This document shows, in pieces, positions 1 through 21,391 of a stretch of DNA of 21,391 nt. The stretch lies in the IMG/VR virus record IMGVR_UViG_2778261068_000006, positions 1-21,391 of that record. The stretch is one strand, 5' to 3'. A program made the translations under genes and the position numbers. This DNA comes from a virus. Its lineage: Duplodnaviria; Heunggongvirae; Uroviricota; Caudoviricetes. Positions within the stretch are counted from its first letter, which is position 1. Each line of letters starts with the position of its first letter. The notes beneath the pieces were generated by a model. It made no database searches. It saw only the letters and a program-made list of their open reading frames with translations, and had not been told where the DNA came from.

Positions 1-1020
1 CTACTTACTGACCACAAGCGGCAAATCCAGTGTTGGGGTGATTTTGGTTTTACGATCGTAAATCAACACCTGATTTTCTGTTTTGTGTCCACTGAAAATT
101 TGTTTGTCGCGACTGCTGCCTTCGTAATCTGAAATCCCTTTGGCTTTTATGTCATGGAAGTTGCACCCAAACGGAACGCCGGCTTTTTGCTCGGCTGCAC
201 GTTTAGCCTGATTCCACCAGTTGTTCAGCGTCTTGGCTATTACCTTCCCGCCTTTGGTTGTGTTGATCACATACTCGCATGTGCCGGAAGATACATTTCG
301 GGCTAACTGGATCGCCGTACGTAATCGCGGAGACCATTCCTTGATTTGTTTAGTGCCGGTCTTGTTTTGCTCAATGTAAATCCCTTTATCCATAATATCC
401 TGCCATTTCAGCTCGAGTACATCACCGAGCCTTGCCGCACAAAGATAGGATATCTCCATTGCAATACGTAACTGTGGAATTGCTTCCGCATATATTGCAG
501 CATACTGTTCATCGGTGATGTAAACAGTACGGGCTTTAAGTGTGAATTTTCTGACTCCTTTGCATGGATTATTTTTCACATACCCACGCTCATATCCCCA
601 TCCGTATACACGGCTCAGACTTGCCAGTTCATGGTTTGCCTGGGTCTTGCTCTCAAGTCCTCGCTTATCCATGAAAATTCTTACCTGTTCAATTTTTACA
701 TTATCAGCAAGCACTTTTCCGAATACTGCCAACAATGCCCTTTGATGTTGCCGATAATCTTTTTGGGTTCGGGGTGCCAGTTCTGTAAATGCAGGGGAGT
801 CCATAAACATGTGCCATAATTTAGCTACTGTCATTATGTTGTGGAGTTTTGCTTTTTCCAGCTCATAATTTTGCCAGACTTTAGCTACGCTGGTTTCCCG
901 CACTCTTCCGAGCCCTATAGTTCTTGTGCTTCCTTCGGGTTTCCATACGTAACTGTAACCATTCGATCTAACACGCGGTGGTAATGCATTATCTTTTTTG
1001 TTTTTTCTTGGTCTTCCCAT
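1..1020 (-). CDS. int: Phage integrase, tyrosine recombinase (lambda Int-like); complete, stop codon at bases 1-3
   Basis: 339-aa ORF; N-terminus MGRPRKNKKDNALPPRVRSNGYSYVW resembles lambda Int N-terminus (MGRRRSHERRDLPPNLYIRNNGYY); C-terminal catalytic region contains H-x-x-K/R and LIYDRK tyrosine motif; position at prophage edge, overlapped by upstream xis-like ORF. Confidence 0.9.
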   Translation of the reverse strand: MGRPRKNKKDNALPPRVRSNGYSYVWKPEGSTRTIGLGRVRETSVAKVWQNYELEKAKLHNIMTVAKLWHMFMDSPAFTELAPRTQKDYRQHQRALLAVFGKVLADNVKIEQVRIFMDKRGLESKTQANHELASLSRVYGWGYERGYVKNNPCKGVRKFTLKARTVYITDEQYAAIYAEAIPQLRIAMEISYLCAARLGDVLELKWQDIMDKGIYIEQNKTGTKQIKEWSPRLRTAIQLARNVSSGTCEYVINTTKGGKVIAKTLNNWWNQAKRAAEQKAGVPFGCNFHDIKAKGISDYEGSSRDKQIFSGHKTENQVLIYDRKTKITPTLDLPLVVSK

Positions 1021-1240
1021 TGTTCAGCGCCTCAAAATCGGGTTCAGCGGAAACCAGTTCAGGTGCTTTTGGCATCGTAGCCAGTCCGTGTGGAATATCC
1101 CTGCGAAGAACTATTGGTTCGTTTTTAGGACCGATTACAAATGGGATACCGTGCAGCCTTAACTGGTGTTGCTGTTTTGTGTATCGCTCGTATTTCGTGA
1201 TCTCTTGAATCTCTGCTGGCGATAGAGTTAATTCGTACAT
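989..1240 (-). CDS. xis: Excisionase (lambda Xis-like)
   Basis: 83-aa ORF starting MYELTL (lambda Xis starts MYLTL) and ending with basic NGKTKKKQKR tail (lambda Xis ends NGKKAKS); overlaps int start by 32 nt as in lambda xis-int. Confidence 0.65.
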   Translation of the reverse strand: MYELTLSPAEIQEITKYERYTKQQHQLRLHGIPFVIGPKNEPIVLRRDIPHGLATMPKAPELVSAEPDFEALNNGKTKKKQKR

Positions 1241-1306
1241 GTGGTCACGTGCCTTACAGCATGACCGCCGCCAATATAATTCGGAGACGGCGATCAGGGT
1301 TGAACA

Positions 1307-3787
1307 TTAAAAATCAACCGGATTCGGGATCAGTTTTTGCCAGATTGCTGAAACGTATTTTGCCTGGTGACGGGCGTCATCCAGTGCATTGTGGCGAACG
1401 CCTTCGAATGGAATAACGGTTCCAGCATCAAAGTCGATTGTTTTTCCCAGCTCAACGATTGTGCGTACATCGCGATCGTTGTGGTAGCGCCACGGGCAGG
1501 GGATGTCCAGACGTTCGTATGAGGTGCGCAAAATTGCGTTATCGAAAGTTGCACCATTACCCCATACCTGAACGAATTTTTCATCTGAGTATTCGTTGAT
1601 GAACTCCCGAAACCGCGAAAGGGCATCCTTCAGTTTTACCTGGTCTGTTAAAATGGCAGCTCTGGCTTCACTGGACTGCTTCAGCCACCATTTGATGGTT
1701 CCACCGTCAGGAGCAGCCCCTGTATTCATTGCGTCAGTCAGACTGATAACGATATAAAATACTGGCCCGATTTCCCCTGTTTGTGGGTCGAAGAAAACCG
1801 CACCAATAACCACGATGGGCGCATTGGTGTTGGTTCCCATTGTTTCAAGGTCGATCATCAGGTGGTACCACACTCTGCTGGTGGATGTGATAACGTGATG
1901 ACCGTTCACCACAATTAAGGGATCTGCCGTCTCACCAGTTTCATTATCGCTGGCGTGGTCCTGAGCGCTGCCAGCATTCTCCTTGTGTGGATGTTCAGCG
2001 CCTTCCATTTCCTCCGGGTCATTTTCCTGAACTTCAACCTGATTCTCTTCATCGAATGTTTCCTGGTATGTTGCGTCGCCCATCACCGCGCCACAATCAG
2101 GGCAGTTGCCGCCACCGCTCTGACCGCAGGCGGTGCAGACTTTTTCCGGTTCCTGTTGCGCTACTGGCTCAGGTTGTTTCGTTTCTGGCTCGTTTTGTAA
2201 CGCATTTTGGCTGTTTTGTTCCGCTTTCTGGTCGTTCTGTTCCGATTCTTGCTGGTTCTGGTTTACAGAATCGCGGGTTTCAATCCCCTTCACCCATTTC
2301 GGATCATTCGGGTCGCTAATCCCTGCAACAAATTCTCCGCGAGAGGCAGCAAGCAACTTATCGGCGTCAGGCTGGCTGATATTGGCTGCCTGCATAATTT
2401 TGTTTACTTCGTCAGCGGTAACTTTTACCGGCTCTGGTTGTGCGGTCGTGTCAGATGCACCAGTATTTTGTTGTGAACCTGAGTACGTGCCGTTTTTACG
2501 GGCAAAATATTCTTCTTTCGTGATTTCAGTAGCCCCTGCAGCCAGCGCCTTATTCAGACCAGAAAGTTTGTTTGCACGACCATATTTTTCGCCATCCTTA
2601 TCGGTGAAGAGGAAGTAGAACGGCCCCTCACGCTCTACAGATGGTTCAGTTTCCAGCGCGCTTTCATTTTTTTGGGTATCAGATACTTCAGTTTCCACTG
2701 CATCAGTTTGTGCTGCTGACGGCTGGAGAATATCAGCAGTGCTCTGGTCTGTTTCTTCATCCTCAAACACGCCCTTTGTCGCCAGGTATTCAGTGATGTA
2801 TTTGTTCAGCGCCACGGGATCTTTGTGAATGTCGATCGGACGCTCACGGACAAGGCCAAAAATAGTCTGACGGTCGTAGCGAACGGCATCAGGTTGTTTG
2901 CGCATTGATGCGGAAATACGCTTCCAGTCTTCGCGATCTTTGTCGATAACCTCATTTTTTGCCCAGCGATGGATGCTGCCGTCAATGTTTCCGGCATCAA
3001 TATCACCAGGCCAGAAAGCGTAGGCCAGTTCTTCATCCAGTGTTTTCCATGTCTGCTTGTATTCGCGACGAATGACAGCAGTTACGGAGTCAGTTTTTCC
3101 TGCAGAGTTTTCAGTGCCTTGCCGGTTGACTCTGGCGCGGGCAAGATCGACGACGGAATTATATGCGCCACCTTCTTTGCGCTCCTTTTCCATGCGTTTT
3201 TTACGTTCGAGAAAATACGCCTGAACGTCGGGCCATTTGGCTGTTGGTTTTAAATCACGTCTGGCATCGTTGATGTACTCAATCTGACGCTCTGGATACA
3301 TGGCGTTAATTTCTCTGGTCCGGATAATTGCTTCAGCGAGGTGTCCATCAAAAGTCGTCATCTCGTCATCGCCGAGAAGCCCGCTTGCATTGATGACCAT
3401 ATCCACGGTGATGTTTTCATGTGTACCGAACCTGACAAGGACAGCAGCCCGCTTGTCTTCAGATAACTGATTAAAGTTAACAGTTTCTGTATCCGGTTCA
3501 GGGTCGACCGGAACAAAGGAAGCCGACTCCTCATTCCAGCGGTTTTCCTGCATATATTCGGAATCCCAGGAATCGAGAGCAGGGCGGGCCATGCCGGGTT
3601 TATCCTCGCAGACAAGAAATTTATAAGCACAGTCCTGAGCTTCCGGGTATTGTTCCAGAAATAACCAGCTAAATTTGGCTCTTGCCCGGCGTTCGTCGCC
3701 TGCTTCAATGGCAGTGGCCACAGGTTTGGCGCCTTCTGCTGTTGCCTGTTCGTCCGGAATGGCGGCGCAAATAAAGACTTTACTCAT
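1307..3787 (-). CDS. Large prophage exonuclease-like protein: C-terminal DnaQ-like DEDDh 3'-5' exonuclease domain, internal zinc ribbon, acidic Q/E/N-rich linker (resembles prophage 'exodeoxyribonuclease VIII-like' proteins)
   Basis: 826-aa ORF with SD (gagg) upstream; C-terminus has exonuclease motifs MIDLETMG (Exo I, D-x-E), WGNGATFDNAIL (Exo II), HNALDDARHQAKY (Exo III, H-x4-D); CTACGQSGGGNCPDCG zinc-ribbon motif; located in the lambda exo/bet position. Confidence 0.6.
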   Translation of the reverse strand: MSKVFICAAIPDEQATAEGAKPVATAIEAGDERRARAKFSWLFLEQYPEAQDCAYKFLVCEDKPGMARPALDSWDSEYMQENRWNEESASFVPVDPEPDTETVNFNQLSEDKRAAVLVRFGTHENITVDMVINASGLLGDDEMTTFDGHLAEAIIRTREINAMYPERQIEYINDARRDLKPTAKWPDVQAYFLERKKRMEKERKEGGAYNSVVDLARARVNRQGTENSAGKTDSVTAVIRREYKQTWKTLDEELAYAFWPGDIDAGNIDGSIHRWAKNEVIDKDREDWKRISASMRKQPDAVRYDRQTIFGLVRERPIDIHKDPVALNKYITEYLATKGVFEDEETDQSTADILQPSAAQTDAVETEVSDTQKNESALETEPSVEREGPFYFLFTDKDGEKYGRANKLSGLNKALAAGATEITKEEYFARKNGTYSGSQQNTGASDTTAQPEPVKVTADEVNKIMQAANISQPDADKLLAASRGEFVAGISDPNDPKWVKGIETRDSVNQNQQESEQNDQKAEQNSQNALQNEPETKQPEPVAQQEPEKVCTACGQSGGGNCPDCGAVMGDATYQETFDEENQVEVQENDPEEMEGAEHPHKENAGSAQDHASDNETGETADPLIVVNGHHVITSTSRVWYHLMIDLETMGTNTNAPIVVIGAVFFDPQTGEIGPVFYIVISLTDAMNTGAAPDGGTIKWWLKQSSEARAAILTDQVKLKDALSRFREFINEYSDEKFVQVWGNGATFDNAILRTSYERLDIPCPWRYHNDRDVRTIVELGKTIDFDAGTVIPFEGVRHNALDDARHQAKYVSAIWQKLIPNPVDF

Positions 3788-3879
3788 TTTGTTTTACCTC
3801 ATTACAGATTTAAGGGTGGACAAATCCCTGCCATTGCTGACATATAAAAATAAAACCGGATATTTATTATGGGGCTGTT

Positions 3880-4071
3880 TTAAAGGCCTGCCGGGATTTC
3901 GTTATTGTTCATGCGAATAATTTTGTCGACAGGATAACAGTTCCCGGGAATTTTTTGCTCTGCCGCGGCAGTCATGCATTCTTCCATTGAGTCATGTATG
4001 TCAATAACAAGATCAATCGGTTCACCAGAAACAAAAAAAACAGTCAGAACGAGTACAAATGCCGTATTCAT
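3880..4071 (-). CDS. ydfD: YdfD-like small membrane lysis protein (Qin prophage family)
   Basis: 63-aa product MNTAFVLVLTVFFVSGEPIDL...GNCYPVDKIIRMNNNEIPAGL matches remembered E. coli YdfD; ATGA start/stop overlap with dicB at 4068-4071. Confidence 0.7.
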   Translation of the reverse strand: MNTAFVLVLTVFFVSGEPIDLVIDIHDSMEECMTAAAEQKIPGNCYPVDKIIRMNNNEIPAGL

Positions 4072-4256
4072 TGCCTGCATCCTGTTTGCATCAGACGTAA
4101 ACGGGCCAGCATCGAAACAATGCATATTTTATTTAGCAGTTCCTGTTCGTGTTTTCTTTTATTAATGGCATCTTCAGTAAATATCTGATTGCTGATAGTG
4201 ACACCAATTTCAAAACAACCTTCAGACGTATTAACGTTTGGTAATAACGTTTCCAT
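4068..4256 (-). CDS. dicB: DicB cell-division inhibitor (MinC-activating)
   Basis: 62-aa product METLLPNVNTSEGCFEIGVTISNQIFTEDAINKRKHEQELLNKICIVSMLARLRLMQTGCRQ closely matches E. coli K-12 DicB; SD gagga upstream; the longer 97-aa ORF in the track is an in-frame upstream extension. Confidence 0.8.
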   Translation of the reverse strand: METLLPNVNTSEGCFEIGVTISNQIFTEDAINKRKHEQELLNKICIVSMLARLRLMQTGCRQ

Positions 4257-4423
4257 TATCGCGTCCTCAACAATGAATTTTGTGATGCGGTGCCTGGTGC
4301 CTCCAGGTGACGTTAACCAGTTAACAATTAACGCCGGATACAGAGAATCCACCCATAACACTGTTTTTAGCTTTAACTGTTCCGCGTGCGCTTAGCCGCA
4401 TTCACCGCATCACAAAATTCACT

Positions 4424-4481
4424 TTAAAAAGGGCGGACATCAGTTCATGGGCAAACAGATGCCGCCAAACGTCACCAGAAA
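4424..4481 (-). ncRNA. dicF: DicF small RNA (ftsZ-targeting sRNA of the Qin dicB operon) with 3' intrinsic terminator
   Basis: Minus-strand sequence TTTCTGGTGACGTTTGGCGGCATCTGTTTGCCCATGAACTGATGTCCGCCCTTTTT matches the K-12 DicF sequence as I remember it (UUUCUGGUGACGUUUGGCGGUAUCAGUUUU...GCCGCCCUUUUU) with an identical 5' seed and a GGCGG/CCGCC hairpin plus U-tract; lies upstream of dicB as in Qin. Confidence 0.7.
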
Positions 4482-4785
4482 ATTGATAACAGAGGGCGTT
4501 GCAGCGGGGTTGTCACTTAAGCGTATGGTCAACCTGACAACCCGGTGTCCTCAACGGGGAAGGAATAACCCCGCCATACTTACCGCCGCGCCATTTCGCG
4601 GAGTGCCACAACCGGAAGCGCACGGTCGACGAAAATTTAACGACAGGCTATCTATGAACCAGCTACCTCGCCGTGCGCTTTCGCGTTATGGTCTGACTTT
4701 TCAGGGAAATATCCTTTCAGTAAACTGTCAGTGCCGGATGCTCGCCCGTGTCCGGCGCACGCACTCTACCTCACCCGTGAATAAA

Positions 4786-5172
4786 TTAATGATTAATTGA
4801 TATTTTATAGGTGGATTCAACTTTCCCATCGGATGTGTGATGCTTTAAATCACAGGAATTAATACTGCTTGCTGTAAAGTGATTTTCAAGGGGGTCTATT
4901 CGAATCCCTTTCTTTTTCATTAACAGGCCAAATCCCTTATTAATGATGTCCATTAATTCCAGAAAGTATTTTTCATGTAAATCCTGGTTATCAGAGAGCT
5001 GCTTCTCTTTGTATAGCCCGATAAAGGCTCGGCGCACGTTACCGGATATATTATCGATGGTTTCTTTTTCTACGGTACTCAGGTCAAGAGTAGCCAATTG
5101 AGAACGAACTATATTCGCTGCCATTTCCTGGAATGGTATTGGTAAATCTTTAAATTCCATCGTCAACCTCAT
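4786..5172 (-). CDS. Hypothetical protein, YdfB/YdfC-like (dicB operon)
   Basis: 128-aa ORF (possible start at MEFKDL); region FQEMAANIVRSQLATLDLSTVEKETIDNISGNV resembles Qin ydfB/ydfC products; TGATG translational-coupling overlap with upstream ydfA-like ORF. Confidence 0.55.
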   Translation of the reverse strand: MRLTMEFKDLPIPFQEMAANIVRSQLATLDLSTVEKETIDNISGNVRRAFIGLYKEKQLSDNQDLHEKYFLELMDIINKGFGLLMKKKGIRIDPLENHFTASSINSCDLKHHTSDGKVESTYKISINH

Positions 5173-5324
5173 CAGTCAGTGTTTCTGGCTAACCAGCGAC
5201 GCGCGCCAGATTCGGTTTTAAGCGTTTTGCTTTTGGTATACGTCATTGCGGTGAACGTACTGTCCTGGTTTGGGAACACGCCGCACACCAGAGATTCGTT
5301 GTTGCCAAGATCGATAGTATCCAT
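5172..5324 (-). CDS. ydfA: YdfA-like small protein, first gene of leftward early operon
   Basis: 50-aa product MDTIDLGNNESLVCGVFPNQDSTFTAMTYTKSKTLKTESGARRWLARNTD; SD gagg 7 nt upstream of ATG at 5324; the longer 68-aa ORF in the track has no RBS. Confidence 0.55.
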   Translation of the reverse strand: MDTIDLGNNESLVCGVFPNQDSTFTAMTYTKSKTLKTESGARRWLARNTD

Positions 5325-5378
5325 GCTGACCTCATTTCCCCTTAACGCCGGGGTAGCGGAACTGTTTGCTGAGAACAC

Positions 5379-5492
5379 CGTGCGGTGTCTTGATGGAGAT
5401 TAATTTAGAATAACCTAACAAATGTGGCAAGTGTTTTTTGTTAGATTGGTCTAACAAAAAGAGTGAGGGAATCTAAGTATCTGAAAGGAGTG
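5379..5492. promoter_or_regulatory. Left operator/promoter region (OL/PL-like): two TTAG-N6-CTAA palindromes at 5405-5418 and 5441-5454
   Basis: Perfect 4+6+4 inverted repeats TTAGaataacCTAA and TTAGattggtCTAA, 36 bp apart, upstream of the leftward ydfA-dicF-dicB operon and downstream of the repressor gene. Confidence 0.5.
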
Positions 5493-5900
5493 TTATTTTA
5501 TTGATTTGTTTTTACGTGCTTTAAGCATTTCTTCGAAGAGTTTATTGAAATTCTCTACTCTTGCGCGCATTTCAGACAGTAAGGCTTCCTGCTCGGAGGA
5601 GGGAAGAGCATCGAATAATTCGATCAATTCTTTGTGGCTGGGAGTTAACTCGGTTTCCACATGAAGTTCTTGTGCTGGCACTGGTGCCTTGTCTTCGTCA
5701 CCAAACATTAGCCATGTAGGCGAGCACTTCAGCGCATCAGCTAAAGCAAATAACCGCTTCCCGACCGGTTGGGTTTCGTCTCTTTCCCATTGTGAAATTG
5801 TGACGTGAGCTACCCCAGCGAGGCGTGCAGCTTCTCGTTGTGTTAGGCGTAATTCTTTTCGTCGTGCCAGAACTCGCTGGCCTAGGGTTCTTGTATCCAT
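5493..5900 (-). CDS. dicA: Prophage repressor, HTH XRE family (DicA-like, cI functional analogue)
   Basis: 135-aa product; QREAARLAGVAHVTISQWERDETQP HTH; C-terminal ...CSPTWLMFGDEDK...EMRARVENFNKLFEEMLKAR matches remembered DicA (135 aa); divergent from dicC. Confidence 0.85.
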   Translation of the reverse strand: MDTRTLGQRVLARRKELRLTQREAARLAGVAHVTISQWERDETQPVGKRLFALADALKCSPTWLMFGDEDKAPVPAQELHVETELTPSHKELIELFDALPSSEQEALLSEMRARVENFNKLFEEMLKARKNKSIK

Positions 5901-5980
5901 AGTTAGGTAATTCTAATTTTTCTTGACTTAGGTATCCCGTGCACATTACTGTTAGGAATATCTAACAAGAGGGGGTTTTG
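5901..5980. promoter_or_regulatory. Immunity switch region (OR-like): two TTAG-N6-CTAA palindromes at 5903-5916 and 5952-5965 plus divergent promoters
   Basis: TTAGgtaattCTAA abuts the dicA start codon; TTAGgaatatCTAA lies 16 nt upstream of the dicC ATG; TTGACT -35-like hexamer at 5923-5928. Confidence 0.5.
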
Positions 5981-6208
5981 ATGCTTAAAGTTGACGCAAT
6001 TACTTTTTTTGGCAGCAAAACAAAACTTGCCAATGCCGCAGGAGTGAAACTGGCAAGTGTTGCTGCATGGGGGGAACTGGTTCCTGAAGGTCGCGCGATG
6101 CGCCTGCAAGAGGCATCCGGCGGGGAACTTCAGTACGACCCCAAAGTTTATGACGAATATCGTAAGGCAAAGCGGGCGGGGCGGTTGAACAATGAAAATC
6201 ACCCCTGA
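5981..6208 (+). CDS. dicC: Cro-like regulator DicC
   Basis: 75-aa product MLKVDAITFFGSKTKLANAAGVKLASVAAWGELVPEGRAMRLQEASGGELQYDPKVYDEYRKAKRAGRLNNENHP matches remembered DicC; SD gaggggg upstream; the track ORF starts 3 nt earlier at TTG. Confidence 0.8.
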   Translation: MLKVDAITFFGSKTKLANAAGVKLASVAAWGELVPEGRAMRLQEASGGELQYDPKVYDEYRKAKRAGRLNNENHP

Positions 6209-6713
6209 ACAGGTTTGTGAGGCTCTGGATGCCTGGGTATGCCGACCAGGAATGACACAGGAGCAGGCGACGATATTAATCACGGAAGCATTCTGGGCTC
6301 TGAAAGAACGCCCGAACATCGATGTTCAACGCGTCACGTTTGATGATGGCGCGGTTGATCAACGGGCGCTGGGCGTCAACCGGGTGAAGATATTCGAACG
6401 CTGGAAAGCTATCGACACCAGGGATAAGCGGGAAAAATTCACGGCGCTGATTCCGGCAATTATGGAGGCTATCCGGATCAGCGATTTCAGGTTGTATTGT
6501 GAAATTACTGACGGAAAAAGCATTACGTACATGATCGCCGGGTTAAACAAAGAATATGGCGATGTGGTGGAGTCCGGTCTGCTTTTGGCAGATCCTGCTG
6601 TTGTGGAGCGTGAGACTGACGAGCTTATAGAAAAAGCTATTGCTTTCAAGCATGCGTATCGTCAGCAATATCAACAAAAAGCCGGATGGAATTATGAGTC
6701 TTCTTTTTGCTGA
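6192..6713 (+). CDS. ydaT: YdaT-like protein (CII-like regulator/toxin family of Rac/CP-933P immunity regions)
   Basis: 173-aa ORF immediately after the cro-like gene; motif REKFTALIPAIMEAI resembles YdaT REKIQKLIPAILAIL; synteny repressor-cro-ydaT. Confidence 0.55.
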   Translation: MKITPEQVCEALDAWVCRPGMTQEQATILITEAFWALKERPNIDVQRVTFDDGAVDQRALGVNRVKIFERWKAIDTRDKREKFTALIPAIMEAIRISDFRLYCEITDGKSITYMIAGLNKEYGDVVESGLLLADPAVVERETDELIEKAIAFKHAYRQQYQQKAGWNYESSFC

Positions 6714-7659
6714 ACGCCCACTGGTTATTAACACGCAGCTGGCGATGAAAATTGGCCTGAATGAAGCCATTGTACTGCAGCAGCTGCATTACTGGTTGAG
6801 AGATACTAATTCCGGCATGGAATGTAACGGGGTTCGCTGGATTTATAACACAACAGAACAATGGCTGGAACAGTTCCCGTTCTGGTCAGAGTCAACGTTA
6901 AAACGCGCATTTGCAAGTCTGAAAACGCTGGGGCTTTTGCGTTGCGAAAAGCTCAACAAATCAAAGCGTGACATGACTAATTTTTACACGATTAATTACG
7001 AGAGTGAGCTTTTAGATGGTGGCAAAGTGAGCGAATCCATCAGGTCAAAATGCGCCGCTCCATCAGGTCAAAATGACACGATGGAAGAGGTCAAAATGGC
7101 ACGCTCCATTGGTTCAAAACGACCCAATGTCATCGGGTCAAAATGGCCTGATGATCTTACAGAGAATACAACAGAGATTACTACAGAGAATAAAAACACT
7201 TCTCGTCCGGAAGCTTCGCAACCGGACTCGCAGACGGCTGAACAGGATTTTTTAACCCGACACCCTGACGCGGTTGTGTTCAGTGCGAAAAAACGCCAGT
7301 GGGGAAGTCAGGAAGATTTGGCGTGCGCACAGTGGATCTGGGGACGAATCGTGAGTCTTTACGAGCAGGCTGCCAGCGATGATGGCGAGATCACGCGACC
7401 GAAAGAACCAAACTGGACCGCATGGGCCAATGATGTGCGCACAATGCGGATGCTGGATGGCAGAACTCACAGACAAATTTGCGAAATGTTTGGTCGGGTA
7501 CAGCGGGATCCATTCTGGGTAAAAAACGTCATGAGCCCGTCAAAGCTTCGTGAAAAATGGGATGAGCTGGTTATTCGTCTGGGGCGTCCGCCTGTACAGC
7601 GTTGTGTGAATCATATTTCTGAACCGGATACCGAAATTCCCCCAGGGTTCAGGGGGTAA
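6694..7659 (+). CDS. Replication initiation protein: N-terminal phage replisome-organiser-like DNA-binding domain, C-terminal DnaT (primosomal protein I)-like domain
   Basis: Start ATG 6694 preferred (MSLLFAERPL; the track ORF begins at 6640); C-terminus ...VNHISEPDTEIPPGFRG matches the E. coli DnaT C-terminus (...NTVSEPDSQIPPGFRG); iteron array lies inside the gene. Confidence 0.7.
   Translation: MSLLFAERPLVINTQLAMKIGLNEAIVLQQLHYWLRDTNSGMECNGVRWIYNTTEQWLEQFPFWSESTLKRAFASLKTLGLLRCEKLNKSKRDMTNFYTINYESELLDGGKVSESIRSKCAAPSGQNDTMEEVKMARSIGSKRPNVIGSKWPDDLTENTTEITTENKNTSRPEASQPDSQTAEQDFLTRHPDAVVFSAKKRQWGSQEDLACAQWIWGRIVSLYEQAASDDGEITRPKEPNWTAWANDVRTMRMLDGRTHRQICEMFGRVQRDPFWVKNVMSPSKLREKWDELVIRLGRPPVQRCVNHISEPDTEIPPGFRG
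7036..7145. repeat. Iteron array, probable phage origin of replication: five copies of GGTCAAAATG-like repeat at about 23-bp spacing
   Basis: Copies at 7043-7052, 7066-7075, 7089-7098 (ggtcaaaatg), 7111-7121 (ggttcaaaacg), 7136-7145 (gggtcaaaatg); first two share tccatcaggtcaaaatg; followed by A-rich stretch 7150-7200; embedded in initiator gene as for lambda ori in O. Confidence 0.65.
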
Positions 7660-7699
7660 GTGTTTATTTCGGGTCATGAGGTAATTTTCAGGAGGGCTT

Positions 7700-8122
7700 G
7701 TGGCAAAAGTATTTACACAAGAAGAGCGAGAAAAAATTAAAGGGCAGGTGGTGGAACTCGTGCGCCAGAGCGGTCGAGAGACGTTACGGCAACTGGAAGC
7801 TAAAACAGGTGCGACAAGATATCTGATGAGTGTTCTCGCCAGAGAGCTGGTTGCCAGTGGCGATGTATACAACTCCGGCTACGGGTTATTCCCGTCTGAA
7901 CAGGCGCGTAAGGACTGGCAAAACGCCCGCAAAAAACTCTCGAGGGCAAAGGTGAAGAAACCTGCTGTGGTTGATCTGGACCTTATCTGGTCATTTCCTG
8001 ACGGAGAAATACGTCGCTACGACAGTCGTCTAAACATAATCTGTAGCGAGTGCCGTAAGAGAGAAGTGATGAAGCGTGTACTGATGTTTTATCGAGGAAA
8101 TATCCAGAAATTTGTTCGGTAA
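7700..8122 (+). CDS. Hypothetical protein (possible HTH; CxxC near C-terminus)
   Basis: 140-aa ORF, GTG start with strong SD aggagg at 7691-7696; no recognisable family. Confidence 0.55.
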   Translation: MAKVFTQEEREKIKGQVVELVRQSGRETLRQLEAKTGATRYLMSVLARELVASGDVYNSGYGLFPSEQARKDWQNARKKLSRAKVKKPAVVDLDLIWSFPDGEIRRYDSRLNIICSECRKREVMKRVLMFYRGNIQKFVR

Positions 8123-8259
8123 GCAAAATCAAAATGTAATAGCTCAAGTTTAAGTTGGTGTATCTACGGCGCAGAGCCATCGCCTCATCTGGCACTGCGC
8201 TAAAATCAAATTTTAGTTCCACTCTTTATTTGGTATCTGCTAAAACGCTACATAAGATT

Positions 8260-8532
8260 TTACTTTTTTAAAGAATAAGGGAATATGTGCACCATATTGG
8301 AGGCTAGTGGATATATTCCTATGCCACGAGTTGTCTTTTTTAGTTGATCTATGCTTGCTCCTTGATCGGGAGCTTGGCCTCCCCACACTGTAACCCCCTC
8401 AGGTATATCAATTGGGCGACTTTTGTTTTCATCTGTGATTTCAATAGTTTCTCCATTATTAAGTGTAATAATCAACGATGACACGTCTAGGTGTTGTGTA
8501 TTCCCATTTTTATTTTTAATGTCTATTTTCAT
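8260..8532 (-). CDS. Hypothetical protein in AT-rich island
   Basis: 90-aa ORF in markedly AT-rich segment (about 8123-8880); no clear SD; coding status uncertain. Confidence 0.3.
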   Translation of the reverse strand: MKIDIKNKNGNTQHLDVSSLIITLNNGETIEITDENKSRPIDIPEGVTVWGGQAPDQGASIDQLKKTTRGIGIYPLASNMVHIFPYSLKK

Positions 8533-8898
8533 GGCTATTTCATTATATGTTATCTGTGCTGGAGTAATAAGTTTACGGTATTAAGAAGCATTTTAACGAA
8601 ACAATCAACTGACTTATCAGTAAAGATAGCATTGTAATGCGATCTGATTGGTATCATCAGGACGCTTGTTCAAAAAAGGAGCATTAGTTGATCTTGAAAT
8701 TTTGCTCAAAATATCTAGCCTCTTGTTTAACTGCCAACTTTTGGGGGCAGTACACTCTGATGCTACACTCCTTGCAAGTTTCATTACCCCGACGTAAACA
8801 TTTATGACAGTTGCTGATTTCAAACGTCCTAAGTTGGAGCTCCCAAACGGGGCAAACAAACTACTATTACACTCTTGTTGTGCACCATGTTCCGGTGA

Positions 8899-9387
8899 AG
8901 TGATGGAGACTCTTCAGGCCTCAGGAATCGAGAACAACACGGTGTAGCGTTTATCGATGCTGATTACGACACTGACAACTGGTTTGAGCGAGCCAAAGGA
9001 ATGGAATGGGAGACCGAACGTGGGAGGCGTTGTACTATGTGTTTTGACATGCGTTTTGAGCGGACAGCGCTGTACGCCGCTGAAAATGGTTTCAGTGTGA
9101 TCAGCAGTTCACTGGGCATTTCACGCTGGAAAAATATGCAGCAGGTTAACGACTGCGGACGGCGAGCTGTCGCACATTATCCGGGAATTGTGTACTGGGA
9201 TTATAACTGGCGCAAGCAGGGGGGCTTGTCCCGCATGATTGAAATCAGCAAACGCGAACAATTCTATCAGCAGGAATATTGTGGCTGTGTGCATTCTCTG
9301 CGCGATACCAATCTACACCGCAAATCTCAGGGACGCCCTCTTATCAAAATTGGTCAACTCCACTACGGTAAAGAAGAGAAGGAGTGA
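8899..9387 (+). pseudogene. Probable 5'-truncated gene fragment encoding a Cys-rich protein (CxxC ... CGC motifs); family uncertain (possibly DUF208/QueH-like, unverified)
   Basis: Open frame runs from 8899 to stop at 9387 but the first start codon is ATG 9001; upstream in-frame sequence ([20 protein letters not shown]) looks coding yet has no start; abrupt AT-rich junction at about 8880. Confidence 0.4.
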
Positions 9388-9580
9388 TTTTATGGATCAC
9401 CTTTCTGATTGATTTCATATTGGCGAGGTTACGGGAGTTAAGTAGAATTGCTGCGGGTGCTTGAGGCTATCTGTCTCAGGCATGAATGCCAAAAGGCAGA
9501 TAGAGAAAAGCCCCAGTTAACATTACGCGTCCTGCAAGACGCTTAACATTAATCTGAGGCTCAATCTATGAACGGCAAAT

Positions 9581-10654
9581 CTAGGTTAGCCTCTTACGTG
9601 CCGAAAGGCAAGGAGTTGTATGGGTCCACCACATATTGCAATTTTTGTTCTCTCTTAAAATATATTCCACGGGTGTCATTAGCGCGAGCGCCTTATGGGG
9701 CCTTTTGCTGTTATACAGCACCAGATATTCCGCCAGCTTCTGATTAAATAGCGCCAGATCTTCAAAGAGTAAAATCTCATTAAATTCAATAAACTGCTCT
9801 CTTAACGTCCGGTTAAAACGTTCACAGATAGCGTTCATTTTTGGCGTGTAGGGATAGGTCCAGAGGTGTTTGATAGCGGCTTCCTGCAGCGTTTTGTCGA
9901 AGTTTCCCAGGAACTCTTTTCCGTTATCTGTGATTATCTGGCTGATACCGACCGGGAACAACCGGGCTGCGCGGCTGAAGAAGTGATTGACGATATCACT
10001 GTTGAGTGACGGCACAGCCAGCGCCAGCGCGTAATTGCTGCATTCGTCGATCATGGTGATGACATAGCGACGCAGTTCGCCCATTCTGAGCTCAATGGCG
10101 TCCATCCCAATGAGCTCACCTGTCTTTACCGGGCGATAGTGCTTTGGCCTGCGGGGTTTGGCAGACCGCTTTTTGACAAGCAGTGCCTTCCCCCGCGATC
10201 CCAGACGCACAGGTATCATCCGCATTTTATCATGTGCGGCAGCGATCATTCTGCCGATGGTGGAAACACTCGGACAGGCCAGATAGCGCTGTTCGCACCA
10301 GGGCTTCAGGCGAACAAAAATCTGCTCTTTACCGAGGTTCGGCAGCTCTGTCCTGAGGCGTCGAATCTCTTTCAGCACATCGGGATGCCAGTGTTTTTTT
10401 CGTCGCACCAGAGGTGCCTTACTGTGCGGGATTAGCCCCTCAGGTCCTTCCTTGTTCAGTAACTGACGCCACCAGTAAAGCGTGCGGCAGGACACGCCAA
10501 AGGCTTCAGAAGCCGCAGAAATACCGTGTTTATCCCAGAAGTGCAGAGCCTTCATTCTCATTGTTGCTGTATCAGCCATCACTGAAAGCCTCAACGCATA
10601 ATCGGCCGTTTGGTAGTACTTAGGATAGCCAACCATCAGATGCTGCATTTGCAT
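9581..10654 (-). CDS. DDE transposase (HTH + rve integrase-core), IS481-family-like
   Basis: 357-aa ORF; HTH GISAASEAFGVSCRTLYWWRQ; catalytic triad candidates D (MIDECS), D (ITDNGKEF), E (NAICERFNRT); likely true start at internal Met (MADTATMRMK, about 10579). Confidence 0.8.
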   Translation of the reverse strand: MQMQHLMVGYPKYYQTADYALRLSVMADTATMRMKALHFWDKHGISAASEAFGVSCRTLYWWRQLLNKEGPEGLIPHSKAPLVRRKKHWHPDVLKEIRRLRTELPNLGKEQIFVRLKPWCEQRYLACPSVSTIGRMIAAAHDKMRMIPVRLGSRGKALLVKKRSAKPRRPKHYRPVKTGELIGMDAIELRMGELRRYVITMIDECSNYALALAVPSLNSDIVNHFFSRAARLFPVGISQIITDNGKEFLGNFDKTLQEAAIKHLWTYPYTPKMNAICERFNRTLREQFIEFNEILLFEDLALFNQKLAEYLVLYNSKRPHKALALMTPVEYILRENKNCNMWWTHTTPCLSARKRLT

Positions 10655-10702
10655 AGTGCAATTTCCCCTTACTTATCCTGAGGTAATTGCAATATCTCTG
10701 TG
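9581..10702 (-). mobile_element. Insertion sequence, IS481-family-like (single-ORF DDE transposase); boundaries approximate
   Basis: Transposase ORF plus candidate imperfect terminal inverted repeats CACATATTGCAATT (9630-9643) and AATTGCAATATCTCTGTG (10685-10702); no clean target-site duplication found, so ends are uncertain. Confidence 0.6.
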
Positions 10703-10725
10703 AACTTACACAGGAGAAGCAGGCT

Positions 10726-10881
10726 ATGAAGCAGCAAAAGGCGATGTTAATCGCCCTGATCGTCATCTGTTTAACCGTCATAGTGACGGCACTGGTAACG
10801 AGGAAAGACCTCTGCGAGGTACGAATCCGAACCGGACAGACGGAGGTCGCTGTTTTCGTAGACTACGAATCTAGAGAGTAA
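10726..10881 (+). CDS. hokD: Hok/Gef-family type I toxin (HokD-like)
   Basis: 51-aa product MKQQKAMLIALIVICLTVIVTALVTRKDLCEVRIRTGQTEVAVFVDYESRE matches the Hok family (single TM, conserved LCE.R..G..EVAA/VF); SD aggag at 10712-10716. Confidence 0.85.
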   Translation: MKQQKAMLIALIVICLTVIVTALVTRKDLCEVRIRTGQTEVAVFVDYESRE

Positions 10882-10950
10882 GAGTGACCAGGCGGGAGAG
10901 TAATCTCCCGCCACCTCTGATATGTCAGGCATCCTCAATGCACCCGCACT

Positions 10951-10976
10951 TAACCCGCTTCGGCGGGTTTTTTGTT
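10951..10976 (+). terminator. Rho-independent terminator downstream of hok
   Basis: aacccgc-ttcg-gcgggtt hairpin followed by TTTTTTGTTGTTT; preceded by 9-bp-stem hairpin ggcgggaga/tctcccgcc at 10891-10912 (hok mRNA 3' fold-back-like). Confidence 0.8.
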
Positions 10977-11156
10977 GTTTATTTTTAGTGGGGTTGATCT
11001 TTTTGATTGCGTCATCACGTTTGCCTGTAAAGGCGTCGCGGATGTATTGAACAGATAATGAGCCAACATAGAATCAAAAATTCTTAAGTAGCGCGCAGGG
11101 AGAAGATGGATGGACCCCAAACAGGGGAGTGCTATTTATCTGGAAGGATTCTGTTG

Positions 11157-11417
11157 ATGAAAATCGAAGAATTACGTGAAATTTTTAGTGAAGATGGCCT
11201 CTATACTGTGCGCGTTGAGAATGGCGCTATTGTCAGCCACTGCCGTATTAAATGTTTACAGTCTCAACAAAGGAAGAGTGGAGCTGCGTTAATTCATTTG
11301 GTGGATGGGCTTGTGACGGATGGTTTTATTTTGCGTGCAAATGAATTTGTCACATCGTTGTCGTCTCTGAAAGAAGCTGGGATTAAGGCTGGTTTTTCTG
11401 CTTTTGAAGATGAGTGA
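11157..11417 (+). CDS. Hypothetical protein (Rem-like position in Qin-type prophages)
   Basis: 86-aa ORF from ATG 11157 with SD ggaagga 9 nt upstream; the track ORF starts earlier at 11106. Confidence 0.5.
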   Translation: MKIEELREIFSEDGLYTVRVENGAIVSHCRIKCLQSQQRKSGAALIHLVDGLVTDGFILRANEFVTSLSSLKEAGIKAGFSAFEDE

Positions 11418-11483
11418 ATTCATCTACAATTCAGCGCAGGGCTGAACCCCTGTTGAGTAACACTGTGCCACCGGAGAAAGCCG

Positions 11484-11762
11484 ATGGCGCAAAATTCCAG
11501 ATCACACAATTCTGATAATCTCGCTGTCTTTGCCAGCAGGCACGGGCGGCATTCGCACGCATTCAAATCTGACTGGTTCCAGCATGATCCATGCACTGAA
11601 GAACAGGCAGAGTGGCTAATTCAGAACTACCGCAGACGTGGGTATGAGTTCAGGAAAGCCCTCAGCCTCGATTATCGTCTCTGGATAATCTACGTCAGAC
11701 TCCCTTATTCCGAACGCCCACCGCGTCCGTCCCGCACATTCCAGCAACGCATCTGGAGGTAA
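11484..11762 (+). CDS. Hypothetical protein
   Basis: 92-aa ORF with SD ggag upstream; basic, GC-rich; tightly packed before DUF968 gene. Confidence 0.45.
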   Translation: MAQNSRSHNSDNLAVFASRHGRHSHAFKSDWFQHDPCTEEQAEWLIQNYRRRGYEFRKALSLDYRLWIIYVRLPYSERPPRPSRTFQQRIWR

Positions 11763-11763
11763 C

Positions 11764-12819
11764 GTGCGGGTATTACTTCGACCTGTTCCCGTACCGGAAC
11801 TTGGGCTGGTGGTGCTAAAGCCGGGGCGTGAATCTATGCCGGTATTTCACAATCCCCGGGTGCTGGTGGAGCCGGAACCAAAAATCATGCGCAGTCTGCC
11901 GTCCGGAGTCGTTCCTGCCGTTCGCCAGCCGCTGGCGGAGGATAAATCATTACTGCCATTTTTCAGCGATGAGCGGGTGATTCGTGCTGCTGGCGGCGCT
12001 GGTGCACTGTCTGACTGGCTGTTGCGCCATATTAAATCCTGCCAGTGGCCACACGGCGATTATCATCACAGCGAAACCGTCATTCACCGTTATGGTACCG
12101 GCGCCATGGTGTTGTGCTGGCACTGCGACAACCAGCTGCGTGACCAGACATCCGAATCACTCGGGCAACTTGCTCATCAAAACTTGTCAGCATGGATGAT
12201 TGACGTCATCCGTCACGCAATGAATGGCACACAGGAGCGGGAATTATCGCTGGCTGAATTATCCTGGTGGGCGGTCTGCAATCAGGTAGCGGACGCGCTA
12301 CCGGAGGCAGTATTACGTCGTTCTCTGGGGTTACGTGCGGAAAAAATCCACTCGGTATATCGCGAAAGCGACATCGTACCGGGAGAGCAGACCGCCACCA
12401 GCATACTGAAGCAGCGCACAAAAAATCTTGCGCCGCTGCCTCACGCCCACCAGCAAAACCCGCCACAGGAAAAGACGGTGGTCAGCATTGCCGTTGATCC
12501 GGAGTCACCGGCTCAGTATCTCCAGCGCCAGAAACCACAACGGGAAGAGATGCCTGTATACACGCGCTGGGTAAAAACGCAGAAATGCATGACGTGCGGT
12601 AATCAGGCAGATGATCCGCATCACATCATTGGTCATGGACTGGGAGGAATGGGAACAAAGGCTGATGATTTGTTTGTTATTCCGCTGTGCCGTAAATGTC
12701 ATAACGAACTGCACGCCGGGGTAAAAGATTTTGAAGAAAAACACGGCAGCCAGCTGTTGTTGCTGATTCGTTTTTTAATGCACGCGAGAAATTCGGGTGT
12801 CCTGAAGTGGAAAGCATGA
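11764..12819 (+). CDS. DUF968-family protein (YdfU-like) with C-terminal Cys/His zinc-binding motif
   Basis: 351-aa ORF (GTG start); C-terminus CMTCGNQADDPHHIIGHGLGG...IPLCRKCHNELH; immediately followed by rusA and Q, as ydfU precedes quuQ in Qin. Confidence 0.7.
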   Translation: MRVLLRPVPVPELGLVVLKPGRESMPVFHNPRVLVEPEPKIMRSLPSGVVPAVRQPLAEDKSLLPFFSDERVIRAAGGAGALSDWLLRHIKSCQWPHGDYHHSETVIHRYGTGAMVLCWHCDNQLRDQTSESLGQLAHQNLSAWMIDVIRHAMNGTQERELSLAELSWWAVCNQVADALPEAVLRRSLGLRAEKIHSVYRESDIVPGEQTATSILKQRTKNLAPLPHAHQQNPPQEKTVVSIAVDPESPAQYLQRQKPQREEMPVYTRWVKTQKCMTCGNQADDPHHIIGHGLGGMGTKADDLFVIPLCRKCHNELHAGVKDFEEKHGSQLLLLIRFLMHARNSGVLKWKA

Positions 12820-13185
12820 ATGACTGAACGCATAGAATTTGCTTTGCCTTACCCGCCGACGGTGAATACCTACTGGCGACGTCATGGCAATACGTATTTC
12901 ATCTCGGAGGCGGGAAAGCGTTATCGCCGTGATGTGGCGCTAATTGTTCGCCAGCAGCGGCTGAAATTAAACCTGTCCGGAAGGCTGGCGATAAAGATTA
13001 TTGCAGAGCCACCGGATAAGCGCCGTCGTGACCTGGACAATATCCTGAAAGCACCACTGGATGCGCTGACGCATGCCGGACTACTCATCGACGACGAGCA
13101 GTTTGATGAAATCAATATTGTGCGCGGTCAGCTCGTTCCTGGTGGGCGGCTGGGGATAAAAATCACAGAACTGGAGTGCGCATGA
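12820..13185 (+). CDS. rusA: RusA Holliday-junction resolvase
   Basis: 121-aa product; PYPPTVNTYWRRH, PDKRRRDLDNILKAPLDALT and GGRLGIKITELE align to E. coli RusA (PWPPSNNRYYRH..., [31 protein letters not shown]). Confidence 0.9.
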   Translation: MTERIEFALPYPPTVNTYWRRHGNTYFISEAGKRYRRDVALIVRQQRLKLNLSGRLAIKIIAEPPDKRRRDLDNILKAPLDALTHAGLLIDDEQFDEINIVRGQLVPGGRLGIKITELECA

Positions 13186-13871
13186 ATAACCAGTATTTAC
13201 AGTTTGTGCGTGAGCAGCTCATTGTCGCTACCGCTGATTTGAGTGGGGCAACAAAAGGTCAGCTTGAAGCCTGGCAAGAGAATGCCATGTTCGATACAGG
13301 GCGTTACAGGCGAAAAAAAATCCGGTACCGCGATGAAGTGACTGGAAAAATGATAACGCGGGATAATCCACCAATCCCGGGGAAGCAATCGCTGGCGAAG
13401 GGGACGTCAATTCCTCTGGTCAGTCCGGTTGAGTTTTCGACATCATCGTGGCGGCGGGCTGTTCTGTCTCTTGAAGAGCATCATAAAGCCTGGTTGTTGT
13501 GGTGTTACGGCGGAAACATTTGCTGGGAGCATCAGATCGCGATAACGCAGTGGGTGTGGAATGAATTTAAAACCCAGTCTGGTACCAGAAAAATTGCAGG
13601 AAAAACGCTGGAGCGTGTGAAGAAGTTGATATGGCTGGCGGCACAGGATGTCAGAGGATGGGTTACCGGGAGCGAGGTCTACCAGCGGCAGGAGCTTGCC
13701 AGACTGTGTGGAGTTAAGCCAGACAACTGGAGCCATAATTATGCGAACTACTGGCGTGAGATGTGCGACATTTTTAAGAATCTCGATACAGAATCCTTGA
13801 TTTCCACCGTGAAAAAGAGAACGCAACAAAAAGCGATCTTTTCACGACGAGATATTGCAAAAGTCAATTAA
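13176..13871 (+). CDS. Late-gene antiterminator, Q-like (QuuQ-like)
   Basis: 231-aa ORF between rusA and a tR'-type terminator; alternative start ATG 13182 gives ATGA coupling with rusA stop; call is largely positional. Confidence 0.55.
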   Translation: MRMNNQYLQFVREQLIVATADLSGATKGQLEAWQENAMFDTGRYRRKKIRYRDEVTGKMITRDNPPIPGKQSLAKGTSIPLVSPVEFSTSSWRRAVLSLEEHHKAWLLWCYGGNICWEHQIAITQWVWNEFKTQSGTRKIAGKTLERVKKLIWLAAQDVRGWVTGSEVYQRQELARLCGVKPDNWSHNYANYWREMCDIFKNLDTESLISTVKKRTQQKAIFSRRDIAKVN

Positions 13872-13934
13872 ATCGCGTACATTTTGTGTAAATCTGATAT
13901 TTTGCCGATTTTGTATGCGATGGCAAAGTAAGCA

Positions 13935-13960
13935 AAACCCGCCGATAAGCGGGTTTTTTG
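13935..13960 (+). terminator. tR'-like intrinsic terminator downstream of Q (late promoter PR'/qut expected at 13850-13934)
   Basis: aaacccgc-cgataa-gcgggttt perfect 8-bp stem followed by TTTTTTG; candidate promoter TTGCAA (13855-13860), 17 bp, TACATT. Confidence 0.8.
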
Positions 13961-13967
13961 TATTACA

Positions 13968-14864
13968 ATGCATGCGTTTAATTACTTTTTGGACCATTGC
14001 AACATGAAATCAGATAAGGCAGAAAACTTAGAGAATCCACTCGAACGTAATGATTTTACAATTGATGACTTCCACCATGTTCTTAGGGAGTTTGATAAAG
14101 CTGTTTGTGAAGCCAATGCGGTAAGTCAGGGAGTAGGTGTGCGAATGGCTGAGGCTTATCAAGGTTGGTCAACATATATATTTGCACGAATTTGCATTCA
14201 TGCTTCGATTATGATTTCTAATGTTCCTAAGTCCAGATGGGCTAAGCGAGATTACGATTTCTGGGATTTTGCTTCTATAGCATCTCATGTCAGGGCGATC
14301 CTTGAAGCTGAACTTCTGTTTATGTATTTGTCTGAAGCACCAGATTCAGAAGAGGCTTGGTCAGCAAAGCTAAATGTTATGCACATGAATGATTGTGTAA
14401 AAAGGATAGAATTATTCACGCAAAGTGATAATACAGAAGCATTAGGGTTTTATAATGAGCAACAGAGTATAATTGCGGAAAGACTCAATAAAAACCCTGC
14501 TTTTTTATCACTTGATAGTGGTACTAGGAAACGTTGCTTGTCAGGCAAGGCTTTAACAATTCCTAATAGAGACGATTTATTGATTAAACTAGGGAAAGAC
14601 CCAAAATCGTTTAAAGTGATGTTTGATTTTCTATCGCATTACACACACATACTCCCTATGTCATATTACAAAATGGAACCGAATGGGAGAGGGACTGGTT
14701 GTTTTAACAAGTTCGATTTTGGATATATAATAATGGGTATGTTGCTATGTACTGAATCTTTGATTAAGTGTACTGAACGGTTGGTGGATATTTTCCCTGA
14801 TGTTAAACGGTTAAGAAAAGGAACTAAATCAAAATTTACATTGGGCCCTAAACCAACAAAATAA
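13968..14864 (+). CDS. Hypothetical protein, AT-rich late-region cargo gene in the Q-tR'-holin slot; function unknown
   Basis: 298-aa ORF (alternative start ATG 14004, MKSDKAENL...); clearly lower GC than flanking phage genes; no signal peptide or TM segment evident; no family recognised. Confidence 0.7.
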   Translation: MHAFNYFLDHCNMKSDKAENLENPLERNDFTIDDFHHVLREFDKAVCEANAVSQGVGVRMAEAYQGWSTYIFARICIHASIMISNVPKSRWAKRDYDFWDFASIASHVRAILEAELLFMYLSEAPDSEEAWSAKLNVMHMNDCVKRIELFTQSDNTEALGFYNEQQSIIAERLNKNPAFLSLDSGTRKRCLSGKALTIPNRDDLLIKLGKDPKSFKVMFDFLSHYTHILPMSYYKMEPNGRGTGCFNKFDFGYIIMGMLLCTESLIKCTERLVDIFPDVKRLRKGTKSKFTLGPKPTK

Positions 14865-15030
14865 AATTAGCTAGAGTTTCTCCACTTCGAAGGCTCCCAA
14901 TGGGGGCTTTTGCATTTCAGGAGCTGGAAATCACTTTCACTTCCCCTTTGGTATAAGGGGGTGAGTCTGAGCTCCATTCCTCTCCTTACATTTTTTTCTC
15001 AGAGAACCCACAGTCATAAGAGGTGGCTTA

Positions 15031-15417
15031 ATGTCCGATCCTATTTCCGGTACTGGGTTAGCCGGAGGAGTTCTAACGGGAGTTAGTATTTATGGCCTGT
15101 TTACAGGTACGGATTATGGTGTTGTATTTGGCGCATTTGCAGGAGCTGTTTTCTACATAGCGACAACTGCAGATCTGACGGCAACGCTCCGACTGGCATA
15201 TTTCATCGTGTCATATATCGCTGGGGTTTTGTGTTCTGGGTTAGTTGGTTCCAAACTGGCGAATTTGACCGGATACAGTGATAAACCTCTGGATGCTATT
15301 GGTGCCGTAATCGTCTCTGCTTTAGCCGTTAAAATCCTGACGTTTCTGAATAACCAGGGTATCGGTTCGCTGGTGGCGCTCATAACGCGCCGGGGAGGTT
15401 CAGGTGGTACAAAATGA
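15031..15417 (+). CDS. Holin (multi-TM small membrane protein)
   Basis: 128-aa ORF with SD gaggtgg; hydrophobic segments GVLTGVSIYGLF, FGAFAGAVFYIATT, AYFIVSYIAGVLCSGLVG, AIGAVIVSALAV; first gene of lysis cassette. Confidence 0.7.
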   Translation: MSDPISGTGLAGGVLTGVSIYGLFTGTDYGVVFGAFAGAVFYIATTADLTATLRLAYFIVSYIAGVLCSGLVGSKLANLTGYSDKPLDAIGAVIVSALAVKILTFLNNQGIGSLVALITRRGGSGGTK

Positions 15418-15685
15418 CCTATCGGCAACTTTTAATGCATTGCTTTGTGCTGGGGTAGTGTTAACCCTGATGTTTTACCGTCGCGGCGACTCGCGACATC
15501 GGCCGTGGATATCTCGTTTAGCGTGGCTGCTTACGGTCATGTACAGTGCCGTTCCGCTGGCGTATCTGTGCGGTATTTACCCGTACTCATCATGGGGCAC
15601 TATCGGGGCCAACATTATTTTCCTCTCTGTGCTGGTAGCCGTCAGAGGCAACGTGGCACGTCTGGTTGATCATCTGAGGCGCTAA
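15404..15685 (+). CDS. Small membrane protein of lysis cassette (holin/antiholin-like)
   Basis: 93-aa ORF, GTG start with SD ggggagg; overlaps holin stop by 14 nt and endolysin start by 1 nt; two to three predicted TM helices. Confidence 0.5.
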   Translation: MVQNDLSATFNALLCAGVVLTLMFYRRGDSRHRPWISRLAWLLTVMYSAVPLAYLCGIYPYSSWGTIGANIIFLSVLVAVRGNVARLVDHLRR

Positions 15686-16299
15686 TGAACCAATCACAAT
15701 TTCAGCAGGCGGCTGGTATCAGCGCCGGGCTTTCTGCGCGCTGGTTTCCGCACATTGATGCGGCATTGAAAGAGTTTGAAATCACAGCAGTTAACGATCA
15801 GGCCATGTTCATTGCACAAGTTGGGCACGAATCGGCCGGTTTTACCTCGCTGGTGGAGAGCTTTAACTATTCGGTAGAGGGTCTGAAGAAAACCTTTGGT
15901 AAACGCCTGACTCCGTATCAGTGTGAAATGTTGGGACGTATCGATGGTAGGCAGATAGCCCACCAGCAGCAAATAGCCAATTTGGTTTACGGTAACCGCC
16001 TGGGGAATAACAGCCAAGGGGATGGCTGGAAATATCGTGGTCGTGGCCTGCTTCAAATCACCGGCCGGGAGAACTACGCCAAATGCGGTACGGCGCTGAA
16101 GCTTGATCTAATCGGTACACCAGAGTTGCTGACGCAGGAGAAGCATGCTGCCCGTTCTGCTGCTTGGTTTTTCACGTTACGTGGTTGTCTCCTTTACTCG
16201 GGAGAGCTGGAGCGCGTCACGCAGATTATTAATGGCGGGCAGAACGGCATTAAAGACCGTCGTGAACGTTACGCCAAAGCTAAAGCCGCACTGGTGTGA
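15685..16299 (+). CDS. Endolysin, glycoside hydrolase family 19 (chitinase-like lysozyme)
   Basis: 204-aa product with GH19 motifs FIAQVGHESAGF and YRGRGLLQITGRENY. Confidence 0.8.
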   Translation: MNQSQFQQAAGISAGLSARWFPHIDAALKEFEITAVNDQAMFIAQVGHESAGFTSLVESFNYSVEGLKKTFGKRLTPYQCEMLGRIDGRQIAHQQQIANLVYGNRLGNNSQGDGWKYRGRGLLQITGRENYAKCGTALKLDLIGTPELLTQEKHAARSAAWFFTLRGCLLYSGELERVTQIINGGQNGIKDRRERYAKAKAALV

Positions 16300-16306
16300 G
16301 GTCACT

Positions 16307-16576
16307 ATGGGGCTTGAAATGATTATTGGCTTAGTTCTTGCTGCACTGGCAGCAATTGCTGGTGCTTTTGGTCTGGGTAAATCACGCGGTACCAGAATCG
16401 CTGAAACAAAAGCAGACCAGCAACGTACGGAAGAACGTGCAGCGGCTATTGAAGCGGTCGCCAAACGCAGGGTAGAGACAATAAAAGGGGCTAGGGATGT
16501 ACAGCAGACTGTTAACCATCTTTCTGATGACGATGTTGACCACGAGTTGCGCGAAAGCTATACCCGCAAAGCCTGA
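16307..16576 (+). CDS. Putative i-spanin (Rz-like)
   Basis: 89-aa product with N-terminal TM (MIIGLVLAALAAIAGAFGLG) then charged helical region; SD gaggt; follows endolysin. Confidence 0.5.
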   Translation: MGLEMIIGLVLAALAAIAGAFGLGKSRGTRIAETKADQQRTEERAAAIEAVAKRRVETIKGARDVQQTVNHLSDDDVDHELRESYTRKA

Positions 16577-16739
16577 AGTAACGGACACGACCTGTGACTG
16601 GGTGAACATCATCTACCTAACAGAGCACGATATTACCGTGCTGGATAAACAGACGAAGCGGGACATATTGGCGCATAACAAATCAGTGCAGGCTAACTGC
16701 AGGAAGAAAGCGGGGCATGAACGCAGAGAACTTAAGTAA
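16497..16739 (+). CDS. Putative o-spanin lipoprotein (Rz1-like), overlapping the i-spanin in a different frame
   Basis: 80-aa ORF with signal-like N-terminus ending LTTSC (imperfect lipobox); overlaps 3' end of Rz-like gene by about 80 nt. Confidence 0.45.
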   Translation: MYSRLLTIFLMTMLTTSCAKAIPAKPEVTDTTCDWVNIIYLTEHDITVLDKQTKRDILAHNKSVQANCRKKAGHERRELK

Positions 16740-16954
16740 CGCGCATTACATCTATAACGAGATGAAAGAGCTACAGCGACAGAAAGGTATACTGGAAAGT
16801 GGTGCTGGGCTTGGTGTGACAATCCAGTCTGCCTATTAAGATAATGCCTTTATTGAGGCTATACGCCCGCATGCAGTTGCTGAACTTGACCGCCACATTG
16901 AGGAAAAGAAATCCGTGCTGGTTAATTTGGGAGCTTCCTTTTTTATACGAGCAT

Positions 16955-16986
16955 AATAAAGCGGGTTGGAAACCCGCCTAAAGCAC
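16955..16986 (-). terminator. Intrinsic terminator for the antisense YfbU-like gene
   Basis: gcgggtt-gga-aacccgc hairpin (16961-16977) followed on the minus strand by TTTATTAT; not T-rich on the plus side. Confidence 0.55.
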
Positions 16987-17526
16987 TTAGAAACTGCGTG
17001 GAGCTGTGGAAAGAATGGATGCCAGTTCTTCCTTTGATAAATCCCAGCTTCGATTTACAGCGTCAATTTTCTTAAACTCATCAAGCATTGCGTTATAGAG
17101 ATGTTCTGTACGTGAATGAGTATTGGCAATGGGCTGTTTCTGTTCGGGGAAGCGATCAATTTTCTGATACGCCTCAATGATACTGAAGTAATCGCATTCA
17201 TTATTACCGTCGAAACCTGGGAGCTGAATTTCCCCATCATGTATTTTTAGATGATGGTCACGGACTAATTCTTTTTGCTCGTCATCACTAAGTTTCCTGA
17301 AAGCATTGGAAAGTCCGCGGTACATATTCAAGACAGCAGTAACAAAATCACGATCTTCTTTACTTGGTTCATCAACATCCAAATGTGAATATTCGGCCTT
17401 CATAACCCAATCATTACCAGATGACACAGCATATTTTACAAGCTGTGGATCAATATCAGTTTCGATACCTAGGTGGATGGCAATGTCACATAACAAAATG
17501 GTATTGATTTTATCCTTAATATCCAT
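16987..17526 (-). CDS. YfbU (UPF0304)-family protein, antisense moron between lysis and packaging genes
   Basis: 179-aa AT-rich ORF; EDRDFVTAVLNMYRGL, PGFDGNNECDYF and ANTHSRTEHLYNAML align to E. coli YfbU (EETCRTIIDIMEMYHAL, LGFDAATEARYL, GTHGFNAQTPMWEKYQRML); opposite orientation to all flanking late genes, own terminator. Confidence 0.6.
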   Translation of the reverse strand: MDIKDKINTILLCDIAIHLGIETDIDPQLVKYAVSSGNDWVMKAEYSHLDVDEPSKEDRDFVTAVLNMYRGLSNAFRKLSDDEQKELVRDHHLKIHDGEIQLPGFDGNNECDYFSIIEAYQKIDRFPEQKQPIANTHSRTEHLYNAMLDEFKKIDAVNRSWDLSKEELASILSTAPRSF

Positions 17527-17664
17527 GAGTTAACCCTCTGAAGTAAAAAGTAATATCTACACCCGTTAGCTCATGAAGTCTATTGATCTGGCTCATATCA
17601 GCGGCAAATCTATTTCATGGAGATACTCAATGCAGGTCACTTTTGATTTATATAAGGGCGAAAC

Positions 17665-18015
17665 ATGCCAGCACTAATCCCACGCGCCTGCCGTAAACGT
17701 GGATGTGCAGGTACAACCACAGACAGTTCTGGTTACTGCGATAAACATCGTGGCGAAGGATGGGCACAGCATCAACGCGGACTAAGTCGCCACCAGCGTG
17801 GCTATGGCACGAAATGGGATGCCATACGTGCGCGCATACTGAAGCGTGATAATCATCTGTGTCAGAACTGCCTGCGCAATGGGAGAGCCGTTGAAGCCAG
17901 AACTGTGGACCACATCATTCCGAAAGCTCATGGTGGCACGGATGCAGACAGTAACCTGCAGAGTCTGTGCTGGCCCTGCCATAAAGCAAAAACAGCGCGC
18001 GAACGCATCAATTGA
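17665..18015 (+). CDS. HNH endonuclease (terminase-associated)
   Basis: 116-aa product with Cys-rich N-terminus and HNH core DHIIPKAHGGTDADSNLQSLCWPCHKAK; immediately upstream of terS/terL as in HK97-like phages. Confidence 0.85.
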   Translation: MPALIPRACRKRGCAGTTTDSSGYCDKHRGEGWAQHQRGLSRHQRGYGTKWDAIRARILKRDNHLCQNCLRNGRAVEARTVDHIIPKAHGGTDADSNLQSLCWPCHKAKTARERIN

Positions 18016-18163
18016 TAACAGTTCCCATCTGTAGGGGAGGGGCGGGTCAAATCTCTGCAACTCTGGCTGCTCAGTACCGCCGCCTGACCCATCCTCACAT
18101 CGCCGCAGGTTCGAAAACTTTTTTTTGGGAATGTGATTAAACGATTGATAGGTAAAACCGATT
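18016..18163. other. Candidate cos/packaging-site region between HNH and terS
   Basis: Noncoding 148 bp containing gggcgggtca ... ccgccgcctgaccc inverted symmetry and palindromic ggttcgaaaac followed by T8; call is positional by analogy with HK97. Confidence 0.35.
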
Positions 18164-18646
18164 ATGTCAGGACCCCCGAAAACCCCGCCACGCCTGCATT
18201 TGATACGAGGCAACCCCTCAAAGCGCCCCGTTAAAGACCCAAAAAAAATCGCTAAAAAGGATGAAAAAGGTCTCCCTAAAATTCCGCAACATTTAGGGGC
18301 ACAGGGGAAGTACTGGTTCAGGCGAATGGCGGAAGAACTGAATGCGGAAGGGATCATTTCTCAGCTTGATGCGCGTGCACTCGAGTTACTGGTGGAAGCC
18401 TACACCGAATACCGGCATCACTGCGAAACACTCGATGTTGAGGGGTATACCTACCGCACGGAAACGCAGAGCGGTGATGTACTGATTAAGGCGCACCCCG
18501 CGGCGGCAATGAAAGCGGATGCCTGGAAGCGGATCCGGGCAATGCTTGCAGAGTTTGGTATGTCACCGGCAAGCCGGGCTAAAGTAAATATCGCCGGACC
18601 GGATGATGTTGATCCGCTGGCGGAGCTTTTAAAAGCGAGAGACTGA
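18164..18646 (+). CDS. Terminase small subunit (P27 family)
   Basis: 160-aa ORF immediately upstream of and ATGA-coupled to the terminase large subunit; basic N-terminus. Confidence 0.8.
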   Translation: MSGPPKTPPRLHLIRGNPSKRPVKDPKKIAKKDEKGLPKIPQHLGAQGKYWFRRMAEELNAEGIISQLDARALELLVEAYTEYRHHCETLDVEGYTYRTETQSGDVLIKAHPAAAMKADAWKRIRAMLAEFGMSPASRAKVNIAGPDDVDPLAELLKARD

Positions 18647-20403
18647 TGGCAAAAGTGGCTGACGGGATCCGCTACGCCGAACGTGTTGTTGCAGGAGAAA
18701 TTGTTGCTGGCGAATTTGTCCGTCTGGCCTGCCAGCGTTTTCTTGATGATCTGAAGTACGGCGAAGAGCGGGGGATTTATTTCAGTGAACCCCGTGCGCA
18801 GCACATCCTGAATTTCTACAAATTTGTACCTCATGTAAAAGGGGTGCTGGCAGGCCAGCCCATTGACTTGATGGACTGGCATGTATTTATCCTCATTAAT
18901 ATTTTTGGTTTTGTCATTCCGCTGGTGAATGAAGATACCGGGGAAGTTGTCATGCGCAGCGATGGCAGCGGACGTCCGGTGATGGTGCGCCGGTTCCGGA
19001 CGGCGTACAACGAAGTCGCCCGTAAAAACGCAAAATCAACTCTGTCATCGGGTATCGGCCTGTATATGACGGGGGCAGATGGTGAAGGCGGAGCTGAGGT
19101 GTATTCAGCCGCAACCACGCGTGACCAGGCCAGAATCGTGTTTGAAGACGCCAAAAATATGGTCAGAAAAGCCCGGTCGACACTCGGGCGGTTGTTTGAT
19201 TTCAACAAGCTGGCGATTTACCAGGAGCAGAGCGCATCAAAATTTGAACCGCTTTCTTCGGATGCAAACAACCTGGATGGTCTGAACATCCACTGCGCCA
19301 TTATTGATGAGCTGCATGCACATAAAACCCGTGACGTGTGGGACGTTCTGGAAACGGCAACCGGTGCCCGTCTGCAGTCCCTTTTATTTGGTATCACCAC
19401 GGCAGGGTTTAACAAGGAAGGGATTTGTTACGAGCAGCGTGATTACGCCATCAAGGTATTGCGTGGCTATAACAGCGACGTGGAGGGCGCGGTAAAAGAC
19501 GACTCCTACTTTGCGATTATTTACACCCTCGATGAGGGAGATGATCCGTTTGATGAAACGGTCTGGCAGAAAGCGAATCCTGGCCTGGGCATCTGTAAAC
19601 GCTGGGATGATCTGCGTCGCCTGGCAAAAAAAGCGAAGGAGCAGGTCTCTGCGCGGGTGAATTTTTTCACGAAACACATGAATGTGTGGGTGACAGCAGA
19701 GTCTGCCTGGATGGACATGATTAAGTGGGAGAAATGCGAATACATTGCCCCACGACATGAGCTGAAAACGTATCCCATGTGGGTCGGCGTTGACCTTGCT
19801 CATAAGATTGATATCTGTGCGGCGACAAAACTCTGGCGAACGGATAACGGGCATGTTCATGCCGATTTTAAATTCTGGCTCCCGGAAGGACGGCTGGAAC
19901 GATGCTCGCGGCAGCAGGCAGAACTTTACCGGAAGTGGGCGGAGATGGATAAGCTGATTCTGACGGATGGTGATGTTATCGATCATGCTCAGATAAAAAG
20001 TGACTTACTGGAATGGATTGGTGGTGAAAACCTCAGGGAACTGGGATTTGACCCGTGGAGCGCAATGCAGTTCAGCCTGGCACTGGCTGAAGAAGGGATA
20101 CCGCTGGTGGAGGTTCCGCAGACGGTCCGCAATCTGTCAGAGGCCATGAAGGAAACGGAATCACTGGTCTATGCGGGGCGTTTCCATCACAGCAATCATC
20201 CGGTCATGAACTGGATGATGTCTAACGTTACGGTAAAACCGGACAAAAACGACAATATCTTCCCGAATAAATCCACGCCGGAAGCCAAAATCGACGGCCC
20301 TGTTGCGATGTTTACAGCAATGAGCCGGATGCTGGTCAATGGTGGTGAACCGGAGCCGGATCTGTCTGAACATCTGGTCAGCGTGGGCATCCGCTCGCTT
20401 TAA
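18646..20403 (+). CDS. Terminase large subunit (HK97-like)
   Basis: 585-aa ORF; size, position and nuclease-region acidic residues consistent with TerL. Confidence 0.9.
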
Positions 20404-20414
20404 CCGAGGTCATT

Positions 20415-20597
20415 ATGTTTCTGATAATTCTCGCGCCACTGGTGGGCGTGCTGGGTGCGCTTTTGCTGGCGTATGGTGCCTGGCTGATTTATCCCCCGGC
20501 GGGTTTTGTTGTTGCCGGGGTGCTGTGCCTGTTCTGGTCGTGGCTGGTGGCGCGATATCTCGACCGTACACAGCCGTCTGTCGGCGGAGGTAAATAG
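20415..20597 (+). CDS. Small hydrophobic protein between terL and portal
   Basis: 60-aa ORF with two hydrophobic helices; stop overlaps portal GTG start (taGTG). Confidence 0.45.
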
Positions 20598-21391
20598 TGT
20601 TCTTTTCGGGATTATTTCAACGAAAAAGTGACGCGCCGGTGACCACGCCAGCAGAGCTGGCAGATGCTATCGGGCTGTCATATGACACCTATACCGGAAA
20701 GCAGATCAGCAGCCAGCGGGCCATGCGACTGACGGCGGTTTTTTCCTGCGTCAGGGTGCTGGCAGAGTCGGTCGGGATGTTGCCCTGCAATCTGTATCAC
20801 CTGAACGGCAGCCTGAAACAGAGAGCCACCGGCGAACGTCTGCATAAGCTGATCTCCACGCATCCTAATGGCTATATGACGCCGCAGGAGTTCTGGGAGC
20901 TGGTGGTCACCTGTCTGTGCCTGAGGGGAAACTTTTACGCCTACAAAGTGAAAGCATTTGGCGAAGTGGCTGAACTGCTGCCCGTCGATCCCGGCTGTGT
21001 GGTACCGAAGCTTAACAGTAGCTGGGAGCCGGTCTATCAGGTCACATTCCCGGATGGCTCCACGGATGTACTGAGCCAGGAGGATATCTGGCATGTGCGC
21101 ACGCTGACGCTGGACGGACTGGTGGGGCTGAATCCCATCGCCTATGCCCGCGAGGCAATATCGCTGGCGGCAGCGACCGAAGAGCACGGGGCCAGACTGT
21201 TCAGCAATGGTGCGGTGACGTCGGGTGTGTTGCGTACAGAGCAGACGCTGTCAGATCAGGCTTACGAGCGCCTGAAGAAAGATTTTGAGGAGCGTCACAC
21301 CGGGCTTGGCAATGCTCACCGCCCGATGATCCTTGAGATGGGGCTGGACTGGAAGTCGATGGCGCTGAACGCCGAGGACAGCCAGTTCCTG
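20597..21391 (+). CDS. Portal protein (HK97 family), 3'-truncated by window end
   Basis: GTG start at 20597 with SD ggagg at 20586-20590; open frame to end of window (265 codons) reading [10 protein letters not shown]...GLNPIAYAREAISLAAATEEHGARLFSNGA; not in ORF track because no stop is reached. Confidence 0.8.
   Translation, partial: MFFSGLFQRKSDAPVTTPAELADAIGLSYDTYTGKQISSQRAMRLTAVFSCVRVLAESVGMLPCNLYHLNGSLKQRATGERLHKLISTHPNGYMTPQEFWELVVTCLCLRGNFYAYKVKAFGEVAELLPVDPGCVVPKLNSSWEPVYQVTFPDGSTDVLSQEDIWHVRTLTLDGLVGLNPIAYAREAISLAAATEEHGARLFSNGAVTSGVLRTEQTLSDQAYERLKKDFEERHTGLGNAHRPMILEMGLDWKSMALNAEDSQFL

Follow-up and report, generated by a model that had tools for sequence, protein, structure and literature searches.

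A prophage-encoded protein that joins a RecE-type scaffold to a predicted DEDDh 3'-5' exonuclease head

Background

RecE, the exonuclease VIII of the Rac prophage, carries an N-terminal domain, a middle domain, a conserved motif, a Cys4 zinc ribbon and an acidic linker in front of its C-terminal PD-(D/E)XK 5'-3' nuclease domain, the structure of which has been solved from residue 606 onwards. The 826-aa protein described here, which is encoded in a window of 21,391 nucleotides (the whole stretch of DNA that was analysed, from IMG/VR record IMGVR_UViG_2778261068_000006 of the Caudoviricetes), has the same series of N-terminal elements but lacks the PD-(D/E)XK domain. Its gene occupies the place that recE takes in Rac, in a leftward operon upstream of xis-int, yet recT is absent downstream.

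Sequence comparison places the C-terminal domain of the protein, hereafter called its head, nearest among solved structures to DexA of phage T4 (PDB 8KEL), a DEDDh 3'-5' DNA exonuclease with the same five catalytic residues. DexA is however a free-standing enzyme of 227 aa from a lytic phage, whereas the head forms the C-terminal quarter of 826 aa and is devoid of several DexA loops, including the one that bears D169. The Pfam family that contains the head was founded on Rv2179c of Mycobacterium tuberculosis, which is an RNase. Another DexA-like DEDDh exonuclease of E. coli, the plasmid-borne EcD ('HREX'), cuts T4 DNA, spares DNA without modification and shields E. coli against T4, and it is the loss of the equivalent of DexA D90 that defines this defence form (PMC12153337). 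EcD appears to be short and to lack a RecE-like scaffold, and, judging by residue numbering, it has an alanine (A78) where the family of the 826-aa protein keeps an aspartate (D721).

At the level of whole phages, the closest description is the lambdoid class of Zheng et al. 2025 with no Rec module and many Chi sites, the criteria being the absence of an annealase or RecBCD-inhibitor gene and the presence of at least eight top-strand Chi sites (PMC12315714). This survey notes sporadic DnaQ-type nuclease genes that adjoin int in early-left operons, outside Rec modules, and explicitly excludes these int-proximal genes from the members of Rec modules; it also notes RecE-related 'RecE-2' proteins without a nuclease domain (PMC12315714). 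Both patterns recur in the window or in the protein family studied here, but the available text neither describes a DnaQ-type head fused to a RecE scaffold nor assigns a function (PMC12315714). The gene family itself is already annotated and is very common in E. coli prophages; searches of the literature for ydfE, Rv2179c-like proteins, RecE together with DEDDh, and the dicB operon together with exonuclease returned no functional study of the protein, and the searchable literature holds no measurement of activity, polarity or substrate for any member of the fusion family.

Results and Discussion

The features of the locus are collected in Table 1. The exonuclease ORF starts with an ATG preceded by GAGG and matches phrog_2082 along its full length.

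Table 1. Features of the exonuclease locus, in positions of the window
Feature	Position	Strand	Remark
Feature at the start of the window	1..1020	-	
DUF4224 excisionase gene	989..1240	-	directly downstream of the exonuclease gene
Whole ORF, ydfE-type 'exonuclease'	1307..3787	-	intact; 826 aa plus stop
DEDDh 3'-5' exonuclease head (predicted), Rv2179c-like/DexA type, aa 642-816	1340..1864	-	
Chi site GCTGGTGG inside the exonuclease gene	1877..1884	+	about 27 nt past the end of recE similarity
Acidic linker, aa 571-626	1910..2077	-	ends in ADPLIV; last RecE-like stretch, protein and DNA
Cys4 zinc ribbon CTACGQSGGGNCPDC (CxxC-x7-CxxC), aa 551-565	2093..2137	-	common to RecE
Q/N/E-rich low-complexity linker, aa 501-548	2144..2287	-	length varies among homologues
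Conserved motif DKLLAASRGEFVxGISDPNDPKWVKGIxTRD, aa 470-500	2288..2380	-	RecE 455-485 nearly identical
Small beta-hairpin/helix domain, aa 388-432	2492..2626	-	confident prediction
Helical middle domain, aa 245-340	2768..3055	-	common to RecE (roughly RecE 278-355)
N-terminal alpha/beta plus helical domain, aa 1-205	3173..3787	-	resembles the YdfE fragment and the RecE N-terminal domain
ydfD-like DUF1482 gene, 63 aa	3880..4071	-	sole gene separating the exonuclease gene from dicB
dicB, 62 aa	4068..4256	-	
DicF sRNA	4431..4480	-	43.5 bits, just below the Rfam gathering score of 48

A first-pass annotation had assigned the 826-aa protein a C-terminal DnaQ-like DEDDh exonuclease domain, and this assignment is borne out. 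Pfam PF16473 (Rv2179c-like) matches residues 642-816 over profile positions 2-177 of 177 with 231.8 bits (E=5.6e-69; curated cutoff 27 bits), and the RNase_T family PF00929 gives a sub-threshold match of 22.1 bits against a cutoff of 24. The protein has the full set of five catalytic residues (D646 and E648 of Exo I, D749 of Exo II, H799 and D804 of Exo III, the latter in Hx4D spacing), which are conserved across about 110 homologues. The sole solved structures matched in a sequence search of the PDB were DexA and its mutant form 8KEN (E=8e-8), no entry for Rv2179c being returned at E<=1, and tblastn with DexA gave E=3.7e-12 at an identity of only about 29%. The head is modelled by AlphaFold2 with a pLDDT of about 70-85; its top Foldseek matches are the DEDDh oligoribonuclease 6RK6 and REXO2 6RCI (probability 0.99, target TM-score about 0.6), with E-values that are weak (0.06) because the whole 826-aa model served as query. 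A Pfam scan of the entire protein found no PD-(D/E)XK family. Profile search and structure prediction, both proposed as checks in the first-pass annotation, agree on DEDDh and give no nuclease fold of the lambda Exo/RecE kind. From sequence and model the head is thus a complete DEDDh domain with an RNase H-like fold and a predicted 3'-5' exonuclease.

But would such an enzyme act on DNA? A 3'-5' exoribonuclease that works on phage or host RNA would agree with the RNase after which the Pfam family is named, with the many database copies that bear the name '3'-5' exoribonuclease' and with the oligoribonuclease and REXO2 structures at the top of the Foldseek matches. DEDDh enzymes, moreover, often take both DNA and RNA. 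We nevertheless judge this explanation improbable, for the only solved relatives found by sequence are a DNA exonuclease and its mutant, with no Rv2179c entry at E<=1, the scaffold belongs to an exonuclease of double-stranded DNA, and the NCBI names derive from the name of the Pfam family and not from experiments. Still, with an RNase as the founder of the family an RNA substrate may apply, and this counts against the main reading given further below.

The part of the protein in front of the head is related to RecE. The NCBIfam exoVIII profile matches residues 236-626 with its positions 259-603 (E=2.4e-84), and BLASTP aligns residues 262-626 with RecE 278-592 (E=2e-65). Identity to RecE is about 40% in the middle domain, the region of the zinc ribbon and linker is nearly identical, and the alignment as a whole is near-identical from residue 475 on until it ends at ADPLIV (RecE: ADPVIV); similarity to recE on the DNA level ceases at codon 626. 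The N-terminal domain is a remote match, found by hhalign between residues 17-232 and RecE 15-256 with 98.75% probability, and the Pfam family PF06630, which stands for the RecE N-terminal type, gives no match to the protein. Neither BLASTP nor tblastn detects RecE similarity past RecE residue 592; it breaks off at the start of the PD-(D/E)XK nuclease domain. The score for the RecE/exodeoxyribonuclease VIII equivalog NF007259 is 284 bits, as compared to a cutoff of 1269. By these alignments residues 1-626 are homologous, module by module, to the non-catalytic residues 1-592 of RecE. Since this homology extends over the entire non-catalytic part, the protein is to be regarded as a RecE-family scaffold with an exchanged head rather than as an unrelated nuclease, the 5'-3' PD-(D/E)XK head being replaced by a DexA/Rv2179c-type DEDDh domain of predicted 3'-5' polarity.

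Within the scaffold, the middle domain is the part with 95% mean identity among close homologues, and the small domain at residues 388-432 occurs in many family members and is absent from K-12 RecE. No known fold was matched by the N-terminal domain (residues 1-205), and this want of an informative match for the N-terminal folds likewise counts against the main reading. The zinc ribbon had been annotated at first pass as CxxC-x9-CxxC; the ribbon itself stands, but its spacer is x7 (C551xxC554-x7-C562xxC565). RecE has this motif too, as do 102 of 104 close homologues, the Pfam DZR match in this region being weak (E=0.14). An acidic, Q/N/E-rich low-complexity linker was rightly noted as well, residues 501-548 being Q/N-rich and residues 561-600 containing 13 D/E and no K/R. 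The homology of residues 1-626 to RecE is not mentioned in the first-pass annotation. In the AlphaFold2 model the surroundings of the conserved motif are predicted to be disordered and pLDDT is below 50 across most of residues 438-643, such that about 200 predicted-disordered residues would tether the head to the folded N-terminal modules. The full-length model has a mean pLDDT of 64.5, that is, low confidence, and does not resolve the zinc ribbon and the linkers; contacts between the domains can therefore not be read from it.

Heads appear to have been exchanged within this family. Among 240 representatives (clusters at 50% identity), either type of N-terminal region is found paired with a DEDDh head, with a RecE-type head or with an unrecognised C-terminus, the last of which (P0126, P0145 and others) have no sequence match in Pfam or the PDB. 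In one member, P0130, residues 1-607 share 88% identity with K-12 RecE, yet the protein ends in a DEDDh head, and its gene is directly followed by xis-int with no recT. In every locus inspected the DEDDh-head genes adjoin a DUF4224 excisionase gene. As one and the same scaffold is joined to heads of either predicted polarity, or to none that is recognised as a nuclease, its function should depend on neither resection polarity nor RecT.

Is the fusion perhaps a non-functional mosaic left over from recombination between prophages? The counterpart in the Qin prophage of K-12, YdfE, lies in the same gene order as in the window (dicF-dicB-ydfD-ydfE ... int), and its fragment is 67% identical over residues 1-256. 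Different from the intact window copy, however, the K-12 gene has been cut short by IS2 and bears the annotation of a pseudogene; this disruption, together with the many partial entries in the databases and a visibly mosaic family, is what could be cited for decay. The 2.5-kb ORF is nonetheless open throughout and the catalytic residues are maintained in about 110 homologues, the predicted folded domains are better conserved among homologues than the linkers, and the gene is also carried by viable temperate phages, with the phages Evi, Tritos and PhiR42_1 having the same int-xis-exonuclease-ydfD layout without recT. We therefore hold a mere remnant to be highly improbable.

The exonuclease gene is the last gene on the leftward strand before xis-int and lies downstream of dicF-dicB and of a gene for a cI/DicA-like repressor, the only ORFs between the two being ydfC, one for a 128-aa protein of unknown function, dicB and ydfD. 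A promoter scan found a promoter-like site at 5430-5402, below the repressor gene, and none on the - strand directly upstream of the exonuclease gene; this was a weak consensus search whose counts of promoter-like sites do not exceed the expectation from shuffles, and it therefore carries little weight. The leftward operon of early type and the lack of a promoter-like site of its own would point to a gene that is expressed once the prophage is induced and not during lysogeny.

The claim of the first-pass annotation that no annealase accompanies the nuclease is upheld. Up to dicB there is no ORF of the size of recT or bet but only the ydfD/DUF1482 gene, and tblastn of the window with RecT, Bet, lambda Exo and Gam yielded E>0.3 throughout (RecT and Bet E>0.6, lambda Exo E>1). 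PHROG scans of 20 other ORFs, which span xis through the Q antiterminator and include one ORF on its far side, gave no match to a family annotated as annealase; Erf, Sak and Sak4 were covered by these scans, and Abc2, GamL and MuGam by PHROG names. Having neither a detectable annealase nor a PD-(D/E)XK head, the system is, as far as sequence comparison can tell, not a two-component exonuclease-annealase recombinase of the lambda Red or RecET type. The label 'not Red-like' given at first pass hence applies to the DEDDh head and to the missing annealase, but not to residues 1-626, which are homologous to the non-catalytic part of RecE. A lambda Exo/RecE fold or an annealase gene in the small upstream ORFs had been named in advance as findings that would overturn the annotation; the head is DEDDh and no annealase was found, so that it survives on both counts.

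The missing annealase fits the published lambdoid class without a Rec module and rich in Chi. The window contains 12 Chi sites (8 on the + and 4 on the - strand) as compared to 0.64 expected from shuffles, none of 100 of which reached 12, and no recognised RecBCD inhibitor was found in the prophage by tblastn with Gam or among the PHROG names; it thus shows both hallmarks of this class as given by Zheng et al. 2025 (PMC12315714). The two strands of phage Tritos carry 9 and 2 Chi sites. PhiR42_1 has just 4 and 2 despite carrying the exonuclease gene, which makes the link between the gene and Chi-richness a loose one. The Chi site at the domain junction was considered as a cause of the head swap; it is kept in four relatives but dropped as an explanation because it is missing from the Rac-type fusion in L009.

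Could the protein be the nuclease half of a recombination system all the same, with an unrecognised partner in a small neighbouring gene, in its own RecE-like N-terminal region or in RecA/RecFOR of the host? Its scaffold is that of RecE and its gene sits in the position of recE in Rac, and Fu et al. reportedly found in 2012 that the RecE N-terminal region enhances linear-linear recombination. This enhancement is also stated in a review (PMC11611040), and some lambdoid phages, for instance epsilon34, have DnaQ-type nucleases within genuine Rec modules (PMC12315714). Against such a system, none of the ORFs scanned matches an annealase-annotated PHROG family, none of the window resembles RecT or Bet, and the repressor and exonuclease genes have only the four ORFs named above between them. 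Resection from 3' to 5' would also leave 5' tails, which are poor for strand invasion of the RecA type, and a Chi content this high speaks for recombination being left to RecBCD. We accordingly give a hidden partner little credence.

A different role would be that of an anti-phage nuclease of the prophage, in which the DexA-like head excludes superinfecting phages by degrading incoming DNA, such as the 5hmC-modified DNA of T-even phages. The same operon encodes DicB, for which a phage-protective role is published, and of 5426 complete E. coli genomes 2168 have kept the gene near full length, many of them more than once. W766, which lies 2-3 alignment positions from W152 of DexA, is invariant. 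Action on host or competing-phage DNA, as raised at first pass, would have only an indirect precedent, in T4 DexA and in EcD; that EcD cuts T4 DNA and protects from T4 (PMC12153337) speaks for a defence role. Residue numbering suggests in addition that EcD belongs to the same subfamily with the same spacing, in that its A78 would equal D721 if EcD starts at M644; we infer this ourselves and count it for a defence role. D721 aligns with the tetramer contact D90 of DexA, however, and 110 of 113 homologues have Asp at this position, contrary to the defence form, and the loop with DexA D169, the proposed reader of 5hmC, is deleted. PADLOC returned a generic match to CRISPR-associated DEDDh nucleases (E=9e-5) and no model of a defence system. 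An early-type operon under repressor control, with no promoter-like site belonging to the gene, and the occurrence of the gene in viable temperate phages speak against defence as well, which we therefore consider unlikely.

Taken together, we lean, with moderate confidence, towards a RecE scaffold with a DEDDh head that removes 3' ends at the time of induction, that is not of the Red/RecET type and that is used by a prophage relying on host RecBCD and RecA. Once the repressor is lifted, the exonuclease gene would be transcribed with the leftward operon, and the enzyme, using the two-metal DEDDh mechanism, would shorten strands, most probably DNA strands, that present a free 3'-OH. The role of nuclease partner in an exonuclease-plus-annealase recombinase of the Red/RecET type would not fall to it; the prophage, as a member of the Chi-rich lambdoid class, would leave recombination to RecBCD and RecA of the host. 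In the most speculative step, trimming of 3' tails might render ends of phage DNA blunt enough for RecBCD to load and to reach Chi; alternatively, like DexA, the enzyme might simply degrade 3'-ended DNA in the lytic cycle. Because enzymes that destroy 3' tails, as 3'-5' exonucleases do, are in general inhibitory to homologous recombination (PMC12315714), a role in favour of recombination is not the default expectation.

A bolder extension of this preferred reading, which we put forward as a tentative and rather doubtful proposal, is that the RecE-type N-terminal region of about 600 residues is a head-independent platform that brings interchangeable nucleases to DNA ends, the DEDDh form being a polarity-inverted RecE. 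Such a platform would be used by Chi-rich, annealase-less lambdoid phages to prepare ends for RecBCD or to destroy 3'-ended DNA of competitors, and the linker just before the head would serve as a recurrent recombination joint through which prophages exchange a head-xis-int cassette.

Conclusions

The gene is among the most widespread of E. coli prophage genes and routinely carries a wrong label, 'exodeoxyribonuclease VIII' or '3'-5' exoribonuclease'. The predicted polarity of its head, opposite to that of RecE, matters for annotation. It matters too where prophages are mined for recombineering enzymes, as the protein is not expected to substitute for RecE and no annealase is supplied with it. 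Its architecture offers a handle on the old question of what the approximately 600 non-catalytic residues of RecE do: a scaffold that occurs with a 5'-3' nuclease, a 3'-5' nuclease or no recognised nuclease, and with or without recT, should have a role that depends on neither resection polarity nor RecT, and this can be put to the test with head-swap chimeras. The gene itself is a candidate for an accessory factor in lambdoid phages that depend on RecBCD of the host and on Chi.

Catalytic head and RecE-like scaffold

The 826-aa exonuclease-like protein of the window (ORF826) is encoded by 826 codons, as the first-pass annotation had described, with an ATG start that follows GAGG. Its catalytic domain was rightly read there as of the DEDDh 3'-5' type with Exo I, II and III motifs. 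The C-terminal part matches the Pfam Rv2179c-like family (aa 642-816, 231.8 bits, E=5.6e-69), RNase_T giving only a weak, sub-threshold match in the Pfam scan, and alignment with T4 DexA places Exo I at D646/E648, Exo II at D749 and Exo III at H799/D804. Judged from these residues, which are kept in about 110 homologues, the DEDDh active site is shown to be intact, and it is highly improbable that ORF826 is a dead mosaic. Among solved structures, sequence search recovered for this C-terminal head only T4 DexA, a 3'-5' DNA exonuclease, and a DexA mutant; the best structural matches of the head are a DEDDh oligoribonuclease and REXO2 (probability 0.99). That the substrate of ORF826 is RNA seems to us quite unlikely.

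What had been overlooked is that, by sequence comparison, only the last quarter of ORF826 is unrelated to RecE, the exonuclease VIII of the Rac prophage. The NCBI model for exonuclease VIII covers aa 236-626 (E=2.4e-84), with a total score far under the family cutoff, and in BLASTP aa 262-626 align with K-12 RecE 278-592 (E=2e-65), the two being near-identical from aa 475 on, up to ADPLIV/ADPVIV. This near-identical stretch holds the DKLLAASRGEFVxGISDPNDPKWVKGI motif, the zinc ribbon and the acidic linker. The ribbon, shared by 102 of 104 close homologues, had been noted with a spacer of nine residues, a small miscount for seven (C551xxC554-x7-C562xxC565), while the low-complexity linkers are as claimed: aa 501-548 are Q/N-rich, and aa 561-600 contain 13 acidic and no basic residues. 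Similarity to recE ends at codon 626 in the DNA as well, just upstream of the crystallised RecE nuclease domain (residues 606-866). In a review (PMC11611040) the nuclease domain spans 564-866, and the N-terminal part is described as 'of unknown function'. The first 256 residues of ORF826 share 67% identity with YdfE, a K-12 Qin pseudogene product, and by profile-profile comparison (hhalign, 98.75%, E=1.5e-16) the YdfE-type domain is in turn distantly homologous to the N-terminal domain of RecE. Taken together, these stepwise matches and the homology of the two N-terminal domains show that ORF826 is homologous to RecE throughout its non-catalytic part and differs from it in the terminal nuclease.

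AlphaFold2 modelling of aa 1-470, run with 30 diverse family members, gave confident folded units at aa 1-205, 245-340 and 388-432 (most pLDDT >90), separated by low-confidence linkers; in close homologues, conservation is higher in these units than in the linkers. In the full-length model pLDDT is <50 for most of aa 438-643 and 70-85 for the head. The models show a long flexible tether between the head and the RecE-like scaffold.

A small family with exchanged heads

Of 1.84 billion representative proteins, only 240 are related to the scaffold (aa 1-626) at E<=1e-3, which makes this a small family. Domain mapping of the long representatives revealed every combination of N-terminal type and C-terminal head, the former being YdfE-type or RecE-type, with or without the zinc-ribbon segment, and the latter a DEDDh head, a RecE-type PD-(D/E)XK head, an unrecognised region of about 300 aa without Pfam or PDB sequence match or, in one case, a RecT domain. 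The clearest head swap is the homologue P0130 (6001-8418 of locus L009, GCA_039763085.1), in a Rac-type prophage with racR-like repressor, sieB, kilR and ydaE. P0130 shares 88% identity with K-12 RecE over residues 1-607, is virtually identical to it over the first 360 and ends in a DEDDh head; a DUF4224 xis gene, then int, follow directly, and recT, ralR and rcbA are absent from this prophage. In every locus inspected xis-int directly adjoins the DEDDh-head gene and there is no recT.

The YdfE-type N-terminus is joined to the unrecognised C-terminal region in homologues P0126, P0139, P0144, P0145, P0169 and P0186. Such forms probably match the 'RecE-2' proteins without nuclease that Zheng et al. 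mention (PMC12315714); alternatively, they may carry an unrecognised head. P0198 (703 aa), in which the RecE N-terminal region (PF06630) is joined directly to a RecT domain (PF03837), looks like a recE-recT fusion through deletion.

Prophage setting and distribution

The window represents the left two-fifths of a Qin/DicB-type lambdoid prophage of E. coli or a close relative, and the same gene arrangement, inserted beside yccA, is found in the nearest complete genomes.

Features of the window (positions in nt)
Feature	Position	Strand	Remark
integrase	1-1020	-	left end of window
DUF4224 excisionase	989-1240	-	
ORF826	1307-3787	-	
ydfD/DUF1482 gene	3880-4071	-	
dicB	4068-4256	-	
DicF sRNA	4431-4480	-	43.5 bits, just under Rfam gathering score 48
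128-aa unknown, then ydfC	between DicF and repressor gene	-	
cI/DicA-like repressor gene	5493-5900	-	
Cro/YdaS-like, YdaT/cII-like, O-like replication, Ren-like, hok/sok locus with IS		+	
DUF968/HNH, rusA, Q, lysis genes, terminase		+	
90-aa ORF	8260-8532	-	no PHROG or PADLOC match
sok antitoxin RNA	9455-9622	+	105.8 bits
IS transposase ORF, 357 aa	9581-10654	-	overlaps 3' end of sok
298-aa ORF	13968-14864	+	no PHROG or PADLOC match; between Q and lysis genes
Chi sites	1877, 11805, 11862, 15369, 15849, 20103, 20543, 20899	+	
Chi sites	12395, 12447, 15960, 17790	-	

The ORF826 gene comes last in the leftward dicB operon, and a scan of the window found no promoter-like site directly upstream of it. 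Since DicF scores below the gathering threshold, it is missed by a default Rfam scan. The IS insertion may have disrupted the hok/sok locus, and the 298-aa ORF occupies a frequent place for lambdoid accessory cargo genes (morons). A defence role has been reported for EcD, a short E. coli DexA homologue (PMC12153337), and ORF826 could likewise be a defence nuclease. However, the ORF826 family keeps the Asp whose loss defines the EcD class and lacks the D169 loop, and the gene sits in a repressed operon, which makes such a role unlikely.

Of 5426 complete E. coli genomes, 2168 have the ORF826 gene at a coverage of at least 80%; parts of it occur in 4767, with a median of two places in each genome and a maximum of nine. 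It has a full-length match to PHROG 2082 and occurs in phages with deposited genomes (Evi, Tritos, PhiR42_1 and a relative of mEp460). Relatives of the DEDDh head alone, found in 1229 phage genomes, look free-standing where annotation could be inspected. Database copies already bear the newer Pfam families PF27430 and PF27432 on the N-terminal part. Their public names (P0001-P0120) are inconsistent: 'exonuclease', '3'-5' exonuclease', '3'-5' exoribonuclease', 'exodeoxyribonuclease VIII' and 'exonuclease VIII, ds DNA exonuclease', of which the last two are wrong in polarity and fold.

Missing annealase and abundant Chi sites

The window contains no annealase partner for ORF826, in agreement with the first-pass annotation: with RecT, Bet, lambda Exo and Gam as queries, tblastn gave no match better than E=0.3, and the 20 other window ORFs scanned had no match to an annealase-annotated PHROG family. 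We consider it improbable that ORF826 works with an unrecognised annealing partner. According to the survey by Zheng, Casjens, Smith and colleagues (Genome Res 2025, PMC12315714), roughly one lambdoid phage in five lacks genes for an annealase, nuclease, SSB and RecBCD inhibitor alike. Phages of this class are rich in Chi sites of a single orientation, and RecBCD aids their growth; the authors mention sporadic DnaQ-type nuclease genes beside int and leave them out of the recombination-module genes. Chi (GCTGGTGG) occurs 12 times in the 21.4-kb window, as compared to 0.64 expected from shuffles, with eight sites on the + strand (a 2:1 bias), which fits the RecBCD-dependent, Chi-rich class of that survey. 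The absent partner is therefore to be expected for such a phage and is not peculiar to the ORF826 gene. Tritos, in which RecT, Bet, Exo and Gam were not found, has nine Chi sites on one strand and two on the other, and PhiR42_1 has four and two. One Chi site (1877-1884, +) lies inside the ORF826 gene, at codons 635-637, some 27 nt beyond the end of recE similarity; it is kept in the relative locus L001, Evi, Tritos and PhiR42_1 and is not present in the Rac-type fusion of L009.

Proposed function

We suggest that ORF826 would be made after derepression and would digest DNA from its free 3' ends, and that it would not work as one of a Red/RecET-type pair. Host 3' exonucleases serve the RecBCD pathway by blunting ends. 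More speculatively, trimming of 3' tails by ORF826 might make ends blunt enough for RecBCD loading in a RecBCD-dependent phage.

As a prophage gene, ORF826 is common and has been annotated before, and for its absent partner an explanation has been published. What appears to be new relative to the literature searched is the predicted architecture, a RecE scaffold with a head of inverted polarity in a head-swapping family, which gives a useful, if modest, clue to what the N-terminal region of RecE does.

Follow-up and report, generated by a model that had tools for sequence, protein, structure and literature searches.

The DNA analysed here (the window, 21,391 nt in length) probably carries the DicA-repressed early-left (dicBF) operon of an Escherichia albertii prophage, lambdoid and of the Qin/P22-immC type, in which the small RNA DicF is present as a distinct allele, called type 2, predicted to lack repression of ftsZ and pykA. 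The system as a whole is a known one, and nothing in the operon is unusual apart from DicF, which is devoid of the stretch normally pairing with the ftsZ messenger. The module of DicF, DicB, and YdfD adds nothing new, being well studied and on record in intact phages, and the only point of modest interest is the unrecognised DicF allele, whose sequence predicts the loss of ftsZ control.

Organization of the operon

The operon, of the dicBF type, is located on the minus strand downstream of the gene of a DicA-like repressor, its operators, and a dicBp-like promoter, and comprises ydfA, ORF124, a 304-nt leader, DicF, a spacer, dicB, ydfD, an exonuclease gene, an xis-like gene, and int, in this order. 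All elements between dicC/dicA and the exonuclease and integrase are arranged and oriented as in the dicBF operon of the Qin prophage of E. coli K-12 (ydfABC–dicF–dicB–ydfDE). Identity to this operon amounts to 98.6% in the leader, 97% in the spacer, and 100% in nucleotides 1–20 of DicF. The two loci differ in several respects: the ydfB/ydfC slot is occupied in the window by the unrelated ORF124, the top of the DicF hairpin is replaced, the exonuclease and integrase genes, pseudogenes in Qin, are intact, and there is no IS2.

The type 2 allele of DicF

The DicF sequence of the window lies on the minus strand at positions 4426–4481 and is 56 nt long including the U-run. It comprises the canonical 5′ 20 nt, a 13-bp terminator hairpin, and UUUUU. 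Its first 20 nt, the base of the terminator, and the U-run are identical to those of K-12, so that the DicF-like RNA with a conserved 5′ seed and terminator, recognized in the sequence-only reading, was upheld in these parts. In the top of the hairpin, a segment of 25 nt (4437–4461, minus strand), whose K-12 counterpart carries the anti-ftsZ/anti-pykA sequence, has been replaced, and only 12 of 27 alignment columns are identical to K-12 (44%; 13 mismatches and two gaps). The single-stranded 5′ seed UUUCUGGUGACGUUU, which pairs with xylR, is kept. The type 2 RNA is predicted to fold into a 13-bp stem with a 6-nt loop, followed by UUUUU, with an energy of −17.3 kcal/mol, as compared with −15.9 kcal/mol for the canonical form. 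Its position is orthologous to that of K-12 dicF, having the conserved leader on one side and the dicB spacer on the other, and its flanks are 97–100% identical to K-12 on both sides; the flanks independent of the allele are GCTGCAACGCCCTCTGTTATCA … AAAGTGAATTTTGTGATG.

The check by the Rfam covariance model of DicF (RF00039), proposed together with that reading, gave 43.5 bits (E = 9e-8) for positions 4431–4480 (model positions 1–52), a match below the gathering score of 48 bits, and none at the gathering threshold; the K-12 DicF used as a control scored 76.7 bits. At this threshold the copies of the allele in enterohemorrhagic E. coli (EHEC) and in E. albertii likewise go undetected.

Type 2 DicF is widespread. 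Of the complete E. coli genome records, 587 (roughly a tenth), O157:H7 and O121 among them, give a match of at least 99%, and the identical sequence is shared by E. albertii NBRC 107761, EHEC 86-24, an E. coli isolate from pig, and 18 IMG/VR loci. The allele hardly varies, 21 of 22 copies being the same across differing upstream cassettes and hosts. In O157:H7 86-24, NZ_CP017251.1, and others it is situated upstream of dicB–DUF1482–exonuclease–xis–int, as in the window; these copies differ in the host species and in the upstream cassette, which is formed in 86-24 by ydfC and a 135-aa paralogue of ORF124 and in the pig isolate DCE7 by ydfA–ydfB–ydfC. RefSeq has no ncRNA annotation at the E. coli type 2 positions examined (86-24 and others). 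The literature covered on DicF-like RNAs and on DicF in E. albertii contains no description of type 2; an EHEC study reportedly dealing with four dicF copies lay outside this coverage. In studies of DicF in pathogens, “dicF copies” are counted as so many equivalent ftsZ repressors, and an allele missed at the standard covariance-model threshold, with the ftsZ/pykA-pairing segment gone and the xylR seed kept, bears on such counts. Should the prediction be true, the DicF copy-number arguments for EHEC and E. albertii would need revision, and the locus would offer a natural example of a phage sRNA with swapped domains.

Four classes of sequence can be distinguished at the dicF position: canonical DicF, complementary to the start regions of ftsZ and pykA; type 2, in which the canonical seed is joined to a hairpin similar to that of Stx phage 75/02; type 3, short and with no more than a minimal hairpin, found at the same position in other prophages; and the form of Stx phage 75/02 (NC_029120.1) itself. 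The RNA of the latter lies at the equivalent position upstream of kil, shares the flanks (…GACAACCCCGCTGCAAC… and …AAAGTGAATTTT…), and has a hairpin identical to that of type 2 in 31 of 37 positions, with the same 3′ arm GAUGUCCGCCC. As in the window, it is followed by an STnc100-like spacer and a division-inhibitor gene, which is kil in phage 75/02 and dicB in the window. Its 5′ seed differs (AUAUCCUC…), and the DicF covariance model gives it only 15.8 bits. We tentatively suggest that the dicF position holds an allelic series, in which a near-invariant processing scaffold (leader stems, 5′ cleavage loop, terminator base, and spacer stem) bears interchangeable target-recognition segments; type 2 would then have been naturally retargeted, dropping the control of ftsZ and pykA and possibly acquiring new targets. 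If this is so, Rfam-based annotation overlooks type 2 in E. albertii and in about one in ten complete E. coli genome records. When the window was searched for targets of the new hairpin top, nothing stood out but its antisense match to itself, which is trivial.

Predicted pairing with ftsZ, pykA, and xylR

The loss of complementarity to the ftsZ ribosome-binding site is evident from a comparison of the two alleles. With the E. coli ftsZ leader, the only one used in the duplex test, the 3′ region of K-12 DicF pairs at positions −28 to −7 with −29.2 kcal/mol, a value equalled by 3.6% of shuffled sequences, and the 3′ region of type 2 reaches −17.4 kcal/mol in the ftsZ start region, a value equalled by 82%. 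In 5389 of 5425 E. coli genomes, one of them a carrier of the type 2 allele, this leader shows an identity of at least 99%. The complementarity to the pykA ribosome-binding site (nt 26–43) is also lost in type 2; the xylR site (nt 6–15) is unchanged, with a predicted duplex of −14.5 kcal/mol. Since the hairpin top was swapped as a block, type 2 DicF is predicted to be incapable of repressing ftsZ or pykA. The repression of ftsZ by DicF, cited as established in the sequence-only reading, is not supported for the copy in the window, in which the required 3′ region is replaced and the pairing is no better than that of shuffled sequence.

The 3′ region of DicF is required for ftsZ repression, and mutants disrupted in it lose ftsZ control and keep that of xylR (PMC5069750). 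Two such laboratory mutants, DicF9 and DicF21 (Balasubramanian et al. 2016, PMC5069750), resemble type 2 in having an altered 3′ region and an intact 5′ seed. By experiment, both lose ftsZ repression, DicF21 also that of pykA, and keep xylR repression, the same phenotype that is predicted for type 2. In them a few bases were substituted by design, whereas type 2 is a natural block replacement in which the hairpin is kept and slightly strengthened.

It seems unlikely that type 2 is functionally equal to K-12 DicF and still represses ftsZ, either by the 5′ region common to both or by recruiting Hfq, in which case the module would operate just as the sequence-only reading supposed. Such an equivalence could draw on the 5′ 20 nt, the same as in K-12, on two weak pairings common to both alleles, of nt 1–9 with the ftsZ Shine–Dalgarno region (−5.1 kcal/mol) and of nt 4–15 with ftsZ +15 to +26 (−6.0 kcal/mol), and on the action of DicF on manX, reportedly by an Hfq-dependent non-canonical mechanism, with Hfq recruitment rather than direct occlusion (PMC5861419). 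Yet these 5′ pairings are present in K-12 as well, where the 3′-region mutants DicF9 and DicF21 fail on ftsZ while the 5′ mutant DicF3 still represses it (PMC5069750), and in pairing with the ftsZ start region the type 2 3′ region does not surpass shuffled sequence. In accessibility-weighted energies the canonical ftsZ site and the shared weak 5′-end sites differ by about 2 kcal/mol, which limits the resolving power of this simple model. Very improbable, in our view, is a DicF-like element that no longer acts in trans and is kept only as an intrinsic terminator or a processing scaffold. A score below the Rfam threshold, a variable region largely buried in the 13-bp stem with its 6-nt loop, and the still shorter type 3 alleles with their minimal hairpin would all agree with it; the perfectly conserved single-stranded 5′ seed, the U-tail expected for Hfq binding, and the unchanged predicted duplex with xylR argue against it. 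The monomorphism of type 2 across many backgrounds also speaks against it, but carries little weight, as the flanks are equally invariant. The preferred reading is still that of a DicF allele predicted to lack ftsZ and pykA repression.

Probable intactness of the prophage

The operon could also be the silent cargo of a prophage cryptic like Qin, never expressed in the phage life cycle, which we regard as quite unlikely. An IS481-family element is present in the nin region, a separate helicase-loader (P-like) gene was not found beside that of the O-like initiator, and the right end of the prophage and the attachment sites lay outside the part covered, all of which would be compatible with a cryptic state. 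However, no frameshifted or truncated phage genes were seen in the 21-kb window, the only truncated-looking ORF being a QueH-like accessory gene; the exonuclease, a pseudogene in K-12, is of full length; the IS481-family element lies between sok and hok and hits no essential gene; and the same module occurs in complete phage genomes. The window, in which genes for an integrase, an xis-like protein, the 826-aa exonuclease, the O-like initiator, Q, holins, an endolysin, a spanin, TerS, and TerL are found, matches record AP014856.1, which continues as far as the tape measure with genes for portal, protease, capsid, and tail, those from portal to tape measure being intact. An intact E. albertii prophage is plausible, since these morphogenesis genes and a Rem homologue are present. 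The linkage of the module to replication, lysis, and packaging genes, pointed out earlier, was thereby corroborated for a prophage that looks intact as far as it is visible, its right end lying beyond view.

The novelty implied for such a module in a complete phage did not survive the comparison, as complete phage genomes already carry it. In Escherichia phage Tritos (OV696610.1), mEp460_ev081, PPompW, and Stx2a phages, among others, CI/Cro is followed by small ORFs and these by DicF, DicB, YdfD, and exonuclease; these records are 44–90 kb in size, and in Tritos both DicF and DicB are annotated. Their DicF is canonical, with about 91% identity to the 121-nt query, and the type 2 allele at full coverage was found in no phage record of the collection.

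Leader, spacer, and proposed RNA processing

The gap between DicF and ORF124 (4482–4785, 304 nt) is without a coding signature, its variable sites being distributed 30/29/28 across codon positions, in keeping with the earlier description of about 300 bp without an ORF. Two ORFs were rejected as genes: a 117-aa one on the plus strand (4447–4800), with no codon-phase bias and open in only 58 of 98 relatives, and a 36-aa one on the minus strand (4513–4623), also with no such bias. Just past the ORF124 stop lies a small putative hairpin (4733–4756, minus strand) with a GCCGGA/UCCGGC stem and a 12-nt loop. Of the hairpin proposed at 4732–4756, in about 75 of 98 relatives the 6-bp stem (4733–4738 with 4751–4756) does not vary and the loop does, but compensatory changes are lacking among them; it is also absent from the minimum-energy fold of the window. 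It was rejected as a terminator, because no U-run follows it and the terminator scan does not list it.

Stem A of the leader (4607–4690, minus strand; 4668–4690 paired with 4607–4629, 19 bp) is where RNase III is predicted to cut in forming the long species of DicF. In a consensus fold of 98 unique relatives, which were gathered by an exact DicF or flank word so that the apparent conservation nearby is inflated, 99.6% of its cells are paired, against 28–39% with slid partners, and so are 35 of the 43 non-consensus cells. The 190-nt RNase III product of the K-12 DicF pathway (bioRxiv 10.1101/2023.04.14.536235) maps into this one long stem, and by homology with K-12 the 5′ end of the long DicF would be expected near 4618 (190 minus 53 nt). 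The spacer between dicF and dicB (4272–4423, minus strand) is highly structured, with a fold energy of −66.2 kcal/mol (z = −5.4), and gives a sub-threshold match to Rfam STnc100 (39 bits). It is closed by stem C (4404–4423 with 4272–4291), whose end lies 15 nt before the dicB start codon and in which 99.5% of cells are paired, including 88 of 98 non-consensus cells as compared with 4 of 92 when slid by +1. The spacer with stem C is a probable RNase III substrate. Covariation in the stems is mostly one-sided (G–C to G–U), with few pairs changed on both sides. The processed polycistronic precursor suggested beforehand agrees with these long stems of the leader and spacer, which stay paired across the 98 relatives, and processing of the DicF transcript at this locus by the K-12 pathway would fit them.

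Regulators, putative promoter, and putative operators

A DicA-like HTH repressor of 135 aa is encoded at 5493–5900 on the minus strand (Pfam HTH_3, 54.5 bits), in the position and orientation of dicA in Qin, and divergently from it, at 5978–6208 on the plus strand, a DicC/Cro-like regulator of 76 aa (Pfam P22_Cro, 50.3 bits), identical to K-12 DicC in 62 of 76 residues. As the DicA homologue is only 55% identical to that of K-12 (75 of 135 residues), the immunity specificity probably differs from that of Qin. In the region 5402–5458 (minus strand) the promoter scan indicated a dicBp-like promoter, with a −35 box TTGCCA at 5430–5425 and a −10 box TAAATT at 5407–5402, overlapped by two operator palindromes (5405–5422 and 5437–5458; repeat families D1, I2, and I8) with the core TTAG-N8-CTAAC. 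Two more copies of this motif are located between dicA and dicC (5902–5969; repeats D1, D4, I1, and I3). A promoter and operator function may be supposed by analogy with the control of dicBp by DicA. A candidate DicA antirepressor is the 86-aa Rem homologue (11157–11417, plus strand), 71% identical to K-12 Rem (E = 4e-40), with a Pfam Rem annotation on an identical record and, as in Qin, adjoining hokD. K-12 Rem relieves DicA repression. The divergent pair of an HTH repressor and a Cro-like protein, the four predicted operator sites, and the Rem-type antirepressor are what would be expected of Qin/P22-immC-type immunity.

Expression of the operon would begin with displacement of DicA from the four operators, either by the prophage's own Rem homologue or by a DicA/DicC switch, followed by the start of transcription at the dicBp-like promoter near 5400. 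The leftward transcript would run through ydfA, ORF124, the 304-nt structured leader, DicF, the structured spacer, dicB, ydfD, the large exonuclease gene, the xis-like gene, and int. RNase III is supposed to cut the long stems in the leader and spacer, and RNase E the AU-rich loop at the 5′ end of DicF, both together freeing DicF and parting it from the dicB–ydfD message. DicB may then block division through MinC, and YdfD may supply a lysis or toxicity function, both as in K-12; without an action of DicF on ftsZ and pykA, DicB would be left as the division inhibitor of the operon.

Protein-coding genes of the operon

The two genes named for this module by the sequence-only reading, dicB (4068–4256) and ydfD (3880–4071), both on the minus strand and coupled by an ATGA, were confirmed. 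DicB (62 aa) matches PF05358 over residues 1–62 of 62 with 132.5 bits (cut-off 27), and the YdfD homologue (DUF1482, 63 aa) matches PF07358 in full length with 80.9 bits (cut-off 25); the dicB stop and the ydfD start share 4 nt. The alignment with K-12, set as a check, gave 54 of 62 (87%) and 46 of 63 (73%) identical residues, respectively, and between DicB of the window and that of E. albertii NBRC 107761 the identity is 100%. MinC-dependent division inhibition is established for K-12 DicB and may be expected of the DicB of the window, given their similarity; likewise, a lytic function of its YdfD would be carried over from K-12.

The first gene of the operon, ydfA (DUF1391, 5172–5324, minus strand), codes for a 50-aa protein (PF07151, 93.3 bits) with 43 of 51 positions identical to K-12 YdfA. 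Downstream of ydfD lies the gene of the full-length exonuclease of 826 aa (1307–3787, minus strand; phrog_2082, 1537 bits, with a Pfam Rv2179c-like domain), which has a DNA match to the K-12 ydfE region; ydfE is a pseudogene in K-12 and the window holds its intact counterpart. A DUF4224 gene in the xis position (989–1240) and the gene of a tyrosine integrase (1–1020; Pfam Phage_integrase), both on the minus strand, end the leftward operon, and their order is the same in E. coli relatives.

ORF124, the variable-cassette gene (4786–5160, minus strand), codes for 124 aa, or for 128 aa if the start is at 5172, the start at 5160 being more likely. The suggestion that the 128-aa ORF is an unsplit ydfB/C-like gene proved wrong: the best BLASTP E-value against YdfB/YdfC is 3.2, the DNA in the slot is only 39% identical, the PHROG families differ (phrog_6937, 255 bits, as against phrog_2061 for YdfB and phrog_1744 for YdfC), and ydfC and a paralogue of ORF124 stand side by side in one EHEC locus. 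ORF124 belongs to no Pfam family, and its PHROG matches are confined to families with no assigned function. A Foldseek search of the PDB with its AlphaFold2 model (37 sequences; pLDDT 61) gave nothing below E = 3; the model suggests a three-helix N-terminal domain with a disordered tail. There are 227 homologues of ORF124, of which the named ones, all annotated as hypothetical, come from Escherichia (E. coli, E. albertii, and E. marmotae) and one from Salmonella enterica.

Organization of the dicBF operon

Read on the minus strand from position 5900 to 1, the window has the gene order of the dicBF region of Qin, the cryptic prophage of K-12. A gene for a DicA-like HTH repressor (5493–5900; 75 of 135 residues identical to K-12 DicA) is followed by an intergenic control region, ydfA (DUF1391; 5172–5324; Pfam score 93.3 bits, 43/51 residues identical to K-12 YdfA), an ORF of 124 or 128 codons designated ORF124 (4786–5160 or 4786–5172), a gene-free leader of 304 nt, a DicF-like RNA (4426–4481), a spacer of about 168–169 nt, dicB (4068–4256; full-length Pfam match of 132.5 bits, 54/62 residues identical), and ydfD (DUF1482; 3880–4071; 80.9 bits, 46/63 residues identical). 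Genes for an 826-aa exonuclease (1307–3787), a DUF4224 protein (989–1240), and a tyrosine integrase (1–1020) complete the strand, while a Cro/DicC-like gene (5978–6208; 62/76 residues identical to K-12 DicC) and a YdaT/CII-like gene are divergently oriented on the plus strand. The Pfam scores are decisive for the DicB, DUF1482, and DUF1391 sequence assignments, and comparison with the K-12 proteins found no frameshifts or premature stops in the dicB, ydfD, ydfA, dicA, and dicC homologues. The sequence-only reading of a minus-strand dicB–ydfD pair is borne out by these scores and unbroken frames, and the ATGA coupling, in which the ydfD start overlaps the dicB stop, by the sequence itself. That reading had correctly identified a known system; on all protein and synteny criteria the locus belongs to the Qin/dicBF class.

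The operon is preceded by a predicted sigma-70-like promoter on the minus strand (−35 TTGCCA, 5430–5425; −10 TAAATT, 5407–5402), flanked and overlapped by palindromes with the core TTAG-N8-CTAAC (5437–5458 and 5405–5422), of which two further copies lie between dicA and dicC. A homologue of Rem (11157–11417; 71% identical to the K-12 protein, E=4e-40) adjoins hokD, as in Qin; it had no match in our Pfam search, and the precomputed annotation of an identical record gives it as PF27490 Rem. In K-12, dicBp is repressed by DicA and Rem lifts the repression (bioRxiv 10.1101/2023.04.14.536235); by analogy, the same circuit would act on the operon described here.

ORF124 had been called ydfB/C-like, which is wrong: the best BLASTP match to YdfB and YdfC has E=3.2, the three proteins fall into different PHROGs (phrog_6937 for ORF124, phrog_2061 for YdfB, phrog_1744 for YdfC), and DNA identity to K-12 falls to 39% exactly in the ORF124 slot, between well-aligned flanks. 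Furthermore, in EHEC 86-24 ydfC adjoins a 135-aa paralogue of ORF124. Among 97 relatives, identity to the window in this slot drops to 0.23–0.49, which marks it as a variable cassette. GAGG precedes the ATG at 5160, where translation likely starts, and the full-length homologues are mostly of 124 aa. The structural model has a three-helix N-terminal domain of modest confidence and gave no fold matches.

A divergent DicF allele

At the curated Rfam thresholds sok was the sole match in the window and DicF was absent. At permissive thresholds RF00039 aligned end to end with 4431–4480 at 43.5 bits (E=9e-8), below the gathering score of 48 bits, whereas K-12 DicF, used as a control, scored 76.7 bits. 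The low score of the window's allele, referred to as type 2, is due to local divergence of the 25-nt hairpin top (4437–4461), with 13 mismatches and 2 gaps relative to K-12. Nucleotides 1–20 and the last 12 nt (the stem base and U-run) are 100% identical to K-12 DicF, and identity is 98.6% over the 209 nt upstream and 97% over the spacer to dicB (168 nt compared). The predicted fold has a 13-bp stem and a 6-nt loop, with a free energy of −17.3 kcal/mol (−15.9 for K-12). The DicF-like RNA noted earlier holds by its position, 5′ seed, and terminator, all proper to DicF, but not by the curated model score, and it also lacks the anti-ftsZ complementarity of DicF.

The 3′ region of DicF represses ftsZ and pykA, and its 5′ end represses xylR; in the 3′-region mutants DicF9 and DicF21, ftsZ control and toxicity are lost and xylR control is kept (PMC5069750). 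An accessibility-weighted scan with K-12 DicF recovered the known target sites (nt 32–53 with ftsZ −28 to −7, nt 26–43 with pykA −18 to +1, and nt 6–15 with xylR +9 to +20). With type 2 the ftsZ and pykA sites are gone, while the xylR site is the same as in K-12. In plain duplex with ftsZ −40 to +20, the K-12 hairpin region reaches −29.2 kcal/mol, a value attained by 3.6% of shuffles, as against −17.4 kcal/mol, attained by 82% of shuffles, for that of type 2. Of 5425 E. coli genomes, 5389 have an ftsZ leader of 99% identity or more; that of NZ_AP018488.1, which also carries type 2, is 100% identical. Extending ftsZ repression to this copy therefore went too far, the ftsZ site being absent and the duplex at shuffle level; on balance, type 2 is predicted to lack this repression, with pairing judged on the E. 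coli leader.

Distribution and relationships of DicF alleles

To look for copies with a non-K-12 base at DicF position 21, 2.9 million IMG/VR contigs were scanned, which gave 21 stretches. Pooled with the other loci fetched, they contained 21 identical copies of type 2, one copy with a single-base change, and no intermediates, which argues that type 2 is a discrete allele rather than a product of gradual drift. Its 121-nt region matches at least 99% in 587 records of complete E. coli genomes, O157:H7 86-24 and O121 strains included, where it stands behind differing upstream cassettes and no feature is annotated at its position. No description of the allele was found in the searchable literature, outside which the key EHEC paper lies.

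A third, shorter allele (type 3, TTTCTGGTGATTCGGCGGAAACGGATATCCGCCCTTTTT, about 39 nt) occupies the dicF position, with the same conserved flanks, in E. albertii NBRC 107761 at its second dicB locus (locus positions 3785–3823), so that both dicB loci found in that strain have non-canonical alleles. Type 3 had no DicF-model match at E≤1; its 121-nt region matches at least 99% in 404 E. coli records. A fourth form, found in Shigella Stx phage 75/02 (NC_029120.1; locus positions 1489–1552), has an equivalent position, but upstream of kil instead of dicB; its 5′ segment differs, its stem is a perfect 10 bp, and an STnc100-like spacer comes next. Its hairpin is identical to that of type 2 at 31 of 37 positions (29 of 39 for the canonical hairpin), a mere hint that type 2 might be a recombinant of the canonical seed with a hairpin of the 75/02 lineage.

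The module with canonical DicF occurs in complete phage genome records (Tritos, whose record annotates DicF and DicB, mEp460_ev081, and several Stx2a/PPompW phages), so its combination with a complete phage is not new; the window differs from these records in its DicF allele. The module is ordinary, and the point of modest interest is its DicF allele, which is widespread and unannotated and is predicted to be without ftsZ and pykA control, a loss directly testable with existing reporters.

Leader, spacer, and proposed RNA processing

The dicBp transcript of K-12 yields a 190-nt species by RNase III and a 53-nt species by RNase E (bioRxiv 10.1101/2023.04.14.536235). The earlier suggestion of a processed precursor equals this established mechanism and agrees with the stems conserved here. 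Folded as a consensus, 98 unique relatives give, on the minus strand, a 19-bp stem A (4668–4690 with 4607–4629), inside which, by homology, the 190-nt species should start, near 4618; a small hairpin (4484–4491 with 4470–4477), whose AU-rich loop carries the DicF 5′ end; and a 19-bp stem C (4404–4423 with 4272–4291) directly before the dicB ribosome-binding site. In the consensus stems 99.5% of cells are paired, as against 27–57% with partners slid, and non-consensus cells are still paired in 35 of 43 cases in stem A and 88 of 98 in stem C; the changes are mostly one-sided, with both sides altered in few pairs. The spacer fold has z=−5.4 relative to shuffles. STnc100 (RF02076) aligns end to end with the spacer (4224–4433) at 39 bits (threshold 47), and with spacers of other alleles at 31–33 bits; the STnc100 family appears to correspond to this prophage spacer, the dicB 5′ leader. 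In EDL933, STnc100 copies with numbers as high as 11 are listed in an EHEC transcriptome paper.

The hairpin at 4733–4756, part of the same suggestion, varies in its loop but not in its stem, with no compensatory changes; no U-run follows it, and it was rejected as a terminator, but it may be structural. The leader shows no coding signal on either strand. A 117-aa plus-strand ORF antisense to DicF and the leader (4447–4800) was discarded, as it has no codon-phase bias and 40 of 98 relatives have it closed. ORFs of this kind across the DicF region, named "hypothetical protein" in RefSeq genomes and several phage records, are probably annotation artefacts. The noncoding leader and spacer (4232–4690) are 97–99% identical to K-12, while dicB is 89% and ydfD 75% identical (3880–4256), which fits either dense constraints from RNA structure and processing or a recent recombinational spread of the block.

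Prophage context

Positions 8646–21391 are 100% identical to AP014856.1, a 4.6-Mb chromosome, while the left 8 kb align at 93.6% identity with a contig of E. albertii NBRC 107761, which has a 100% identical DicB; E. coli sequences match the operon at 87–91% at best. The window further encodes an O-like initiator, a Ren-like DUF977 protein, DUF968, RusA, Q, two holins, a GH19 endolysin, an Rz-like spanin, HNH, TerS, TerL, and the beginning of the portal gene, after which AP014856.1 continues with portal, S78 protease, capsid, connector, tail tube, chaperone, a 1075-aa tape measure, and minor tail genes. It is therefore reasonable to speak of an "apparently complete prophage" for the ca. 30 kb inspected, replication to tail genes being present and the right end lying outside.

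The sole insertion seen, an IS481-family transposase gene (9581–10654, minus), lies between the sok/mok regulatory leader (9455–9622; Rfam sok, 105.8 bits) and hokD (10726–10881; intact, Pfam HOK_GEF), parting hokD, the toxin gene, from the control region upstream of it. The same arrangement recurs in about 100 records of complete E. coli genomes. Beside this locus, in the nin region, a QueH-like ORF of the epoxyqueuosine reductase family (9001–9387) matches its profile only from position 76 to 174 of 175 and looks N-terminally truncated or mis-started. In the replication region (6640–8122) the O-like initiator gene (339 aa, TTG start) is directly followed by the Ren-like DUF977 gene, whereas at that position SLK172, a related E. 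coli prophage, carries P and DUF1627 as separate genes; a distinct helicase-loader gene was not recognised in this region of the window. Two genes are likely cargo: one (13968–14864), lying between Q and the holins, encodes 298 aa with only a weak, sub-threshold DUF5677 match; the other (16987–17526) encodes a YfbU-domain protein of 179 aa and stands on the opposite strand, with the lysis genes on one side and the packaging genes on the other.

Follow-up and report, generated by a model that had tools for sequence, protein, structure and literature searches.

Four TTAG-N6-CTAA palindromes flanking a dicA-like repressor gene as probable operators of a Qin-type lambdoid immunity switch

In Escherichia coli K-12, the cryptic prophage Qin (Kim) carries the DicA/DicC/dicBp immunity region, which was reportedly described by Bejar et al. 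in 1986 and 1988. K-12 DicA binds the operator Oc, TTGTTAGTCATAACTAACAA (TTGTTAG-N6-CTAACAA), in vivo, represses dicC and activates dicA, and an A-to-C exchange in the CTAA core of this operator (CTAACAA to CTCACAA) abolishes DicA binding (PMC3441716). Two further K-12 sites, Oa and Om, of which Om had been proposed from sequence alone, showed no DicA binding in single-site tests in vivo (reported as data not shown; PMC3441716). As DicA falls, dicC expression rises 700-fold (PMC3441716, PMC10448788, PMC11430063), and deletion of dicA induces dicBp 22-fold (PMC10448788). Ragunathan et al. (2023, PMC10448788) describe operators in the interval between dicA and dicC and also in that between dicA and dicBp. 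The K-12 repressor lacks an Ala-Gly cleavage site, and its repression of dicBp is relieved by Rem (PMC10448788). For DicC, a ChIP-seq preprint inferred one site to each side of dicA and the palindromic motif TT(A/C/T)G...C(G/A/T)AA (PMC11430063), and the main text of a ChIP-seq compendium paper mentions neither DicA nor DicC (PMC12059191). The authors of Reg-Seq rated a DicA site at dicB as low-evidence, its location being unknown.

The window analysed here, a stretch of 21,391 nucleotides from a Caudoviricetes virus record (IMGVR_UViG_2778261068_000006), has the same gene order as K-12 Qin, with ydfA-DicF-dicB and then dicA reading leftward and dicC diverging rightward. Its dicA-like gene (5493-5900, minus strand) encodes a repressor of 135 amino acids, in which an N-terminal HTH_3 domain resembling that of P22 c2 is joined to a short C-terminal domain. 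The protein scores 224 bits against the NCBIfam model NF007257 'transcriptional repressor DicA' (cutoff 101) over residues 1-134 of 135 and is 57% identical to K-12 DicA. Its Pfam matches are to HTH families only, with no match to Peptidase_S24. Residues 1-68 match structures of the P22 c2 N-terminal domain in a phmmer search (E-values of 1.2e-18 for 1adr and 3.5e-18 for 2r1j), as well as the c2 structure 3jxb (E about 1e-18). The recognition helices read AHVTISQWER in the window, SHVSVSQWER in K-12 DicA and SNVAISQWER in P22 c2. On the opposite strand, 81 bp from the dicA start codon, begins a dicC-like gene of the Cro family (5981-6208, plus strand; Pfam P22_Cro, 50.4 bits, cutoff 30.2), whose product is 83% identical to K-12 DicC. 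First after dicC in the rightward operon comes a YdaT-family, CII-like gene (6192-6713, plus strand; Pfam YdaT_toxin, 26.8 bits, cutoff 21), and a look-alike of the YdaT box is found at 6185-6202, spanning the ydaT start codon.

The leftward operon opens with ydfA (5172-5324, minus strand; Pfam DUF1391, 92 bits), whose start codon was picked by comparison with the RefSeq annotation of a 98%-identical locus, L002. It continues with a DicF-like small RNA (4431-4480, minus strand), which matches Rfam RF00039 with an E-value of 1.2e-7 and 43.5 bits, slightly under the gathering score of 48, and is thus not detected at the Rfam gathering threshold. The cell-division inhibitor gene dicB follows (4068-4256, minus strand; Pfam DicB, 130.2 bits, residues 36-97 of a 97-aa ORF). 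A Rem-like ORF (11154-11417, plus strand), a candidate antirepressor of DicA, is 70% identical over 87 amino acids to Rem of L002 in a tblastn comparison. With these NCBIfam, Pfam and Rfam matches, the dicA-like repressor, dicC, ydfA, dicF and dicB named in the initial annotation all stand. Matches to the locus region number up to eight per E. coli genome, and E. coli O157:H7 has four DicF copies.

The pattern TTAGNNNNNNCTAA (TTAGN6CTAA) has exactly four matches in the 21.4-kb window, at 5405-5418 (site 1), 5441-5454 (site 2), 5903-5916 (site 3) and 5952-5965 (site 4), so that an exact pattern search recovered each of the four perfect palindromes that the initial annotation had pointed out. 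The placement given for them was likewise correct: sites 3 and 4 are in the divergent intergenic region between dicA and dicC, and sites 1 and 2 lie past the dicA stop codon, upstream of ydfA-DicF-dicB. A mean of 0.24 matches per window is expected by chance, and none of 100 dinucleotide-preserving shuffles reached four. All four palindromes fall within 561 bp, a span for which 0.0063 matches are expected (Poisson P(>=4) ~6.5e-11). Had the motif been equally frequent elsewhere, its link to the repressor would have been in question; four 50-kb segments of the K-12 chromosome outside prophages, 200 kb in total, contained no match. Specificity was measured by this count instead of by a scan of a 596-Gb genome collection for TTGTTAGN6CTAACAA, which returned unrelated taxa among the matches listed and was uninformative on this point, because 14 specified bases give about 2,000 chance matches in such a collection. 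The degenerate DicC-type motif TTHGN6CDAA, for which about four chance matches are expected in the window, yielded no sites there, for example upstream of DicF, besides the same four. No other repeated motif was found in either regulatory region.

The four sites are not equivalent. Measured against the extended 18-bp form TGTTAG-N6-CTAACA, sites 2 and 4 show no mismatch, site 1 shows two and site 3 three, and the centre-to-centre spacing is 36 bp in the left pair (sites 1 and 2) and 49 bp in the right pair (sites 3 and 4). Both left sites straddle a dicBp-like sigma-70 promoter (5402-5430, minus strand), with a -35 element TTGCCA (5430-5425), a 17-bp spacer and a -10 element TAAATT (5407-5402), which reads leftward into ydfA, DicF and dicB and is the sole promoter-like site reported by a consensus scan of 5300-6050. 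K-12 dicBp has the same arrangement by sequence inspection (TTGACC, 17 bp, TAATCT). Site 1 (5403-5420, core 5405-5418; ATTTAGaataacCTAACA) is a core-only candidate operator with an exact core match, located between the -35 and -10 elements and overlapping the latter. Its arms do not vary in 40 distinct alleles, its position is conserved in K-12, PPompW and Klebsiella phage ST405, and its reverse complement is 89% identical to site 3 over 18 nt. Site 2 (5435-5460, core 5441-5454) is predicted to be a strong operator. It forms a perfect palindrome of 11+11 bases, TTTTTGTTAGA-ttgg-TCTAACAAAAA, and lies directly upstream of the dicBp-like -35. Its 7+7 arms are those of K-12 Oc (TTGTTAG/CTAACAA) and are constant among alleles, which differ at four or five of the six spacer positions. 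The conserved dicBp leader folded as RNA gave a z-score of 0.06, without thermodynamic signal.

On the right side, sequence inspection and alignment to the K-12 promoter with its mapped transcription start site point to a PdicC-like promoter (5923-5952, plus strand). Its -35 element is TTGACT (5923-5928), and its weak -10 element would be either ATTACT after a 16-bp spacer or TACTGT after an 18-bp spacer, ending in or beside site 4. This promoter is absent from the consensus-scan output for 5300-6050; the -10 of the window allele is poor, and most related alleles have AATAAT at that position. Site 4 (5950-5967, core 5952-5965; TGTTAGgaatatCTAACA) is a strong predicted operator. It aligns as cTGTTAGgaatatCTAACAa column for column with K-12 Oc, of which it is the positional counterpart, and shares six of seven and seven of seven arm bases with it. 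Located 14 bp upstream of the dicC ATG, it appears from the alignment to the mapped K-12 promoter to overlap the -10/+1 region of PdicC. Among 22 alleles its arms are invariant and three spacer columns are variable. Site 3 (5901-5918, core 5903-5916; AGTTAGgtaattCTAATT), a core-only candidate that corresponds in position to K-12 Oa, starts two bases past the dicA start codon. It is wholly invariant, arms and spacer alike, in 22 distinct alleles, and across K-12, PPompW and the Klebsiella phage the arms are kept and the spacer changes. A -10-like element, TAGAAT (5915-5910), is present on its minus strand. A degenerate middle site may exist at 5929-5942 (TTAGgtatccCGTG), 26 bp from site 3 and 23 bp from site 4, and the weak evidence for it comprises five of eight core bases in the window and seven of eight at the same position in PPompW (TTAGgtttctCTAC). 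Searches of the window with the 18-bp form and the degenerate motif found no such middle-site candidate in the left cluster.

In all of these respects the locus resembles K-12 Qin closely. Both have operators with TTGTTAG-N6-CTAACAA arms, a strong site over the dicC -10, a core-only site abutting the dicA ATG, sites on the dicBp promoter, a 135-aa repressor without a cleavage domain and a Rem-like gene. The repressors, however, are only 57% identical, and the operator spacers differ. At dicBp the window has two perfect cores, whereas K-12, which reads TTAGccatgaCTAA at the operator position, has one perfect and one degenerate core (TATGctatagCTAA). A 128-aa ORF in the window replaces ydfB and ydfC of K-12, and an intact YdaT gene followed by replication genes contrasts with the truncated ydfX of K-12. 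Membership of the window in the Qin-type DicA/DicC immunity regions is indicated by a DicA-family repressor with a divergent DicC and with ydfA-dicF-dicB downstream on the same strand, by an Oc-type repeat over the dicC -10 together with sites on dicBp between dicA and ydfA, and by a short repressor without an S24 domain accompanied by a Rem-like ORF.

More distant relatives share the design in part. The DicA N-terminal domain is homologous to c2 of P22 immC, and the Cro protein belongs to the P22_Cro family. In both systems the operators span 18 bp and are two-fold symmetric, the outer arms being contacted and the centre variable. The operator consensus of P22 is ATTTAAG-N4-CTTAAAT, and the half-site TGTTAGA of the window thus differs from ATTTAAG at the same positions; the recognition helices differ at two positions (H for N, T for A). 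Unlike c2, the DicA-like protein has no C-terminal domain for oligomerisation and RecA-stimulated self-cleavage and would therefore not be directly inducible by RecA. The number of sites also differs. In lambda, each cluster holds three sites about 23-24 bp apart, and about 23-24 bp is the operator spacing of P22 as well. Three adjacent sites per cluster are typical of both phages, whereas we count two canonical sites in each region of the window. Neither 36 nor 49 bp corresponds to an integral number of helical turns, and both spacings differ from those of lambda and P22, so that pairwise cooperativity is not evident. As to lambda itself, proteins and operators are unrelated in sequence, and the clusters are about 0.5 kb apart in the window compared with 2.4 kb in lambda. 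The logic is the same nevertheless: the repressor gene is located between operator clusters, one repressor silences both early promoters, a divergent cro-like gene gives a bistable switch, and, according to K-12 data, the repressor activates its own promoter (PMC3441716, PMC10448788). The OL/OR-like layout proposed in the initial annotation thus holds for the repressor gene between a left and a right cluster, divergent from a cro-like gene, but not for the number of sites per region, two instead of three. The RacR/YdaS/YdaT module of the Rac prophage also has a divergent repressor/Cro-like pair followed by a CII-like YdaT gene, but the repressor and its operators are not those of the DicA system, and racR is not followed by a dicBF operon (PMC11879457).

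Sequence variation among related loci supports a function of the palindrome arms. A first search of viral contigs with the window protein returned near-identical loci only and was used for a comparison of arms with spacers, not for covariation. Each of the 80 IMG/VR loci whose DicA shares at least 95% identity with that of the window had exactly four sites. Across these loci none of the 32 arm columns was variable, compared with 10 of 24 spacer columns and 69 of 170 columns in the remaining intergenic DNA (Fisher 5.5e-5 for arms against spacers and 6.6e-7 for arms against remaining intergenic DNA, with related sequences counted as independent). This comparison is mute on site 3, because its arms and its spacer are both invariant in the close set. 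A more diverse set of 57 DicA-family loci was obtained by searching again with an alignment of the family headed by a divergent protein. Here, two to four palindromes flanked the repressor gene in all 12 loci with an SQWE recognition helix, whereas none of the 45 loci with other helices had the palindrome (Fisher 1.4e-12, not corrected for phylogeny). The divergent allele L263 retains the 49-bp and 36-bp spacings, and in mEp460, whose helix is SSISLWES, the corresponding position is occupied by ATTGAG-aaaa-CTCAAT. The helix …HV[TS][IV]SQWE…, the TTAG-N6-CTAA arms and the 49/36-bp spacings recur together in at least five DicA alleles with protein identities as low as about 50-57%: those of the window and K-12 types, of PPompW and Klebsiella phage ST405, and of two additional IMG/VR types.

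We consider it very likely that the four palindromes serve as operators in the immunity switch of a Qin-type lambdoid prophage. By homology, the DicA-like repressor, with its c2-like N-terminal domain, would as a dimer contact the TTAG and CTAA arms across an uncontacted 6-bp spacer; binding of DicA to the candidate sites in the window allele is thereby expected by transfer from K-12. Occupancy of the strong site 4 over the -10/+1 region would close the rightward dicC-ydaT-replication promoter and, as in K-12, probably activate dicA, and the weak site 3, which overlaps the -10-like TAGAAT, may, more speculatively, provide OR3-like negative autoregulation of dicA. Further to the left, the weak site 1 between the -35 and -10 elements and the strong site 2 upstream of the -35 would silence the division inhibitors as part of a ydfA-DicF-dicB-exonuclease operon. 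Literature on the K-12 homologue supports the idea that a single repressor governs the early promoters in both directions, in the manner of cI at OR and OL (PMC3441716, PMC10448788, PMC11430063). The sites are probably common to DicA and DicC. Cro-like DicC most likely shuts off dicA through these same sites, which would make the switch bistable. As the DicA-like protein lacks a self-cleavage domain, release is expected via an antirepressor encoded by the Rem-like gene or via DicA instability rather than via RecA-mediated cleavage.

The contribution of sites 1 and 3 is less certain, because the core-only K-12 sites Oa and Om did not bind DicA alone in vivo (PMC3441716). Sites 1 and 3 may be very weak, cooperativity-dependent or no operators at all, and their conservation could stem in part from the overlapping -10 elements and the dicA 5′ end. 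Carried further, this argument would leave only sites 2 and 4, with the full 18-bp form, as functional operators and make sites 1 and 3 look-alikes conserved for the -10 overlap and the dicA 5′ end, a reading that we regard as unlikely. Their mismatches to the 18-bp form (two in site 1, three in site 3), their overlap with -10-like hexamers (dicBp TAAATT and PdicA-like TAGAAT) and the equal invariance of arms and spacer of site 3 in the close set are in line with it. However, the right arm of site 1 (CTAA, 5415-5418) is invariant within the promoter spacer, where promoter consensus offers no explanation, and the arms of both sites are kept while the spacers are altered across K-12, PPompW and the Klebsiella phage. 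Occlusion of dicBp also requires a repressor at the position that site 1 occupies, whereas site 2 lies on the far side of the -35, upstream of it. Moreover, weak cooperative sites such as OR3 and OL3 of lambda often fail single-site assays, which counts against discarding sites 1 and 3.

It appears highly improbable that the palindromes are targets of DicC only and that the DicA-like repressor of the window allele recognises another sequence. The K-12 DicC motif TT(A/C/T)G...C(G/A/T)AA from ChIP-seq, with sites on both sides of dicA (PMC11430063), and the higher identity of the window protein to K-12 for DicC (83%) than for DicA (57%) would fit such an assignment, but K-12 DicA binds Oc directly and sequence-specifically (PMC3441716). 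In addition, the palindrome tracks the repressor recognition helix across the 57 loci, and neither regulatory region contains an alternative repeated motif. Repressor and Cro of lambdoid switches use common operators, which further argues against an exclusive role of DicC. Hardly any weight can be given to chance palindromes in AT-rich promoter DNA or to the CII-like YdaT as ligand of the sites: four matches where 0.24 are expected, a number reached in none of 100 shuffles, the lack of matches in 200 kb of K-12 chromosome, and the invariant arms stand against this reading, even though the regions are AT-rich and YdaT-family proteins also bind 6-N6-6 inverted repeats (PMC11879457). YdaT was rejected as the binding protein, since the YdaT box is a different sequence, TTGATT-N6-AATCAA (PMC11879457).

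The identification of the palindromes as operators of a Qin-type immunity switch is correct but ordinary, because the arrangement has been described and partly tested in E. coli K-12: operator sequence, position over the dicC promoter, leftward control of dicBF and the analogy to OL and OR of lambda are already published for the Qin prophage. Our analysis adds the placement, by sequence comparison, of the dicBp operators, whose location the Reg-Seq authors list as unknown, and the observation, made in many prophage alleles, that the arms are conserved and covary with the recognition helix. It further raises the possibility that dicA mRNA is leaderless and subject to OR3-like negative autoregulation, because the TAGAAT element at site 3 is only 9 nt from the dicA ATG and no Shine-Dalgarno sequence is present. 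Such autoregulation would account for the finding that surplus DicA halved PdicA output in K-12 (Yun et al. 2012, PMC3441716).

Finally, Qin-like prophages that reside together in a cell, with their control over the toxic division inhibitors DicB and DicF, may have one operator code. If operators are common to the alleles in this manner, such prophages may not be heteroimmune and may cross-regulate each other. Taken jointly with leaderless dicA mRNA and OR3-like autoregulation, this is a tentative proposal, possible but on balance doubtful. If true, DicA and DicC of each prophage could cross-regulate the division-inhibitor operons of the others, and the individuality of a prophage would be carried by the C-terminal domain of DicA and its antirepressor.

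The pattern TTAGNNNNNNCTAA had four exact matches in the 21,391-base window, at 5405-5418 (site 1), 5441-5454 (site 2), 5903-5916 (site 3) and 5952-5965 (site 4), so that all four perfect palindromes of the initial annotation were re-found. Dinucleotide-preserving shuffles contained 0.24 matches on average, none of 100 reached four, and the 561 bp span holding all sites would be expected to hold 0.0063 (Poisson P about 6.5e-11). The degenerate form TTHGN6CDAA, with about four matches expected by chance, had none in the window beyond these. Specificity had been proposed to fail if the motif were similarly frequent elsewhere; it was absent from 200 kb of the K-12 chromosome outside prophages (four 50-kb stretches counted).

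ORF and family searches placed a dicA-like gene at 5493-5900 on the minus strand. The encoded HTH_3 protein has 135 aa and 57% identity to K-12 DicA; against the NCBIfam model 'transcriptional repressor DicA' it scores 224 bits (cutoff 101). The divergent gene is dicC-like and of the P22_Cro family (5981-6208, plus strand; 83% identical to K-12 DicC), with a YdaT-family gene and replication genes after it. On the dicA strand, the downstream features are ydfA (DUF1391), a 128-aa ORF, a DicF-like RNA (4431-4480, minus strand), dicB (family match of 130 bits), a DUF1482 gene and the gene for an 826-aa exonuclease. With 43.5 bits the DicF-like RNA falls just under the Rfam gathering score of 48 and is therefore missed by a default gathering-threshold search; an STnc100-like match (4224-4433, minus strand; 39 bits, gathering score 47) adjoins it. 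Sites 3 and 4 lie inside the 80-bp dicA/dicC intergenic region and sites 1 and 2 beyond the dicA stop codon, in agreement with the layout originally described, i.e. two sites between dicA and dicC and two downstream of dicA. Across the ydaT start codon, an inverted repeat TTGAAC-aatgaa-AATCAC (6185-6202, ATG at 6192) resembles the footprinted YdaT boxes of Rac (ATGATT-catgaa-AATCAA) and CP-933P (TTGATT-N6-AATCAA), which likewise carry the ATG in the spacer (PMC11879457). A sok antitoxin RNA (9455-9622, plus strand; 105.8 bits), at which a hok/sok module is to be expected, is overlapped by the end of an IS481-family transposase ORF (9581-10654, minus strand; 221.5 bits, slightly short of the cutoff of 224), suggesting that an IS has inserted beside or within this module.

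As operators and control of the K-12 system have been published, the motif and its OL/OR-like reading are already known and constitute the rediscovery, in another allele, of a documented system. K-12 DicA binds Oc, a 20-nt inverted repeat TTGTTAGTCATAACTAACAA overlapping the -10 region of the mapped dicC promoter. Binding was lost when one A was changed to C (CTAACAA to CTCACAA), and Oc-bound DicA represses dicC and is needed for dicA transcription (Yun et al. 2012, PMC3441716). No DicA binding was seen at Om or Oa, two sequence-predicted sites, when each was assayed by itself (PMC3441716). The dicA-dicC and dicA-dicBp intervals contain operator sequences analogous to those at lambda PR and PL, deletion of dicA induced the leftward promoter dicBp 22-fold, the DicA-DicC pair works as a bistable switch, and the Qin protein Rem is an antirepressor that relieves DicA repression of K-12 dicBp (Ragunathan et al. 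2023, PMC10448788). From DicC ChIP-seq, binding sites were inferred to either side of dicA, and the MEME motif is palindromic, its two halves being TT(A/C/T)G and C(G/A/T)AA (PMC11430063). In the K-12 sequence, TTAGctaatgCTAA abuts the dicA ATG with Oc 50 bp further on, and downstream of dicA a TTGACC-17-TAATCT promoter has TTAGccatgaCTAA in its spacer.

An IMG/VR search with the window repressor yielded 80 loci whose DicA is at least 95% identical, and each carries exactly four TTAGN6CTAA sites. After removal of duplicates (40 left-region and 22 right-region alleles), variable columns amounted to 0 of 32 in the TTAG/CTAA arms, 10 of 24 in the N6 spacers and 69 of 170 in other intergenic positions (Fisher 5.5e-5 and 6.6e-7 for arms against spacers and other positions, columns treated as independent). 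Invariant arms and variable spacers are the pattern expected of a dimeric HTH protein contacting the outer arms rather than the centre. When the window was aligned with K-12, the O157-type prophage PPompW and Klebsiella phage ST405-OXA48phi1.2, all four sites fell at equivalent positions; here, too, the arms were conserved and the spacers differed. Searching again, now with a family alignment headed by a divergent member, yielded 57 diverse loci. Each of the 12 loci with an SQWE recognition helix (three variants) had two to four sites flanking the repressor gene, and the remaining 45, with 18 other helix variants, had no site anywhere in the roughly 1.8-kb locus (Fisher 1.4e-12, uncorrected for phylogeny). 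One divergent SQWE allele (L263) kept the 49-bp and 36-bp spacings. In two loci (L236 and L246) with the helix HVTIFKWE(N/S), TTAA-N6-TTAA palindromes flank the repressor in place of TTAG-N6-CTAA; thus, the SQ-to-FK helix change goes with a G-to-A half-site change. mEp460 (helix SSISLWES) has ATTGAG-aaaa-CTCAAT at the Oc position. The N-terminal 68 residues of the window repressor match the solved P22 c2 DNA-binding domain (E about 1e-18), with recognition helices AHVTISQWER and SNVAISQWER, respectively. On every count that could be tested, the locus belongs to the Qin-type DicA/DicC immunity regions. No complete E. coli genome contains the whole window (best match 71% coverage, 93% identity); the 1.1-kb immunity region by itself matches E. 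coli 2013C-3492 at 98% identity, and 550 of 5,426 genomes contain at least 80% of that region. The window is a typical lambdoid mosaic.

The four sites are not equivalent. The extended form TGTTAG-N6-CTAACA is matched perfectly by sites 2 and 4, with two mismatches by site 1 and with three by site 3; judged by these counts, each regulatory region is predicted to hold one strong and one core-only site. Site 2 is a perfect 11+11 palindrome (5435-5460), and site 3 is 89% identical over 18 nt to the reverse complement of site 1. The spacing is 36 bp on the left and 49 bp on the right, where a degenerate middle candidate TTAGgtatccCGTG (5929-5942) lies 26 bp from site 3 and 23 bp from site 4; PPompW has TTAG-N6-CTAC at this position.

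In a consensus scan of 5300-6050, the only promoter-like site reported was TTGCCA-17-TAAATT (minus strand, 5430-5402). Site 1 fills its spacer and overlaps its -10; site 2 lies further upstream and stops 10 bp short of the -35. Rightward, a -35 TTGACT (5923-5928) precedes a weak -10 abutting or overlapping site 4. This -10 region (5944-5952) reads ATTACTG in the window and AATAATG, a 5/6 match to the consensus, in most of the 80 close alleles; given its -10, the window's rightward promoter may be weaker than usual. Site 3 contains a -10-like TAGAAT (5910-5915, minus strand) 9 nt upstream of the dicA ATG, also found in PPompW and the Klebsiella phage and replaced by TAGCAT in K-12. The dicA start lacks a Shine-Dalgarno sequence, and no recognisable -35 lies near TAGAAT. 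This placement suggests that the dicA transcript is leaderless or nearly so and depends on an activator, like lambda cI from PRM, and site 3 with its embedded TAGAAT may mark it as negatively autoregulated. The leader of the leftward operon (5325-5395, minus strand), about 70 nt running from the dicBp-like promoter to ydfA, shows strong conservation that extends to divergent DicA-family loci and contains inverted repeats ACACCG/CGGTGT (5377-5390) and CCCC/GGGG (about 5341-5356). Its RNA fold was no better than that of shuffled sequence (z 0.06), and Rfam returned no match at E<=1.

The role of sites 1 and 3 as weak cooperative operators is the main uncertainty of the model. The core-only sites might instead be conserved through their overlap with -10 elements and the 5' end of dicA, and the failure of K-12 DicA to bind Oa alone counsels caution. 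We consider this unlikely, as the CTAA of site 1 is invariant although it lies within a promoter spacer, and the arms are kept across distant alleles whose spacers have changed.

In the best-supported reading of the mechanism as a whole, extended to the window allele's proteins from their relatives, DicA dimers would bind tightly to the arms of sites 4 and 2. At site 4 they would block the rightward dicC-ydaT-replication promoter; from there they would also, as in K-12, help RNA polymerase to use the weak dicA promoter. The leftward ydfA-DicF-dicB-exonuclease promoter would be blocked from sites 1 and 2. DicC would shut off dicA through the same sites. Release would come from a Rem-like antirepressor (ORF 11154-11417, plus strand; 70% identity over 87 aa with the Rem protein of a related E. 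coli prophage) or from repressor instability. Release by RecA cleavage would not be expected, because the repressor has no S24 domain.

Of the OL/OR-like claim, the lambda/P22-like working stands, as documented in K-12, whereas a structural copy does not: the window clusters comprise two sites 36 and 49 bp apart, those of lambda and P22 three at about 23-24 bp, and the window repressor, unlike its lambda and P22 counterparts, is short and unable to cleave itself. If the operator code is indeed common to DicA alleles, co-resident Qin-like prophages may cross-regulate one another.

What the first reader, a model, noticed from the sequence alone, without database searches (positions are those of the whole stretch)
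7036..7200. Five-copy iteron array (GGTCAAAATG, about 23-bp period) inside the initiator gene, followed by an A-rich stretch
Directly seen: repeats at 7043, 7066, 7089, 7111 and 7136, the first two sharing a 17-mer, then an A-rich segment at 7150-7200. Established knowledge: lambda's ori is four iterons plus an AT-rich region inside gene O. Inference: this is the phage origin; the repeats also encode a repeated peptide (SGQN/SKRP) in the initiator's linker.
Basis: partly seen in the sequence, partly recalled or inferred. Interest (0 to 1): 0.5.

Follow-up and report, generated by a model that had tools for sequence, protein, structure and literature searches.

The report
Phage replication origin inside initiator gene
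The repeats are very probably the replication origin of a lambda-like prophage, sitting inside the gene for the protein that binds it; this layout is textbook, but the DNA-binding domain, its one-residue reading of the repeats and a second conserved 12-base repeat appear not to have been described.

Summary
There are five 23-bp units at 7038-7153, four of them with an exact GGTCAAAATG found nowhere else in the window, plus a degenerate sixth unit at 7020. They lie in the linker-coding part of a 321-aa "O-like" initiator gene (6694-7659). The "A-rich stretch" is really three 12-bp repeats, ACAGAGAnTACw, at 7159-7194, followed by a GC-rich palindrome. This is the same order of elements as in lambda's origin.

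The C-terminal domain is homologous to that of lambda O. The N-terminal domain is a different winged helix with no Pfam model. About 80 relatives, from Enterobacteria to Firmicutes, carry 22-24-bp palindromic iterons at the same place.

One residue (S67 here) tracks the base next to the invariant CA of the iteron half-site: S→T, K/R→A, D→G, N→C. It switched independently several times and largely held in 14 phage isolates not used to derive it.

The iterons are read in all three frames, and synonymous sites in the 12-mers are fixed, so selection acts on the DNA.

Verdict: a lambda-type origin, a new member of a known kind. Origin activity is inferred, not shown. There is no P/DnaC-like gene, and the initiator ends in a DnaT-like tail.

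The parts
6694..7659 (+). Initiator gene (321 aa, 'O-like'). It has an N-terminal winged-helix domain, an origin-encoded disordered linker, a lambda-O-like C-terminal domain and a DnaT-like tail.
   Evidence: ORF and translation. phrog_391 'replication initiation O-like', E 1.7e-95. No Pfam family at E<=0.01. AlphaFold: residues 85-174 have pLDDT<50.
6694..7017 (+). Coding region of the N-terminal winged-helix domain (about residues 1-108). The predicted recognition helix is residues 66-78, and S67 is the specificity residue.
   Evidence: AlphaFold with a 78-sequence alignment: pLDDT 85.3, topology H-H-beta-beta-H-H-beta-beta. Foldseek top matches are all winged-helix DNA binders, including the staphylococcal RepA NTD-iteron complex 5kbj/4pql, at E about 0.01 and TM about 0.5. 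Residue 67 against iteron base: mutual information 1.86 bits.
7020..7032 (+). Degenerate iteron 0 (TGGCAAAGTGAGC), in register 23 bp upstream of iteron 1.
   Evidence: The same position is GGTCAAAGTGACC in L010 and L016.
7038..7153 (+). Array of five 23-bp iterons. The 13-bp cores are at 7043, 7066, 7089, 7112 and 7136, with consensus GGTCA-AAA-TGACC, an imperfect palindrome.
   Evidence: Units 2, 4 and 5 match their own reverse complement at 16 of 23 positions.
7159..7194 (+). Three tandem 12-bp repeats (ACAGAGAATACA / ACAGAGATTACT / ACAGAGAATAAA). This is the A-rich, least stable part of the gene and the candidate DNA-unwinding and helicase-entry element.
   Evidence: (0.74 expected, 4 found, 3 of them here). 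Conserved in 56 of 82 loci at about 26 times background. Synonymous sites are fixed.
7205..7227 (+). GC-rich inverted repeat GTCCGG-N11-CCGGAC. Its position corresponds to the palindrome TCAGAG-N14-CTCTGA to the right of lambda's AT-rich region.
   Evidence: Sequence. The hairpin is predicted on both strands. Lambda comparison. Relatives have GGTTGCG..CGCAACC here. Function not tested.
7192..7192 (.). Mosaic junction. The N-module (N-domain, iterons and 12-mers) and the C-module (palindrome and C-domain) are exchanged here between phages.
   Evidence: Klebsiella phages match only window 6751-7192, while six E. coli phages match only 7192-7568. PhiR49_1 sequence.
7132..7575 (+). Region aligning to the lambda O C-terminal part (aa 147-294). 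The folded domain is about aa 183-295.
   Evidence: BLASTP against lambda O: 36% identity, E 2e-28. Helices at 183-295.
7597..7656 (+). C-terminal 20 residues QRCVNHISEPDTEIPPGFRG, resembling the extreme C-terminus of E. coli DnaT.
   Evidence: phmmer against PDB 2ru8/6aep/9zbt, E 0.015-0.04: 14 of 20 residues identical to 2ru8, both ending in IPPGFRG at the C-terminus. NCBIfam DnaT, E 0.005, far below its cut-off.

Best explanation
This is the replication origin of a lambdoid (Qin/mEp460-type) prophage, embedded in its own initiator gene.

Shown from sequence:
- The gene encodes an N-terminal winged-helix domain, a disordered linker and a lambda-O-type C-terminal domain.
- The linker-coding DNA carries, in order, 5-6 phased 23-bp dyad-symmetric iterons (GGTCA-AAA-TGACC), three 12-bp repeats (ACAGAGAnTACw) in the least stable stretch, and a GC-rich palindrome.

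Inferred mechanism:
1. Dimers of the initiator bind each iteron through the helix at residues 66-78. Residue 67 reads the base pair just outside the invariant CA/TG.
2. The phased array, with central A-tracts and about two helical turns per unit, assembles an O-some-like nucleoprotein complex.
3. On supercoiled DNA this complex opens the adjacent 12-mer region.
4. The 12-mers are a sequence-specific element tied to the N-domain, not just AT-rich DNA. Most likely they are held as single strands by an invariant part of the initiator. This step is the least certain.
5. The C-terminal domain and the DnaT-like tail then bring in the host DnaB/DnaC machinery directly, because no P, DnaC or helicase gene is present.
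For: (1) The array is real and non-random.

(2) The host gene is an initiator: phrog_391, E 1.7e-95, and its C-domain is homologous to lambda O, E 2e-28.

(3) The order of elements is the same as in the annotated lambda ori.

(4) Position is conserved. In most of the roughly 80 loci with this N-domain, and in nearly all the proteobacterial ones, the strongest 15-45-bp periodicity directly 3' of the N-domain is 22-24 bp. These loci span Enterobacteria, Pseudomonas, Acinetobacter, Comamonas, Staphylococcus, Lactobacillus and Clostridia. The units are palindromes NNNCA-AWW-TGNNN.

(5) Protein and DNA co-vary. Residue 67 against base 3 of the half-site runs S/A/T/M/E/P→T, K/R→A, D→G, N→C, with mutual information 1.86 bits. 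The switches are scattered over a neighbour-joining tree built without that column, which points to several independent changes. On 14 phage isolates fetched afterwards: D→G 4/4, N→C 3/3, S→T 1/1, R→A one clear and one mixed, K one mixed.

(6) Selection acts on DNA.
- Iterons are read in three frames.
- Conservation by codon position is 0.75/0.84/0.45 in the N-domain. It is flat at 0.71/0.74/0.68 in the iterons and 0.95/0.72/0.86 in the 12-mers.
- In the T-E-x-T repeats Glu is GAG 115/115 (44% elsewhere) and Thr is ACA 103/103 (26% elsewhere).
- In 11 of 58 loci the 12-mer copies are in different frames.

(7) The N-domain, iterons and 12-mers are inherited as one block, with a junction at about 7192.

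(8) The N-domain folds as a winged helix, pLDDT 85.

(9) The 12-mer region is the least stable 40-mer of the ORF and is predicted unstructured as a single strand.

(10) Isolated phages carry this module at 91% identity: HannyBb, PhiR42_1 and mEp460_ev081. In HannyBb, the one whose neighbourhood I read, no other replication gene is annotated nearby.
Against: There is no experimental evidence for binding, unwinding or origin activity in any member of this family. I found no paper on it.

The covariation rests on a simple consensus of half-sites. Some members are mixed: Bacillus phage BhaS-171 (K with mostly GGTCA) and Vibrio F23s1. The right half-sites in this window are poorly conserved (TGCGC, TGACA, TGGCA, CGACC, TGGCC).

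The 12-mer region is only moderately AT-rich (32-35% GC), and in Pseudomonas relatives it is ACAGAGACTAC. Passive melting alone is therefore a weak explanation, and the single-strand-binding idea is untested.

This particular prophage carries an IS element and gene fragments, so the origin may be unused here.

Helicase recruitment through the DnaT-like tail is speculation. The papers I read do not assign a function to that tail.
Confidence: 0.85

Rival explanations
1. The repeats are a protein feature: a repeated peptide or low-complexity linker selected at the amino-acid level. On this view the DNA repeat is merely its shadow.
For: The array lies wholly inside an ORF and encodes a disordered linker. 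The 12-mers usually read T-E-x-T. The linker peptide is conserved among close homologs.
Against: The 23-bp period puts the same core in three frames, giving RSKC, GQND, VKMA and so on. The iterons show no codon-position pattern of conservation. Synonymous sites of the 12-mers are fixed: GAG 115/115 and ACA 103/103. In 11 of 58 loci the 12-mers sit in mixed frames, and L055 uses all three.
Confidence: 0.02
2. The iterons do bind the initiator, but they serve control rather than initiation. Possible roles are autoregulation or attenuation of the gene, copy-number 'handcuffing', or a decoy that excludes related phages. The real start site would then lie elsewhere.
For: Plasmid iterons have such control roles (established knowledge). 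Cloned lambda ori iterons inhibit related phages (PMC3349717 abstract). The covariation shows co-evolution consistent with direct binding, not initiation.
Against: The iterons are always followed at 8-11 bp by the conserved 12-mer, low-stability element and then the palindrome, the same tripartite layout as the functional oriλ. I did not look for a second cluster elsewhere in the window, but the exact core occurs nowhere else in it. In lambda the same elements are the origin (PMC7466680).
Confidence: 0.06
3. The sequence is a genuine origin by type but a dead relic in this window. The prophage is defective, so the element has no present function.
For: An IS (rve transposase, 9581-10654) lies in the early-right region, next to or overlapping the end of a sok RNA at 9455-9622. 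A QueH fragment lies at 9001-9387. The equivalent BL21 Qin prophage is clearly decayed, with a frameshifted integrase and a truncated exonuclease. Some relatives have lost four iterons (290-aa variants) or have a frameshifted gene (L014).
Against: The initiator ORF is intact and 97% identical to a cluster of 3,664 member sequences. The window keeps four exact cores and all three 12-mers. Its integrase, exonuclease, repressor, Q and terminase-region ORFs are full length. Isolated phages carry the same module.
Confidence: 0.15
4. The A-rich 12-mer segment is only a passive AT-rich unwinding element like lambda's. Its sequence conservation would then reflect shared ancestry, not a specific interaction.
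For: It is the least stable 40-mer of the ORF. Lambda's corresponding region is AT-rich and needed for unwinding (PMC7466680).
Against: The motif CAGAGAnTAC is kept at near-invariant positions from Enterobacteria to Staphylococcus, Lactobacillus and Clostridia, while the flanking iterons and C-domains change. GC-richer variants (ACAGAGACTAC) keep the motif rather than the AT content. It is absent from origins with the same C-module but another N-domain: PhiR49_1 and lambda.
Confidence: 0.25

Closest known systems
oriλ inside gene O of phage lambda
   Same: The origin lies in the linker-coding middle of the initiator gene. It has tandem, phased, imperfectly palindromic iterons with a central A-tract (lambda TCCCTCAAAACGAGGGA, here GGTCAAAATGACC). 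They are followed in the direction of transcription by an A-rich low-stability region and then a palindrome. The initiator C-domain is homologous, 36% identity, E 2e-28.
   Different: The N-terminal DNA-binding domain is not homologous and gives no PF04492 hit. There are 5-6 iterons of 23-bp period, against 4 at 20-24 bp. The A-rich region is a sequence-specific 12-bp repeat. No P gene follows. The protein ends in a DnaT-like tail that lambda O lacks.
Origins of Stx phages 933W and P27 (six iterons)
   Same: These are lambdoid origins with more than four iterons. The extra iterons add residues to the O linker and are needed for replication (PMC7466680). The iteron-number variation seen here (290-aa variants lacking 93 bp, which is four units) is of the same kind.
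   Different: The Stx O proteins are close relatives of lambda O and work with P. This one has a different N-domain and no P.
Other lambdoid O modules with the same C-module, e.g. Escherichia phage PhiR49_1 'DNA replication protein O'
   Same: The C-domain, palindrome and IPAGFRG tail are shared (78% nucleotide identity from window 7192 onward). The origin lies in the linker.
   Different: It has a different N-domain, 15-bp-period iterons (TCAAAATCTGAC) and no CAGAGA 12-mers. This shows that the iterons and 12-mers belong with the N-domain.
RepA_N-type initiators of staphylococcal plasmids (pSK41 / pTZ2162 RepA; PDB 4pql, 4pt7, 5kbj)
   Same: The N-domain is a winged helix that binds iterons. 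These are among the best structural matches. From my own knowledge, their origin also lies inside the rep gene.
   Different: There is no detectable sequence similarity: they are absent from the profile search of PDB at E<=10. The structural match is weak (E about 0.01, TM about 0.5) and no better than to MarR/PadR-type regulators.
Repeated elements in unwinding regions that initiators hold as single strands (oriC 13-mers and DnaA-trios; 13-mers of RK2 oriV bound by TrfA)
   Same: Short direct repeats lie immediately beside the initiator's double-strand binding sites, in the region that melts. This is a working analogy for the 12-mers, drawn from my own knowledge.
   Different: There is no evidence here for single-strand binding. 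The period (12 nt), the sequence and the protein family are all different.

Membership tests
Lambda-type origin (ori inside the O-type initiator gene) | The origin lies within the initiator ORF, between the N-terminal DNA-binding and C-terminal domains. | tested here: met
   The array at 7038-7153 encodes residues about 116-153, inside the disordered segment 85-174 that separates the folded domains.
Lambda-type origin (ori inside the O-type initiator gene) | Four or more tandem iterons, each an imperfect inverted repeat. | tested here: met
   There are 5 units plus 1 degenerate unit. The consensus is GGTCA-AAA-TGACC, and units 2, 4 and 5 are 16/23 self-complementary.
Lambda-type origin (ori inside the O-type initiator gene) | An AT-rich, easily melted region adjoins the last iteron on the downstream side. 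| tested here: met
   7153-7197: 32-35% GC, and the least stable 40-mer of the ORF at 2.4 SD from the window mean.
Lambda-type origin (ori inside the O-type initiator gene) | The initiator binds the iterons. | not testable with these tools
   Support is indirect. Residue 67 of the predicted recognition helix co-varies with iteron base 3, with several apparently independent switches, and the rule largely held on a fresh set of 14 phages.
Lambda-type origin (ori inside the O-type initiator gene) | The initiator C-domain is of the lambda O type. | tested here: met
   BLASTP against lambda O residues 135-270: 36% identity, E 2e-28.
Lambda-type origin (ori inside the O-type initiator gene) | The initiator N-domain belongs to the lambda O family (Pfam Phage_rep_O). 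| tested here: not met
   There is no Pfam hit at E<=0.01 and no N-terminal alignment to lambda O. Members give only sub-threshold hits to generic winged-helix families.
Lambda-type origin (ori inside the O-type initiator gene) | A partner helicase-loader or helicase gene (lambda P, P22 gp12, DnaC-like) lies downstream. | tested here: not met
   The next gene is DUF977. None of the larger ORFs between 3880 and the Q gene at 13176 that I scanned matches a helicase or loader family. HannyBb has the same layout.
Lambda-type origin (ori inside the O-type initiator gene) | The fragment supports initiator-dependent replication. | not testable with these tools
   No experiment was possible, and no paper on this family was found.
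RepA_N / DnaD-like winged-helix initiators | Sequence membership (Pfam RepA_N or DnaD_N at the curated threshold). | tested here: not met
   Only 7 of 63 members touch DnaD_N, at E>=0.033, and RepA_N is not among the 25 families listed. The PDB profile search does not recover 4pql or 5kbj.
RepA_N / DnaD-like winged-helix initiators | Winged-helix fold of the N-domain comparable to the RepA NTD. | tested here: inconclusive
   The model has pLDDT 85. 4pql and 5kbj rank 3-5 at E about 0.01 and TM about 0.5, no better than AbfR2 or MarR-type regulators.
Single-strand-bound repeats of unwinding regions (DnaA-trio or 13-mer type) | Short direct repeats flank the double-strand sites, in the melted region. 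| tested here: met
   Three 12-mers start 11 bp after the last iteron core, in the least stable segment, and are predicted unstructured as a single strand.
Single-strand-bound repeats of unwinding regions (DnaA-trio or 13-mer type) | The initiator binds one strand of the repeats specifically. | not testable with these tools
   This is inference only. The 12-mers travel with the N-domain and not with the C-domain.

The most novel reading that the evidence does not exclude
The N-domain, iterons and 12-mers form a portable, cross-phylum origin cassette with two readable parts.

(a) A one-residue code. Position 67 of the recognition helix sets iteron specificity (S→T, K/R→A, D→G, N→C), which would allow origin specificity to be predicted and re-engineered.

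(b) A conserved 12-nt repeat, ACAGAGAnTAC, that is not a passive AT-rich region. On this reading it is a sequence-specific element held, probably as single-stranded DNA, by an invariant and aromatic-rich surface of the same domain. It would mark where the helicase enters, a phage counterpart of DnaA-trios.

In the branch seen here the initiator may also dispense with a loader protein, using a DnaT-like C-terminal tail to tap the host machinery.
Probability: 0.35. Interest if true: 0.7.

Novelty: new member of a known kind. Interest (0 to 1): 0.42.

Why it matters
As a bare finding it is ordinary: lambdoid phages keep their origin inside gene O.

It still matters in three ways.

1. The initiator here is labelled "hypothetical protein" by RefSeq and has no Pfam family. 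Yet most of the gene is present in 1,849 of 5,426 complete E. coli genomes, including the Qin prophage of BL21. Recognising the gene and its origin improves prophage annotation and predictions of replication incompatibility and exclusion.

2. The tight link between one residue and one iteron base gives a directly testable rule for how mosaic phages keep initiator and origin matched.

3. The 12-bp repeat is conserved from Proteobacteria to Firmicutes, with variants in Bacteroidota phages. This suggests a sequence-specific step in origin opening that the lambda model does not include.

Tried and rejected
- Pfam, NCBIfam and a PDB sequence search of the whole protein gave nothing except the 20-residue DnaT-like tail.
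- AlphaFold on the full length with 11 close homologs was poor (pLDDT 53.6). I redid the N-domain alone with 78 diverse sequences.
- A PDB profile search with the N-domain alignment gave only sub-threshold PadR-type hits.
- Rfam at gathering thresholds finds no RNA family in the origin.
- The promoter and terminator scan of 5400-8300 found no more sites than in shuffles, and none in the origin.
- A literature search for the exact iteron and 12-mer strings returned only estrogen-response-element papers, because GGTCAnnnTGACC coincides with that element. Three topical searches found no study of this initiator family.
- The viral-contig scan returned only near-identical relatives (94-100%), useless for testing the covariation. 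I used 14 phage isolates instead.
- Papers on DnaT did not assign a function to its extreme C-terminus, so the tail's role stays open.
- I rejected a peptide-repeat origin, because of the reading frames and the fixed synonymous sites.
- I rejected operators for the DicA/Cro-like regulators, because the covariation is with the initiator itself.
- A recent slippage duplication is ruled out by the cross-phylum conservation.
Full report
**1. The observation**

The region holds five direct copies of a 23-nt unit at 7038, 7061, 7084, 7107 and 7131, spaced 23, 23, 23 and 24 bp. Tandem Repeats Finder independently calls 7023-7145, period 23, 5.3 copies.

- The 10-mer GGTCAAAATG occurs exactly four times, at 7043, 7066, 7089 and 7136. 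It occurs nowhere else on either strand of the window.
- The fourth unit carries the variant GTTCAAAACG at 7112.
- With two mismatches allowed the window-wide count equals the chance expectation (27 against 26.9). The signal is therefore the phased cluster of exact copies.
- A sixth, degenerate unit (TGGCAAAGTGAGC at 7020) is in register. Relatives have a good copy there.
- Each unit is an imperfect palindrome. The 13-bp consensus is GGTCA-AAA-TGACC, and units 2, 4 and 5 match their own reverse complement at 16 of 23 positions.

The "A-rich segment" is real: 32% GC, AT skew +0.47, and the least stable 40-mer of the ORF at -44.3 kcal/mol against -54.6 +/- 4.2 for the window. However, it consists of three 12-bp repeats, ACAGAGAATACA, ACAGAGATTACT and ACAGAGAATAAA, at 7159-7194. 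A GC-rich inverted repeat, GTCCGG-N11-CCGGAC, follows at 7205-7227.

**2. The host gene and its setting**

The array lies in ORF 6694-7659 (321 aa).

- PHROGs places the protein in phrog_391, "replication initiation O-like" (E 1.7e-95). Pfam finds nothing.
- Residues 147-294 align with the C-terminal part of lambda O (36% identity, E 2e-28). The N-terminal part does not align.
- Upstream lie a DicA-like repressor, a P22-Cro-like gene and a YdaT/CII-like gene. Downstream lies a DUF977 gene.
- The window also holds an integrase, a RecE-like exonuclease, RusA, DUF968 and Q. It is a lambdoid prophage.
- Its nearest isolated relatives are phages HannyBb, PhiR42_1 and mEp460 (91% identity).
- Most of the gene is present in 1,849 of 5,426 complete E. 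coli genomes, where it is annotated "hypothetical protein". In BL21 it sits in the Qin prophage.
- None of the larger early-region ORFs I scanned matches a helicase or helicase-loader family. HannyBb likewise has none annotated nearby.

**3. Direct comparison with lambda**

I fetched the annotated lambda ori. It has four iterons (for example ATCCCTCAAAACGAGGGA), then an A-rich tract, then the palindrome TCAGAG-N14-CTCTGA, all in the middle of gene O. The window has the same three elements in the same order and the same position in the gene. Its iterons also have a central A-tract.

The literature states that lambdoid origins lie in the middle of O. They consist of O-binding iterons (19-bp imperfect inverted repeats) plus an AT-rich tract needed for unwinding (PMC7466680).

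**4. Comparative evidence that the repeats are functional DNA**

A scan of one genome per species found 80 loci encoding the N-terminal ~110-residue domain. Hosts run from Enterobacteria to Pseudomonas, Acinetobacter, Comamonas, Photobacterium, Staphylococcus, Bacillus, Lactobacillus and Clostridia.

In most of these loci, and in nearly all the proteobacterial ones, the strongest 15-45-bp periodicity directly after the N-domain coding part is 22-24 bp. The units are palindromes of the form NNNCA-AWW-TGNNN whose outer bases differ between clades: GGTCA, GGACA, G(G/T)GCA, GATCA, TATCA, ACCCA.

Selection acts on the DNA, not the peptide:

- The five units here are read in frames 2, 1, 0, 2, 2.
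- Across 13 relatives with GGTCA iterons, conservation by codon position is 0.75/0.84/0.45 in the N-domain. It is flat, 0.71/0.74/0.68, across the iterons.

**5. Evidence that the initiator's own N-domain reads the iterons**

With a 78-sequence alignment the N-domain folds confidently (pLDDT 85.3) as a winged helix, with the presumed recognition helix at residues 66-78. All top structural matches are winged-helix DNA binders, including the staphylococcal plasmid RepA N-domain bound to iteron DNA. The scores are modest, though (E about 0.01, TM about 0.5).

One alignment column stands out: residue 67, at the start of that helix and next to invariant T68 and R71. It predicts the base just 5' of the invariant CA of the half-site:

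| Residue 67 | Base 3 of the half-site |
|---|---|
| S (also A, T, M, E, P) | T |
| K or R | A |
| D | G |
| N | C |

- The mutual information is 1.86 bits, far above any other column.
- On a neighbour-joining tree built without that column, the classes are interspersed. K/R, D, S and N each appear in several separate clades, Gram-positive and Gram-negative.
- I then fetched 14 phage isolates not used to derive the rule. The result was D→G 4/4, N→C 3/3, S→T 1/1, R→A one clear and one mixed, and K one mixed. A Flavobacterium phage showed a new pairing, H→G.

This is strong indirect evidence for direct recognition. It is not a binding experiment.

**6. The second element**

The 12-bp repeat wACAGAGAnTACw begins 8-11 bp after the last iteron in most loci. 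It is present as two to five phased copies in 56 of 82 loci, at about 26 times the background density.

It usually reads T-E-x-T, but the DNA is what is conserved:

- Within these repeats Glu is GAG 115/115, against 44% elsewhere in the same ORFs.
- Thr is ACA 103/103, against 26% elsewhere.
- Copies fall in different frames in 11 of 58 loci.
- Third-codon positions are 0.86 conserved.

The motif persists while iteron class and C-terminal domain change. The C-domains found with this N-domain are Phg_2220_C in 24 of 60 loci, DnaB_2 in 4, DnaT in 1, DnaA_N in 1, and the lambda-O type, which has no Pfam model.

The motif is missing from origins with the same C-module but another N-domain. These are PhiR49_1, which has 15-bp iterons TCAAAATCTGAC, and lambda.

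BLAST boundaries put the mosaic junction at window ~7192, exactly at the end of the 12-mers. So N-domain, iterons and 12-mers are one co-inherited cassette.

The segment is predicted to be unstructured as single-stranded DNA, with a hairpin just downstream.

**7. Mechanism**

*Shown.* The anatomy, the conservation, the DNA-level selection, the covariation and the homology of the C-domain.

*Inferred.*
- Initiator dimers bind the phased iterons and build an O-some-like complex.
- That complex opens the adjacent 12-mer region on supercoiled DNA.
- The 12-mers are probably a sequence-specific element tied to the N-domain, possibly held as a single strand. A purely passive AT-rich region remains possible (my estimate 0.25).

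*Speculative.* With no P or DnaC gene, the host helicase would be recruited directly. The last 20 residues (QRCVNHISEPDTEIPPGFRG) closely resemble the extreme C-terminus of E. coli DnaT. The tail ending IPxGFRG is kept in 10 of 11 aligned homologs. The tail together with the DUF977 gene start is shared at 89-94% identity between otherwise different O genes. The DnaT papers I read give no function for that tail.

**8. Rivals**

- A peptide-level repeat is excluded by the frames and the synonymous sites.
- A control-only role for the iterons is unlikely given the lambda-like tripartite layout, but it cannot be excluded without origin mapping.
- The element may be a relic in this prophage, which carries an IS element and gene fragments. 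Against that, the initiator ORF and all the repeats are intact here.

**9. Verdict**

The thing is a lambda-type origin, a new member of a known kind. The textbook part, an origin inside O, is not surprising.

The parts worth follow-up are these:
- the unmodelled winged-helix initiator domain;
- its one-residue recognition rule;
- the cross-phylum 12-bp repeat;
- the loader-less layout with a DnaT-like tail.

I found no paper describing any of them. That search covers only the held open-access library.

Noticed in passing
window 7597-7656 (+), with the next gene at 7700-8122: The initiator's last 20 residues (QRCVNHISEPDTEIPPGFRG) resemble the extreme C-terminus of E. coli primosomal protein DnaT. 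This is probably why some phage records call homologs 'Primosomal protein I'. The tail, the intergenic region and the start of the DUF977/LygF gene are shared at 89-94% identity among otherwise different O genes. No P/DnaC/DnaB-like gene was found in the early region.
   Followed up: partly
P0018-P0020, P0022 and P0023 (290 aa) against window 7038-7131: Some E. coli homologs lack exactly 31 residues, which is 93 bp or four iteron units. This looks like recombination between iterons 1 and 5 and leaves a single iteron. The unit lengths 23+23+23+24 sum to a multiple of 3, so the frame is kept.
   Followed up: partly
L014 (Shigella flexneri), about 4001-4480: The initiator gene is riddled with stop codons and frameshifts, yet the iteron array and the three CAGAGA 12-mers are still recognisable.
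   Followed up: no
window 2183-2257: A tandem repeat of period 21, 3.5 copies (consensus TTCTGGCTCGTTTTGTTCCGCA), lies inside the RecE-like exonuclease gene (1307-3787, minus strand). Because 21 is a multiple of 3, it could be a peptide repeat.
   Followed up: no
window 9455-9622 (+) and 9581-10654 (-): A sok antitoxin RNA (Rfam RF01794, 105.8 bits) overlaps the end of an IS-type transposase ORF (rve domains). A truncated QueH-like ORF lies at 9001-9387. This suggests an IS insertion at or beside a hok/sok locus and some decay of the prophage.
   Followed up: no
P0004, P0007 and P0008 (448 aa): In some genomes the YdaT/CII-like gene and the initiator are called as one 448-aa protein carrying PF06254. 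In this window the two ORFs overlap by 20 nt (6192-6713 and 6694-7659). This may reflect a frameshift fusion or an annotation artefact.
   Followed up: no
L175 (Vibrio phage 1.091.O) and L178 (Flavobacterium phage elemoE), about 100-200 nt after the N-domain: Distant members carry a variant of the second repeat, ACCAGATGTAAACACAGATGTAAT or ACCAGATATAAACACAGATATAAAT, after their iterons. The two-part cassette therefore appears to extend to Bacteroidota phages.
   Followed up: partly
alignment A4: The same N-domain is fused in different phages to Phg_2220_C, DnaB_2 (DnaD-like), a DnaT DNA-binding domain, DnaA_N or the lambda-O C-domain. Most of these are domains linked to replication initiation or helicase loading, so this looks like a modular 'origin reader plus recruiter' design.
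   Followed up: partly

Follow-up and report, generated by a model that had tools for sequence, protein, structure and literature searches.

In the present study the hok/sok locus of a prophage was found to be cut in two by an insertion sequence (IS) of the IS481 family, which lies at the ribosome-binding site of the toxin gene hok, and the site of this insertion was most likely set by promoter-directed insertion at P_sok, the promoter of the antisense RNA Sok. The window, by which the whole analysed stretch of 21,391 nucleotides is meant, carries a hok/sok locus of the hokD type that belongs to a Rac/Qin-like lambdoid prophage. The evidence comprises the ends of the IS with its target site duplication (TSD), an intact but displaced leader, a normal locus upon reconstruction, the same junction in other genomes and a promoter motif at a fixed offset from the IS tip. 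IS-disrupted hok loci are of a kind known since 1999, and the allele of the window is already present in sequenced strains, e.g., E2348/69; the new point is the reason for the insertion site, and oriented promoter targeting by IS481-family elements, ISKpn28 included, was not found described in the papers examined.

The divided locus and the element between its halves

The left half (9420-9616) contains the hok promoter (P_hok), tac, the Sok target, the start of mok and the whole Sok promoter and gene, and the right half (10712-10977) only the hok Shine-Dalgarno sequence (SD), the reading frame, the fold-back inhibition element (fbi) and the terminator (Table 1). P_hok is conserved in uninterrupted alleles; it is the only sigma-70-like site in 9350-11050 and lies 6 nt before the beginning of the match to Rfam RF01794 ‘sok’ (9455-9622, 105.8 bits, E 1.7e-23, gathering score 59). 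The leader, composed of tac, the Sok target region, the mok SD (GAGG, 9556-9559) and the mok ATG (9568), aligns end to end with the uninterrupted loci of E. coli W and UK_Dog_Liverpool. The mok/sok region, which an earlier sequence-only reading had supposed to be removed or displaced, was displaced, being complete immediately to the left of the IS, and not removed.

Table 1. Coordinates of features of the split hok/sok locus and of the inserted element in the window.
Feature	Position	Strand	Basis or remarks
hok promoter, -35 TTGGCG, 17 nt, -10 TAGAAT	9420..9448	+	sigma-70 scan
hok mRNA 5' leader, separated from hok by the IS	9455..9616	+	Rfam RF01794 and alignment
Predicted Sok antisense RNA: single-stranded 5' tail, long hairpin, U-run	9503..9575	-	ends approximate
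mok' fusion ORF	9568..9747	+	16 Mok codons and 43 codons from TSD and IS antisense strand
Transposase ORF, 357 aa	9581..10654	-	ORF list; NCBIfam IS481, Pfam rve/rve_3/HTH
Sok promoter, -35 TTGCCT (9611->9606), 17-nt spacer, -10 TAACCT (9588->9583)	9583..9611	-	motif
Left TSD copy	9611..9616		AGGAGT, one mismatch to right copy
IS481-family insertion sequence	9617..10711	-	identical ends in copies beside ppiC, ldrA, yegH and on plasmid
Right TSD copy, hok Shine-Dalgarno	10712..10717	+	AGGAGA
hok toxin ORF, 51 aa, intact	10726..10881	+	PF01848, E 4.3e-23; NCBIfam Hok family, E 2e-14
fbi (fold-back inhibition) element	10933..10945	+	complementary to tac, 9455-9466
Intrinsic terminator of hok transcript	10952..10977	+	scan: 7-bp stem (10952-10969), 5 GC pairs, T-run

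Joined in silico, the two halves form a normal hok locus, for which 3,880 of 5,426 E. coli genomes have a contiguous match (about 94% identity). Alignment to uninterrupted hok loci, which the sequence-only reading had proposed as a check, placed the insertion at AGGAGA and rejoined the halves base for base. The reconstruction puts mok into the reading frame of hok, which it extends N-terminally by 19 codons, and the MFE fold of the 420-nt mRNA pairs nt 1-12 with fbi and closes the mRNA ends; the tac/fbi pairing, which spans the IS in the window, amounts to -24.7 kcal/mol (RNAduplex). Coupling of mok and hok on one contiguous transcript is confined to this reconstruction and absent at the window locus, which is regarded as a disrupted member of hok/sok because the IS separates leader and mok from hok. 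The insertion of the window was also found in about 55 genomes including E2348/69 (right junction 55, left junction 54), and a scan of GTDB species representatives for the exact junction gave no match.

The IS measures 1,095 bp, starts with TGTATGGG... and finishes with ...CTTACAC. Its ends were fixed by five further copies in other genomic contexts, BLAST matches stop there, and the terminal inverted repeats (9617-9643 and 10685-10711) are imperfect, with the common sequence ATATTGCAATT. Copies elsewhere (ppiC, ldrA, yegH and plasmid contexts) are flanked by 6-bp TSDs such as ATTTAT and ACAAGG; in hokD-type loci the left TSD reads AGGAGA in five other examined IS-bearing cases, and the duplication of E2348/69 is perfect (AGGAGA/AGGAGA). 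The insertion left the hok SD (AGGAG, 10712-10716) intact, since the right-hand copy of the 6-bp duplication provides it, and between the IS end and the hok ATG only 14 nt remain, so that no complete leader is still attached to hok. The sequence-only reading had thus rightly recognised an IS481-type element directly upstream of an intact hok, followed by an intact fold-back element and terminator, and misplaced its boundaries (9581-10725), the left one by 36 nt and the right one by 9-14 nt: at position 9581 the transposase ORF has its stop codon, and of the two right ends considered, at about 10702 (some 24 nt from the hok ATG) and near 10725, neither agrees with the other IS copies, which place the end at 10711.

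IS481-family elements are about 1-1.3 kb long and have terminal inverted repeats starting with TGT and short direct target repeats. The IS shares these traits in its length, its ends (TGTATGG... and ...CTTACAC) and its 6-bp TSDs at four independent sites, and it is found in multiple unrelated contexts (at least 58 distinct flank clusters among the matches listed), as a mobile element should be. Its transposase scored 221.5 bits against the NCBIfam IS481 profile NF033577, slightly below its curated cut-off (224) but far more than the 98 bits against IS3, matched rve, rve_3, HTH_28 and HTH_32 of Pfam, and is named ‘IS481 family transposase’ by PGAP for several alleles. Full-length copies of the IS were found in 1,073 of the 5,426 complete E. 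coli genomes, at up to 38 places per genome, a number reached in IAL7255, UTME-14 having 15; this frequency and the transposase score rule out a chance resemblance, and the element is complete and apparently active. Among GTDB species representatives its ends were detected only in Escherichia ruysiae and in one 566-bp contig of a Streptomyces assembly, the latter probably a contamination. CFT073, UTI89 and pO157 contain short sequences that match the IS ends; these were rejected as remnants of IS elements in IS-rich regions, without relation to hok.

Choice of the insertion site

The proposed course of events is as follows. The IS would have transposed into a hokD-type locus and thereby duplicated the 6 bp AGGAGA, i.e., the hok SD. 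The group to which it belongs would insert in one orientation, placing its transposase-distal end 5 bp upstream of the -35 hexamer of a sigma-70 promoter, so that the last base of the 6-bp duplication would be the first T of that hexamer. The promoter concerned at the window locus would be P_sok, which directly overlies the hok SD on the opposite strand, and since the IS group inserts at this distance from a -35 hexamer, P_sok most likely determined the site.

The Sok promoter begins 5 nt from the IS tip in a region nearly invariant among eight alleles, and its layout matches that upstream of the annotated 5' end of K-12 sokB (TCTCC-TTGCCG-17-TAAGAT-7-+1), where SD and -35 overlap in the same way. 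Across at least 206 junctions of the window IS and its ISKpn28-like relatives, which fall into at least 58 flank clusters among the matches listed, the transposase-distal flank follows the pattern 5 nt, TTGnnn, 17 nt, TAnnnT. Of the 45 non-hok clusters listed, some of which may represent homologous sites, 20 had TTG at offset 6-8, where 0.93 would be expected (p = 4e-22), and no other offset had it in more than five; a promoter score of at least 8/12 was reached at the TTG offset in 22 of the 45 and elsewhere in 0-4, and TAnnnT followed at a spacing of 16-18 nt in 11 of the 20 TTG sites listed (p = 1.5e-8). No enrichment was found in the opposite IS flank (0/15). About half of the non-hok flanks have no TTG at the offset, many of these being without a verifiable TSD and looking rearranged; among seven TSD-verified non-hok insertions, TTG was present in six and the TSD ended in T in all, and one TSD-verified site (CTAAAT/AGATC) is without a promoter-like motif.

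These promoters were identified by motif, those of the rdlA and sokB types being backed by annotated RNA ends as well. Strain D1 has the IS next to ldrA, with its tip 40 nt upstream of the 5' end annotated for rdlA, at ccttg-TTGTAA-17-TATTCT. In hok/sok the IS was found at one and the same relative base and in one orientation in at least seven leader sequence types, which represent at least four types of Hok protein, and the register also recurs at sites without relation to toxins, such as the upstream region of ppiC and Klebsiella-type phage sites. Recognition of the duplicated 6 bp by their sequence was rejected, because the TSDs are diverse (ATTTAT, ACAAGG, GAGCAT, GAGTAT, CACGCT, CACTCT, AGGAGA) and share a single base, the first T of the -35 hexamer. 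We infer that recognition of the promoter, or of promoter-bound RNA polymerase, plays a part in the choice of target, and if so, the question is raised how the transposase reads a promoter, via the DNA or via the bound polymerase.

For the hokD-type allele another history would be possible, which we regard as rather unlikely, in that a single ancestral insertion took place and homologous recombination then carried the IS-hok module from one mosaic lambdoid prophage to another. All alleles share an identical sequence next to the IS (30 nt on the left, about 120 nt on the right), which would allow crossovers, the IS of the window itself combines two IS haplotypes in a mosaic, and the upstream cargo genes vary between prophages. 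However, IS copies at hokD-type loci are 97.6-100% identical and their flanks only 82-92%; the IS of E2348/69 is 100% identical to those of IAL7255 and JNEC-KY178, the leaders of which differ from its own by 8-18%, and also to the one beside ldrA of a further strain, a sign that the IS has been active recently. Independent insertions in other hok families furthermore mark the site as a genuine hot spot.

It seems reasonably probable, beyond the single locus, that the IS and its ISKpn28-like relatives constitute a lineage of IS481 elements which target sigma-70 promoters, in one orientation and 5 bp upstream of the -35 hexamer, do not damage the promoter core and possess a transposase gene without its own stop codon; such insertion would repeatedly and precisely disconnect toxins from their leaders and spare the antitoxin. 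Were this true, it would explain why hok and ldr loci draw insertions at one exact base, and it would allow annotators to see in an ‘orphan’ hok gene next to an ‘IS481 family transposase’ gene one half of a split locus.

The transposase frame has no stop inside the IS, its last IS-encoded codon being ACA at the tip. In the window 346 of 357 aa are encoded by the IS, and the remaining 11 aa and the stop are supplied by the TSD and the Sok promoter, i.e., by 33 coding nt plus the stop codon in the flank; annotated lengths depend on the flank accordingly (348, 362, 372 aa). Read in this frame, the third codon past the IS tip appears as T-G-N of the -35 hexamer, so that targets with the consensus TTGAnn would supply the stop TGA.

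The sequence-only reading had described the position of the IS with respect to hok and missed that the insertion point appears to be defined not by hok, but by the -35 of the Sok promoter, 5 bp away on the opposite strand.

The IS was also encountered at the K-12-type junction of relE spacer and hok, where the flank (TGTCAA-17-ACCATC) is a poor promoter. The similarity of K-12 to hok loci sets in precisely at AGGAGA, with two further bases, AC, that the IS tip has as well. The idea that the K-12 relE-hokD rearrangement is a remnant of the IS was abandoned, as similarity between its 57-nt spacer and the IS did not rise above shuffled controls; nor was significant similarity found between this spacer and hok leaders.

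Expected expression of hok and Sok

With its promoter, the coupling to mok and the Sok target lost, hok is probably silent. The loss of coupling follows from the reading frame of mok', which ends at 9747, about 980 nt before hok, and in plasmid R1 truncation of Mok abolishes translation of Hok (PMC9841398). It appears improbable that, conversely, the IS activates hok by an outward or hybrid promoter, or that read-through from P_hok across the IS keeps the toxin functional, perhaps deregulated. All elements of the right half are intact, as are all examined hok ORFs adjacent to the IS, and ORF integrity does not by itself indicate a loss of function; TTGCAA at 10687-10692 is a reasonable -35 hexamer facing hok, and a scan of the plus strand inside the IS found no intrinsic terminator, so that read-through may occur. 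Yet TTGCAA is not followed by an acceptable -10 at 16-18 nt (the candidates being CACAGG, ACAGGA and CAGGAG), a transcript from such a promoter would start at or after the hok SD, and the coupling to mok is lost with the early end of mok'. Moreover, unregulated Hok would kill, but the allele is stably inherited in the genomes mentioned above. Of the two outcomes named by the sequence-only reading, a silenced or an IS-driven hok, silencing is the better supported, since the scan found no sigma-70-like promoter facing hok in the IS end, and an outward or hybrid promoter was rejected accordingly.

Sok, on the other hand, would still be made from its intact gene. The 5' end of the predicted RNA was placed from the position of the -10 by analogy with sokB, and the predicted fold (9577->9495) reached -34 kcal/mol (z = -5.8, none of 200 shuffles as stable). 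For prophage biology this may mean that the toxin is disarmed while the antitoxin RNA persists and could neutralise related hok mRNAs.

Comparison with known systems

As the reference type I toxin-antitoxin system, hok/sok (parB) of R1 corresponds to the reconstructed locus in possessing P_hok, the tac/fbi pairing, mok over the hok SD, an opposite-strand P_sok overlapping this SD, a Sok RNA with 5' tail and terminator hairpin, and a Hok protein of about 50 aa. The window locus differs in being prophage-borne, in having mok in frame with hok and in being split by an IS of 1.1 kb.

In K-12, hokA with IS150 as well as hokC and hokE with IS186 have been reported as inactivated by insertion elements (Pedersen & Gerdes, 1999, as cited in PMC12214031 and PMC7232551). 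They resemble the window locus in that the IS lies close to, and not inside, an intact hok frame from which it separates needed regulatory elements, and in that other strains have uninterrupted versions; by contrast, the element of the window belongs to the IS481 family, sits between leader and hok SD and not where IS150 and IS186 lie, and its site, the choice of which the Sok promoter can explain, recurs in many hok families. These K-12 cases, together with repeated insertions of IS150 beside hok/sok and ldr loci in experimental evolution (PMC5419217), might suggest that the IS fell beside hok by chance and was kept since the toxin was disarmed, as has been proposed for IS150 and IS186, recurrence reflecting selection and inheritance only, but this is already disfavoured and very improbable, as selection for toxin loss would tolerate many positions and both orientations instead of the one base pair and one orientation observed, and the identical -35/-10 register is kept at toxin-unrelated sites.

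The closest parallels to promoter-directed insertion are DDE transposons of the TnGBS/ISLre2 type (p-MULT 3) and the ISKra4 group, which insert upstream of sigma-A promoters (PMC3942029). Common to them and the window IS are oriented insertion at a constant spacing upstream of the -35 of the housekeeping sigma factor, asymmetric inverted repeats, mostly intergenic insertions and a promoter core left intact. The likeness to TnGBS/ISLre2 is one of behaviour and not of membership: the transposase of the window IS is of the IS481/rve and not of the Mutator-like (p-MULT) type, the distance is 5 bp instead of 15-17 bp, the hosts are Enterobacteriaceae, and the transposase ORF is without its own stop codon and ends in the target. 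If correct, the present case would be the third, unrelated one of promoter-directed DDE transposition after these two groups, and one in genetically tractable enterobacteria.

Within the IS481 family, ISKpn28 of Klebsiella shares with the window IS the 31-nt end, the length and the 6-bp TSD at about 75% nucleotide identity, and since copies of the window IS are 98-100% identical to each other, the two are considered separate elements. A relative in H50 is labelled ‘ISKpn28 family’ by PGAP. No target rule for ISKpn28 was stated in the literature examined, where a fixed position upstream of a holin gene was noted (PMC6908951), and ISKpn28-like relatives in phage contigs keep the promoter register (gagtaTTGAAA-17-TAAATT).

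Both halves of hok/sok and the ends of the insertion sequence

The Rfam sok model RF01794 spans the hok leader in sense orientation, ending at the hok SD and ATG, and it matched the plus strand directly left of the IS481-family insertion sequence (IS) (9455-9622; 105.8 bits, E 1.7e-23). The sequence-only reading had assumed that mok/sok was probably removed or displaced; the leader is displaced, not removed. After joining 9400-9610 with 10712-11000 in silico, a contiguous match of about 94% identity was obtained in 3,880 of 5,426 complete E. coli genomes, and the joined sequence aligned base for base with the uninterrupted loci of E. coli W and UK_Dog_Liverpool. Complementarity of tac and fbi (-24.7 kcal/mol), together with a minimum-energy fold of the reconstructed 420-nt mRNA that joins its 5' with its 3' end, showed that both halves are one locus. 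The minus-strand promoter in the left half is taken to be P_sok, the promoter of the antisense RNA Sok, because its arrangement matches that upstream of K-12 sokB, where the annotated 5' end is preceded in the same order by the hok SD complement, -35, 17 nt, -10 and 7 nt. The RNA predicted downstream of it has a long hairpin between a free 5' tail and a U-run (-34 kcal/mol, z = -5.8). The frame of mok (mok region, window 9568-9590) is not conserved among close alleles: in those of the window, UK_Dog_Liverpool and E2348/69 it coincides with that of hok and extends it N-terminally by 19 codons, whereas in E. coli W mok is offset by 2 nt and overlaps hok in another frame, as in plasmid R1.

Features of the split hok/sok locus and its surroundings (window coordinates)
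Feature	Position	Strand	Remarks
queH (epoxyqueuosine reductase, PF02677)	8804-9387		ORFs 8804-8947 and 9001-9387
hok promoter, sigma-70-like	9420-9448		left half
tac	9455-9466		left half
mok SD	9556		left half
mok ATG	9568		left half
P_sok -10, TAACCT	9588->9583	minus	left half
P_sok -35, TTGCCT	9611->9606	minus	left half; 17-nt spacer to -10
Target-site duplication (TSD), left copy	9611-9616		AGGAGT
IS	9617-10711
Transposase ORF	10654->9581	minus	357 aa, DDE, N-terminal HTH domains
Inverted repeat, 14 nt	10653-10695		ATAGTGCAATTTCC / GGTAATTGCAATAT, 86% complementary
TSD, right copy	10712-10717		AGGAGA; hok SD, right half
Hok/Gef ORF	10726-10881		51 aa, right half
fbi	10933-10945		right half
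Terminator	10952-10969		right half

An IS481-like element directly upstream of hok, as read from the sequence alone, was borne out: IS481 was the best NCBIfam model for the transposase (221.5 bits; cut-off 224), followed by IS3 with 98 bits. The limits of 9581-10725 proposed for it had to be corrected by comparison with five further copies of the IS, beside ppiC (UTME-14), ldrA (D1) and yegH (RM9513; strain 130119) and on an IncF plasmid. Similarity among the copies ends at TGTATGGG (9617) and CTTACAC (10711), and the comparison copies are flanked by 6-bp direct repeats (ATTTAT, ACAAGG). As these copies fix the ends, with the TSD, the IS measures 1,095 bp; position 9581 is the stop codon of the transposase ORF, and a second candidate end near 10725 was wrong. 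The gap to the hok ATG is 14 nt, not about 24 nt from an end at about 10702. The hok SD survives since it is the duplicated target, and the ORF, fold-back element and terminator are, as had been described, intact downstream. E2348/69 and four further loci carrying this insertion have a perfect AGGAGA/AGGAGA duplication. The AGGAGT change at the transposase-distal end (window 9616), next to the leader, was also seen in at least two unrelated loci (R1-like hok type; relE-spacer type), which suggests a recurrent feature of insertion or repair and not a random later mutation.

The transposase frame has no stop inside the IS. Its final IS codon, ACA (Thr346), lies exactly at the tip, and the third codon past the tip is formed by T-G-N of the target -35 hexamer. 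TTGAnn targets supply a TGA stop and a 348-aa transposase (UTME-14, ISKpn28-like sites); the Sok -35 TTGCCT is read as Cys, and the ORF stays open up to a TAG that overlaps the Sok -10. A stop codon supplied by the target flank thus explains why transposases of 348, 357, 362 and 372 aa have been annotated. Between the transposase start codon and the other tip, the 14-nt inverted repeat contains TTGCAAT, a motif also present in the terminal repeats; it may be a second transposase-binding or regulatory site.

Distribution of the hok insertion

The right IS-hok junction was present in 55 and the left in 54 complete E. coli genomes (about 1%), among them EPEC E2348/69, many porcine ETEC strains and one 420-kb plasmid, with varying cargo upstream of the split hok (HNH/AAA ATPase, SIR2 or queH). 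IS copies at these loci are 97.6-100% identical, whereas leader and hok flanks share just 82-92%; this could reflect either repeated insertion at one site or recombinational shuffling of an IS-hok module. The E2348/69 copy is 100% identical to that beside ldrA in strain D1. For the hokD-type allele only, to which the window and E2348/69 belong, recombination may have spread a single insertion: right next to the IS all alleles have the same sequence, and the window IS combines two haplotypes as a mosaic.

Another site of the IS is the K-12-type relE-spacer/hok junction, with a flank that makes a poor promoter; in metagenome contigs, R1-type hok genes lie on the other side of this junction. Similarity of K-12 hokD (relE-hokD, NC_000913.3 1645119-1645346) to complete hok loci starts exactly at AGGAGA, the IS target duplication, and two further nt match the IS tip. 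The K-12 relE-hokD spacer contained no detectable IS remnant and no leader homology. A link of this IS to the 'major rearrangement' at K-12 hokD is possible, though unproven.

The IS has expanded to 38 places in E. coli IAL7255 (NZ_CM130730.1), and 15 are reported for UTME-14 (NZ_CP157090.1); both genomes would be ideal natural material for working out how it selects targets. An exact IS-end match in a 566-bp contig (NZ_BAAAHF010000206.1) of the Streptomyces malaysiensis JCM 10672 assembly is most likely contamination.

Promoter register at the insertion sites

Further copies were retrieved from IMG/VR with the transposase protein, and the 26-nt conserved end ATTGCAATATGTGGTGGACCCATACA, common to 75%-identical relatives labelled ISKpn28-like, was used to scan IMG/VR and metagenome contigs. 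The matches listed comprised at least 206 junctions in at least 58 flank clusters, some of which may be homologous sites. At the transposase-distal end the flank typically consists of 5 nt, TTGnnn, 17 nt and a -10-like hexamer, as in ataaa-TTGACA-17-GATAAT upstream of ppiC, gagta-TTGAAA-17-TAAATT, cactc-TTGACT-17-TATCGT and ggatt-TTGCTG-17-TATACT. Among the matches listed, TTG started at offset 6 in 20 of 45 non-hok-like clusters, against 0.93 expected (binomial p = 4e-22), and no other offset had it in more than five; a combined -35/-10 score of at least 8/12 was reached at offset 6 by 22 of the 45 (other offsets 0-4), and of the 20 TTG sites 11 had TAnnnT at a spacing of 16-18 nt, where 6.9% would be expected (p = 1.5e-8). 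On the other side of the IS the motif was seen in 0/15. Non-hok insertions verified by a perfect TSD carried it in 6/7 cases, and in 7/7 the final base of the TSD was the T that opens the -35 hexamer. The motif is absent from about half of the non-hok flanks, many of these being without TSD and rearranged-looking. Promoters were called by motif, the rdlA and sokB-type cases being also backed by annotated RNA ends.

In at least seven distinct hok/sok leader types, which cover at least four types of Hok protein, the IS points the same way and its relative insertion point agrees to the base; the Sok promoters hit are TTGCCT...TAACCT, TTGCCT...TACTCT, TTGCCT...TATCCT, TTGCAA...CATACT, TTGATT...TACTCT, R1-like TTGCGC...TATCCT and TTGCTC...TAACCT. 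In strain D1 (NZ_CP010134.1 347255-348349; compared with K-12 ldrA/rdlA) the IS, with the TSD ACAAGG, lies 13 nt upstream of the start codon of the toxin gene ldrA, whose antisense RNA is encoded by rdlA; its tip is 5 bp upstream of the rdlA -35 (ccttg-TTGTAA-17-TATTCT) and 40 nt upstream of the annotated rdlA 5' end. After hok, ldrA in D1 is the second type I toxin gene cut off from its leader in this manner.

On the basis of these motif counts, the recurrent hok/sok hits and the rdlA site, the IS appears to seek promoters. In hok loci it hits P_sok, whose upstream edge is the hok SD complement, which would explain the exact position, orientation and recurrence at hok. For IS150 and IS186 at hok and ldr loci, selection has been suggested (PMC5419217, PMC12214031, PMC7232551), but by itself it cannot explain why insertions at unrelated promoters agree to the base pair. 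TnGBS/ISLre2 and the ISKra4 group are known to insert in one orientation upstream of housekeeping promoters; they have Mutator-like transposases and leave 15-17 bp to the -35, a specificity termed unique (PMC3942029). The present IS likewise appears to insert in one orientation upstream of promoters, but at 5 bp and with an IS481-type transposase. ISKpn28 in Klebsiella prophages occupies a fixed position upstream of a holin gene (PMC6908951). No description of promoter targeting by IS481-family elements or ISKpn28 was found in the literature searched. As an event, the splitting of hok is ordinary and has been sequenced before, IS-disrupted hok loci being a known kind (Pedersen & Gerdes 1999, as relayed in PMC12214031 and PMC7232551); what deserves follow-up is that this IS481-family lineage appears to be directed to its targets by promoters.

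Fate of hok and prophage setting

The IS would cut hok off from its promoter. The mok frame enters the IS and ends at 9747, and in R1 Mok-truncating mutations abolish Hok translation (PMC9841398). As the plus strand of the IS holds no intrinsic terminator, read-through from the hok promoter is possible, although by our own reasoning such a transcript would stay untranslated for about 960 nt, antisense to the transposase gene, which should favour Rho termination. Most likely, we infer, hok is silent, with P_sok and sok intact. All readable IS-adjacent hok ORFs are intact, so silencing is not proven by decay. Of the two outcomes initially offered, silencing probably stands; activation from the IS is unlikely, since its hok-side end has no sigma-70-like site facing hok (TTGCAA at 10687 is without a -10 partner) and an unregulated toxin would be lethal.

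The window is part of a Rac/Qin-like lambdoid prophage with genes for an exonuclease, a cI-type HTH repressor, YdaT, DUF977, a broken queH, hok, DUF968, RusA and a Q antiterminator. E. coli prophages share 93-94% identity with it, none of the complete E. coli genomes covering at least 80% of the window. An identical transposase protein, including its flank-encoded tail, was found with the same neighbours in NCBI contig PTRR01000007.1 of GCA_002965665.1. Just upstream of the hok promoter, queH is probably a pseudogene, as it is broken into two ORFs; in related prophages its slot is taken by SIR2, AAA ATPase plus HNH, or DUF262.

Follow-up and report, generated by a model that had tools for sequence, protein, structure and literature searches.

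The locus examined here raises a simple question: what does the protein encoded immediately upstream of the Holliday-junction resolvase gene rusA do for the phage? The window, i.e., the whole stretch of 21,391 nucleotides that was analysed (IMG/VR record IMGVR_UViG_2778261068_000006), is a Rac/Qin-like lambdoid prophage, in which an exonuclease gene, repressors, replication genes and hok are followed by a gene of the YdfU/DUF968 family, rusA, the antiterminator gene Q, lysis genes and terminase genes. We favour, at slightly better than even odds (about 0.55), the reading that the two-module YdfU/DUF968 protein is a phage DNA endonuclease that acts on recombination or replication intermediates and is expressed from the delayed-early operon.

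The features of the gene and of its immediate neighbours are given in Table 1. Many database proteins, named 'DUF968 domain-containing protein' by NCBI, are 96-97% identical to the window protein and share both its length of 351 aa and its start. The gene is tightly packed among its neighbours: the stop codon of the preceding 92-aa ORF (TAA, 11760-11762) is separated from the GTG by 1 nt, the stop codon of the DUF968 gene abuts the ATG of rusA (12820) with no gap, just as the initial annotation had read it, and the ATG of Q (13182) overlaps the TGA of rusA as ATGA. These four cistrons (92-aa ORF, DUF968, rusA and Q) lie head to tail on one strand with stops and starts that abut or overlap. The delayed-early (nin-like) operon ends with the DUF968 gene or has it in the last place but one, and here the gene is packed against rusA and Q. 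The terminator-like hairpin found near the 3' end of the DUF968 gene is probably a chance occurrence, since such sites are no commoner in the region than in shuffled sequence.

Table 1. Features of the DUF968 gene and of the gene block around it (window coordinates).
Feature	Position	Strand	Details
92-aa ORF, phrog_1212	11484..11762	+	same gene block, 5' of the DUF968 gene
Ribosome-binding site GGAGG	11755..11759	+	4 nt 5' of the GTG; read from the sequence
YdfU/DUF968-family gene	11764..12819	+	351 aa; start GTG 11764, stop TGA 12817-12819
N-terminal module, aa 1-225	11764..12438	+	no known family or fold found
Putative zinc site C93, H101, C118, C121	12040..12126	+	within the C-Q...C-W-H-C-D-N motif
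Low-confidence linker, aa 222-248	12427..12507	+	pLDDT <50 at aa 232-239; mosaic breakpoint here
Predicted His-Me (HNH) finger domain, aa 249-343	12508..12792	+	DUF968 E 2e-43; HNHc_6 34.7 bits
Putative catalytic and zinc core C275, C278, H286, H287, D302, C309, C312, H313, H317	12586..12714	+	
Terminator-like hairpin and T run in the 3' end of the DUF968 gene	12744..12765	+	~55 nt before rusA
rusA, 121 aa	12820..13185	+	Pfam RusA E 8.4e-16; PHROG 34 E 2.7e-56
Q antiterminator, PF06323 type	13182..13871	+	Pfam Phage_antiter_Q E 1.5e-86
Terminator-like hairpin and T run after Q	13934..13957	+	consensus scan only; end of the gene block

Several other genes of the window deserve a mention. Just upstream of the block lies a Hok/Gef toxin ORF (10687-10881, + strand, E 9.8e-23), followed by a strong terminator-like hairpin (10952-10969). 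Further upstream, a QueH ORF (9001-9387, + strand) covers only positions 76-174 of its profile and appears truncated; it adjoins an insertion-sequence transposase gene (9581-10654, - strand) with rve/rve_3 and HTH domains, and in the closest E. coli prophage queH is intact and the insertion sequence is absent from the corresponding site. Between the terminator that follows Q and the holin genes lies an ORF of 298 aa (13968-14864, + strand), which matched Pfam DUF5677 below threshold (23.5 bits, cutoff 27.1), has relatives annotated as DUF5677, gave no match in PADLOC and looks like cargo in a position proximal to the late promoter. Finally, a second, classical HNH gene (17665-18015, + strand, PF01844 E 1.9e-16) directly precedes terS and adjoins the P27-type terS (18164-18646) and terL (18646-20403) genes; it is the usual packaging-associated HNH.

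On sequence comparison, the match of the window protein to the DUF968/HNH families is far beyond chance. The Pfam DUF968 model (PF06147) matched aa 160-343 at E 3.9e-64 and 216.2 bits (cutoff 27.8), which, together with full-length similarity to YdfU, places the protein in the DUF968/YdfU family, and PHROG 96 ('HNH endonuclease') matched aa 1-348 at E 1e-165. HNHc_6 (PF16784) exceeded its gathering cutoff of 26.6 bits with the whole protein (31.7 bits) and with the C-terminal fragment (34.7 bits), the match being confined to the HNH part of that profile (positions 119-184). The classical HNH model PF01844 was matched along its whole length below threshold (E 0.011), and a search of NCBIfam with the window protein found no match. 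These searches bear out the DUF968 assignment and the HNH-like cluster of Cys and His residues proposed in the initial annotation. The same annotation had left the N-terminal 240 aa unassigned, which stands for aa 1-159, outside all Pfam models, and falls for the remainder, which is covered by the DUF968 model.

The classification itself is already in print. Jablonska et al. (2017) assigned both DUF968 and DUF1364 to group 7 within the His-Me finger superfamily, naming YdfU and YbcO (PDB 3g27), reported RusA, Q and antirepressors as their neighbours, and proposed a NinG-like role as recombination or repair nucleases (PMC5714182). For YbcO, Kaur and Subramanian (2016) predicted that it acts as a nuclease, and they connected it by FFAS with P1 Ref (PMC4999995). 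The initial reading of the locus thus rediscovers a published prediction, and the window copy is an ordinary, intact member of an already catalogued family. YdfU itself continues to be listed as uncharacterised (PMC11551758), and our search of the literature found no biochemical activity for any DUF968 or DUF1364 member.

Is the predicted nuclease domain complete? We used two alignments: the window protein with 30 full-length representatives (n = 31, 25-96% identity) and a set of 80 unique homologues from different species, mostly Enterobacterales (42-95% identity). The cluster reads C275-M-T-C278 ... H286-H287 ... C309-R-K-C312-H313-N-E-L-H317. H286, H287, D302, H313 and H317 are present in all 80 sequences of the species set and in 27-31 of the 31 representatives; C275, C278 and C309 are likewise found in 80/80 of the species set, and position 312 alternates between Cys and His. 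The full AlphaFold2 model (pLDDT 87.9) has a strand at aa 284-287, a loop, a strand at aa 305-308 and a helix at aa 310-318, the strands and the helix with local pLDDT above 90, so that a beta-beta-alpha-metal topology is predicted for aa 284-318. The absence of a metal-binding nuclease fold would have spoken against the initial annotation; the model instead contains both the beta-hairpin followed by a helix and the catalytic His at the end of strand 1 with metal ligands on the helix that define the His-Me (HNH) finger superfamily. By analogy with colicin E9, we take H287 to be the putative general base and H286, H313 and H317 to be putative metal ligands, and C275, C278, C309 and C312 would bind a structural zinc.

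Structural comparisons point in the same direction. Foldseek gave no significant match of the full model in the PDB (fold E >= 0.87), the better-scoring among its weak matches being mostly HNH proteins (Cascade-HNH, ScoMcrA, IscB, Cap5, Gme). In a library of viral structures, the model matched stand-alone DUF968 phage proteins of ~110 aa (E 7.8e-8, TM 0.76, rmsd 1.2 A) and, weakly, a Ref-like RecA-dependent nuclease (E 0.12). A profile of the HNH domain searched against PDB sequences matched YbcO (3g27, E 0.021) and McrA (6ghc, E 0.036), both weakly and in the catalytic register; the 'HH...CH.ELH' of McrA aligns in register with the HNH motif of the window protein. On both sequence and model, the C-terminal ~100 aa form a complete His-Me (HNH) finger, and its catalytic competence in the window protein is well supported. 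The retention of all catalytic residues in the window protein and in 80 of 80 relatives points to selection for catalysis in the Enterobacterales clade. The initial suggestion of a second nucleic-acid enzyme co-expressed with RusA is therefore supported computationally by the full set of His-Me residues, the HNH proteins among the structural neighbours and the abutting cistrons.

The N-terminal 225 aa, as sequence and model present them, are a separate, family-specific module with its own Cys/His site and a flexible linker between it and the finger. AlphaFold2 run on aa 1-225 alone gave a pLDDT of 90.7 and a pTM of 0.76, and the predicted layout comprises a small beta sheet, helices, a beta-hairpin with a helix (aa 105-125) and a helical region (aa 131-219). 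Pfam gave no match to aa 1-135 even at E<=10, and the best Foldseek match of the aa 1-225 model in the PDB had an E of 4.2. Searches of PDB sequences with profiles returned chance matches only for this module and none for the full-length profile, and the viral structure library contained no significant match to the module; the significant ones are the ~110-aa stand-alone DUF968 proteins, so that the matches in this library cover the C-terminal domain only. C93 and C118 are invariant in the 31 representatives and in the set of 80 species. At position 101, 30 of the 31 representatives have Cys or His and one has Asn, and all 80 sequences of the species set have His; only Cys or His occurs at position 121, and W119 and D122 are nearly invariant. 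In the AlphaFold2 model, C118 and C121 sit at the junction of the beta-hairpin (aa 105-118) and the helix (aa 119-125). From this pattern we infer that C93, H101, C118 and C121 form a structural zinc site.

Two more specific identities of this module were considered. The first, which we retain only as a speculation, is a second His-Me finger that arose by internal duplication: C93...H101-H102...C118-x-x-C121-D122 has the same register as C275...H286-H287...C309-x-x-C312-H313, and hhalign returned this expected register without significance (P 0.06; in a second run P 0.015, probability 3%). The second is an Orf/NinB-like domain, as was proposed by Curtis (2014) for the N-terminal part of 'DUF968' proteins of Listeria and Staphylococcus (PMC4118853), which are now classified as HNHc_6; we rejected it for the window protein, because the hhalign comparison of our N-terminal profile with lambda NinB gave a probability of 0.1%.

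The evolution of the family shows which of these sites can be lost. In a PdcB-like clade (the representatives P0199, P0208 and P0233, and Upf95.7 of P7), H286, H287, H313 and H317 have been lost, which predicts an inactive finger, whereas the four Cys and the N-terminal module are preserved. In another clade of the 31-sequence set the His residues are kept and C278, C309 and C312 are lost together. Given these two losses, the zinc site and the catalytic site of the finger each appear dispensable somewhere in the family, and the N-terminal site does not. The PdcB clade has retained the protein after losing every catalytic His, which suggests that at least part of the family's function does not require cleavage and counts against the endonuclease reading. 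One could go further and regard the protein as mainly DNA- or protein-binding, its HNH finger being a zinc or structural module with weak or dispensable nuclease activity; the persistence of the N-terminal module and of the four Cys in the PdcB-like clade fits such a role, as does an N-terminal Cys/His site at least as conserved as the catalytic one, but we consider it unlikely for the window protein, which retains every catalytic residue, as do 80 of 80 relatives.

The two parts of the gene also have different histories. DNA identity to ydfU of E. coli K-12 is ~87% up to nt ~720 of the gene and 59-70% beyond, with a breakpoint at window position ~12484 (gene nt ~721, aa ~241), in the disordered linker. 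The protein is 87-96% identical to its E. coli relatives upstream of the breakpoint, and its HNH domain is 62% identical to that of K-12 YdfU, against 87-89% for the rest. From this drop in identity at the linker, the HNH domain seems to move as one unit with the rusA/Q module that follows it. Apart from this, in many database proteins the N-terminal part of a YdfU-type protein is fused to tail-tip J, tail fibre, portal or capsid domains, and in others the HNH part is fused to partial Dam, MT-A70, replication-O or LexA-like pieces (P0146, P0175, P0177, P0227, P0127, P0160, P0147; P0189, P0200, P0266, P0204). Since most of the partner domains are truncated versions of genes found elsewhere in prophages of this type, we rejected the fusions as genuine architectures and read them as in-frame deletion chimeras from prophages in decay.

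We then considered the genetic context in a synteny sample of 80 loci (L095-L174), drawn from different species, the majority of them Enterobacterales, with identities of 42-95%. In all 80 the DUF968 gene stands directly before Q or before RusA-Q. A Q-type antiterminator is the gene directly downstream in 77 of them, and it belongs to the families PF06530 (32 loci), PF03589/YdfT type (16), PF06323 (11), DUF1133 (11) or an unassigned type of ~200 aa (7). RusA is less closely associated with the gene than the window alone would imply: it directly follows the DUF968 gene in 3 loci and directly precedes it in 12, i.e., it is directly adjacent in only 15/80, and in 54 it is encoded on the same strand no more than 3 kb away. 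It lies ~0.7-1.8 kb away from the DUF968 gene in 39 loci, and the intervening ORF looked by eye like a Rha/KilA-N-type antirepressor in the five loci inspected. A Serratia phage and metagenomic relatives at 35-39% identity again have the genes in the order DUF968-RusA-Q; a synteny scan of viral contigs returned close relatives only (83-97% identity). Two of the neighbouring genes are of interest in their own right. The ~200-aa type in the position of Q (e.g., in L126, +13 to +612 after the DUF968 stop, where it starts with 'MTPRQRR...') stands ahead of lysis genes, has no Pfam family and may be an undescribed Q-like family. In a distant relative (L087:1112-1450), a protein of 112 aa occupies the RusA slot between DUF968 and the antiterminator; its sub-threshold similarity to DUF1064 and T7 endonuclease I suggests that it may be a non-orthologous replacement of RusA.

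The regular proximity to Q might indicate a role at the switch from early to late expression instead of recombination, e.g., a nick that starts rolling-circle replication or an action together with the late-gene activator. Besides the 77 loci with one of five Q sequence families directly downstream, PdcB stands directly upstream of the unrelated late activator Lpa in P1 and P7. Yet some gene has to precede Q as the last one of a lambdoid early operon, Q and its target site are a known exchangeable module, and the mosaic joint inside the DUF968 gene fits passive linkage; in P1, lpa has its own C1-controlled operator. We therefore regard such a role as improbable. A bolder version combines this position with the conservation of the N-terminal module, and we give it similarly little credence: the N-terminal 225 aa would be a new zinc-binding fold, possibly a degenerate His-Me duplicate, and the functional core of the family, as its preservation even where catalysis is lost (PdcB) would suggest, and the family would be functionally tied to late-gene activation, since its genes directly precede five unrelated Q families and, in P1, Lpa. 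Whatever its role, this conserved module without a known fold is the sole part of the window gene with discovery potential.

HNH domains are also common in homing, packaging and defence. Moreover, 4554 of 5426 complete E. coli genomes have a match to the region with the window gene, a frequency that might be due to some advantage for the host. These observations could be accommodated by a selfish or accessory HNH protein, i.e., a homing endonuclease, a partner of the packaging terminase, or a nuclease for prophage defence or exclusion, but each variant meets contrary evidence and we think the whole class very unlikely. Homing genes are distributed sporadically, whereas the synteny of the DUF968 gene is fixed in 80/80 loci. 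A packaging role of the HK97 gp74 type is hard to reconcile with a gene that lies ~5 kb upstream of terS in a prophage where the HNH gene at 17665-18015 fills that role beside terS and terL. As to defence, no PADLOC model matched the window protein at E<=0.01.

The reading as an endonuclease of recombination or replication intermediates leads to the following scenario, in which the substrate and the partnership with RusA are suggested by gene position and analogy. The protein would be produced alongside RusA, ahead of the late genes, and would work as a metal-dependent DNA endonuclease. Its cuts or nicks would fall in phage DNA that is branched, forms D-loops or derives from replication, with the N-terminal module supplying substrate recognition, targeting or the binding of a partner. 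It could thereby fill the niche that the His-Me nuclease Rap/NinG has in lambda, and in DLP12 the same niche may be filled by YbcO, beside RusA. Genes of the YdfU type rank among the most widespread of the uncharacterised genes that enterobacterial prophages carry. If they encode a structure-specific nuclease alongside RusA, this would explain part of the processing of intermediates in lambdoid phages that lack Rap and would give a function to a 'y-gene' of K-12; the window copy adds nothing to this beyond the family.

The closest of the known systems is YdfU of K-12 (b1560, Qin cryptic prophage), which is 80% identical to the window protein over 348 aa, has the same three-part layout and is encoded directly upstream of the prophage Q gene ydfT. 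It reads C-R-K-H-H where the window protein reads C-R-K-C-H, and rusA is absent between ydfU and Q in Qin, whereas it is present there in the window. As the DUF968 gene does in the window, ybcO of DLP12 presumably precedes rusA and Q directly. Its product in DLP12/phage 82, YbcO (DUF1364, PDB 3g27), aligns with the window HNH domain in the catalytic register, although the sequence match is weak (E 0.02-0.4), and with 96 aa it is the finger alone, without the 225-aa N-terminal module of the window protein; both belong to His-Me finger group 7 (PMC5714182).

Rap/NinG of lambda (PF05766) is a branch-specific endonuclease with a His-Me finger, whose gene lies upstream of Q, towards the end of the nin region (PMC5714182). 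The window protein has no Pfam NinG match, which places it outside that family; an hhalign comparison with lambda NinG covered 18 columns around the CxxC...H with a probability of 6.7%, and the N-terminal regions of the two proteins are unrelated. NinG and DUF968 occurred together in 0/80 of the sampled loci (one NinG query sequence, +/-3 kb flank), and the lambda genes NinB, NinH and NinI were also found in none. Ref of P1 (PF16786, PDB 3plw) is a RecA-dependent phage HNH nuclease that acts on recombination intermediates. The window protein shares with it a weak fold match, through a Ref-like viral protein, and no significant sequence match, and the N-terminus of Ref is disordered and basic, whereas that of the window protein is a folded module of 225 aa.

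PdcB of P1 and P7 (Upf95.7, L002:2405-3448) is a full-length homologue with ~27% identity that shares the N-terminal Cys/His motif and is encoded immediately upstream of the late-gene activator Lpa in both phages. In P1, pdcB is a non-essential gene to which no function is assigned (PMC10695390, PMC10067587). It belongs to the phd-doc region of a non-lambdoid phage, and all four of its catalytic His are replaced (PY...Q...E), whereas the window protein retains them.

Follow-up and report, generated by a model that had tools for sequence, protein, structure and literature searches.

The locus described here raises the question of which gene occupies the interval between the antiterminator gene Q and the lysis genes of a lambdoid Escherichia coli prophage, and what it does in that position. 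Shiga toxin (stxAB, stx2) is the best-known cargo of this Q-to-lysis slot. In the DNA analysed in this work (a stretch of 21,391 nucleotides, called the window throughout), the slot contains an AT-rich open reading frame that a preliminary description had regarded as horizontally acquired cargo, plausibly with a lysogenic-conversion, toxin or anti-phage function. The gene and those that flank it are the following.

13176 to 13871, plus strand: antiterminator gene Q of the PF06323 (Phage_antiter_Q) type (PF06323, E 1.5e-86; phrog_304, 1.8e-106; RefSeq name 'bacteriophage antitermination protein Q').
14004 to 14864, plus strand: DUF5677-family cargo gene of 286 aa, supported by the starts of its homologues, the family alignment and purifying selection.
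14997 to 16299, plus strand: lysis module, the right boundary of the cargo, recognised by Pfam matches and by homology with other phages.
15031 to 15417, plus strand: holin of the Phage_holin_8 family (Pfam).
15404 to 15685, plus strand: second holin (Pfam).
15685 to 16299, plus strand: GH19 endolysin (Pfam).

The matches of the Q gene to PF06323 and phrog_304 bear out what had been called a Q-like gene. The cargo gene lies between Q and its terminator on one side and the holin on the other, in the same orientation as both, which is the arrangement of the Stx-type slot. Its GC content is 36.8% (GC3, 30%) and that of the remaining window is 48.8%, so that the lower GC noticed at the outset is confirmed, and the spacer between the cargo gene and the holin measures 166 bp (14865-15030), where about 165 bp had been estimated. 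To judge from 50 homologues at E<=1e-51 and from a dN/dS of 0.065 against the Hafnia copy, a value that indicates strong purifying selection, the AT-rich open reading frame is a real gene. The longest reading frame does extend over 298 aa from the first ATG (13968-14864, plus strand), as had been described, but the likely product is shorter. Translation probably starts at the ATG at 14004 (286 aa) rather than at 13968, because RefSeq and all homologues begin there and because the upstream ATG of the Hafnia copy meets an in-frame TAA directly afterwards.

Transcription signals, or candidates for them, are found upstream of the gene, downstream of it and inside its 3' end.

13855 to 13883, plus strand: candidate late promoter pR' (TTGCAA, 17-nt spacer, TACATT), read by eye, with 8 of 12 consensus positions.
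13934 to 13959, plus strand: intrinsic terminator (tR') that coincides with the left recombination junction of the cargo; the stem-loop AAAACCCGCCGATAAGCGGGTTTT (13934-13957) is followed by a T-run.
14704 to 14731, plus strand: promoter-like site near the 3' end, within the cargo open reading frame (TTAACA, 16-nt spacer, TATAAT), with 11 of 12 consensus positions and the best score in the region.
14890 to 14918, plus strand: terminator-like hairpin just 3' of the cargo gene, AAGGCTCCCAATGGGGGCTTT followed by TGCATTTC.

The stem of tR' consists of 9 pairs, 5 of them G-C, and with its T-run to 13959 the structure corresponds to the tR'-type terminator previously placed at 13935-13960. In 21 of 25 prophage loci, an equivalent hairpin precedes the gene by 43-117 nt, and in 21 of 25 a hairpin comparable to the downstream one follows the stop codon after 7-35 nt. 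The score of the candidate pR' falls under the threshold of the promoter scan, and we infer its assignment. This segment travels with the Q module, since homology to other E. coli prophages continues through it and stops only at 13959-13963 (at 13959 in locus L002), within the terminator or just past it. A convincing sigma-70-like promoter belonging to the cargo gene was sought by scan and by eye in the 44 bp that separate tR' from the start codon, and none was found. The promoter-like site at 14704-14731 is probably spurious, a by-product of AT-richness; according to the sequence, a transcript starting there would meet the downstream hairpin ahead of the holin.

The distribution of the gene indicates that it is a mobile accessory gene in the Q-tR'-lysis slot of a lambdoid E. 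coli prophage. Among 5,426 complete E. coli genomes, only 17 contain the full arrangement of Q, cargo gene and holin, while about 1,500 show a match to at least a part of the query from Q to holin (mostly to Q alone) and 248 show one to the lysis cassette. Homology breaks are located on both sides of the gene: as mentioned, that of the Q module ends at the terminator, and that of the lysis module to other phages starts at about 14997 (query position 1822). The Hafnia copy aligns over 13935-14864, that is, over the terminator plus the open reading frame. A comparison of the slot across related prophages, which had been proposed as a check, shows that its contents vary. Thus, sister prophages L045 and L047 carry an 85-aa open reading frame, L046 carries an 89-aa and an unrelated 268-aa open reading frame, and L002 has about 650 bp without any annotated gene ahead of a different lysis cassette. 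The 268-aa protein of L046 was considered as a divergent homologue of the cargo protein and rejected (hhalign probability 4%). The preliminary description had also asked whether the same gene might stand in all related phages, with relatives of normal GC; it is absent from most of them, and its relatives in enterobacterial prophages show 35-39% GC. Rarity, variable slot content and homology breaks together support the idea of horizontally acquired cargo. None of the 50,697 sequenced phage records of INPHARED, which represent isolated phages, carries the gene.

In several of these features the cargo gene resembles the classical morons (HK97 gp15, lambda bor and lom): it is an AT-rich extra gene with its own terminator behind it, it is present in some close relatives and absent from others, and its base composition differs from the surroundings both here and in 16 other loci. 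It differs from them in lacking an identifiable promoter of its own within the 44 bp upstream, in being framed by terminators on both sides and in its position within the late operon.

The same address recurs in other enterobacteria. Relatives of 45-85% identity were taken from Hafnia, Citrobacter, Yersinia and Pantoea and from 22 IMG/VR contigs. An antiterminator Q gene is located immediately upstream in 23 of the 26 prophage loci, ending 98-246 bp before the start codon, and these Q proteins fall into PF06323 (10 loci), PF06530/DUF1133 (9 loci) and PF03589 (4 loci), three Pfam families that are unrelated to one another. The GC content of the gene is 35-39% in every enterobacterial prophage locus, with flanks of 46-56%; therefore, the composition is a property of the family and not the trace of one recent transfer. 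What lies downstream bears on the possibility that the protein is a lysis or structural accessory, for instance a holin regulator, which the contact with the holin gene would suggest. This possibility is close to refuted. At least four different holin families are found downstream of the relatives, a methyltransferase gene intervenes between the DUF5677 gene and the holin in Citrobacter, and the gene is absent from most prophages that have the same lysis cassette. It also occurs in contexts unrelated to phages and has no PHROG match, and profile and structure searches did not reveal a conserved phage structural or lysis protein, an outcome to which the preliminary description had drawn attention.

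The methyltransferase gene of the Citrobacter freundii prophages (L003-L007:9029-10081) is a second cargo gene placed after the DUF5677 gene, and it encodes an N6/N4 DNA methyltransferase. Some copies are truncated and fused to a tail-tube fragment, which indicates that the lysis and head genes were lost by deletion.

Other parts of the prophage are also variable. A YfbU-family gene (16987-17526, minus strand; PF03887, E 4.7e-12; phrog_6084; no PADLOC match) is situated on the opposite strand, in a second region of low GC (about 0.38-0.40) that separates the lysis genes from the HNH/terminase genes. The corresponding position is taken by a DUF6173 protein in sister prophage L046 and by a GrlR-family protein in L047, so that it constitutes a second variable cargo slot. 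In phi80-like phages, the equivalent position is occupied by Tai defence genes (PMC11364771).

In the early (left) half of the prophage, window positions 1-11462, the sequence is a mosaic that shows only patches of 85-95% identity with the related prophage L001, and the right half is 96.5% identical to it. This left half contains a type I toxin-antitoxin locus, hok/sok (9455-10881), in which an insertion separates the sok RNA at 9455-9622 (Rfam, 105.8 bits) from the Hok open reading frame at about 10726-10881. Between them there is a 357-aa open reading frame (9581-10654, minus strand), absent from L001, which we take, from its sequence alone, to encode a putative transposase-like protein. A QueH-like (epoxyqueuosine reductase) gene is apparently broken into two open reading frames (8804-8947 and 9001-9387), and it is intact in L001.

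With respect to the cargo protein itself, no family had been recognised at first, a statement now superseded. The protein matches Pfam DUF5677 (PF18928) over residues 87-222 with 23.5-23.6 bits (E 6e-5), under the gathering threshold of 27.1 bits; its membership holds by transitivity, because the threshold is exceeded by 73 of the 80 relatives that were aligned (identity 21-58%), the best with an E-value of 7.7e-18. No other family recurs among these relatives, and RefSeq labels the cargo gene product 'DUF5677 domain-containing protein'. When 1.84 billion representative proteins were searched with the profile, 1,212 clusters of relatives were obtained (620 at E<=1e-10), mostly stand-alone proteins of 255-300 aa. 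PADLOC-DB 2.0 (5,027 models), PHROGs and NCBIfam gave zero matches when searched with the window protein, and it could be assigned to no catalytic family.

The AlphaFold2 model, built from a 37-sequence alignment, is a confident one and describes a soluble, all-helical bundle of 12 helices (pLDDT 89.5, pTM 0.87). Foldseek comparison of the model with the PDB and with viral models gave nothing under E 0.36, and a likeness to toxin folds was sought and not found. Sequence or profile matches to solved PDB structures (Mitoguardin, E 0.002; pullulanase, E 0.1) were rejected as chance-level. The predicted mass and pI are 32.8 kDa and 8.1. By hydropathy it is not a membrane protein (best 19-residue Kyte-Doolittle mean, 1.3), in agreement with the earlier statement that it has no transmembrane segment. 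Across the wide family, three helix pairs with i/i+4 spacing are near-invariant (R97/E101, D130/R134 and S211/H215), and W87-D88 and a glycine-rich loop (GRGxG, residues 228-232) are likewise conserved. The subfamily to which the window protein belongs adds the extended motif 'NGRGTG' and a conserved basic C-terminal tail, RKGxKSKFxxGPK. The HEPN motif Rx4-6H was sought among the conserved positions and is absent from them. The proposal that the DUF5677 part could be a HEPN domain was rejected: alignment of the family profile with the HEPN-motif domain of relative P0152 gave an hhalign probability of 0.3%.

Relatives are also found outside phages. Single integron cassettes flanked by attC/VCR repeats are found in V. 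cholerae, V. rotiferianus and Shewanella, those of the Vibrio and Shewanella chromosomal integrons being about 50% identical to the window protein. Nine plasmids carry relatives, and relatives are also present in Thauera, Lysobacter, Rhodoferax and Rheinheimera. A scan of genome contigs for relatives gave 11 loci. The immediate or near neighbours of relatives include the following.

Lysobacter (L051): a type I restriction fragment, a TIR protein and an Old nuclease (PADLOC, 1.9e-229).
Thauera (L054): PDC-S06 (1.5e-212).
Rhodoferax (L053): a class I short pAgo (3e-173).
Shewanella (L017): IetA of the IetAS system (6.7e-76) and an S8 protease.
Celerinatantimonas (L048): HEPN_AbiU2.
V. cyclitrophicus (L010-L013): a DUF4365 nuclease-TPR (REase-TPR) protein.

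Some relatives are fused to other domains, either RES (5e-14) or a domain bearing the HEPN motif KIRNEAAHG (RNEAAH). Others have a C-terminal extension of about 270 aa that has no Pfam match (L053:2962-4626 of Rhodoferax; P0056; P0068), and the long form of Rhodoferax is placed directly downstream of the class I short pAgo.

The comparison with stxAB can be made at this point. Both loci consist of Q, pR'/tR', a foreign gene and the lysis cassette, with variable cargo whose expression is expected through Q read-through. Since the anatomy of the slot is identical to that of stx2 (Q, tR', cargo, holin) and avian-pathogenic as well as human isolates are among the host strains of the cargo gene, it has to be considered that the protein serves lysogenic conversion or virulence and is set free at lysis, as Stx is. 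We hold this very unlikely. The DUF5677 protein is unrelated to Stx and presumably cytoplasmic, it has no membrane-spanning segment by hydropathy, and its model is unlike any toxin fold. The family is widespread outside pathogens and phages, with relatives in Thauera, Lysobacter, Rhodoferax and Rheinheimera and in the integrons of marine Vibrio and Shewanella; a Stx-like exported toxin is disfavoured because the relatives live in environmental bacteria and integrons.

The fusions to RES and HEPN toxin domains, the carriage on integrons, plasmids and prophages and the presence of a hok/sok toxin-antitoxin module within the same prophage would also suit a selfish stabilisation or toxin-like element (addiction, stress response or growth-arrest effector) with no specific anti-phage role. 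However, the gene stands as a single gene in the prophage loci, none of which offers a partner antitoxin, it has been kept intact under purifying selection, and its neighbours elsewhere are specifically anti-phage systems. An element of this kind is therefore decidedly improbable.

The domain has a precedent in a known defence system. Aditi, attributed to Millman et al. in 2022, is said to be a two-gene defence system formed by ditA and ditB. In the DefensePredictor tables, DUF5677 is found at residues 276-427 of the Aditi DitA cluster (HHpred probability 99), and an E. coli DUF5677 protein is listed as a predicted novel defence gene with a log-odds of 5.7, although DUF5677 as a term is absent from the tables of screened and validated systems of the same work (PMC13092281). 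The window protein and DitA have the domain in common, both occur in mobile or defence contexts, and neither has an established biochemical activity. They differ in that the window protein, with 286 aa, does not include the N-terminal region of about 275 residues of DitA, and in that its gene is placed in a prophage late operon with no ditB-like partner. An adjacent ditB or other conserved partner was sought and none was found: the neighbours are Q and the holin here, and Q is upstream in 23 of 26 prophage loci. No PADLOC model, that of DitA included, matched the window protein or ten relatives at E<=1, N-terminally extended ones among them; these extended relatives were accordingly rejected as DitA orthologues.

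In another published data set, DUF5677 is enriched beside serine recombinases that mark defence loci (P 2e-92); the one DUF5677 open reading frame tested there, from a Bacillota species and expressed in E. faecalis against six phages, was not among the 5 of 9 candidates that were protective (10.1101/2025.10.07.681051). The attC-flanked relatives resemble the anti-phage integron cassettes (Darracq et al. 2024; Kieffer et al. 2024) in being small, autonomous single genes, whereas the window copy resides in a prophage and not in an integron. DUF5677, PF18928 and Aditi are not named in the accessible portion of the supplementary files of Darracq et al. and of a 2026 cassette-recovery preprint.

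Taken together, these data favour, with somewhat better than even confidence, the view that the cargo gene encodes a self-sufficient single-gene anti-phage defence protein, acting via abortive infection or exclusion and carried as a moron. The support for this view is by association: relatives occur as integron cassettes, have defence-island neighbours or are fused to RES and HEPN domains, DUF5677 is present in DitA, and an E. coli DUF5677 protein is a published defence prediction. Among the functions proposed in the preliminary description (conversion, toxin or anti-phage), the evidence favours the last and speaks against an exported toxin of the Stx type. There are also points that may count against defence, namely the lack of a PADLOC match, the Bacillota open reading frame that did not protect and the lack of an isolated phage carrier.

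The constant placement in the late operon could mean, in addition, that the gene serves the lytic cycle of the phage itself. This is the main rival of the defence reading, although we consider it unlikely. The protein would be a late phage function (counter-defence or anti-autoimmunity, interference with satellites or competitors, or host takeover) expressed only by Q-modified polymerase. The gene is always co-oriented with the late operon, 98-246 bp after a Q of any of the three families, and it follows tR' and lacks a clear promoter that would serve it alone. There is also a precedent, since the phi80 late-operon gene AtiEcA neutralises a prophage defence (PMC11364771). Against such a function, the relatives of about 50% identity are integron cassettes, plasmid genes and defence-island genes with no phage context, and the gene is missing from most related prophages and from all the phage records searched.

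The defence reading raises the question of how a defence gene works behind a terminator in a late operon. Defence requires expression in the lysogen, and such expression can only be presumed, given the strong terminator ahead of the gene and the lack of a convincing private promoter. The pR' promoter of lambdoid phages is constitutive. Leakage from it through tR' would supply the lysogen with small amounts of the protein, and full expression would follow when Q is supplied by the prophage itself or by an incoming phage of the same Q specificity. The second terminator would keep unmodified polymerase, including any transcripts from 14704-14731, off the holin and lysis genes. The helical bundle might then recognise a phage-derived trigger and act through the polar cluster R97/E101, D130/R134 and S211/H215, the NGRGTG loop and the basic tail; as a guess, the target would most plausibly be a nucleic acid or a nucleotide.

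A bolder version, which we regard as rather doubtful, is that placement behind tR' is the mechanism itself. The gene would be a Q-gated immune gene, and a matching Q would lead to bulk synthesis of a protein that blocks competitors or satellites or aborts the infection. Such gating would explain why one family is kept at exactly this position behind three unrelated Q families. If it is true, DUF5677 would represent a new single-protein defence fold.

Neither the gene nor its family name is new to databases, and a link between the domain and a validated defence system existed before. The new elements are the stand-alone subfamily, its conserved position after Q genes of three unrelated families and between two terminators, and its parallel occurrence as an integron cassette. 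The cargo gene provides a 286-aa single-gene handle on DUF5677, a domain shared with Aditi and with no recognisable relative of solved structure. The repeated settling of one family in the Q-to-lysis slot would make this slot a site for immune cargo besides virulence cargo.

Follow-up and report, generated by a model that had tools for sequence, protein, structure and literature searches.

In phage lambda, the position after Rz and before cos, on the opposite strand, holds bor, a conversion gene that is expressed in the lysogen. The iss/bor gene is a serum-resistance gene, and both Bor and Iss are outer-membrane lipoproteins. Structures of YfbU/UPF0304 proteins have been solved since 2004, and we know of no biochemical activity for the family. 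The E. coli member (YfbU; UPF0304; b2294; PDB accession no. 1WPB and 4LR3) has a two-domain all-helical fold and is encoded at a conserved chromosomal locus beside ackA-pta. E. coli yfbU has been reported as a "death gene" that is required for mazEF-mediated death after DNA damage (PMC2646832).

A YfbU domain also makes up the whole of Kamadhenu, a 180-amino-acid (aa) protein encoded on the Lactococcus plasmid pUCCL624_130 (Grafakou et al. 2024, PMC11381338). Kamadhenu is a single-gene, abortive-infection-like anti-phage system (PMC11381338), and all phages that escaped it were mutated at G22 of a Sak-like single-strand annealing protein (SSAP) (PMC12184496). It is the only stand-alone mobile YfbU protein that has been tested (PMC11381338, PMC12184496), and in a 2026 review the YfbU domain is still without a mechanistic link to defense (PMC13064643).

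Here, we describe a yfbU-like gene in a window of 21,391 nucleotides (IMG/VR record IMGVR_UViG_2778261068_000006), by which we mean the whole stretch of DNA that was analyzed. Our results firmly support the view that the gene is a single-gene cargo ("moron") cassette in the iss/bor slot of a lambdoid E. coli prophage of the P27 packaging type, and that this cassette is independently terminated, exchangeable, and encodes a YfbU-fold protein of a mobile clade. Some of this was already known: RefSeq uses the YfbU family name, and the YfbU family and bor/iss-slot prophage morons are established categories.

An antisense gene between the lysis and packaging modules

The window is a lambdoid E. coli prophage with 99% identity to the prophage beside potC in strain cS33a. 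Its gene order is integrase, early genes, Q, a weak DUF5677 ORF, holins, endolysin, spanins, HNH, cos, TerS, and TerL. All of the listed flanking genes, from the integrase through TerL, lie on the plus strand, and the yfbU-like gene is antisense to them (Table 1). A first-pass annotation of the window had pointed to a 179-aa AT-rich ORF opposite to all flanking late genes, located between the spanins and HNH/cos and separated from the HNH gene by 138 bp. The gene map and the measured distance agree with this description, and the GC content is 0.38 to 0.40 across the gene versus 0.51 to 0.53 in the flanks. Alignment with phiP27 places cos between HNH and TerS, which puts the yfbU-like gene approximately 0.55 kb from the right-hand terminus of the virion DNA.

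Table 1. Features in and around the yfbU-like gene, in coordinates of the window
Feature	Position	Strand	Basis
Q	13176-13871	+	Gene map
Two holins	15031-15685	+	Gene map
GH19 endolysin	15685-16299	+	Gene map
i-spanin-like gene (left flank, end of lysis cassette)	16307-16576	+	ORF
o-spanin lipoprotein gene, overlapping the i-spanin-like gene	16497-16739	+	ORF with ...LTTSC lipobox
Exchangeable AT-rich cargo module, ~1 kb	16648-17664		Block shared with locus L113; homology edge at HNH ATG
Pseudo-ORF, in-frame TAA at codon 41	16717-16957	+	Translation; RefSeq pseudogene with internal stop
Terminator-like hairpin (stem 16959-16979, loop UCC), then UAUUAU	16950-16979	-	Folding energy, conservation
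yfbU-like CDS, 179 aa, ATG start	16987-17526	-	ORF call
RBS GAGGG, 7 nt before ATG	17534-17538	-	Read from sequence
Divergent intergenic region, 138 bp (presumed promoter region)	17527-17664		Conservation with locus L100
Weak candidate promoter, TTGCCG-17-AATAGA	17579-17607	-	Inferred from position shared with loci L100 and L003
HNH endonuclease, P27-type packaging module (right flank)	17665-18015	+	PF01844, 60 bits
cos region	About 18031-18090		Aligned to phiP27 HNH-TerS spacer with annotated cos site
Terminase small subunit TerS (Terminase_4, P27 family)	18164-18646	+	PF05119, 89 bits
TerL	18646-20403	+	Gene map

The gene ends in a terminator-like structure on its own strand, as had been proposed. 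A hairpin with a 9-bp stem begins 7 nt past the stop codon and has a folding energy of -13.2 kcal/mol (z = -3.08; equally stable folds in 0 of 200 shuffles). When read on the plus strand, the hairpin has no T tract. The consensus scan did not call this terminator, since its U tract is interrupted. In the homologous IMG/VR loci L100 and L003, the hairpin was called as a terminator by the scan, and a hairpin directly after the stop codon was present in all nine diverged homolog loci examined, with differing sequences.

At the other end of the gene, the RBS region CAGAGGGTTA is kept in L100, and CAGAGAGGTA is found at the equivalent site in locus L102. Conservation with L100 extends over the approximately 95 nt nearest to the start codon, even though the coding sequence has saturated dS. 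Promoter prediction, which the first-pass annotation had suggested, did not yield a consensus site: on the minus strand, the scan detected no sigma-70 promoter within the 138-bp region, nor one upstream of the gene in L100. What we can offer instead is a weak candidate (Table 1) whose -10 element ends 52 nt before the ATG and is missing its final T. The candidate matches TTGATG-17-TATAGA of L100 in position and spacing, and its counterpart in L003 (ATGACC-17-TATAGT) was called by the promoter scan. On reading the 138-bp region, we saw no LexA-box-like CTGT-N8-ACAG.

The gene has its own RBS and terminator and is convergent to the late operon. In slot, in antisense orientation between the last lysis gene and packaging/cos, and in being a self-contained unit with its own terminator, it resembles lambda bor and E. 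coli iss. We suggest that its own weak promoter would drive expression in the lysogen, as for bor and iss, and that Q-modified late transcription would read through the gene from the opposite side.

Cassette boundaries and slot contents

The gene is part of an AT-rich block (GC content of 0.38 to 0.44, versus 0.51 to 0.53 in the flanks) that also holds a 3' remnant of an o-spanin gene, a pseudo-ORF, the terminator, and the upstream region. Positions 16648 to 17800 match IMG/VR locus L113 at 97% identity; L113 is a prophage whose lysis cassette (class II holin/lysozyme/Rz) is of another type than that of the window. The left edge of this shared block, at 16648, lies in the 3'-terminal part of the window-type o-spanin gene. 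On the right, homology to genomes that do not carry the yfbU-like gene starts exactly at the HNH ATG (position 17665). These two edges indicate that 16648 to 17664 moves as one module, and the pseudo-ORF, which lies inside the shared block, travels with it.

We then surveyed the slot in 5,426 complete E. coli genomes, 1,052 of which contained the HNH gene. The yfbU-like gene was present in 225 genomes, always on the chromosome and with at least 95% identity, and it was linked to the window-type HNH gene in 224 of these carriers. An iss-HNH junction was found in 553 genomes; in EC958, the single locus that was read, iss (a bor homolog) is antisense. In 188 genomes, as well as in phage vB_EcoM-606R7, the slot was empty, with Rz located 43 bp from HNH; elsewhere, phiP27 included, it held small hypothetical ORFs. 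The junction between lysis and packaging genes in P27-type prophages acts as a hotspot for cargo and takes at least three states. The earlier designation of this position as the bor-equivalent slot is supported by the presence of iss upstream of the same HNH gene. The hotspot is useful for interpreting iss as a "virulence marker," and its natural "empty" and "iss" alleles could serve as controls for the same prophage slot. Position in the slot is by itself no sign of defense, because the same slot carries nondefense cargo such as iss.

The same arrangement was seen beyond E. coli. Full-length homologs with 50 to 83% identity came from Enterobacter, Providencia, Superficieibacter/Hafnia-like sources, and metagenomes, and in every one the gene is antisense and located between the end of the lysis genes and the start of the packaging genes. 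Across relatives with 48 to 83% identity, packaging genes of at least four types were seen at this junction: HNH with Terminase_4 and TerL, Nu1-like DUF1441 with GpA, Terminase_2 with Terminase_6, and another. In the Nu1-like type, a lambda-like cos sequence lies immediately upstream of the yfbU homolog. A total of 168 stretches in IMG/VR encoded a relative, and 78 loci were classed by BLAST against labeled lysis and terminase proteins. The antisense junction pattern was found in 72 of the 78, counts that are not independent events since near-identical E. coli prophages make up many of the close loci. In 55 loci, the gene has a terminase-module gene upstream of it and a lysis gene downstream of it, both on the opposite strand; a further 17 had one of the two flanks and no contradiction, and 2 deviated. 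Even among members with just 28 to 39% identity, the pattern was present in 25 of 31. The gene family keeps the lysis-packaging slot across many prophages.

No conserved neighbor of the phage-clade gene was found across the homolog loci. Small ORFs 3' of the homologs were considered as a possible partner gene and rejected, as they were mutually unrelated and one of them was an o-spanin gene. In locus L084, the o-spanin homolog directly adjoins the yfbU homolog.

Relatives were rare in deposited phage genomes (4 of 50,697). The carriers were the induced E. coli phages vB_EcoS-689R5 and 611R1 and two records of one Yersinia P2-like phage. The packaging of the gene in virions of the two induced E. 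coli phages would fit an accessory gene of the lytic cycle or early infection, transcribed from its own promoter on infection or induction but silent in the lysogen, acting for example in counter-defense or host takeover. Such a role would also suit a small, acidic protein (pI 4.9), like many phage-encoded inhibitors, whose gene lies about 0.55 kb from cos and hence near one end of the injected DNA. We nevertheless regard this explanation as improbable. An orientation convergent with the very strong late transcription is classical for morons expressed in the lysogen (bor and iss), relatives occur on plasmids and chromosomal islands, which have no lytic cycle, and the empty slots in 188 genomes and in phage 606R7 mark the gene as dispensable for the phage.

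The YfbU-fold protein and its relatives

The first-pass annotation had assigned the product to the YfbU family from three blocks aligned to E. coli YfbU. Family membership holds at the level of profile and fold, whereas pairwise similarity to K-12 YfbU is marginal (BLASTP, 20% identity; E = 0.03). The profile search that had been proposed gave a match to Pfam PF03887 (YfbU) well above the cutoff (46.7 bits versus 25; E = 4.7e-12; residues 47 to 172), and this was the sole Pfam domain above threshold in the 179-aa protein. An end-to-end match (1e-82) was obtained to phrog_6084 of PHROGs, where no function is assigned, and the RefSeq name is "YfbU family protein" (WP_001532432.1). The AlphaFold2 model, based on 30 homologs, is of high confidence (pLDDT of 88.7) and all-helical, and in fold comparison it has the predicted YfbU two-domain fold. 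The dN/dS ratio against homologs was approximately 0.12 to 0.15, with dS saturated already at 83% amino acid identity. The yfbU-like gene is genuine and evolves under purifying selection; profile, fold, and dN/dS together rule out a chance antisense ORF.

Two other leads were dropped. Kinship with the Cfr10I/Bse634I restriction endonucleases (E = 0.002) stayed below the cutoff (17.9 versus 27 bits) and does not fit the all-helical model. A sequence-only search of solved structures returned a spurious stathmin repeat alone, and the link to YfbU needed profile or fold comparison.

The product is 20.7 kDa, acidic, and probably cytoplasmic. We recognized no signal peptide or lipobox in it, and its N terminus (MDIKDKINTILLCD) is charged and predicted to be helical. 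There was no match to the Bor family in Pfam at E values of up to 1. Unlike the lipoproteins Bor and Iss, to which it is unrelated, the prophage protein is predicted to be all-helical, and serum resistance is for this reason not expected as its function.

Compared with E. coli YfbU, the prophage protein shares the predicted fold, a similar size, and the G-F-D...E...N residues. In an alignment of phage, chromosomal-island, Enterococcus-plasmid, and K-12 members, G104, F105, D106, E110, and N135 were invariant. The prophage protein differs in having an extra segment (the HLKIHDGE region) and the signature GFDGNNE...N(T/S)H, which marks the mobile clades and appears here as GFDGNNE/NTH; H137 is Q in K-12 YfbU. 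It also did not reach the cutoff of the NCBIfam equivalog NF003936 (35.3 versus 90 bits). This score, the 20% identity, and a prophage locus rather than yfbV/ackA show that, as judged from sequence and location, the protein is distinct from the housekeeping YfbU orthologue.

The shared fold and family-invariant residues raise the question of a lysogenic-conversion factor for host physiology, which, as a diverged paralog of host YfbU, would mimic, titrate, or replace the host protein and so alter cell fate after DNA damage. The protein might, for instance, prevent MazF/YfbU-linked death and thereby allow SOS-induced prophage development to run to completion, or it might bring a stress or host-niche benefit, like iss in the same slot. 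After DNA damage, mazEF-mediated death reportedly depends on host yfbU (PMC2646832); iss, the chief other gene in this slot, acts in host interaction rather than defense; and the close clade does not extend beyond Enterobacterales, hosts that have a chromosomal yfbU as well. Yet the same prophage slot is held by members with 28 to 39% identity, others are found on plasmids and in apparent defense islands of bacteria far from Enterobacterales, and 20% identity to host YfbU makes hetero-oligomer formation uncertain. We consider this explanation unlikely, though less so than a lytic or early-infection role.

Within a family that is large and diverse, the close enterobacterial prophage clade is narrow: an exhaustive HMMER search gave 539 clusters (50% identity representatives) at E values of 1e-3 or lower but only 4 at 1e-30 or lower. 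On plasmids, members were found in 274 Enterococcus records, on very small Acinetobacter and Mycobacterium plasmids, and in Xanthomonas and others. Chromosomal islands in many phyla carry family members as well. In 28 of 78 such loci, the upstream gene is tightly linked and encodes a product that by eye has an N-terminal membrane helix, and an adjacent FRG-domain gene matching the PADLOC candidate PDC-S15 was present in 5 of the 78. Both of these neighbors were confined to distant chromosomal clades.

The frequency of YfbU-family genes on very small Acinetobacter and Mycobacterium plasmids and in the Enterococcus plasmid records would fit a selfish stabilization or addiction element, toxin- or antitoxin-like, or neutral hitchhiking cargo. 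The tight two-gene operon with a small apparent membrane-helix protein in the distant chromosomal clade (28 of 78 loci) points the same way, as does the pseudogene debris in the cassette. An addiction role is at odds with the lack of a conserved partner beside the phage-clade gene, and neutral cargo is at odds with purifying selection that is strong in different hosts and prophage backgrounds. Of the explanations discussed here, we find this one the most doubtful.

Comparison with Kamadhenu and a possible role in defense

The prophage protein and Kamadhenu are both stand-alone proteins of approximately 180 aa with the PF03887/YfbU domain only, both are encoded on mobile elements, and neither has a partner gene. 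The likeness is one of Pfam domain, size, and fold. They differ in setting, with Kamadhenu on a lactococcal plasmid and the yfbU-like gene in an E. coli prophage, and in host phylum. Only for Kamadhenu have an anti-phage phenotype and escape through an SSAP been demonstrated. Searches returned no Lactococcus match, either in plasmid tblastn with three queries or in protein searches with the Enterococcus homolog and the family profile. By analogy, the prophage gene is probably of the Kamadhenu type.

The first-pass annotation had proposed an accessory gene expressed in the lysogen and possibly related to superinfection exclusion or defense. The explanation that we favor, tentatively and as an analogy, is a lysogen-expressed, single-protein, Kamadhenu-like abortive defense against superinfecting phages. 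The protein would act alone, as Kamadhenu does, and its trigger or target may be the recombination or replication functions of the invader (an SSAP or DNA-damage-like intermediates). In the end, the infected cell would stop growing or die. The larger early ORFs of the prophage contain none of the SSAP Pfam domains (RecT, Red-beta, Erf, and Rad52-type). With no recognizable SSAP of its own, the resident prophage would not be expected to trigger the system itself.

More broadly, the mobile GFDGNNE/NTH YfbU clade could consist of widespread single-protein abortive-infection sensors/effectors that respond to phage recombination proteins or DNA-damage-like intermediates, an extension that we hold with less confidence than the defense role of the prophage gene. 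If it is correct, Enterobacterales lambdoid prophages would have kept alternative alleles to iss/bor at this junction for a very long time, given that family members with approximately 30% identity still occupy the slot. The 20-year-old question of UPF0304/YfbU function, which extends to the housekeeping E. coli protein with its link to death after DNA damage, would then become directly testable in E. coli by means of lambda-family phages and their Red-beta, RecT, or Erf recombinases. Whichever explanation applies, the compact single-gene cassette is a tractable E. coli entry to YfbU/UPF0304 function. If the defense role is real, a prophage-borne single-gene system would be added to the E. coli defense repertoire, and the lactococcal plasmid system would extend to Gram-negative prophages, which would hint at what housekeeping YfbU senses.

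The models of PADLOC v2.0.0, a release older than Kamadhenu, gave no match for the prophage protein, K-12 YfbU, or a distant-clade member. A second candidate in the window, the DUF5677 neighbor, was rejected as a defense gene: a Bacillota DUF5677 gene was one of nine candidates tested in a 2025 preprint, but the five that were reported as active do not include it (PMC12632615).

We also scanned the neighbors of distant members (25 to 35% identity) with PADLOC, using 148 near (<2.5 kb) and 148 far (5 to 8 kb) ORFs. Both sets gave strong matches, including HerA (7e-269), PARIS AriA/B (3e-138), and the CBASS cyclase (1.5e-138), with further matches to IetA (1e-126), MADS, LmuB, and PtuA. The presence of genuine defense genes in both sets means that the far set failed as a negative control, and no enrichment statistic is given. 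The pattern, from neighbor sets that have no matched background, suggests that distant chromosomal members sit in defense islands. Serine or tyrosine recombinases were found near several of the chromosomal-island loci.

Cargo at the junction and in the Q-holin interval

The lysis-packaging junction, where the yfbU-like gene lies, was also compared with the corresponding region of L102, a prophage locus encoding a 63%-identical YfbU homologue. There, the lysis genes are separated from the yfbU homologue by a gene pair for a PP2C phosphatase and a Ser/Thr kinase, and the holin is preceded upstream by a HicAB pair. L102 thus carries further cargo around its lysis cassette, which supports seeing the junction as a hotspot for multiple cargo genes. 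The interval between Q and the holins, which in our prophage holds a 298-aa ORF and in phage phiP27 holds stx2e, is a second cargo slot. The 298-aa product carries the name DUF5677 in RefSeq; its only Pfam match, to that family, was below threshold (23.5 bits versus a cut-off of 27), and a PADLOC search with it gave no match.

Two small ORFs lie on either side of the yfbU-like gene. On the left, an ORF labeled as a pseudogene in RefSeq travels with the yfbU-like gene inside the exchangeable block at 16648-17664. On the right is a 15-codon ORF whose ribosome-binding site and first codons agree in sequence with those at the beginning of a 485-aa gene in L102; this 485-aa gene is the divergent neighbor of the yfbU homologue there and had no match in Pfam. 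From this sequence match, the 15-codon ORF looks like a recombination scar that would mark an earlier right-hand neighbor of the cassette.

Coordinates of the features discussed, in the window unless a locus is named
Feature	Position	Strand	Remarks
Early-left protein, 826 aa	1307-3787	-	C-terminal Rv2179c-like DEDDh 3'-5' exonuclease domain
queH-like ORF, 128 aa	9001-9387	+	PF02677 match, E 2e-32
IS transposase ORF, 357 aa	9581-10654	-	rve, rve_3 and HTH_32 domains
298-aa ORF	13968-14864	+	Between antiterminator Q and holins
Pseudo-ORF, ~80 codons	16717-16957	+	In-frame TAA at codon 41; between o-spanin gene and terminator
15-codon ORF, MQVTFDLYKGETCQH	17630-17677	+	Own GGAGA; overlaps HNH start
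PP2C phosphatase and Ser/Thr kinase pair, and HicAB pair	L102 5990-7488 and 9538-10170		Extra cargo around lysis cassette
Distant-clade gene pair (example)	L048 7378-7986 with 7983-8540
Enterococcus plasmid example	L110 3113-4150		E. faecium Aus0085 plasmid p3

Early-left and nin-like regions

The exonuclease domain of the early-left protein spans residues 642 to 816 (E = 6e-69); the assignment is confined to this C-terminal part, with the N-terminal ~640 residues lying outside it. No recognizable single-strand annealing protein was found among the larger early ORFs of the prophage. The nin-like region is the site of the IS transposase ORF, and ~200 bp from it lies the 128-aa ORF. The match of this ORF to epoxyqueuosine reductase QueH is confined to the C-terminal half (positions 76 to 174 of the 175 in PF02677). 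Judged by this coverage, the ORF looks like a truncated queH-like gene within the prophage.

YfbU relatives on chromosomes and plasmids

In 28 of 78 chromosomal loci (from the set L004 to L082), an ORF of ~167 aa lies upstream of, and in the same orientation as, a YfbU gene of a distant clade (~185 aa), with a median gap of ~10 bp. The ~167-aa product has an N-terminal membrane helix, as judged by eye, and no match in Pfam or PADLOC. Together, the two genes may form an undescribed two-gene system.

The family is also very common on Enterococcus plasmids (274 plasmid records, mostly from E. faecium). In the two such plasmids that we read, a 170-aa hypothetical ORF and a resolvase come after the YfbU-family gene, the region is flanked by IS6/IS1216 elements, and a fic gene lies nearby.

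Follow-up and report, generated by a model that had tools for sequence, protein, structure and literature searches.

Virion DNA of phage HK97 ends in 10-nt 3' overhangs (PMC9410871), and its small terminase subunit (TerS) binds positions +15 to +29 (CTAACCCGATTTTTT), with Arg128 contacting the C:G pair at 21 and an A-tract that is essential for bending (PMC11331095). TerS stalls the packaging motor at cos and the HNH protein gp74 stimulates cleavage (PMC11331095, PMC9410871). For Shigella phage SfI, run-off sequencing of virion DNA left 10 nt, TGCCCGCCCC, unread from both sides (PMC3636060), and the SfI record ends with the same 10 nt; we infer that the run-off gap reflects recessed 5' ends, i.e. 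3' overhangs as in HK97. The DNA analysed here (21,391 nucleotides of a caudoviral IMG/VR record, hereafter the window) carries a noncoding gap between an HNH endonuclease gene and terS, in which an initial annotation, made from the letters alone, had suspected the genome ends. Homology to mapped ends places cos in this gap with high confidence and, with hardly less, our comparison points to the cos of a lambdoid, E. coli-type prophage with an HK97-type, HNH-assisted packaging module.

The HNH-terS junction in its prophage context

Pfam and PHROG matches together with gene order identify the window as the left and central part of a lambdoid prophage (Table 1). The interval between Q antiterminator and holin, the usual position of cargo or virulence genes in lambdoid phages (stx in phiP27-like phages, for example), is taken here by a 298-aa ORF. 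Further right, a YfbU-domain gene on the opposite strand separates the lysis cassette from the HNH gene and looks like a moron-type insertion. In the early region the sok match points to a hok/sok-type toxin-antitoxin locus, and the IS transposase ORF, which overlaps the 3' end of this match, might affect inducibility of the prophage. Of 5426 complete E. coli genomes, 1053 (about 19%) contain the module running from HNH through the gap to terS and terL in some form, and 928 have it at a coverage of at least 80%. It is 93-98% identical to that of the isolated phages phi467, the vB_Eco series and PhiR49_2; for the gap alone, identity to isolated phages (phi467 and the vB_Eco series among them) is 94-98%.

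Table 1. Features of the window, with positions relative to the predicted top-strand nick where these apply
Feature	Position	Strand	Basis or remark
Integrase	1-1020	-	
RecE-like exonuclease	1307-3787	-	
O-like replication protein	6640-7659		
sok antitoxin RNA	9455-9622	+	Rfam RF01794, gathering-level match, 105.8 bits
IS transposase, 357-aa ORF	9581-10654	-	PHROG transposase families, phrog_157, E 1e-76
Q antiterminator	13176-13871		
298-aa ORF	13968-14864	+	no PHROG match at E<=1e-5
Holin	15031-15417		
Endolysin	15685-16299		Glyco_hydro_19 match
Rz-like spanin	16145-16576		
YfbU-domain gene	16987-17526	-	Pfam PF03887, E 4.7e-12
HNH endonuclease gene, 116 aa	17665-18015	+	Pfam PF01844, E 1.9e-16
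Noncoding HNH-terS gap, 148 nt	18016-18163		
Conserved G-rich box GGGGAGGGGCGGGTCAAATC	18034-18053	+	conserved core of cos starts here
Spacer, 24 nt	18054-18077	+	variable sequence, fixed length, ends (G/T)AC
Predicted cohesive end, 10-nt 3' overhang CGCCGCCTGA	18078-18087	+	homology
TerS-type-specific block CACATCGCCGCAGGTTCGAAAAC plus T8	18096-18126	+	+9 to +39; proposed TerS site (cosB-like)
Invariant core CCGCAGGTT of this block	18103-18111		+16 to +24
Match (TATCAATCGTTTA) to IHF core consensus WATCAANNNNTTR	18138-18150	-	+51 to +63
terS, P27-family small terminase, 160 aa	18164-18646	+	Pfam Terminase_4 PF05119, E 2.6e-25
terL, HK97-type large terminase, 585 aa	18646-20403	+	Pfam TerL_ATPase and TerL_nuclease
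Portal gene	from about 20597, off window end		named by position after terL as in relatives, without family scan

The initial annotation had the boundaries of the gap right (HNH stop codon TGA at 18013-18015, terS ATG at 18164), and the Pfam matches bear out what it had called the two flanking genes. The general rule it relied on, that in HK97-like phages the HNH gene is the last late gene, with cos between it and terS, is borne out by HK97 itself: no other gene separates the HNH gene (39054-39413) from the right end, and terS begins at base 50. The HNH protein of the window is 88% identical to phiP27 L34, 73% to its SfI and SfV homologs and 75% to that of mEp235, it matches an HNH endonuclease structure (PDB 5h0m) over its full length (E 1.3e-14) and shares 36% identity over 70 aa with HK97 gp74. 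By homology it is the counterpart of gp74, the predicted accessory nuclease for cos cleavage.

TerL of the window has the same two Pfam domains as HK97 gp2 (PF03354 and PF20441), and is 29% identical to the latter over 455 aa (E 8e-41), 37% to SfI TerL and 86% to mEp235 TerL. Gene order (HNH - cos - terS - terL) is also that of HK97, whereas the TerS proteins are unrelated in sequence: homologs of the window's terS carry the name 'phage terminase small subunit P27 family' and SfI TerS belongs to the same Pfam family, while HK97 gp1 is without a Pfam hit and was not hit by the window's TerS. Identities to the window's TerS are 74% (mEp235), 73% (Fraca) and 64% (Pm34) as opposed to 20-24% for phiP27, SfI and SfV.

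The predicted cut and its four anchors

To compare the gap with known ends, the two ends of deposited linear records were joined and the junctions aligned with it. In HK97, where the record opens with GTTTGAATT and closes with ...GACCGCCGCCAAA, the junction shows the box GGGGGGGGATCAAATC, 24 nt of spacer, the overhang CGCCGCCAAA and, to the right, GTTTGAATTTAACGCTAACCCGATTTTTTTAG. In SfI, box GGGGCGGGTCAAATC and 24 nt precede the 10 nt left unread by run-off sequencing, which are followed by GTCGTTTTTTTATACCCGCGAAAAATG; in the Stx2e phage phiP27, the same box and spacing precede CGCCCGCCCC, annotated as 'cos-site' in the homologous gap. The record of Proteus phage Pm34, deposited as the opposite strand, gives ...CCTAGGAC on the left, overhang CGCCCCCTTA and CCTCTTTTCACATCACCGCAGG on the right, and the window itself reads GGGGCGGGTCAAATC, 24 nt, CGCCGCCTGA and CCCATCCTCACATCGCCGCAGG. 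All four anchors align in one register in which the overhang begins exactly 24 nt after the G-rich box, and the sequence at the cut is (G/T)ACCGCC across 33 aligned relatives, ACCGCCGCC being common to window and HK97. Since the base numbering in the HK97 TerS-DNA paper (T16, C:G 21, T24-T29) fits base 1 of the HK97 record, this record starts at the top-strand nick. The Pm34 record, on the other hand, has its first base at the bottom-strand nick, and its last bases are the complement of the overhang; it thus adds the other nick to what HK97 and SfI provide, so that both nicks are anchored by records.

The suggestion that genome ends map to the gap therefore has support from homology, in a single register, to HNH-terS gaps of phages with known ends. 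Gene neighbourhood, TerL homology and cut-site homology to mapped ends all argue for an HK97-type, HNH-assisted 3'-cos packaging site, and the nicks are predicted between 18077 and 18078 on the bottom strand and between 18087 and 18088 on the top strand. For these exact positions our confidence is good, albeit lower than for the presence of cos in the gap. Other record ends were tried as evidence and turned out to be uninformative: the mEp235 record starts at the terS ATG, that of ST64B is circular, F1055 ends inside terS and Fraca has a terminal duplication from assembly.

It seems unlikely to us that the gap holds a cos site which is nicked at other positions or leaves an overhang of another length. 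Such a scenario might draw on the SfV record, which has its boundary between ...cctgacgtct and tccggactgcccgcccc, some 17 nt further left, as well as on the overhangs themselves: these vary among relatives (CGCCGCCTGA, CGCCCGCCCC, CGCCCCCTTA), so that the bonds cut could shift by a base, and some IMG/VR clusters are off by one nucleotide in register. Both nick positions are, however, agreed on by HK97, SfI (for which the evidence is experimental), phiP27 and Pm34, and the junctions of natural chimeras (see below) coincide with the predicted top-strand nick. As for SfV, whose cos mechanism is called 'postulated' in the SfI paper (PMC3636060), the point of linearisation of its record (NC_003444.1) lies 17 nt left of the SfI and HK97 record ends, yet the sequence contains TGCCCGCCCC, and this record boundary is probably not the physical end.

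Even less likely, to our minds, is a cos relic, i.e. an intact sequence in a defective prophage that never makes ends at this site. The transposase gene in the early region would be in keeping with a prophage that may not be inducible, and the tail genes and most of the head region fall outside the window. Against this, HNH, TerS and TerL are full-length in comparison with functional phages (116/116, 160 vs 157 and 585 vs 578 aa, respectively), the gap is nearly identical to that of isolated phages (see above) and a relic would bear on activity rather than on the identity of the site. Least probable is an ordinary intergenic spacer, made up of a ribosome-binding site and late-transcript leader, in a phage that packages by the headful (pac) mechanism from a site inside terS: an RBS-like AGG does lie about 10 nt before the terS ATG and many P27-family terS genes come without a mapped cos. 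However, TerL is HK97-type and clusters with HK97 and SfI, both of them cos phages, which speaks against a headful mechanism; an HNH gene is part of the module; sites homologous to the gap are mapped ends; noncoding blocks show conservation equal to that of their coding flanks across phages of Escherichia, Klebsiella, Proteus and Morganella; and no promoter-like or terminator-like site (including an intrinsic terminator at the T8 run) was found in the gap.

Symmetry features and other signals in the gap

As features of the gap, the initial annotation had named inverted symmetry (gggcgggtca at 18040-18049, gcctgaccc at 18082-18090), a palindrome centred on ttcgaa (18110-18115) and a run of eight T residues (18119-18126), all of which are present. 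The inverted symmetry, however, comes down to a single perfect 6-nt pair, GGGTCA/TGACCC (18044-18049 and 18085-18090), and this is at chance level: 221 nt contain 11 inverted pairs of six nt, this one included, and the gap has three such pairs where 2.6 are expected (P=0.45; 2000 first-order Markov simulations). Palindromes number one against an expectation of 2.0 from 2000 simulations of the same kind, the longest inverted repeat in the gap is 6 nt compared to a simulated mean of 7.4, and single-strand DNA folding of the gap (z=+0.38) is no better than that of shuffles. A hairpin or cruciform signal, considered as a candidate, was rejected on these grounds. TTCGAA is thus the lone palindrome, as expected by chance, and is dropped in relatives, reading TTAGAA or TTACAA in mEp235, Pm34, Fraca and the Klebsiella and Morganella relatives. 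Hence, neither the inverted repeat nor TTCGAA marks the site. The T8 run is the sole one of these features that is both somewhat unusual (P~0.02 for the gap; the 21.4 kb contain four A/T runs of at least 8 nt) and conserved, with a run of T6-T9 at its position in 33 of 33 distinct aligned relatives.

A search of the gap for Rfam families returned none, the sok RNA being the only Rfam match in the window. A protein encoded across the gap was likewise rejected, the candidates of at least 20 aa, all of them short or antisense, being a 191-aa antisense ORF (17782-18357) that has no Pfam hit and other ORFs of 33-62 aa. The gap does contain the only match to the IHF core consensus in the 21.4-kb window, where 1.17 are expected (about 0.008 per 148 nt); it is kept in close relatives and absent from mEp235 and Pm34, and may, tentatively, be regarded as a possible IHF bending site.

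In lambda, cos is composed of cosQ, cosN and cosB, has a 12-nt 5' overhang and an IHF site, I1. The layout we propose here resembles it in having three parts (an upstream element, a nicking site and a downstream TerS region) and one IHF-consensus match downstream. It differs in that the predicted overhang is of opposite polarity and other length, in its TerL_ATPase/TerL_nuclease type of TerL, in its HNH accessory nuclease and in lacking R-site repeats. A lambda-type cos was rejected, as Pfam gives TerL_ATPase and TerL_nuclease only and direct repeats longer than 7 nt are absent from the gap.

The G-rich box, the TerS-type-specific block and the joint between them

Among the 33 distinct relatives in our alignment (phages of Escherichia, Klebsiella, Proteus and Morganella plus IMG/VR contigs) the G-rich box is near-invariant, and in HK97 its counterpart, with the same TCAAATC end, lies at equal distance from the genome end. 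The window, HK97, SfI, phiP27 and Pm34 all have exactly 24 nt between box and overhang, and in most of 41 divergent IMG/VR clusters CG(C/G)C(G/C) (CGGCG/CGCCG) follows the box at 24 +/-1 nt and is itself followed by terS. The exact 15-mer GGGGCGGGTCAAATC is present once in the window; at least 119 IMG/VR contigs contain it too, most of them ahead of a terS-like start. Many of these contigs are GC-rich and clearly non-enterobacterial, and the few hits in coding sequence look like chance. Escherichia phage PhiR49_2 (PV340570.1) has a 733-bp insertion exactly between the equivalents of 18033 and 18034; it adjoins the box on its left, which indicates that the conserved cos core begins there. This insertion (L141 668-1402), placed between the HNH stop region and the box, carries a minus-strand gene for 171 aa, and the upstream HNH gene of PhiR49_2 is present but without annotation on its strand.

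To the right of the cut, conservation follows a different rule. The block at 18096-18126 reads CACATCGCCGCAGGTT(C/A)GAAAAC plus a T-run across relatives, includes the unconserved TTCGAA as well as the conserved T8 run, and is confined to phages that have a TerS at 64-74% identity to the window's (mEp235, Fraca, Pm34 and relatives). In phiP27, SfI and SfV, with TerS proteins 20-24% identical, it is replaced by other sequence. At about 15-40 nt right of the cut, where HK97 TerS binds, window and HK97 alike have a GC core plus T-run, although the block itself differs in sequence between the two. Because it co-varies with TerS type, combines a GC core with T8 and overlaps the position of the HK97 site, TerS binding is the most likely reading of the block, and by analogy we regard 18096-18126 as a putative TerS binding site.

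On this basis, packaging may be envisaged as follows. A ring of P27-family TerS would bind the GC core and A/T-tract of the right-hand block on concatemeric DNA, just right of the cut, and TerL, helped by the HNH protein, would nick the two strands 10 bp apart at the predicted positions, leaving 3'-protruding CGCCGCCTGA ends. Packaging would then proceed rightwards from terS and halt at the next cos. Last to be packaged would be the G-rich box, which lies 24 nt to the left of the first nick and probably positions the nuclease or signals termination, like cosQ of lambda.

The two sides of the cut have separate relationships. Left of it, sequence tracks HNH type (phiP27 88%, SfI/SfV 73%, mEp235 75%), and right of it, TerS type; megablast homology between window and phiP27 stops at 18084. 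SfI, SfV and phiP27 share with the window the TerS Pfam family, a closely related HNH protein, an identical G-rich box, the 24-nt spacing and the cut register, but are unrelated to it right of the cut (TTTTTTTATACCCGCGAAAAA type) and differ at 4-5 of the 10 overhang positions. With the mEp235/Pm34/Fraca group (Hendrixvirinae), which is close in TerS and TerL, the whole cos core from box to T-run can be aligned; these phages read TTAGAA for TTCGAA and have, beyond the T-run, a GGGGTCCCC palindrome which the window lacks. The gene just upstream of cos is not HNH in Pm34 (a small hypothetical gene plus holin) or Fraca (a 216-aa 'phage protein'), so HNH adjacency is not universal in this cos family. 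In HK97, the HNH stop is 319 nt from the top-strand nick, compared to 72 nt in the window. Three IMG/VR contigs (L047, L071, L115) are natural chimeras, 95-96% phiP27-like over the stretch between HNH and the nick and 94-96% window-like beyond it as far as terS, and they change parent inside the last 3 nt of the predicted overhang. Cos thus acts as a boundary between mosaic modules.

As a cos site, the one described here is of an ordinary and already well-understood class, as the feature annotated in phiP27 illustrates, and for the window alone its assignment is routine annotation. Its position lets the prophage genome be oriented and linearised correctly, and predicts which DNA (plasmids, satellites) could be mobilised by cos-dependent packaging. 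A modest interest remains in the fixed-spacing box and in the recombination joint at the nick. The HK97 papers cited here map only the downstream TerS site (PMC11331095, PMC9410871), and the box is common to phages with unrelated TerS proteins; it may act in the manner of cosQ or as the place where the nuclease docks. We tentatively entertain the possibility, doubtful as it may be, that GGGG(A/G)GGGGCGGGTCAAATC, exactly 24 nt upstream of the first nick, is a distinct and very widespread cis element in HNH-assisted packaging from 3' cos sites, signalling termination as cosQ does or docking HNH/TerL, and that the halves of a two-module cos recombine at the nick. In the searchable literature the exact string of the box led to unrelated plant papers only, sequences inside figures not being searchable, and neither the fixed-spacing box nor the recombination joint at the nick was found described there, which is weak evidence of novelty. 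For those parts of HK97-type cos recognition that await mapping, the fixed spacing between box and nick, the TerS-type-specific right half and recombination joints at the nick offer themselves as targets.

Escherichia phage CharmingMan (PP925830.1, L137; HNH stop at 428, terS start at 587) departs from all relatives in the orientation of a 27-bp segment around the predicted cut: it has GCGCCTTAGGCGGCGGTCCTTTGGCGC, the reverse complement of GCGCCAAAGGACCGCCGCCTAAGGCGC, between inverted repeats of 5 bp, and both the G-rich box and the TerS-side block are in normal orientation. The inversion could be real or an assembly artefact at cos ends and, if real, would amount to a natural test of what positions the nicks.
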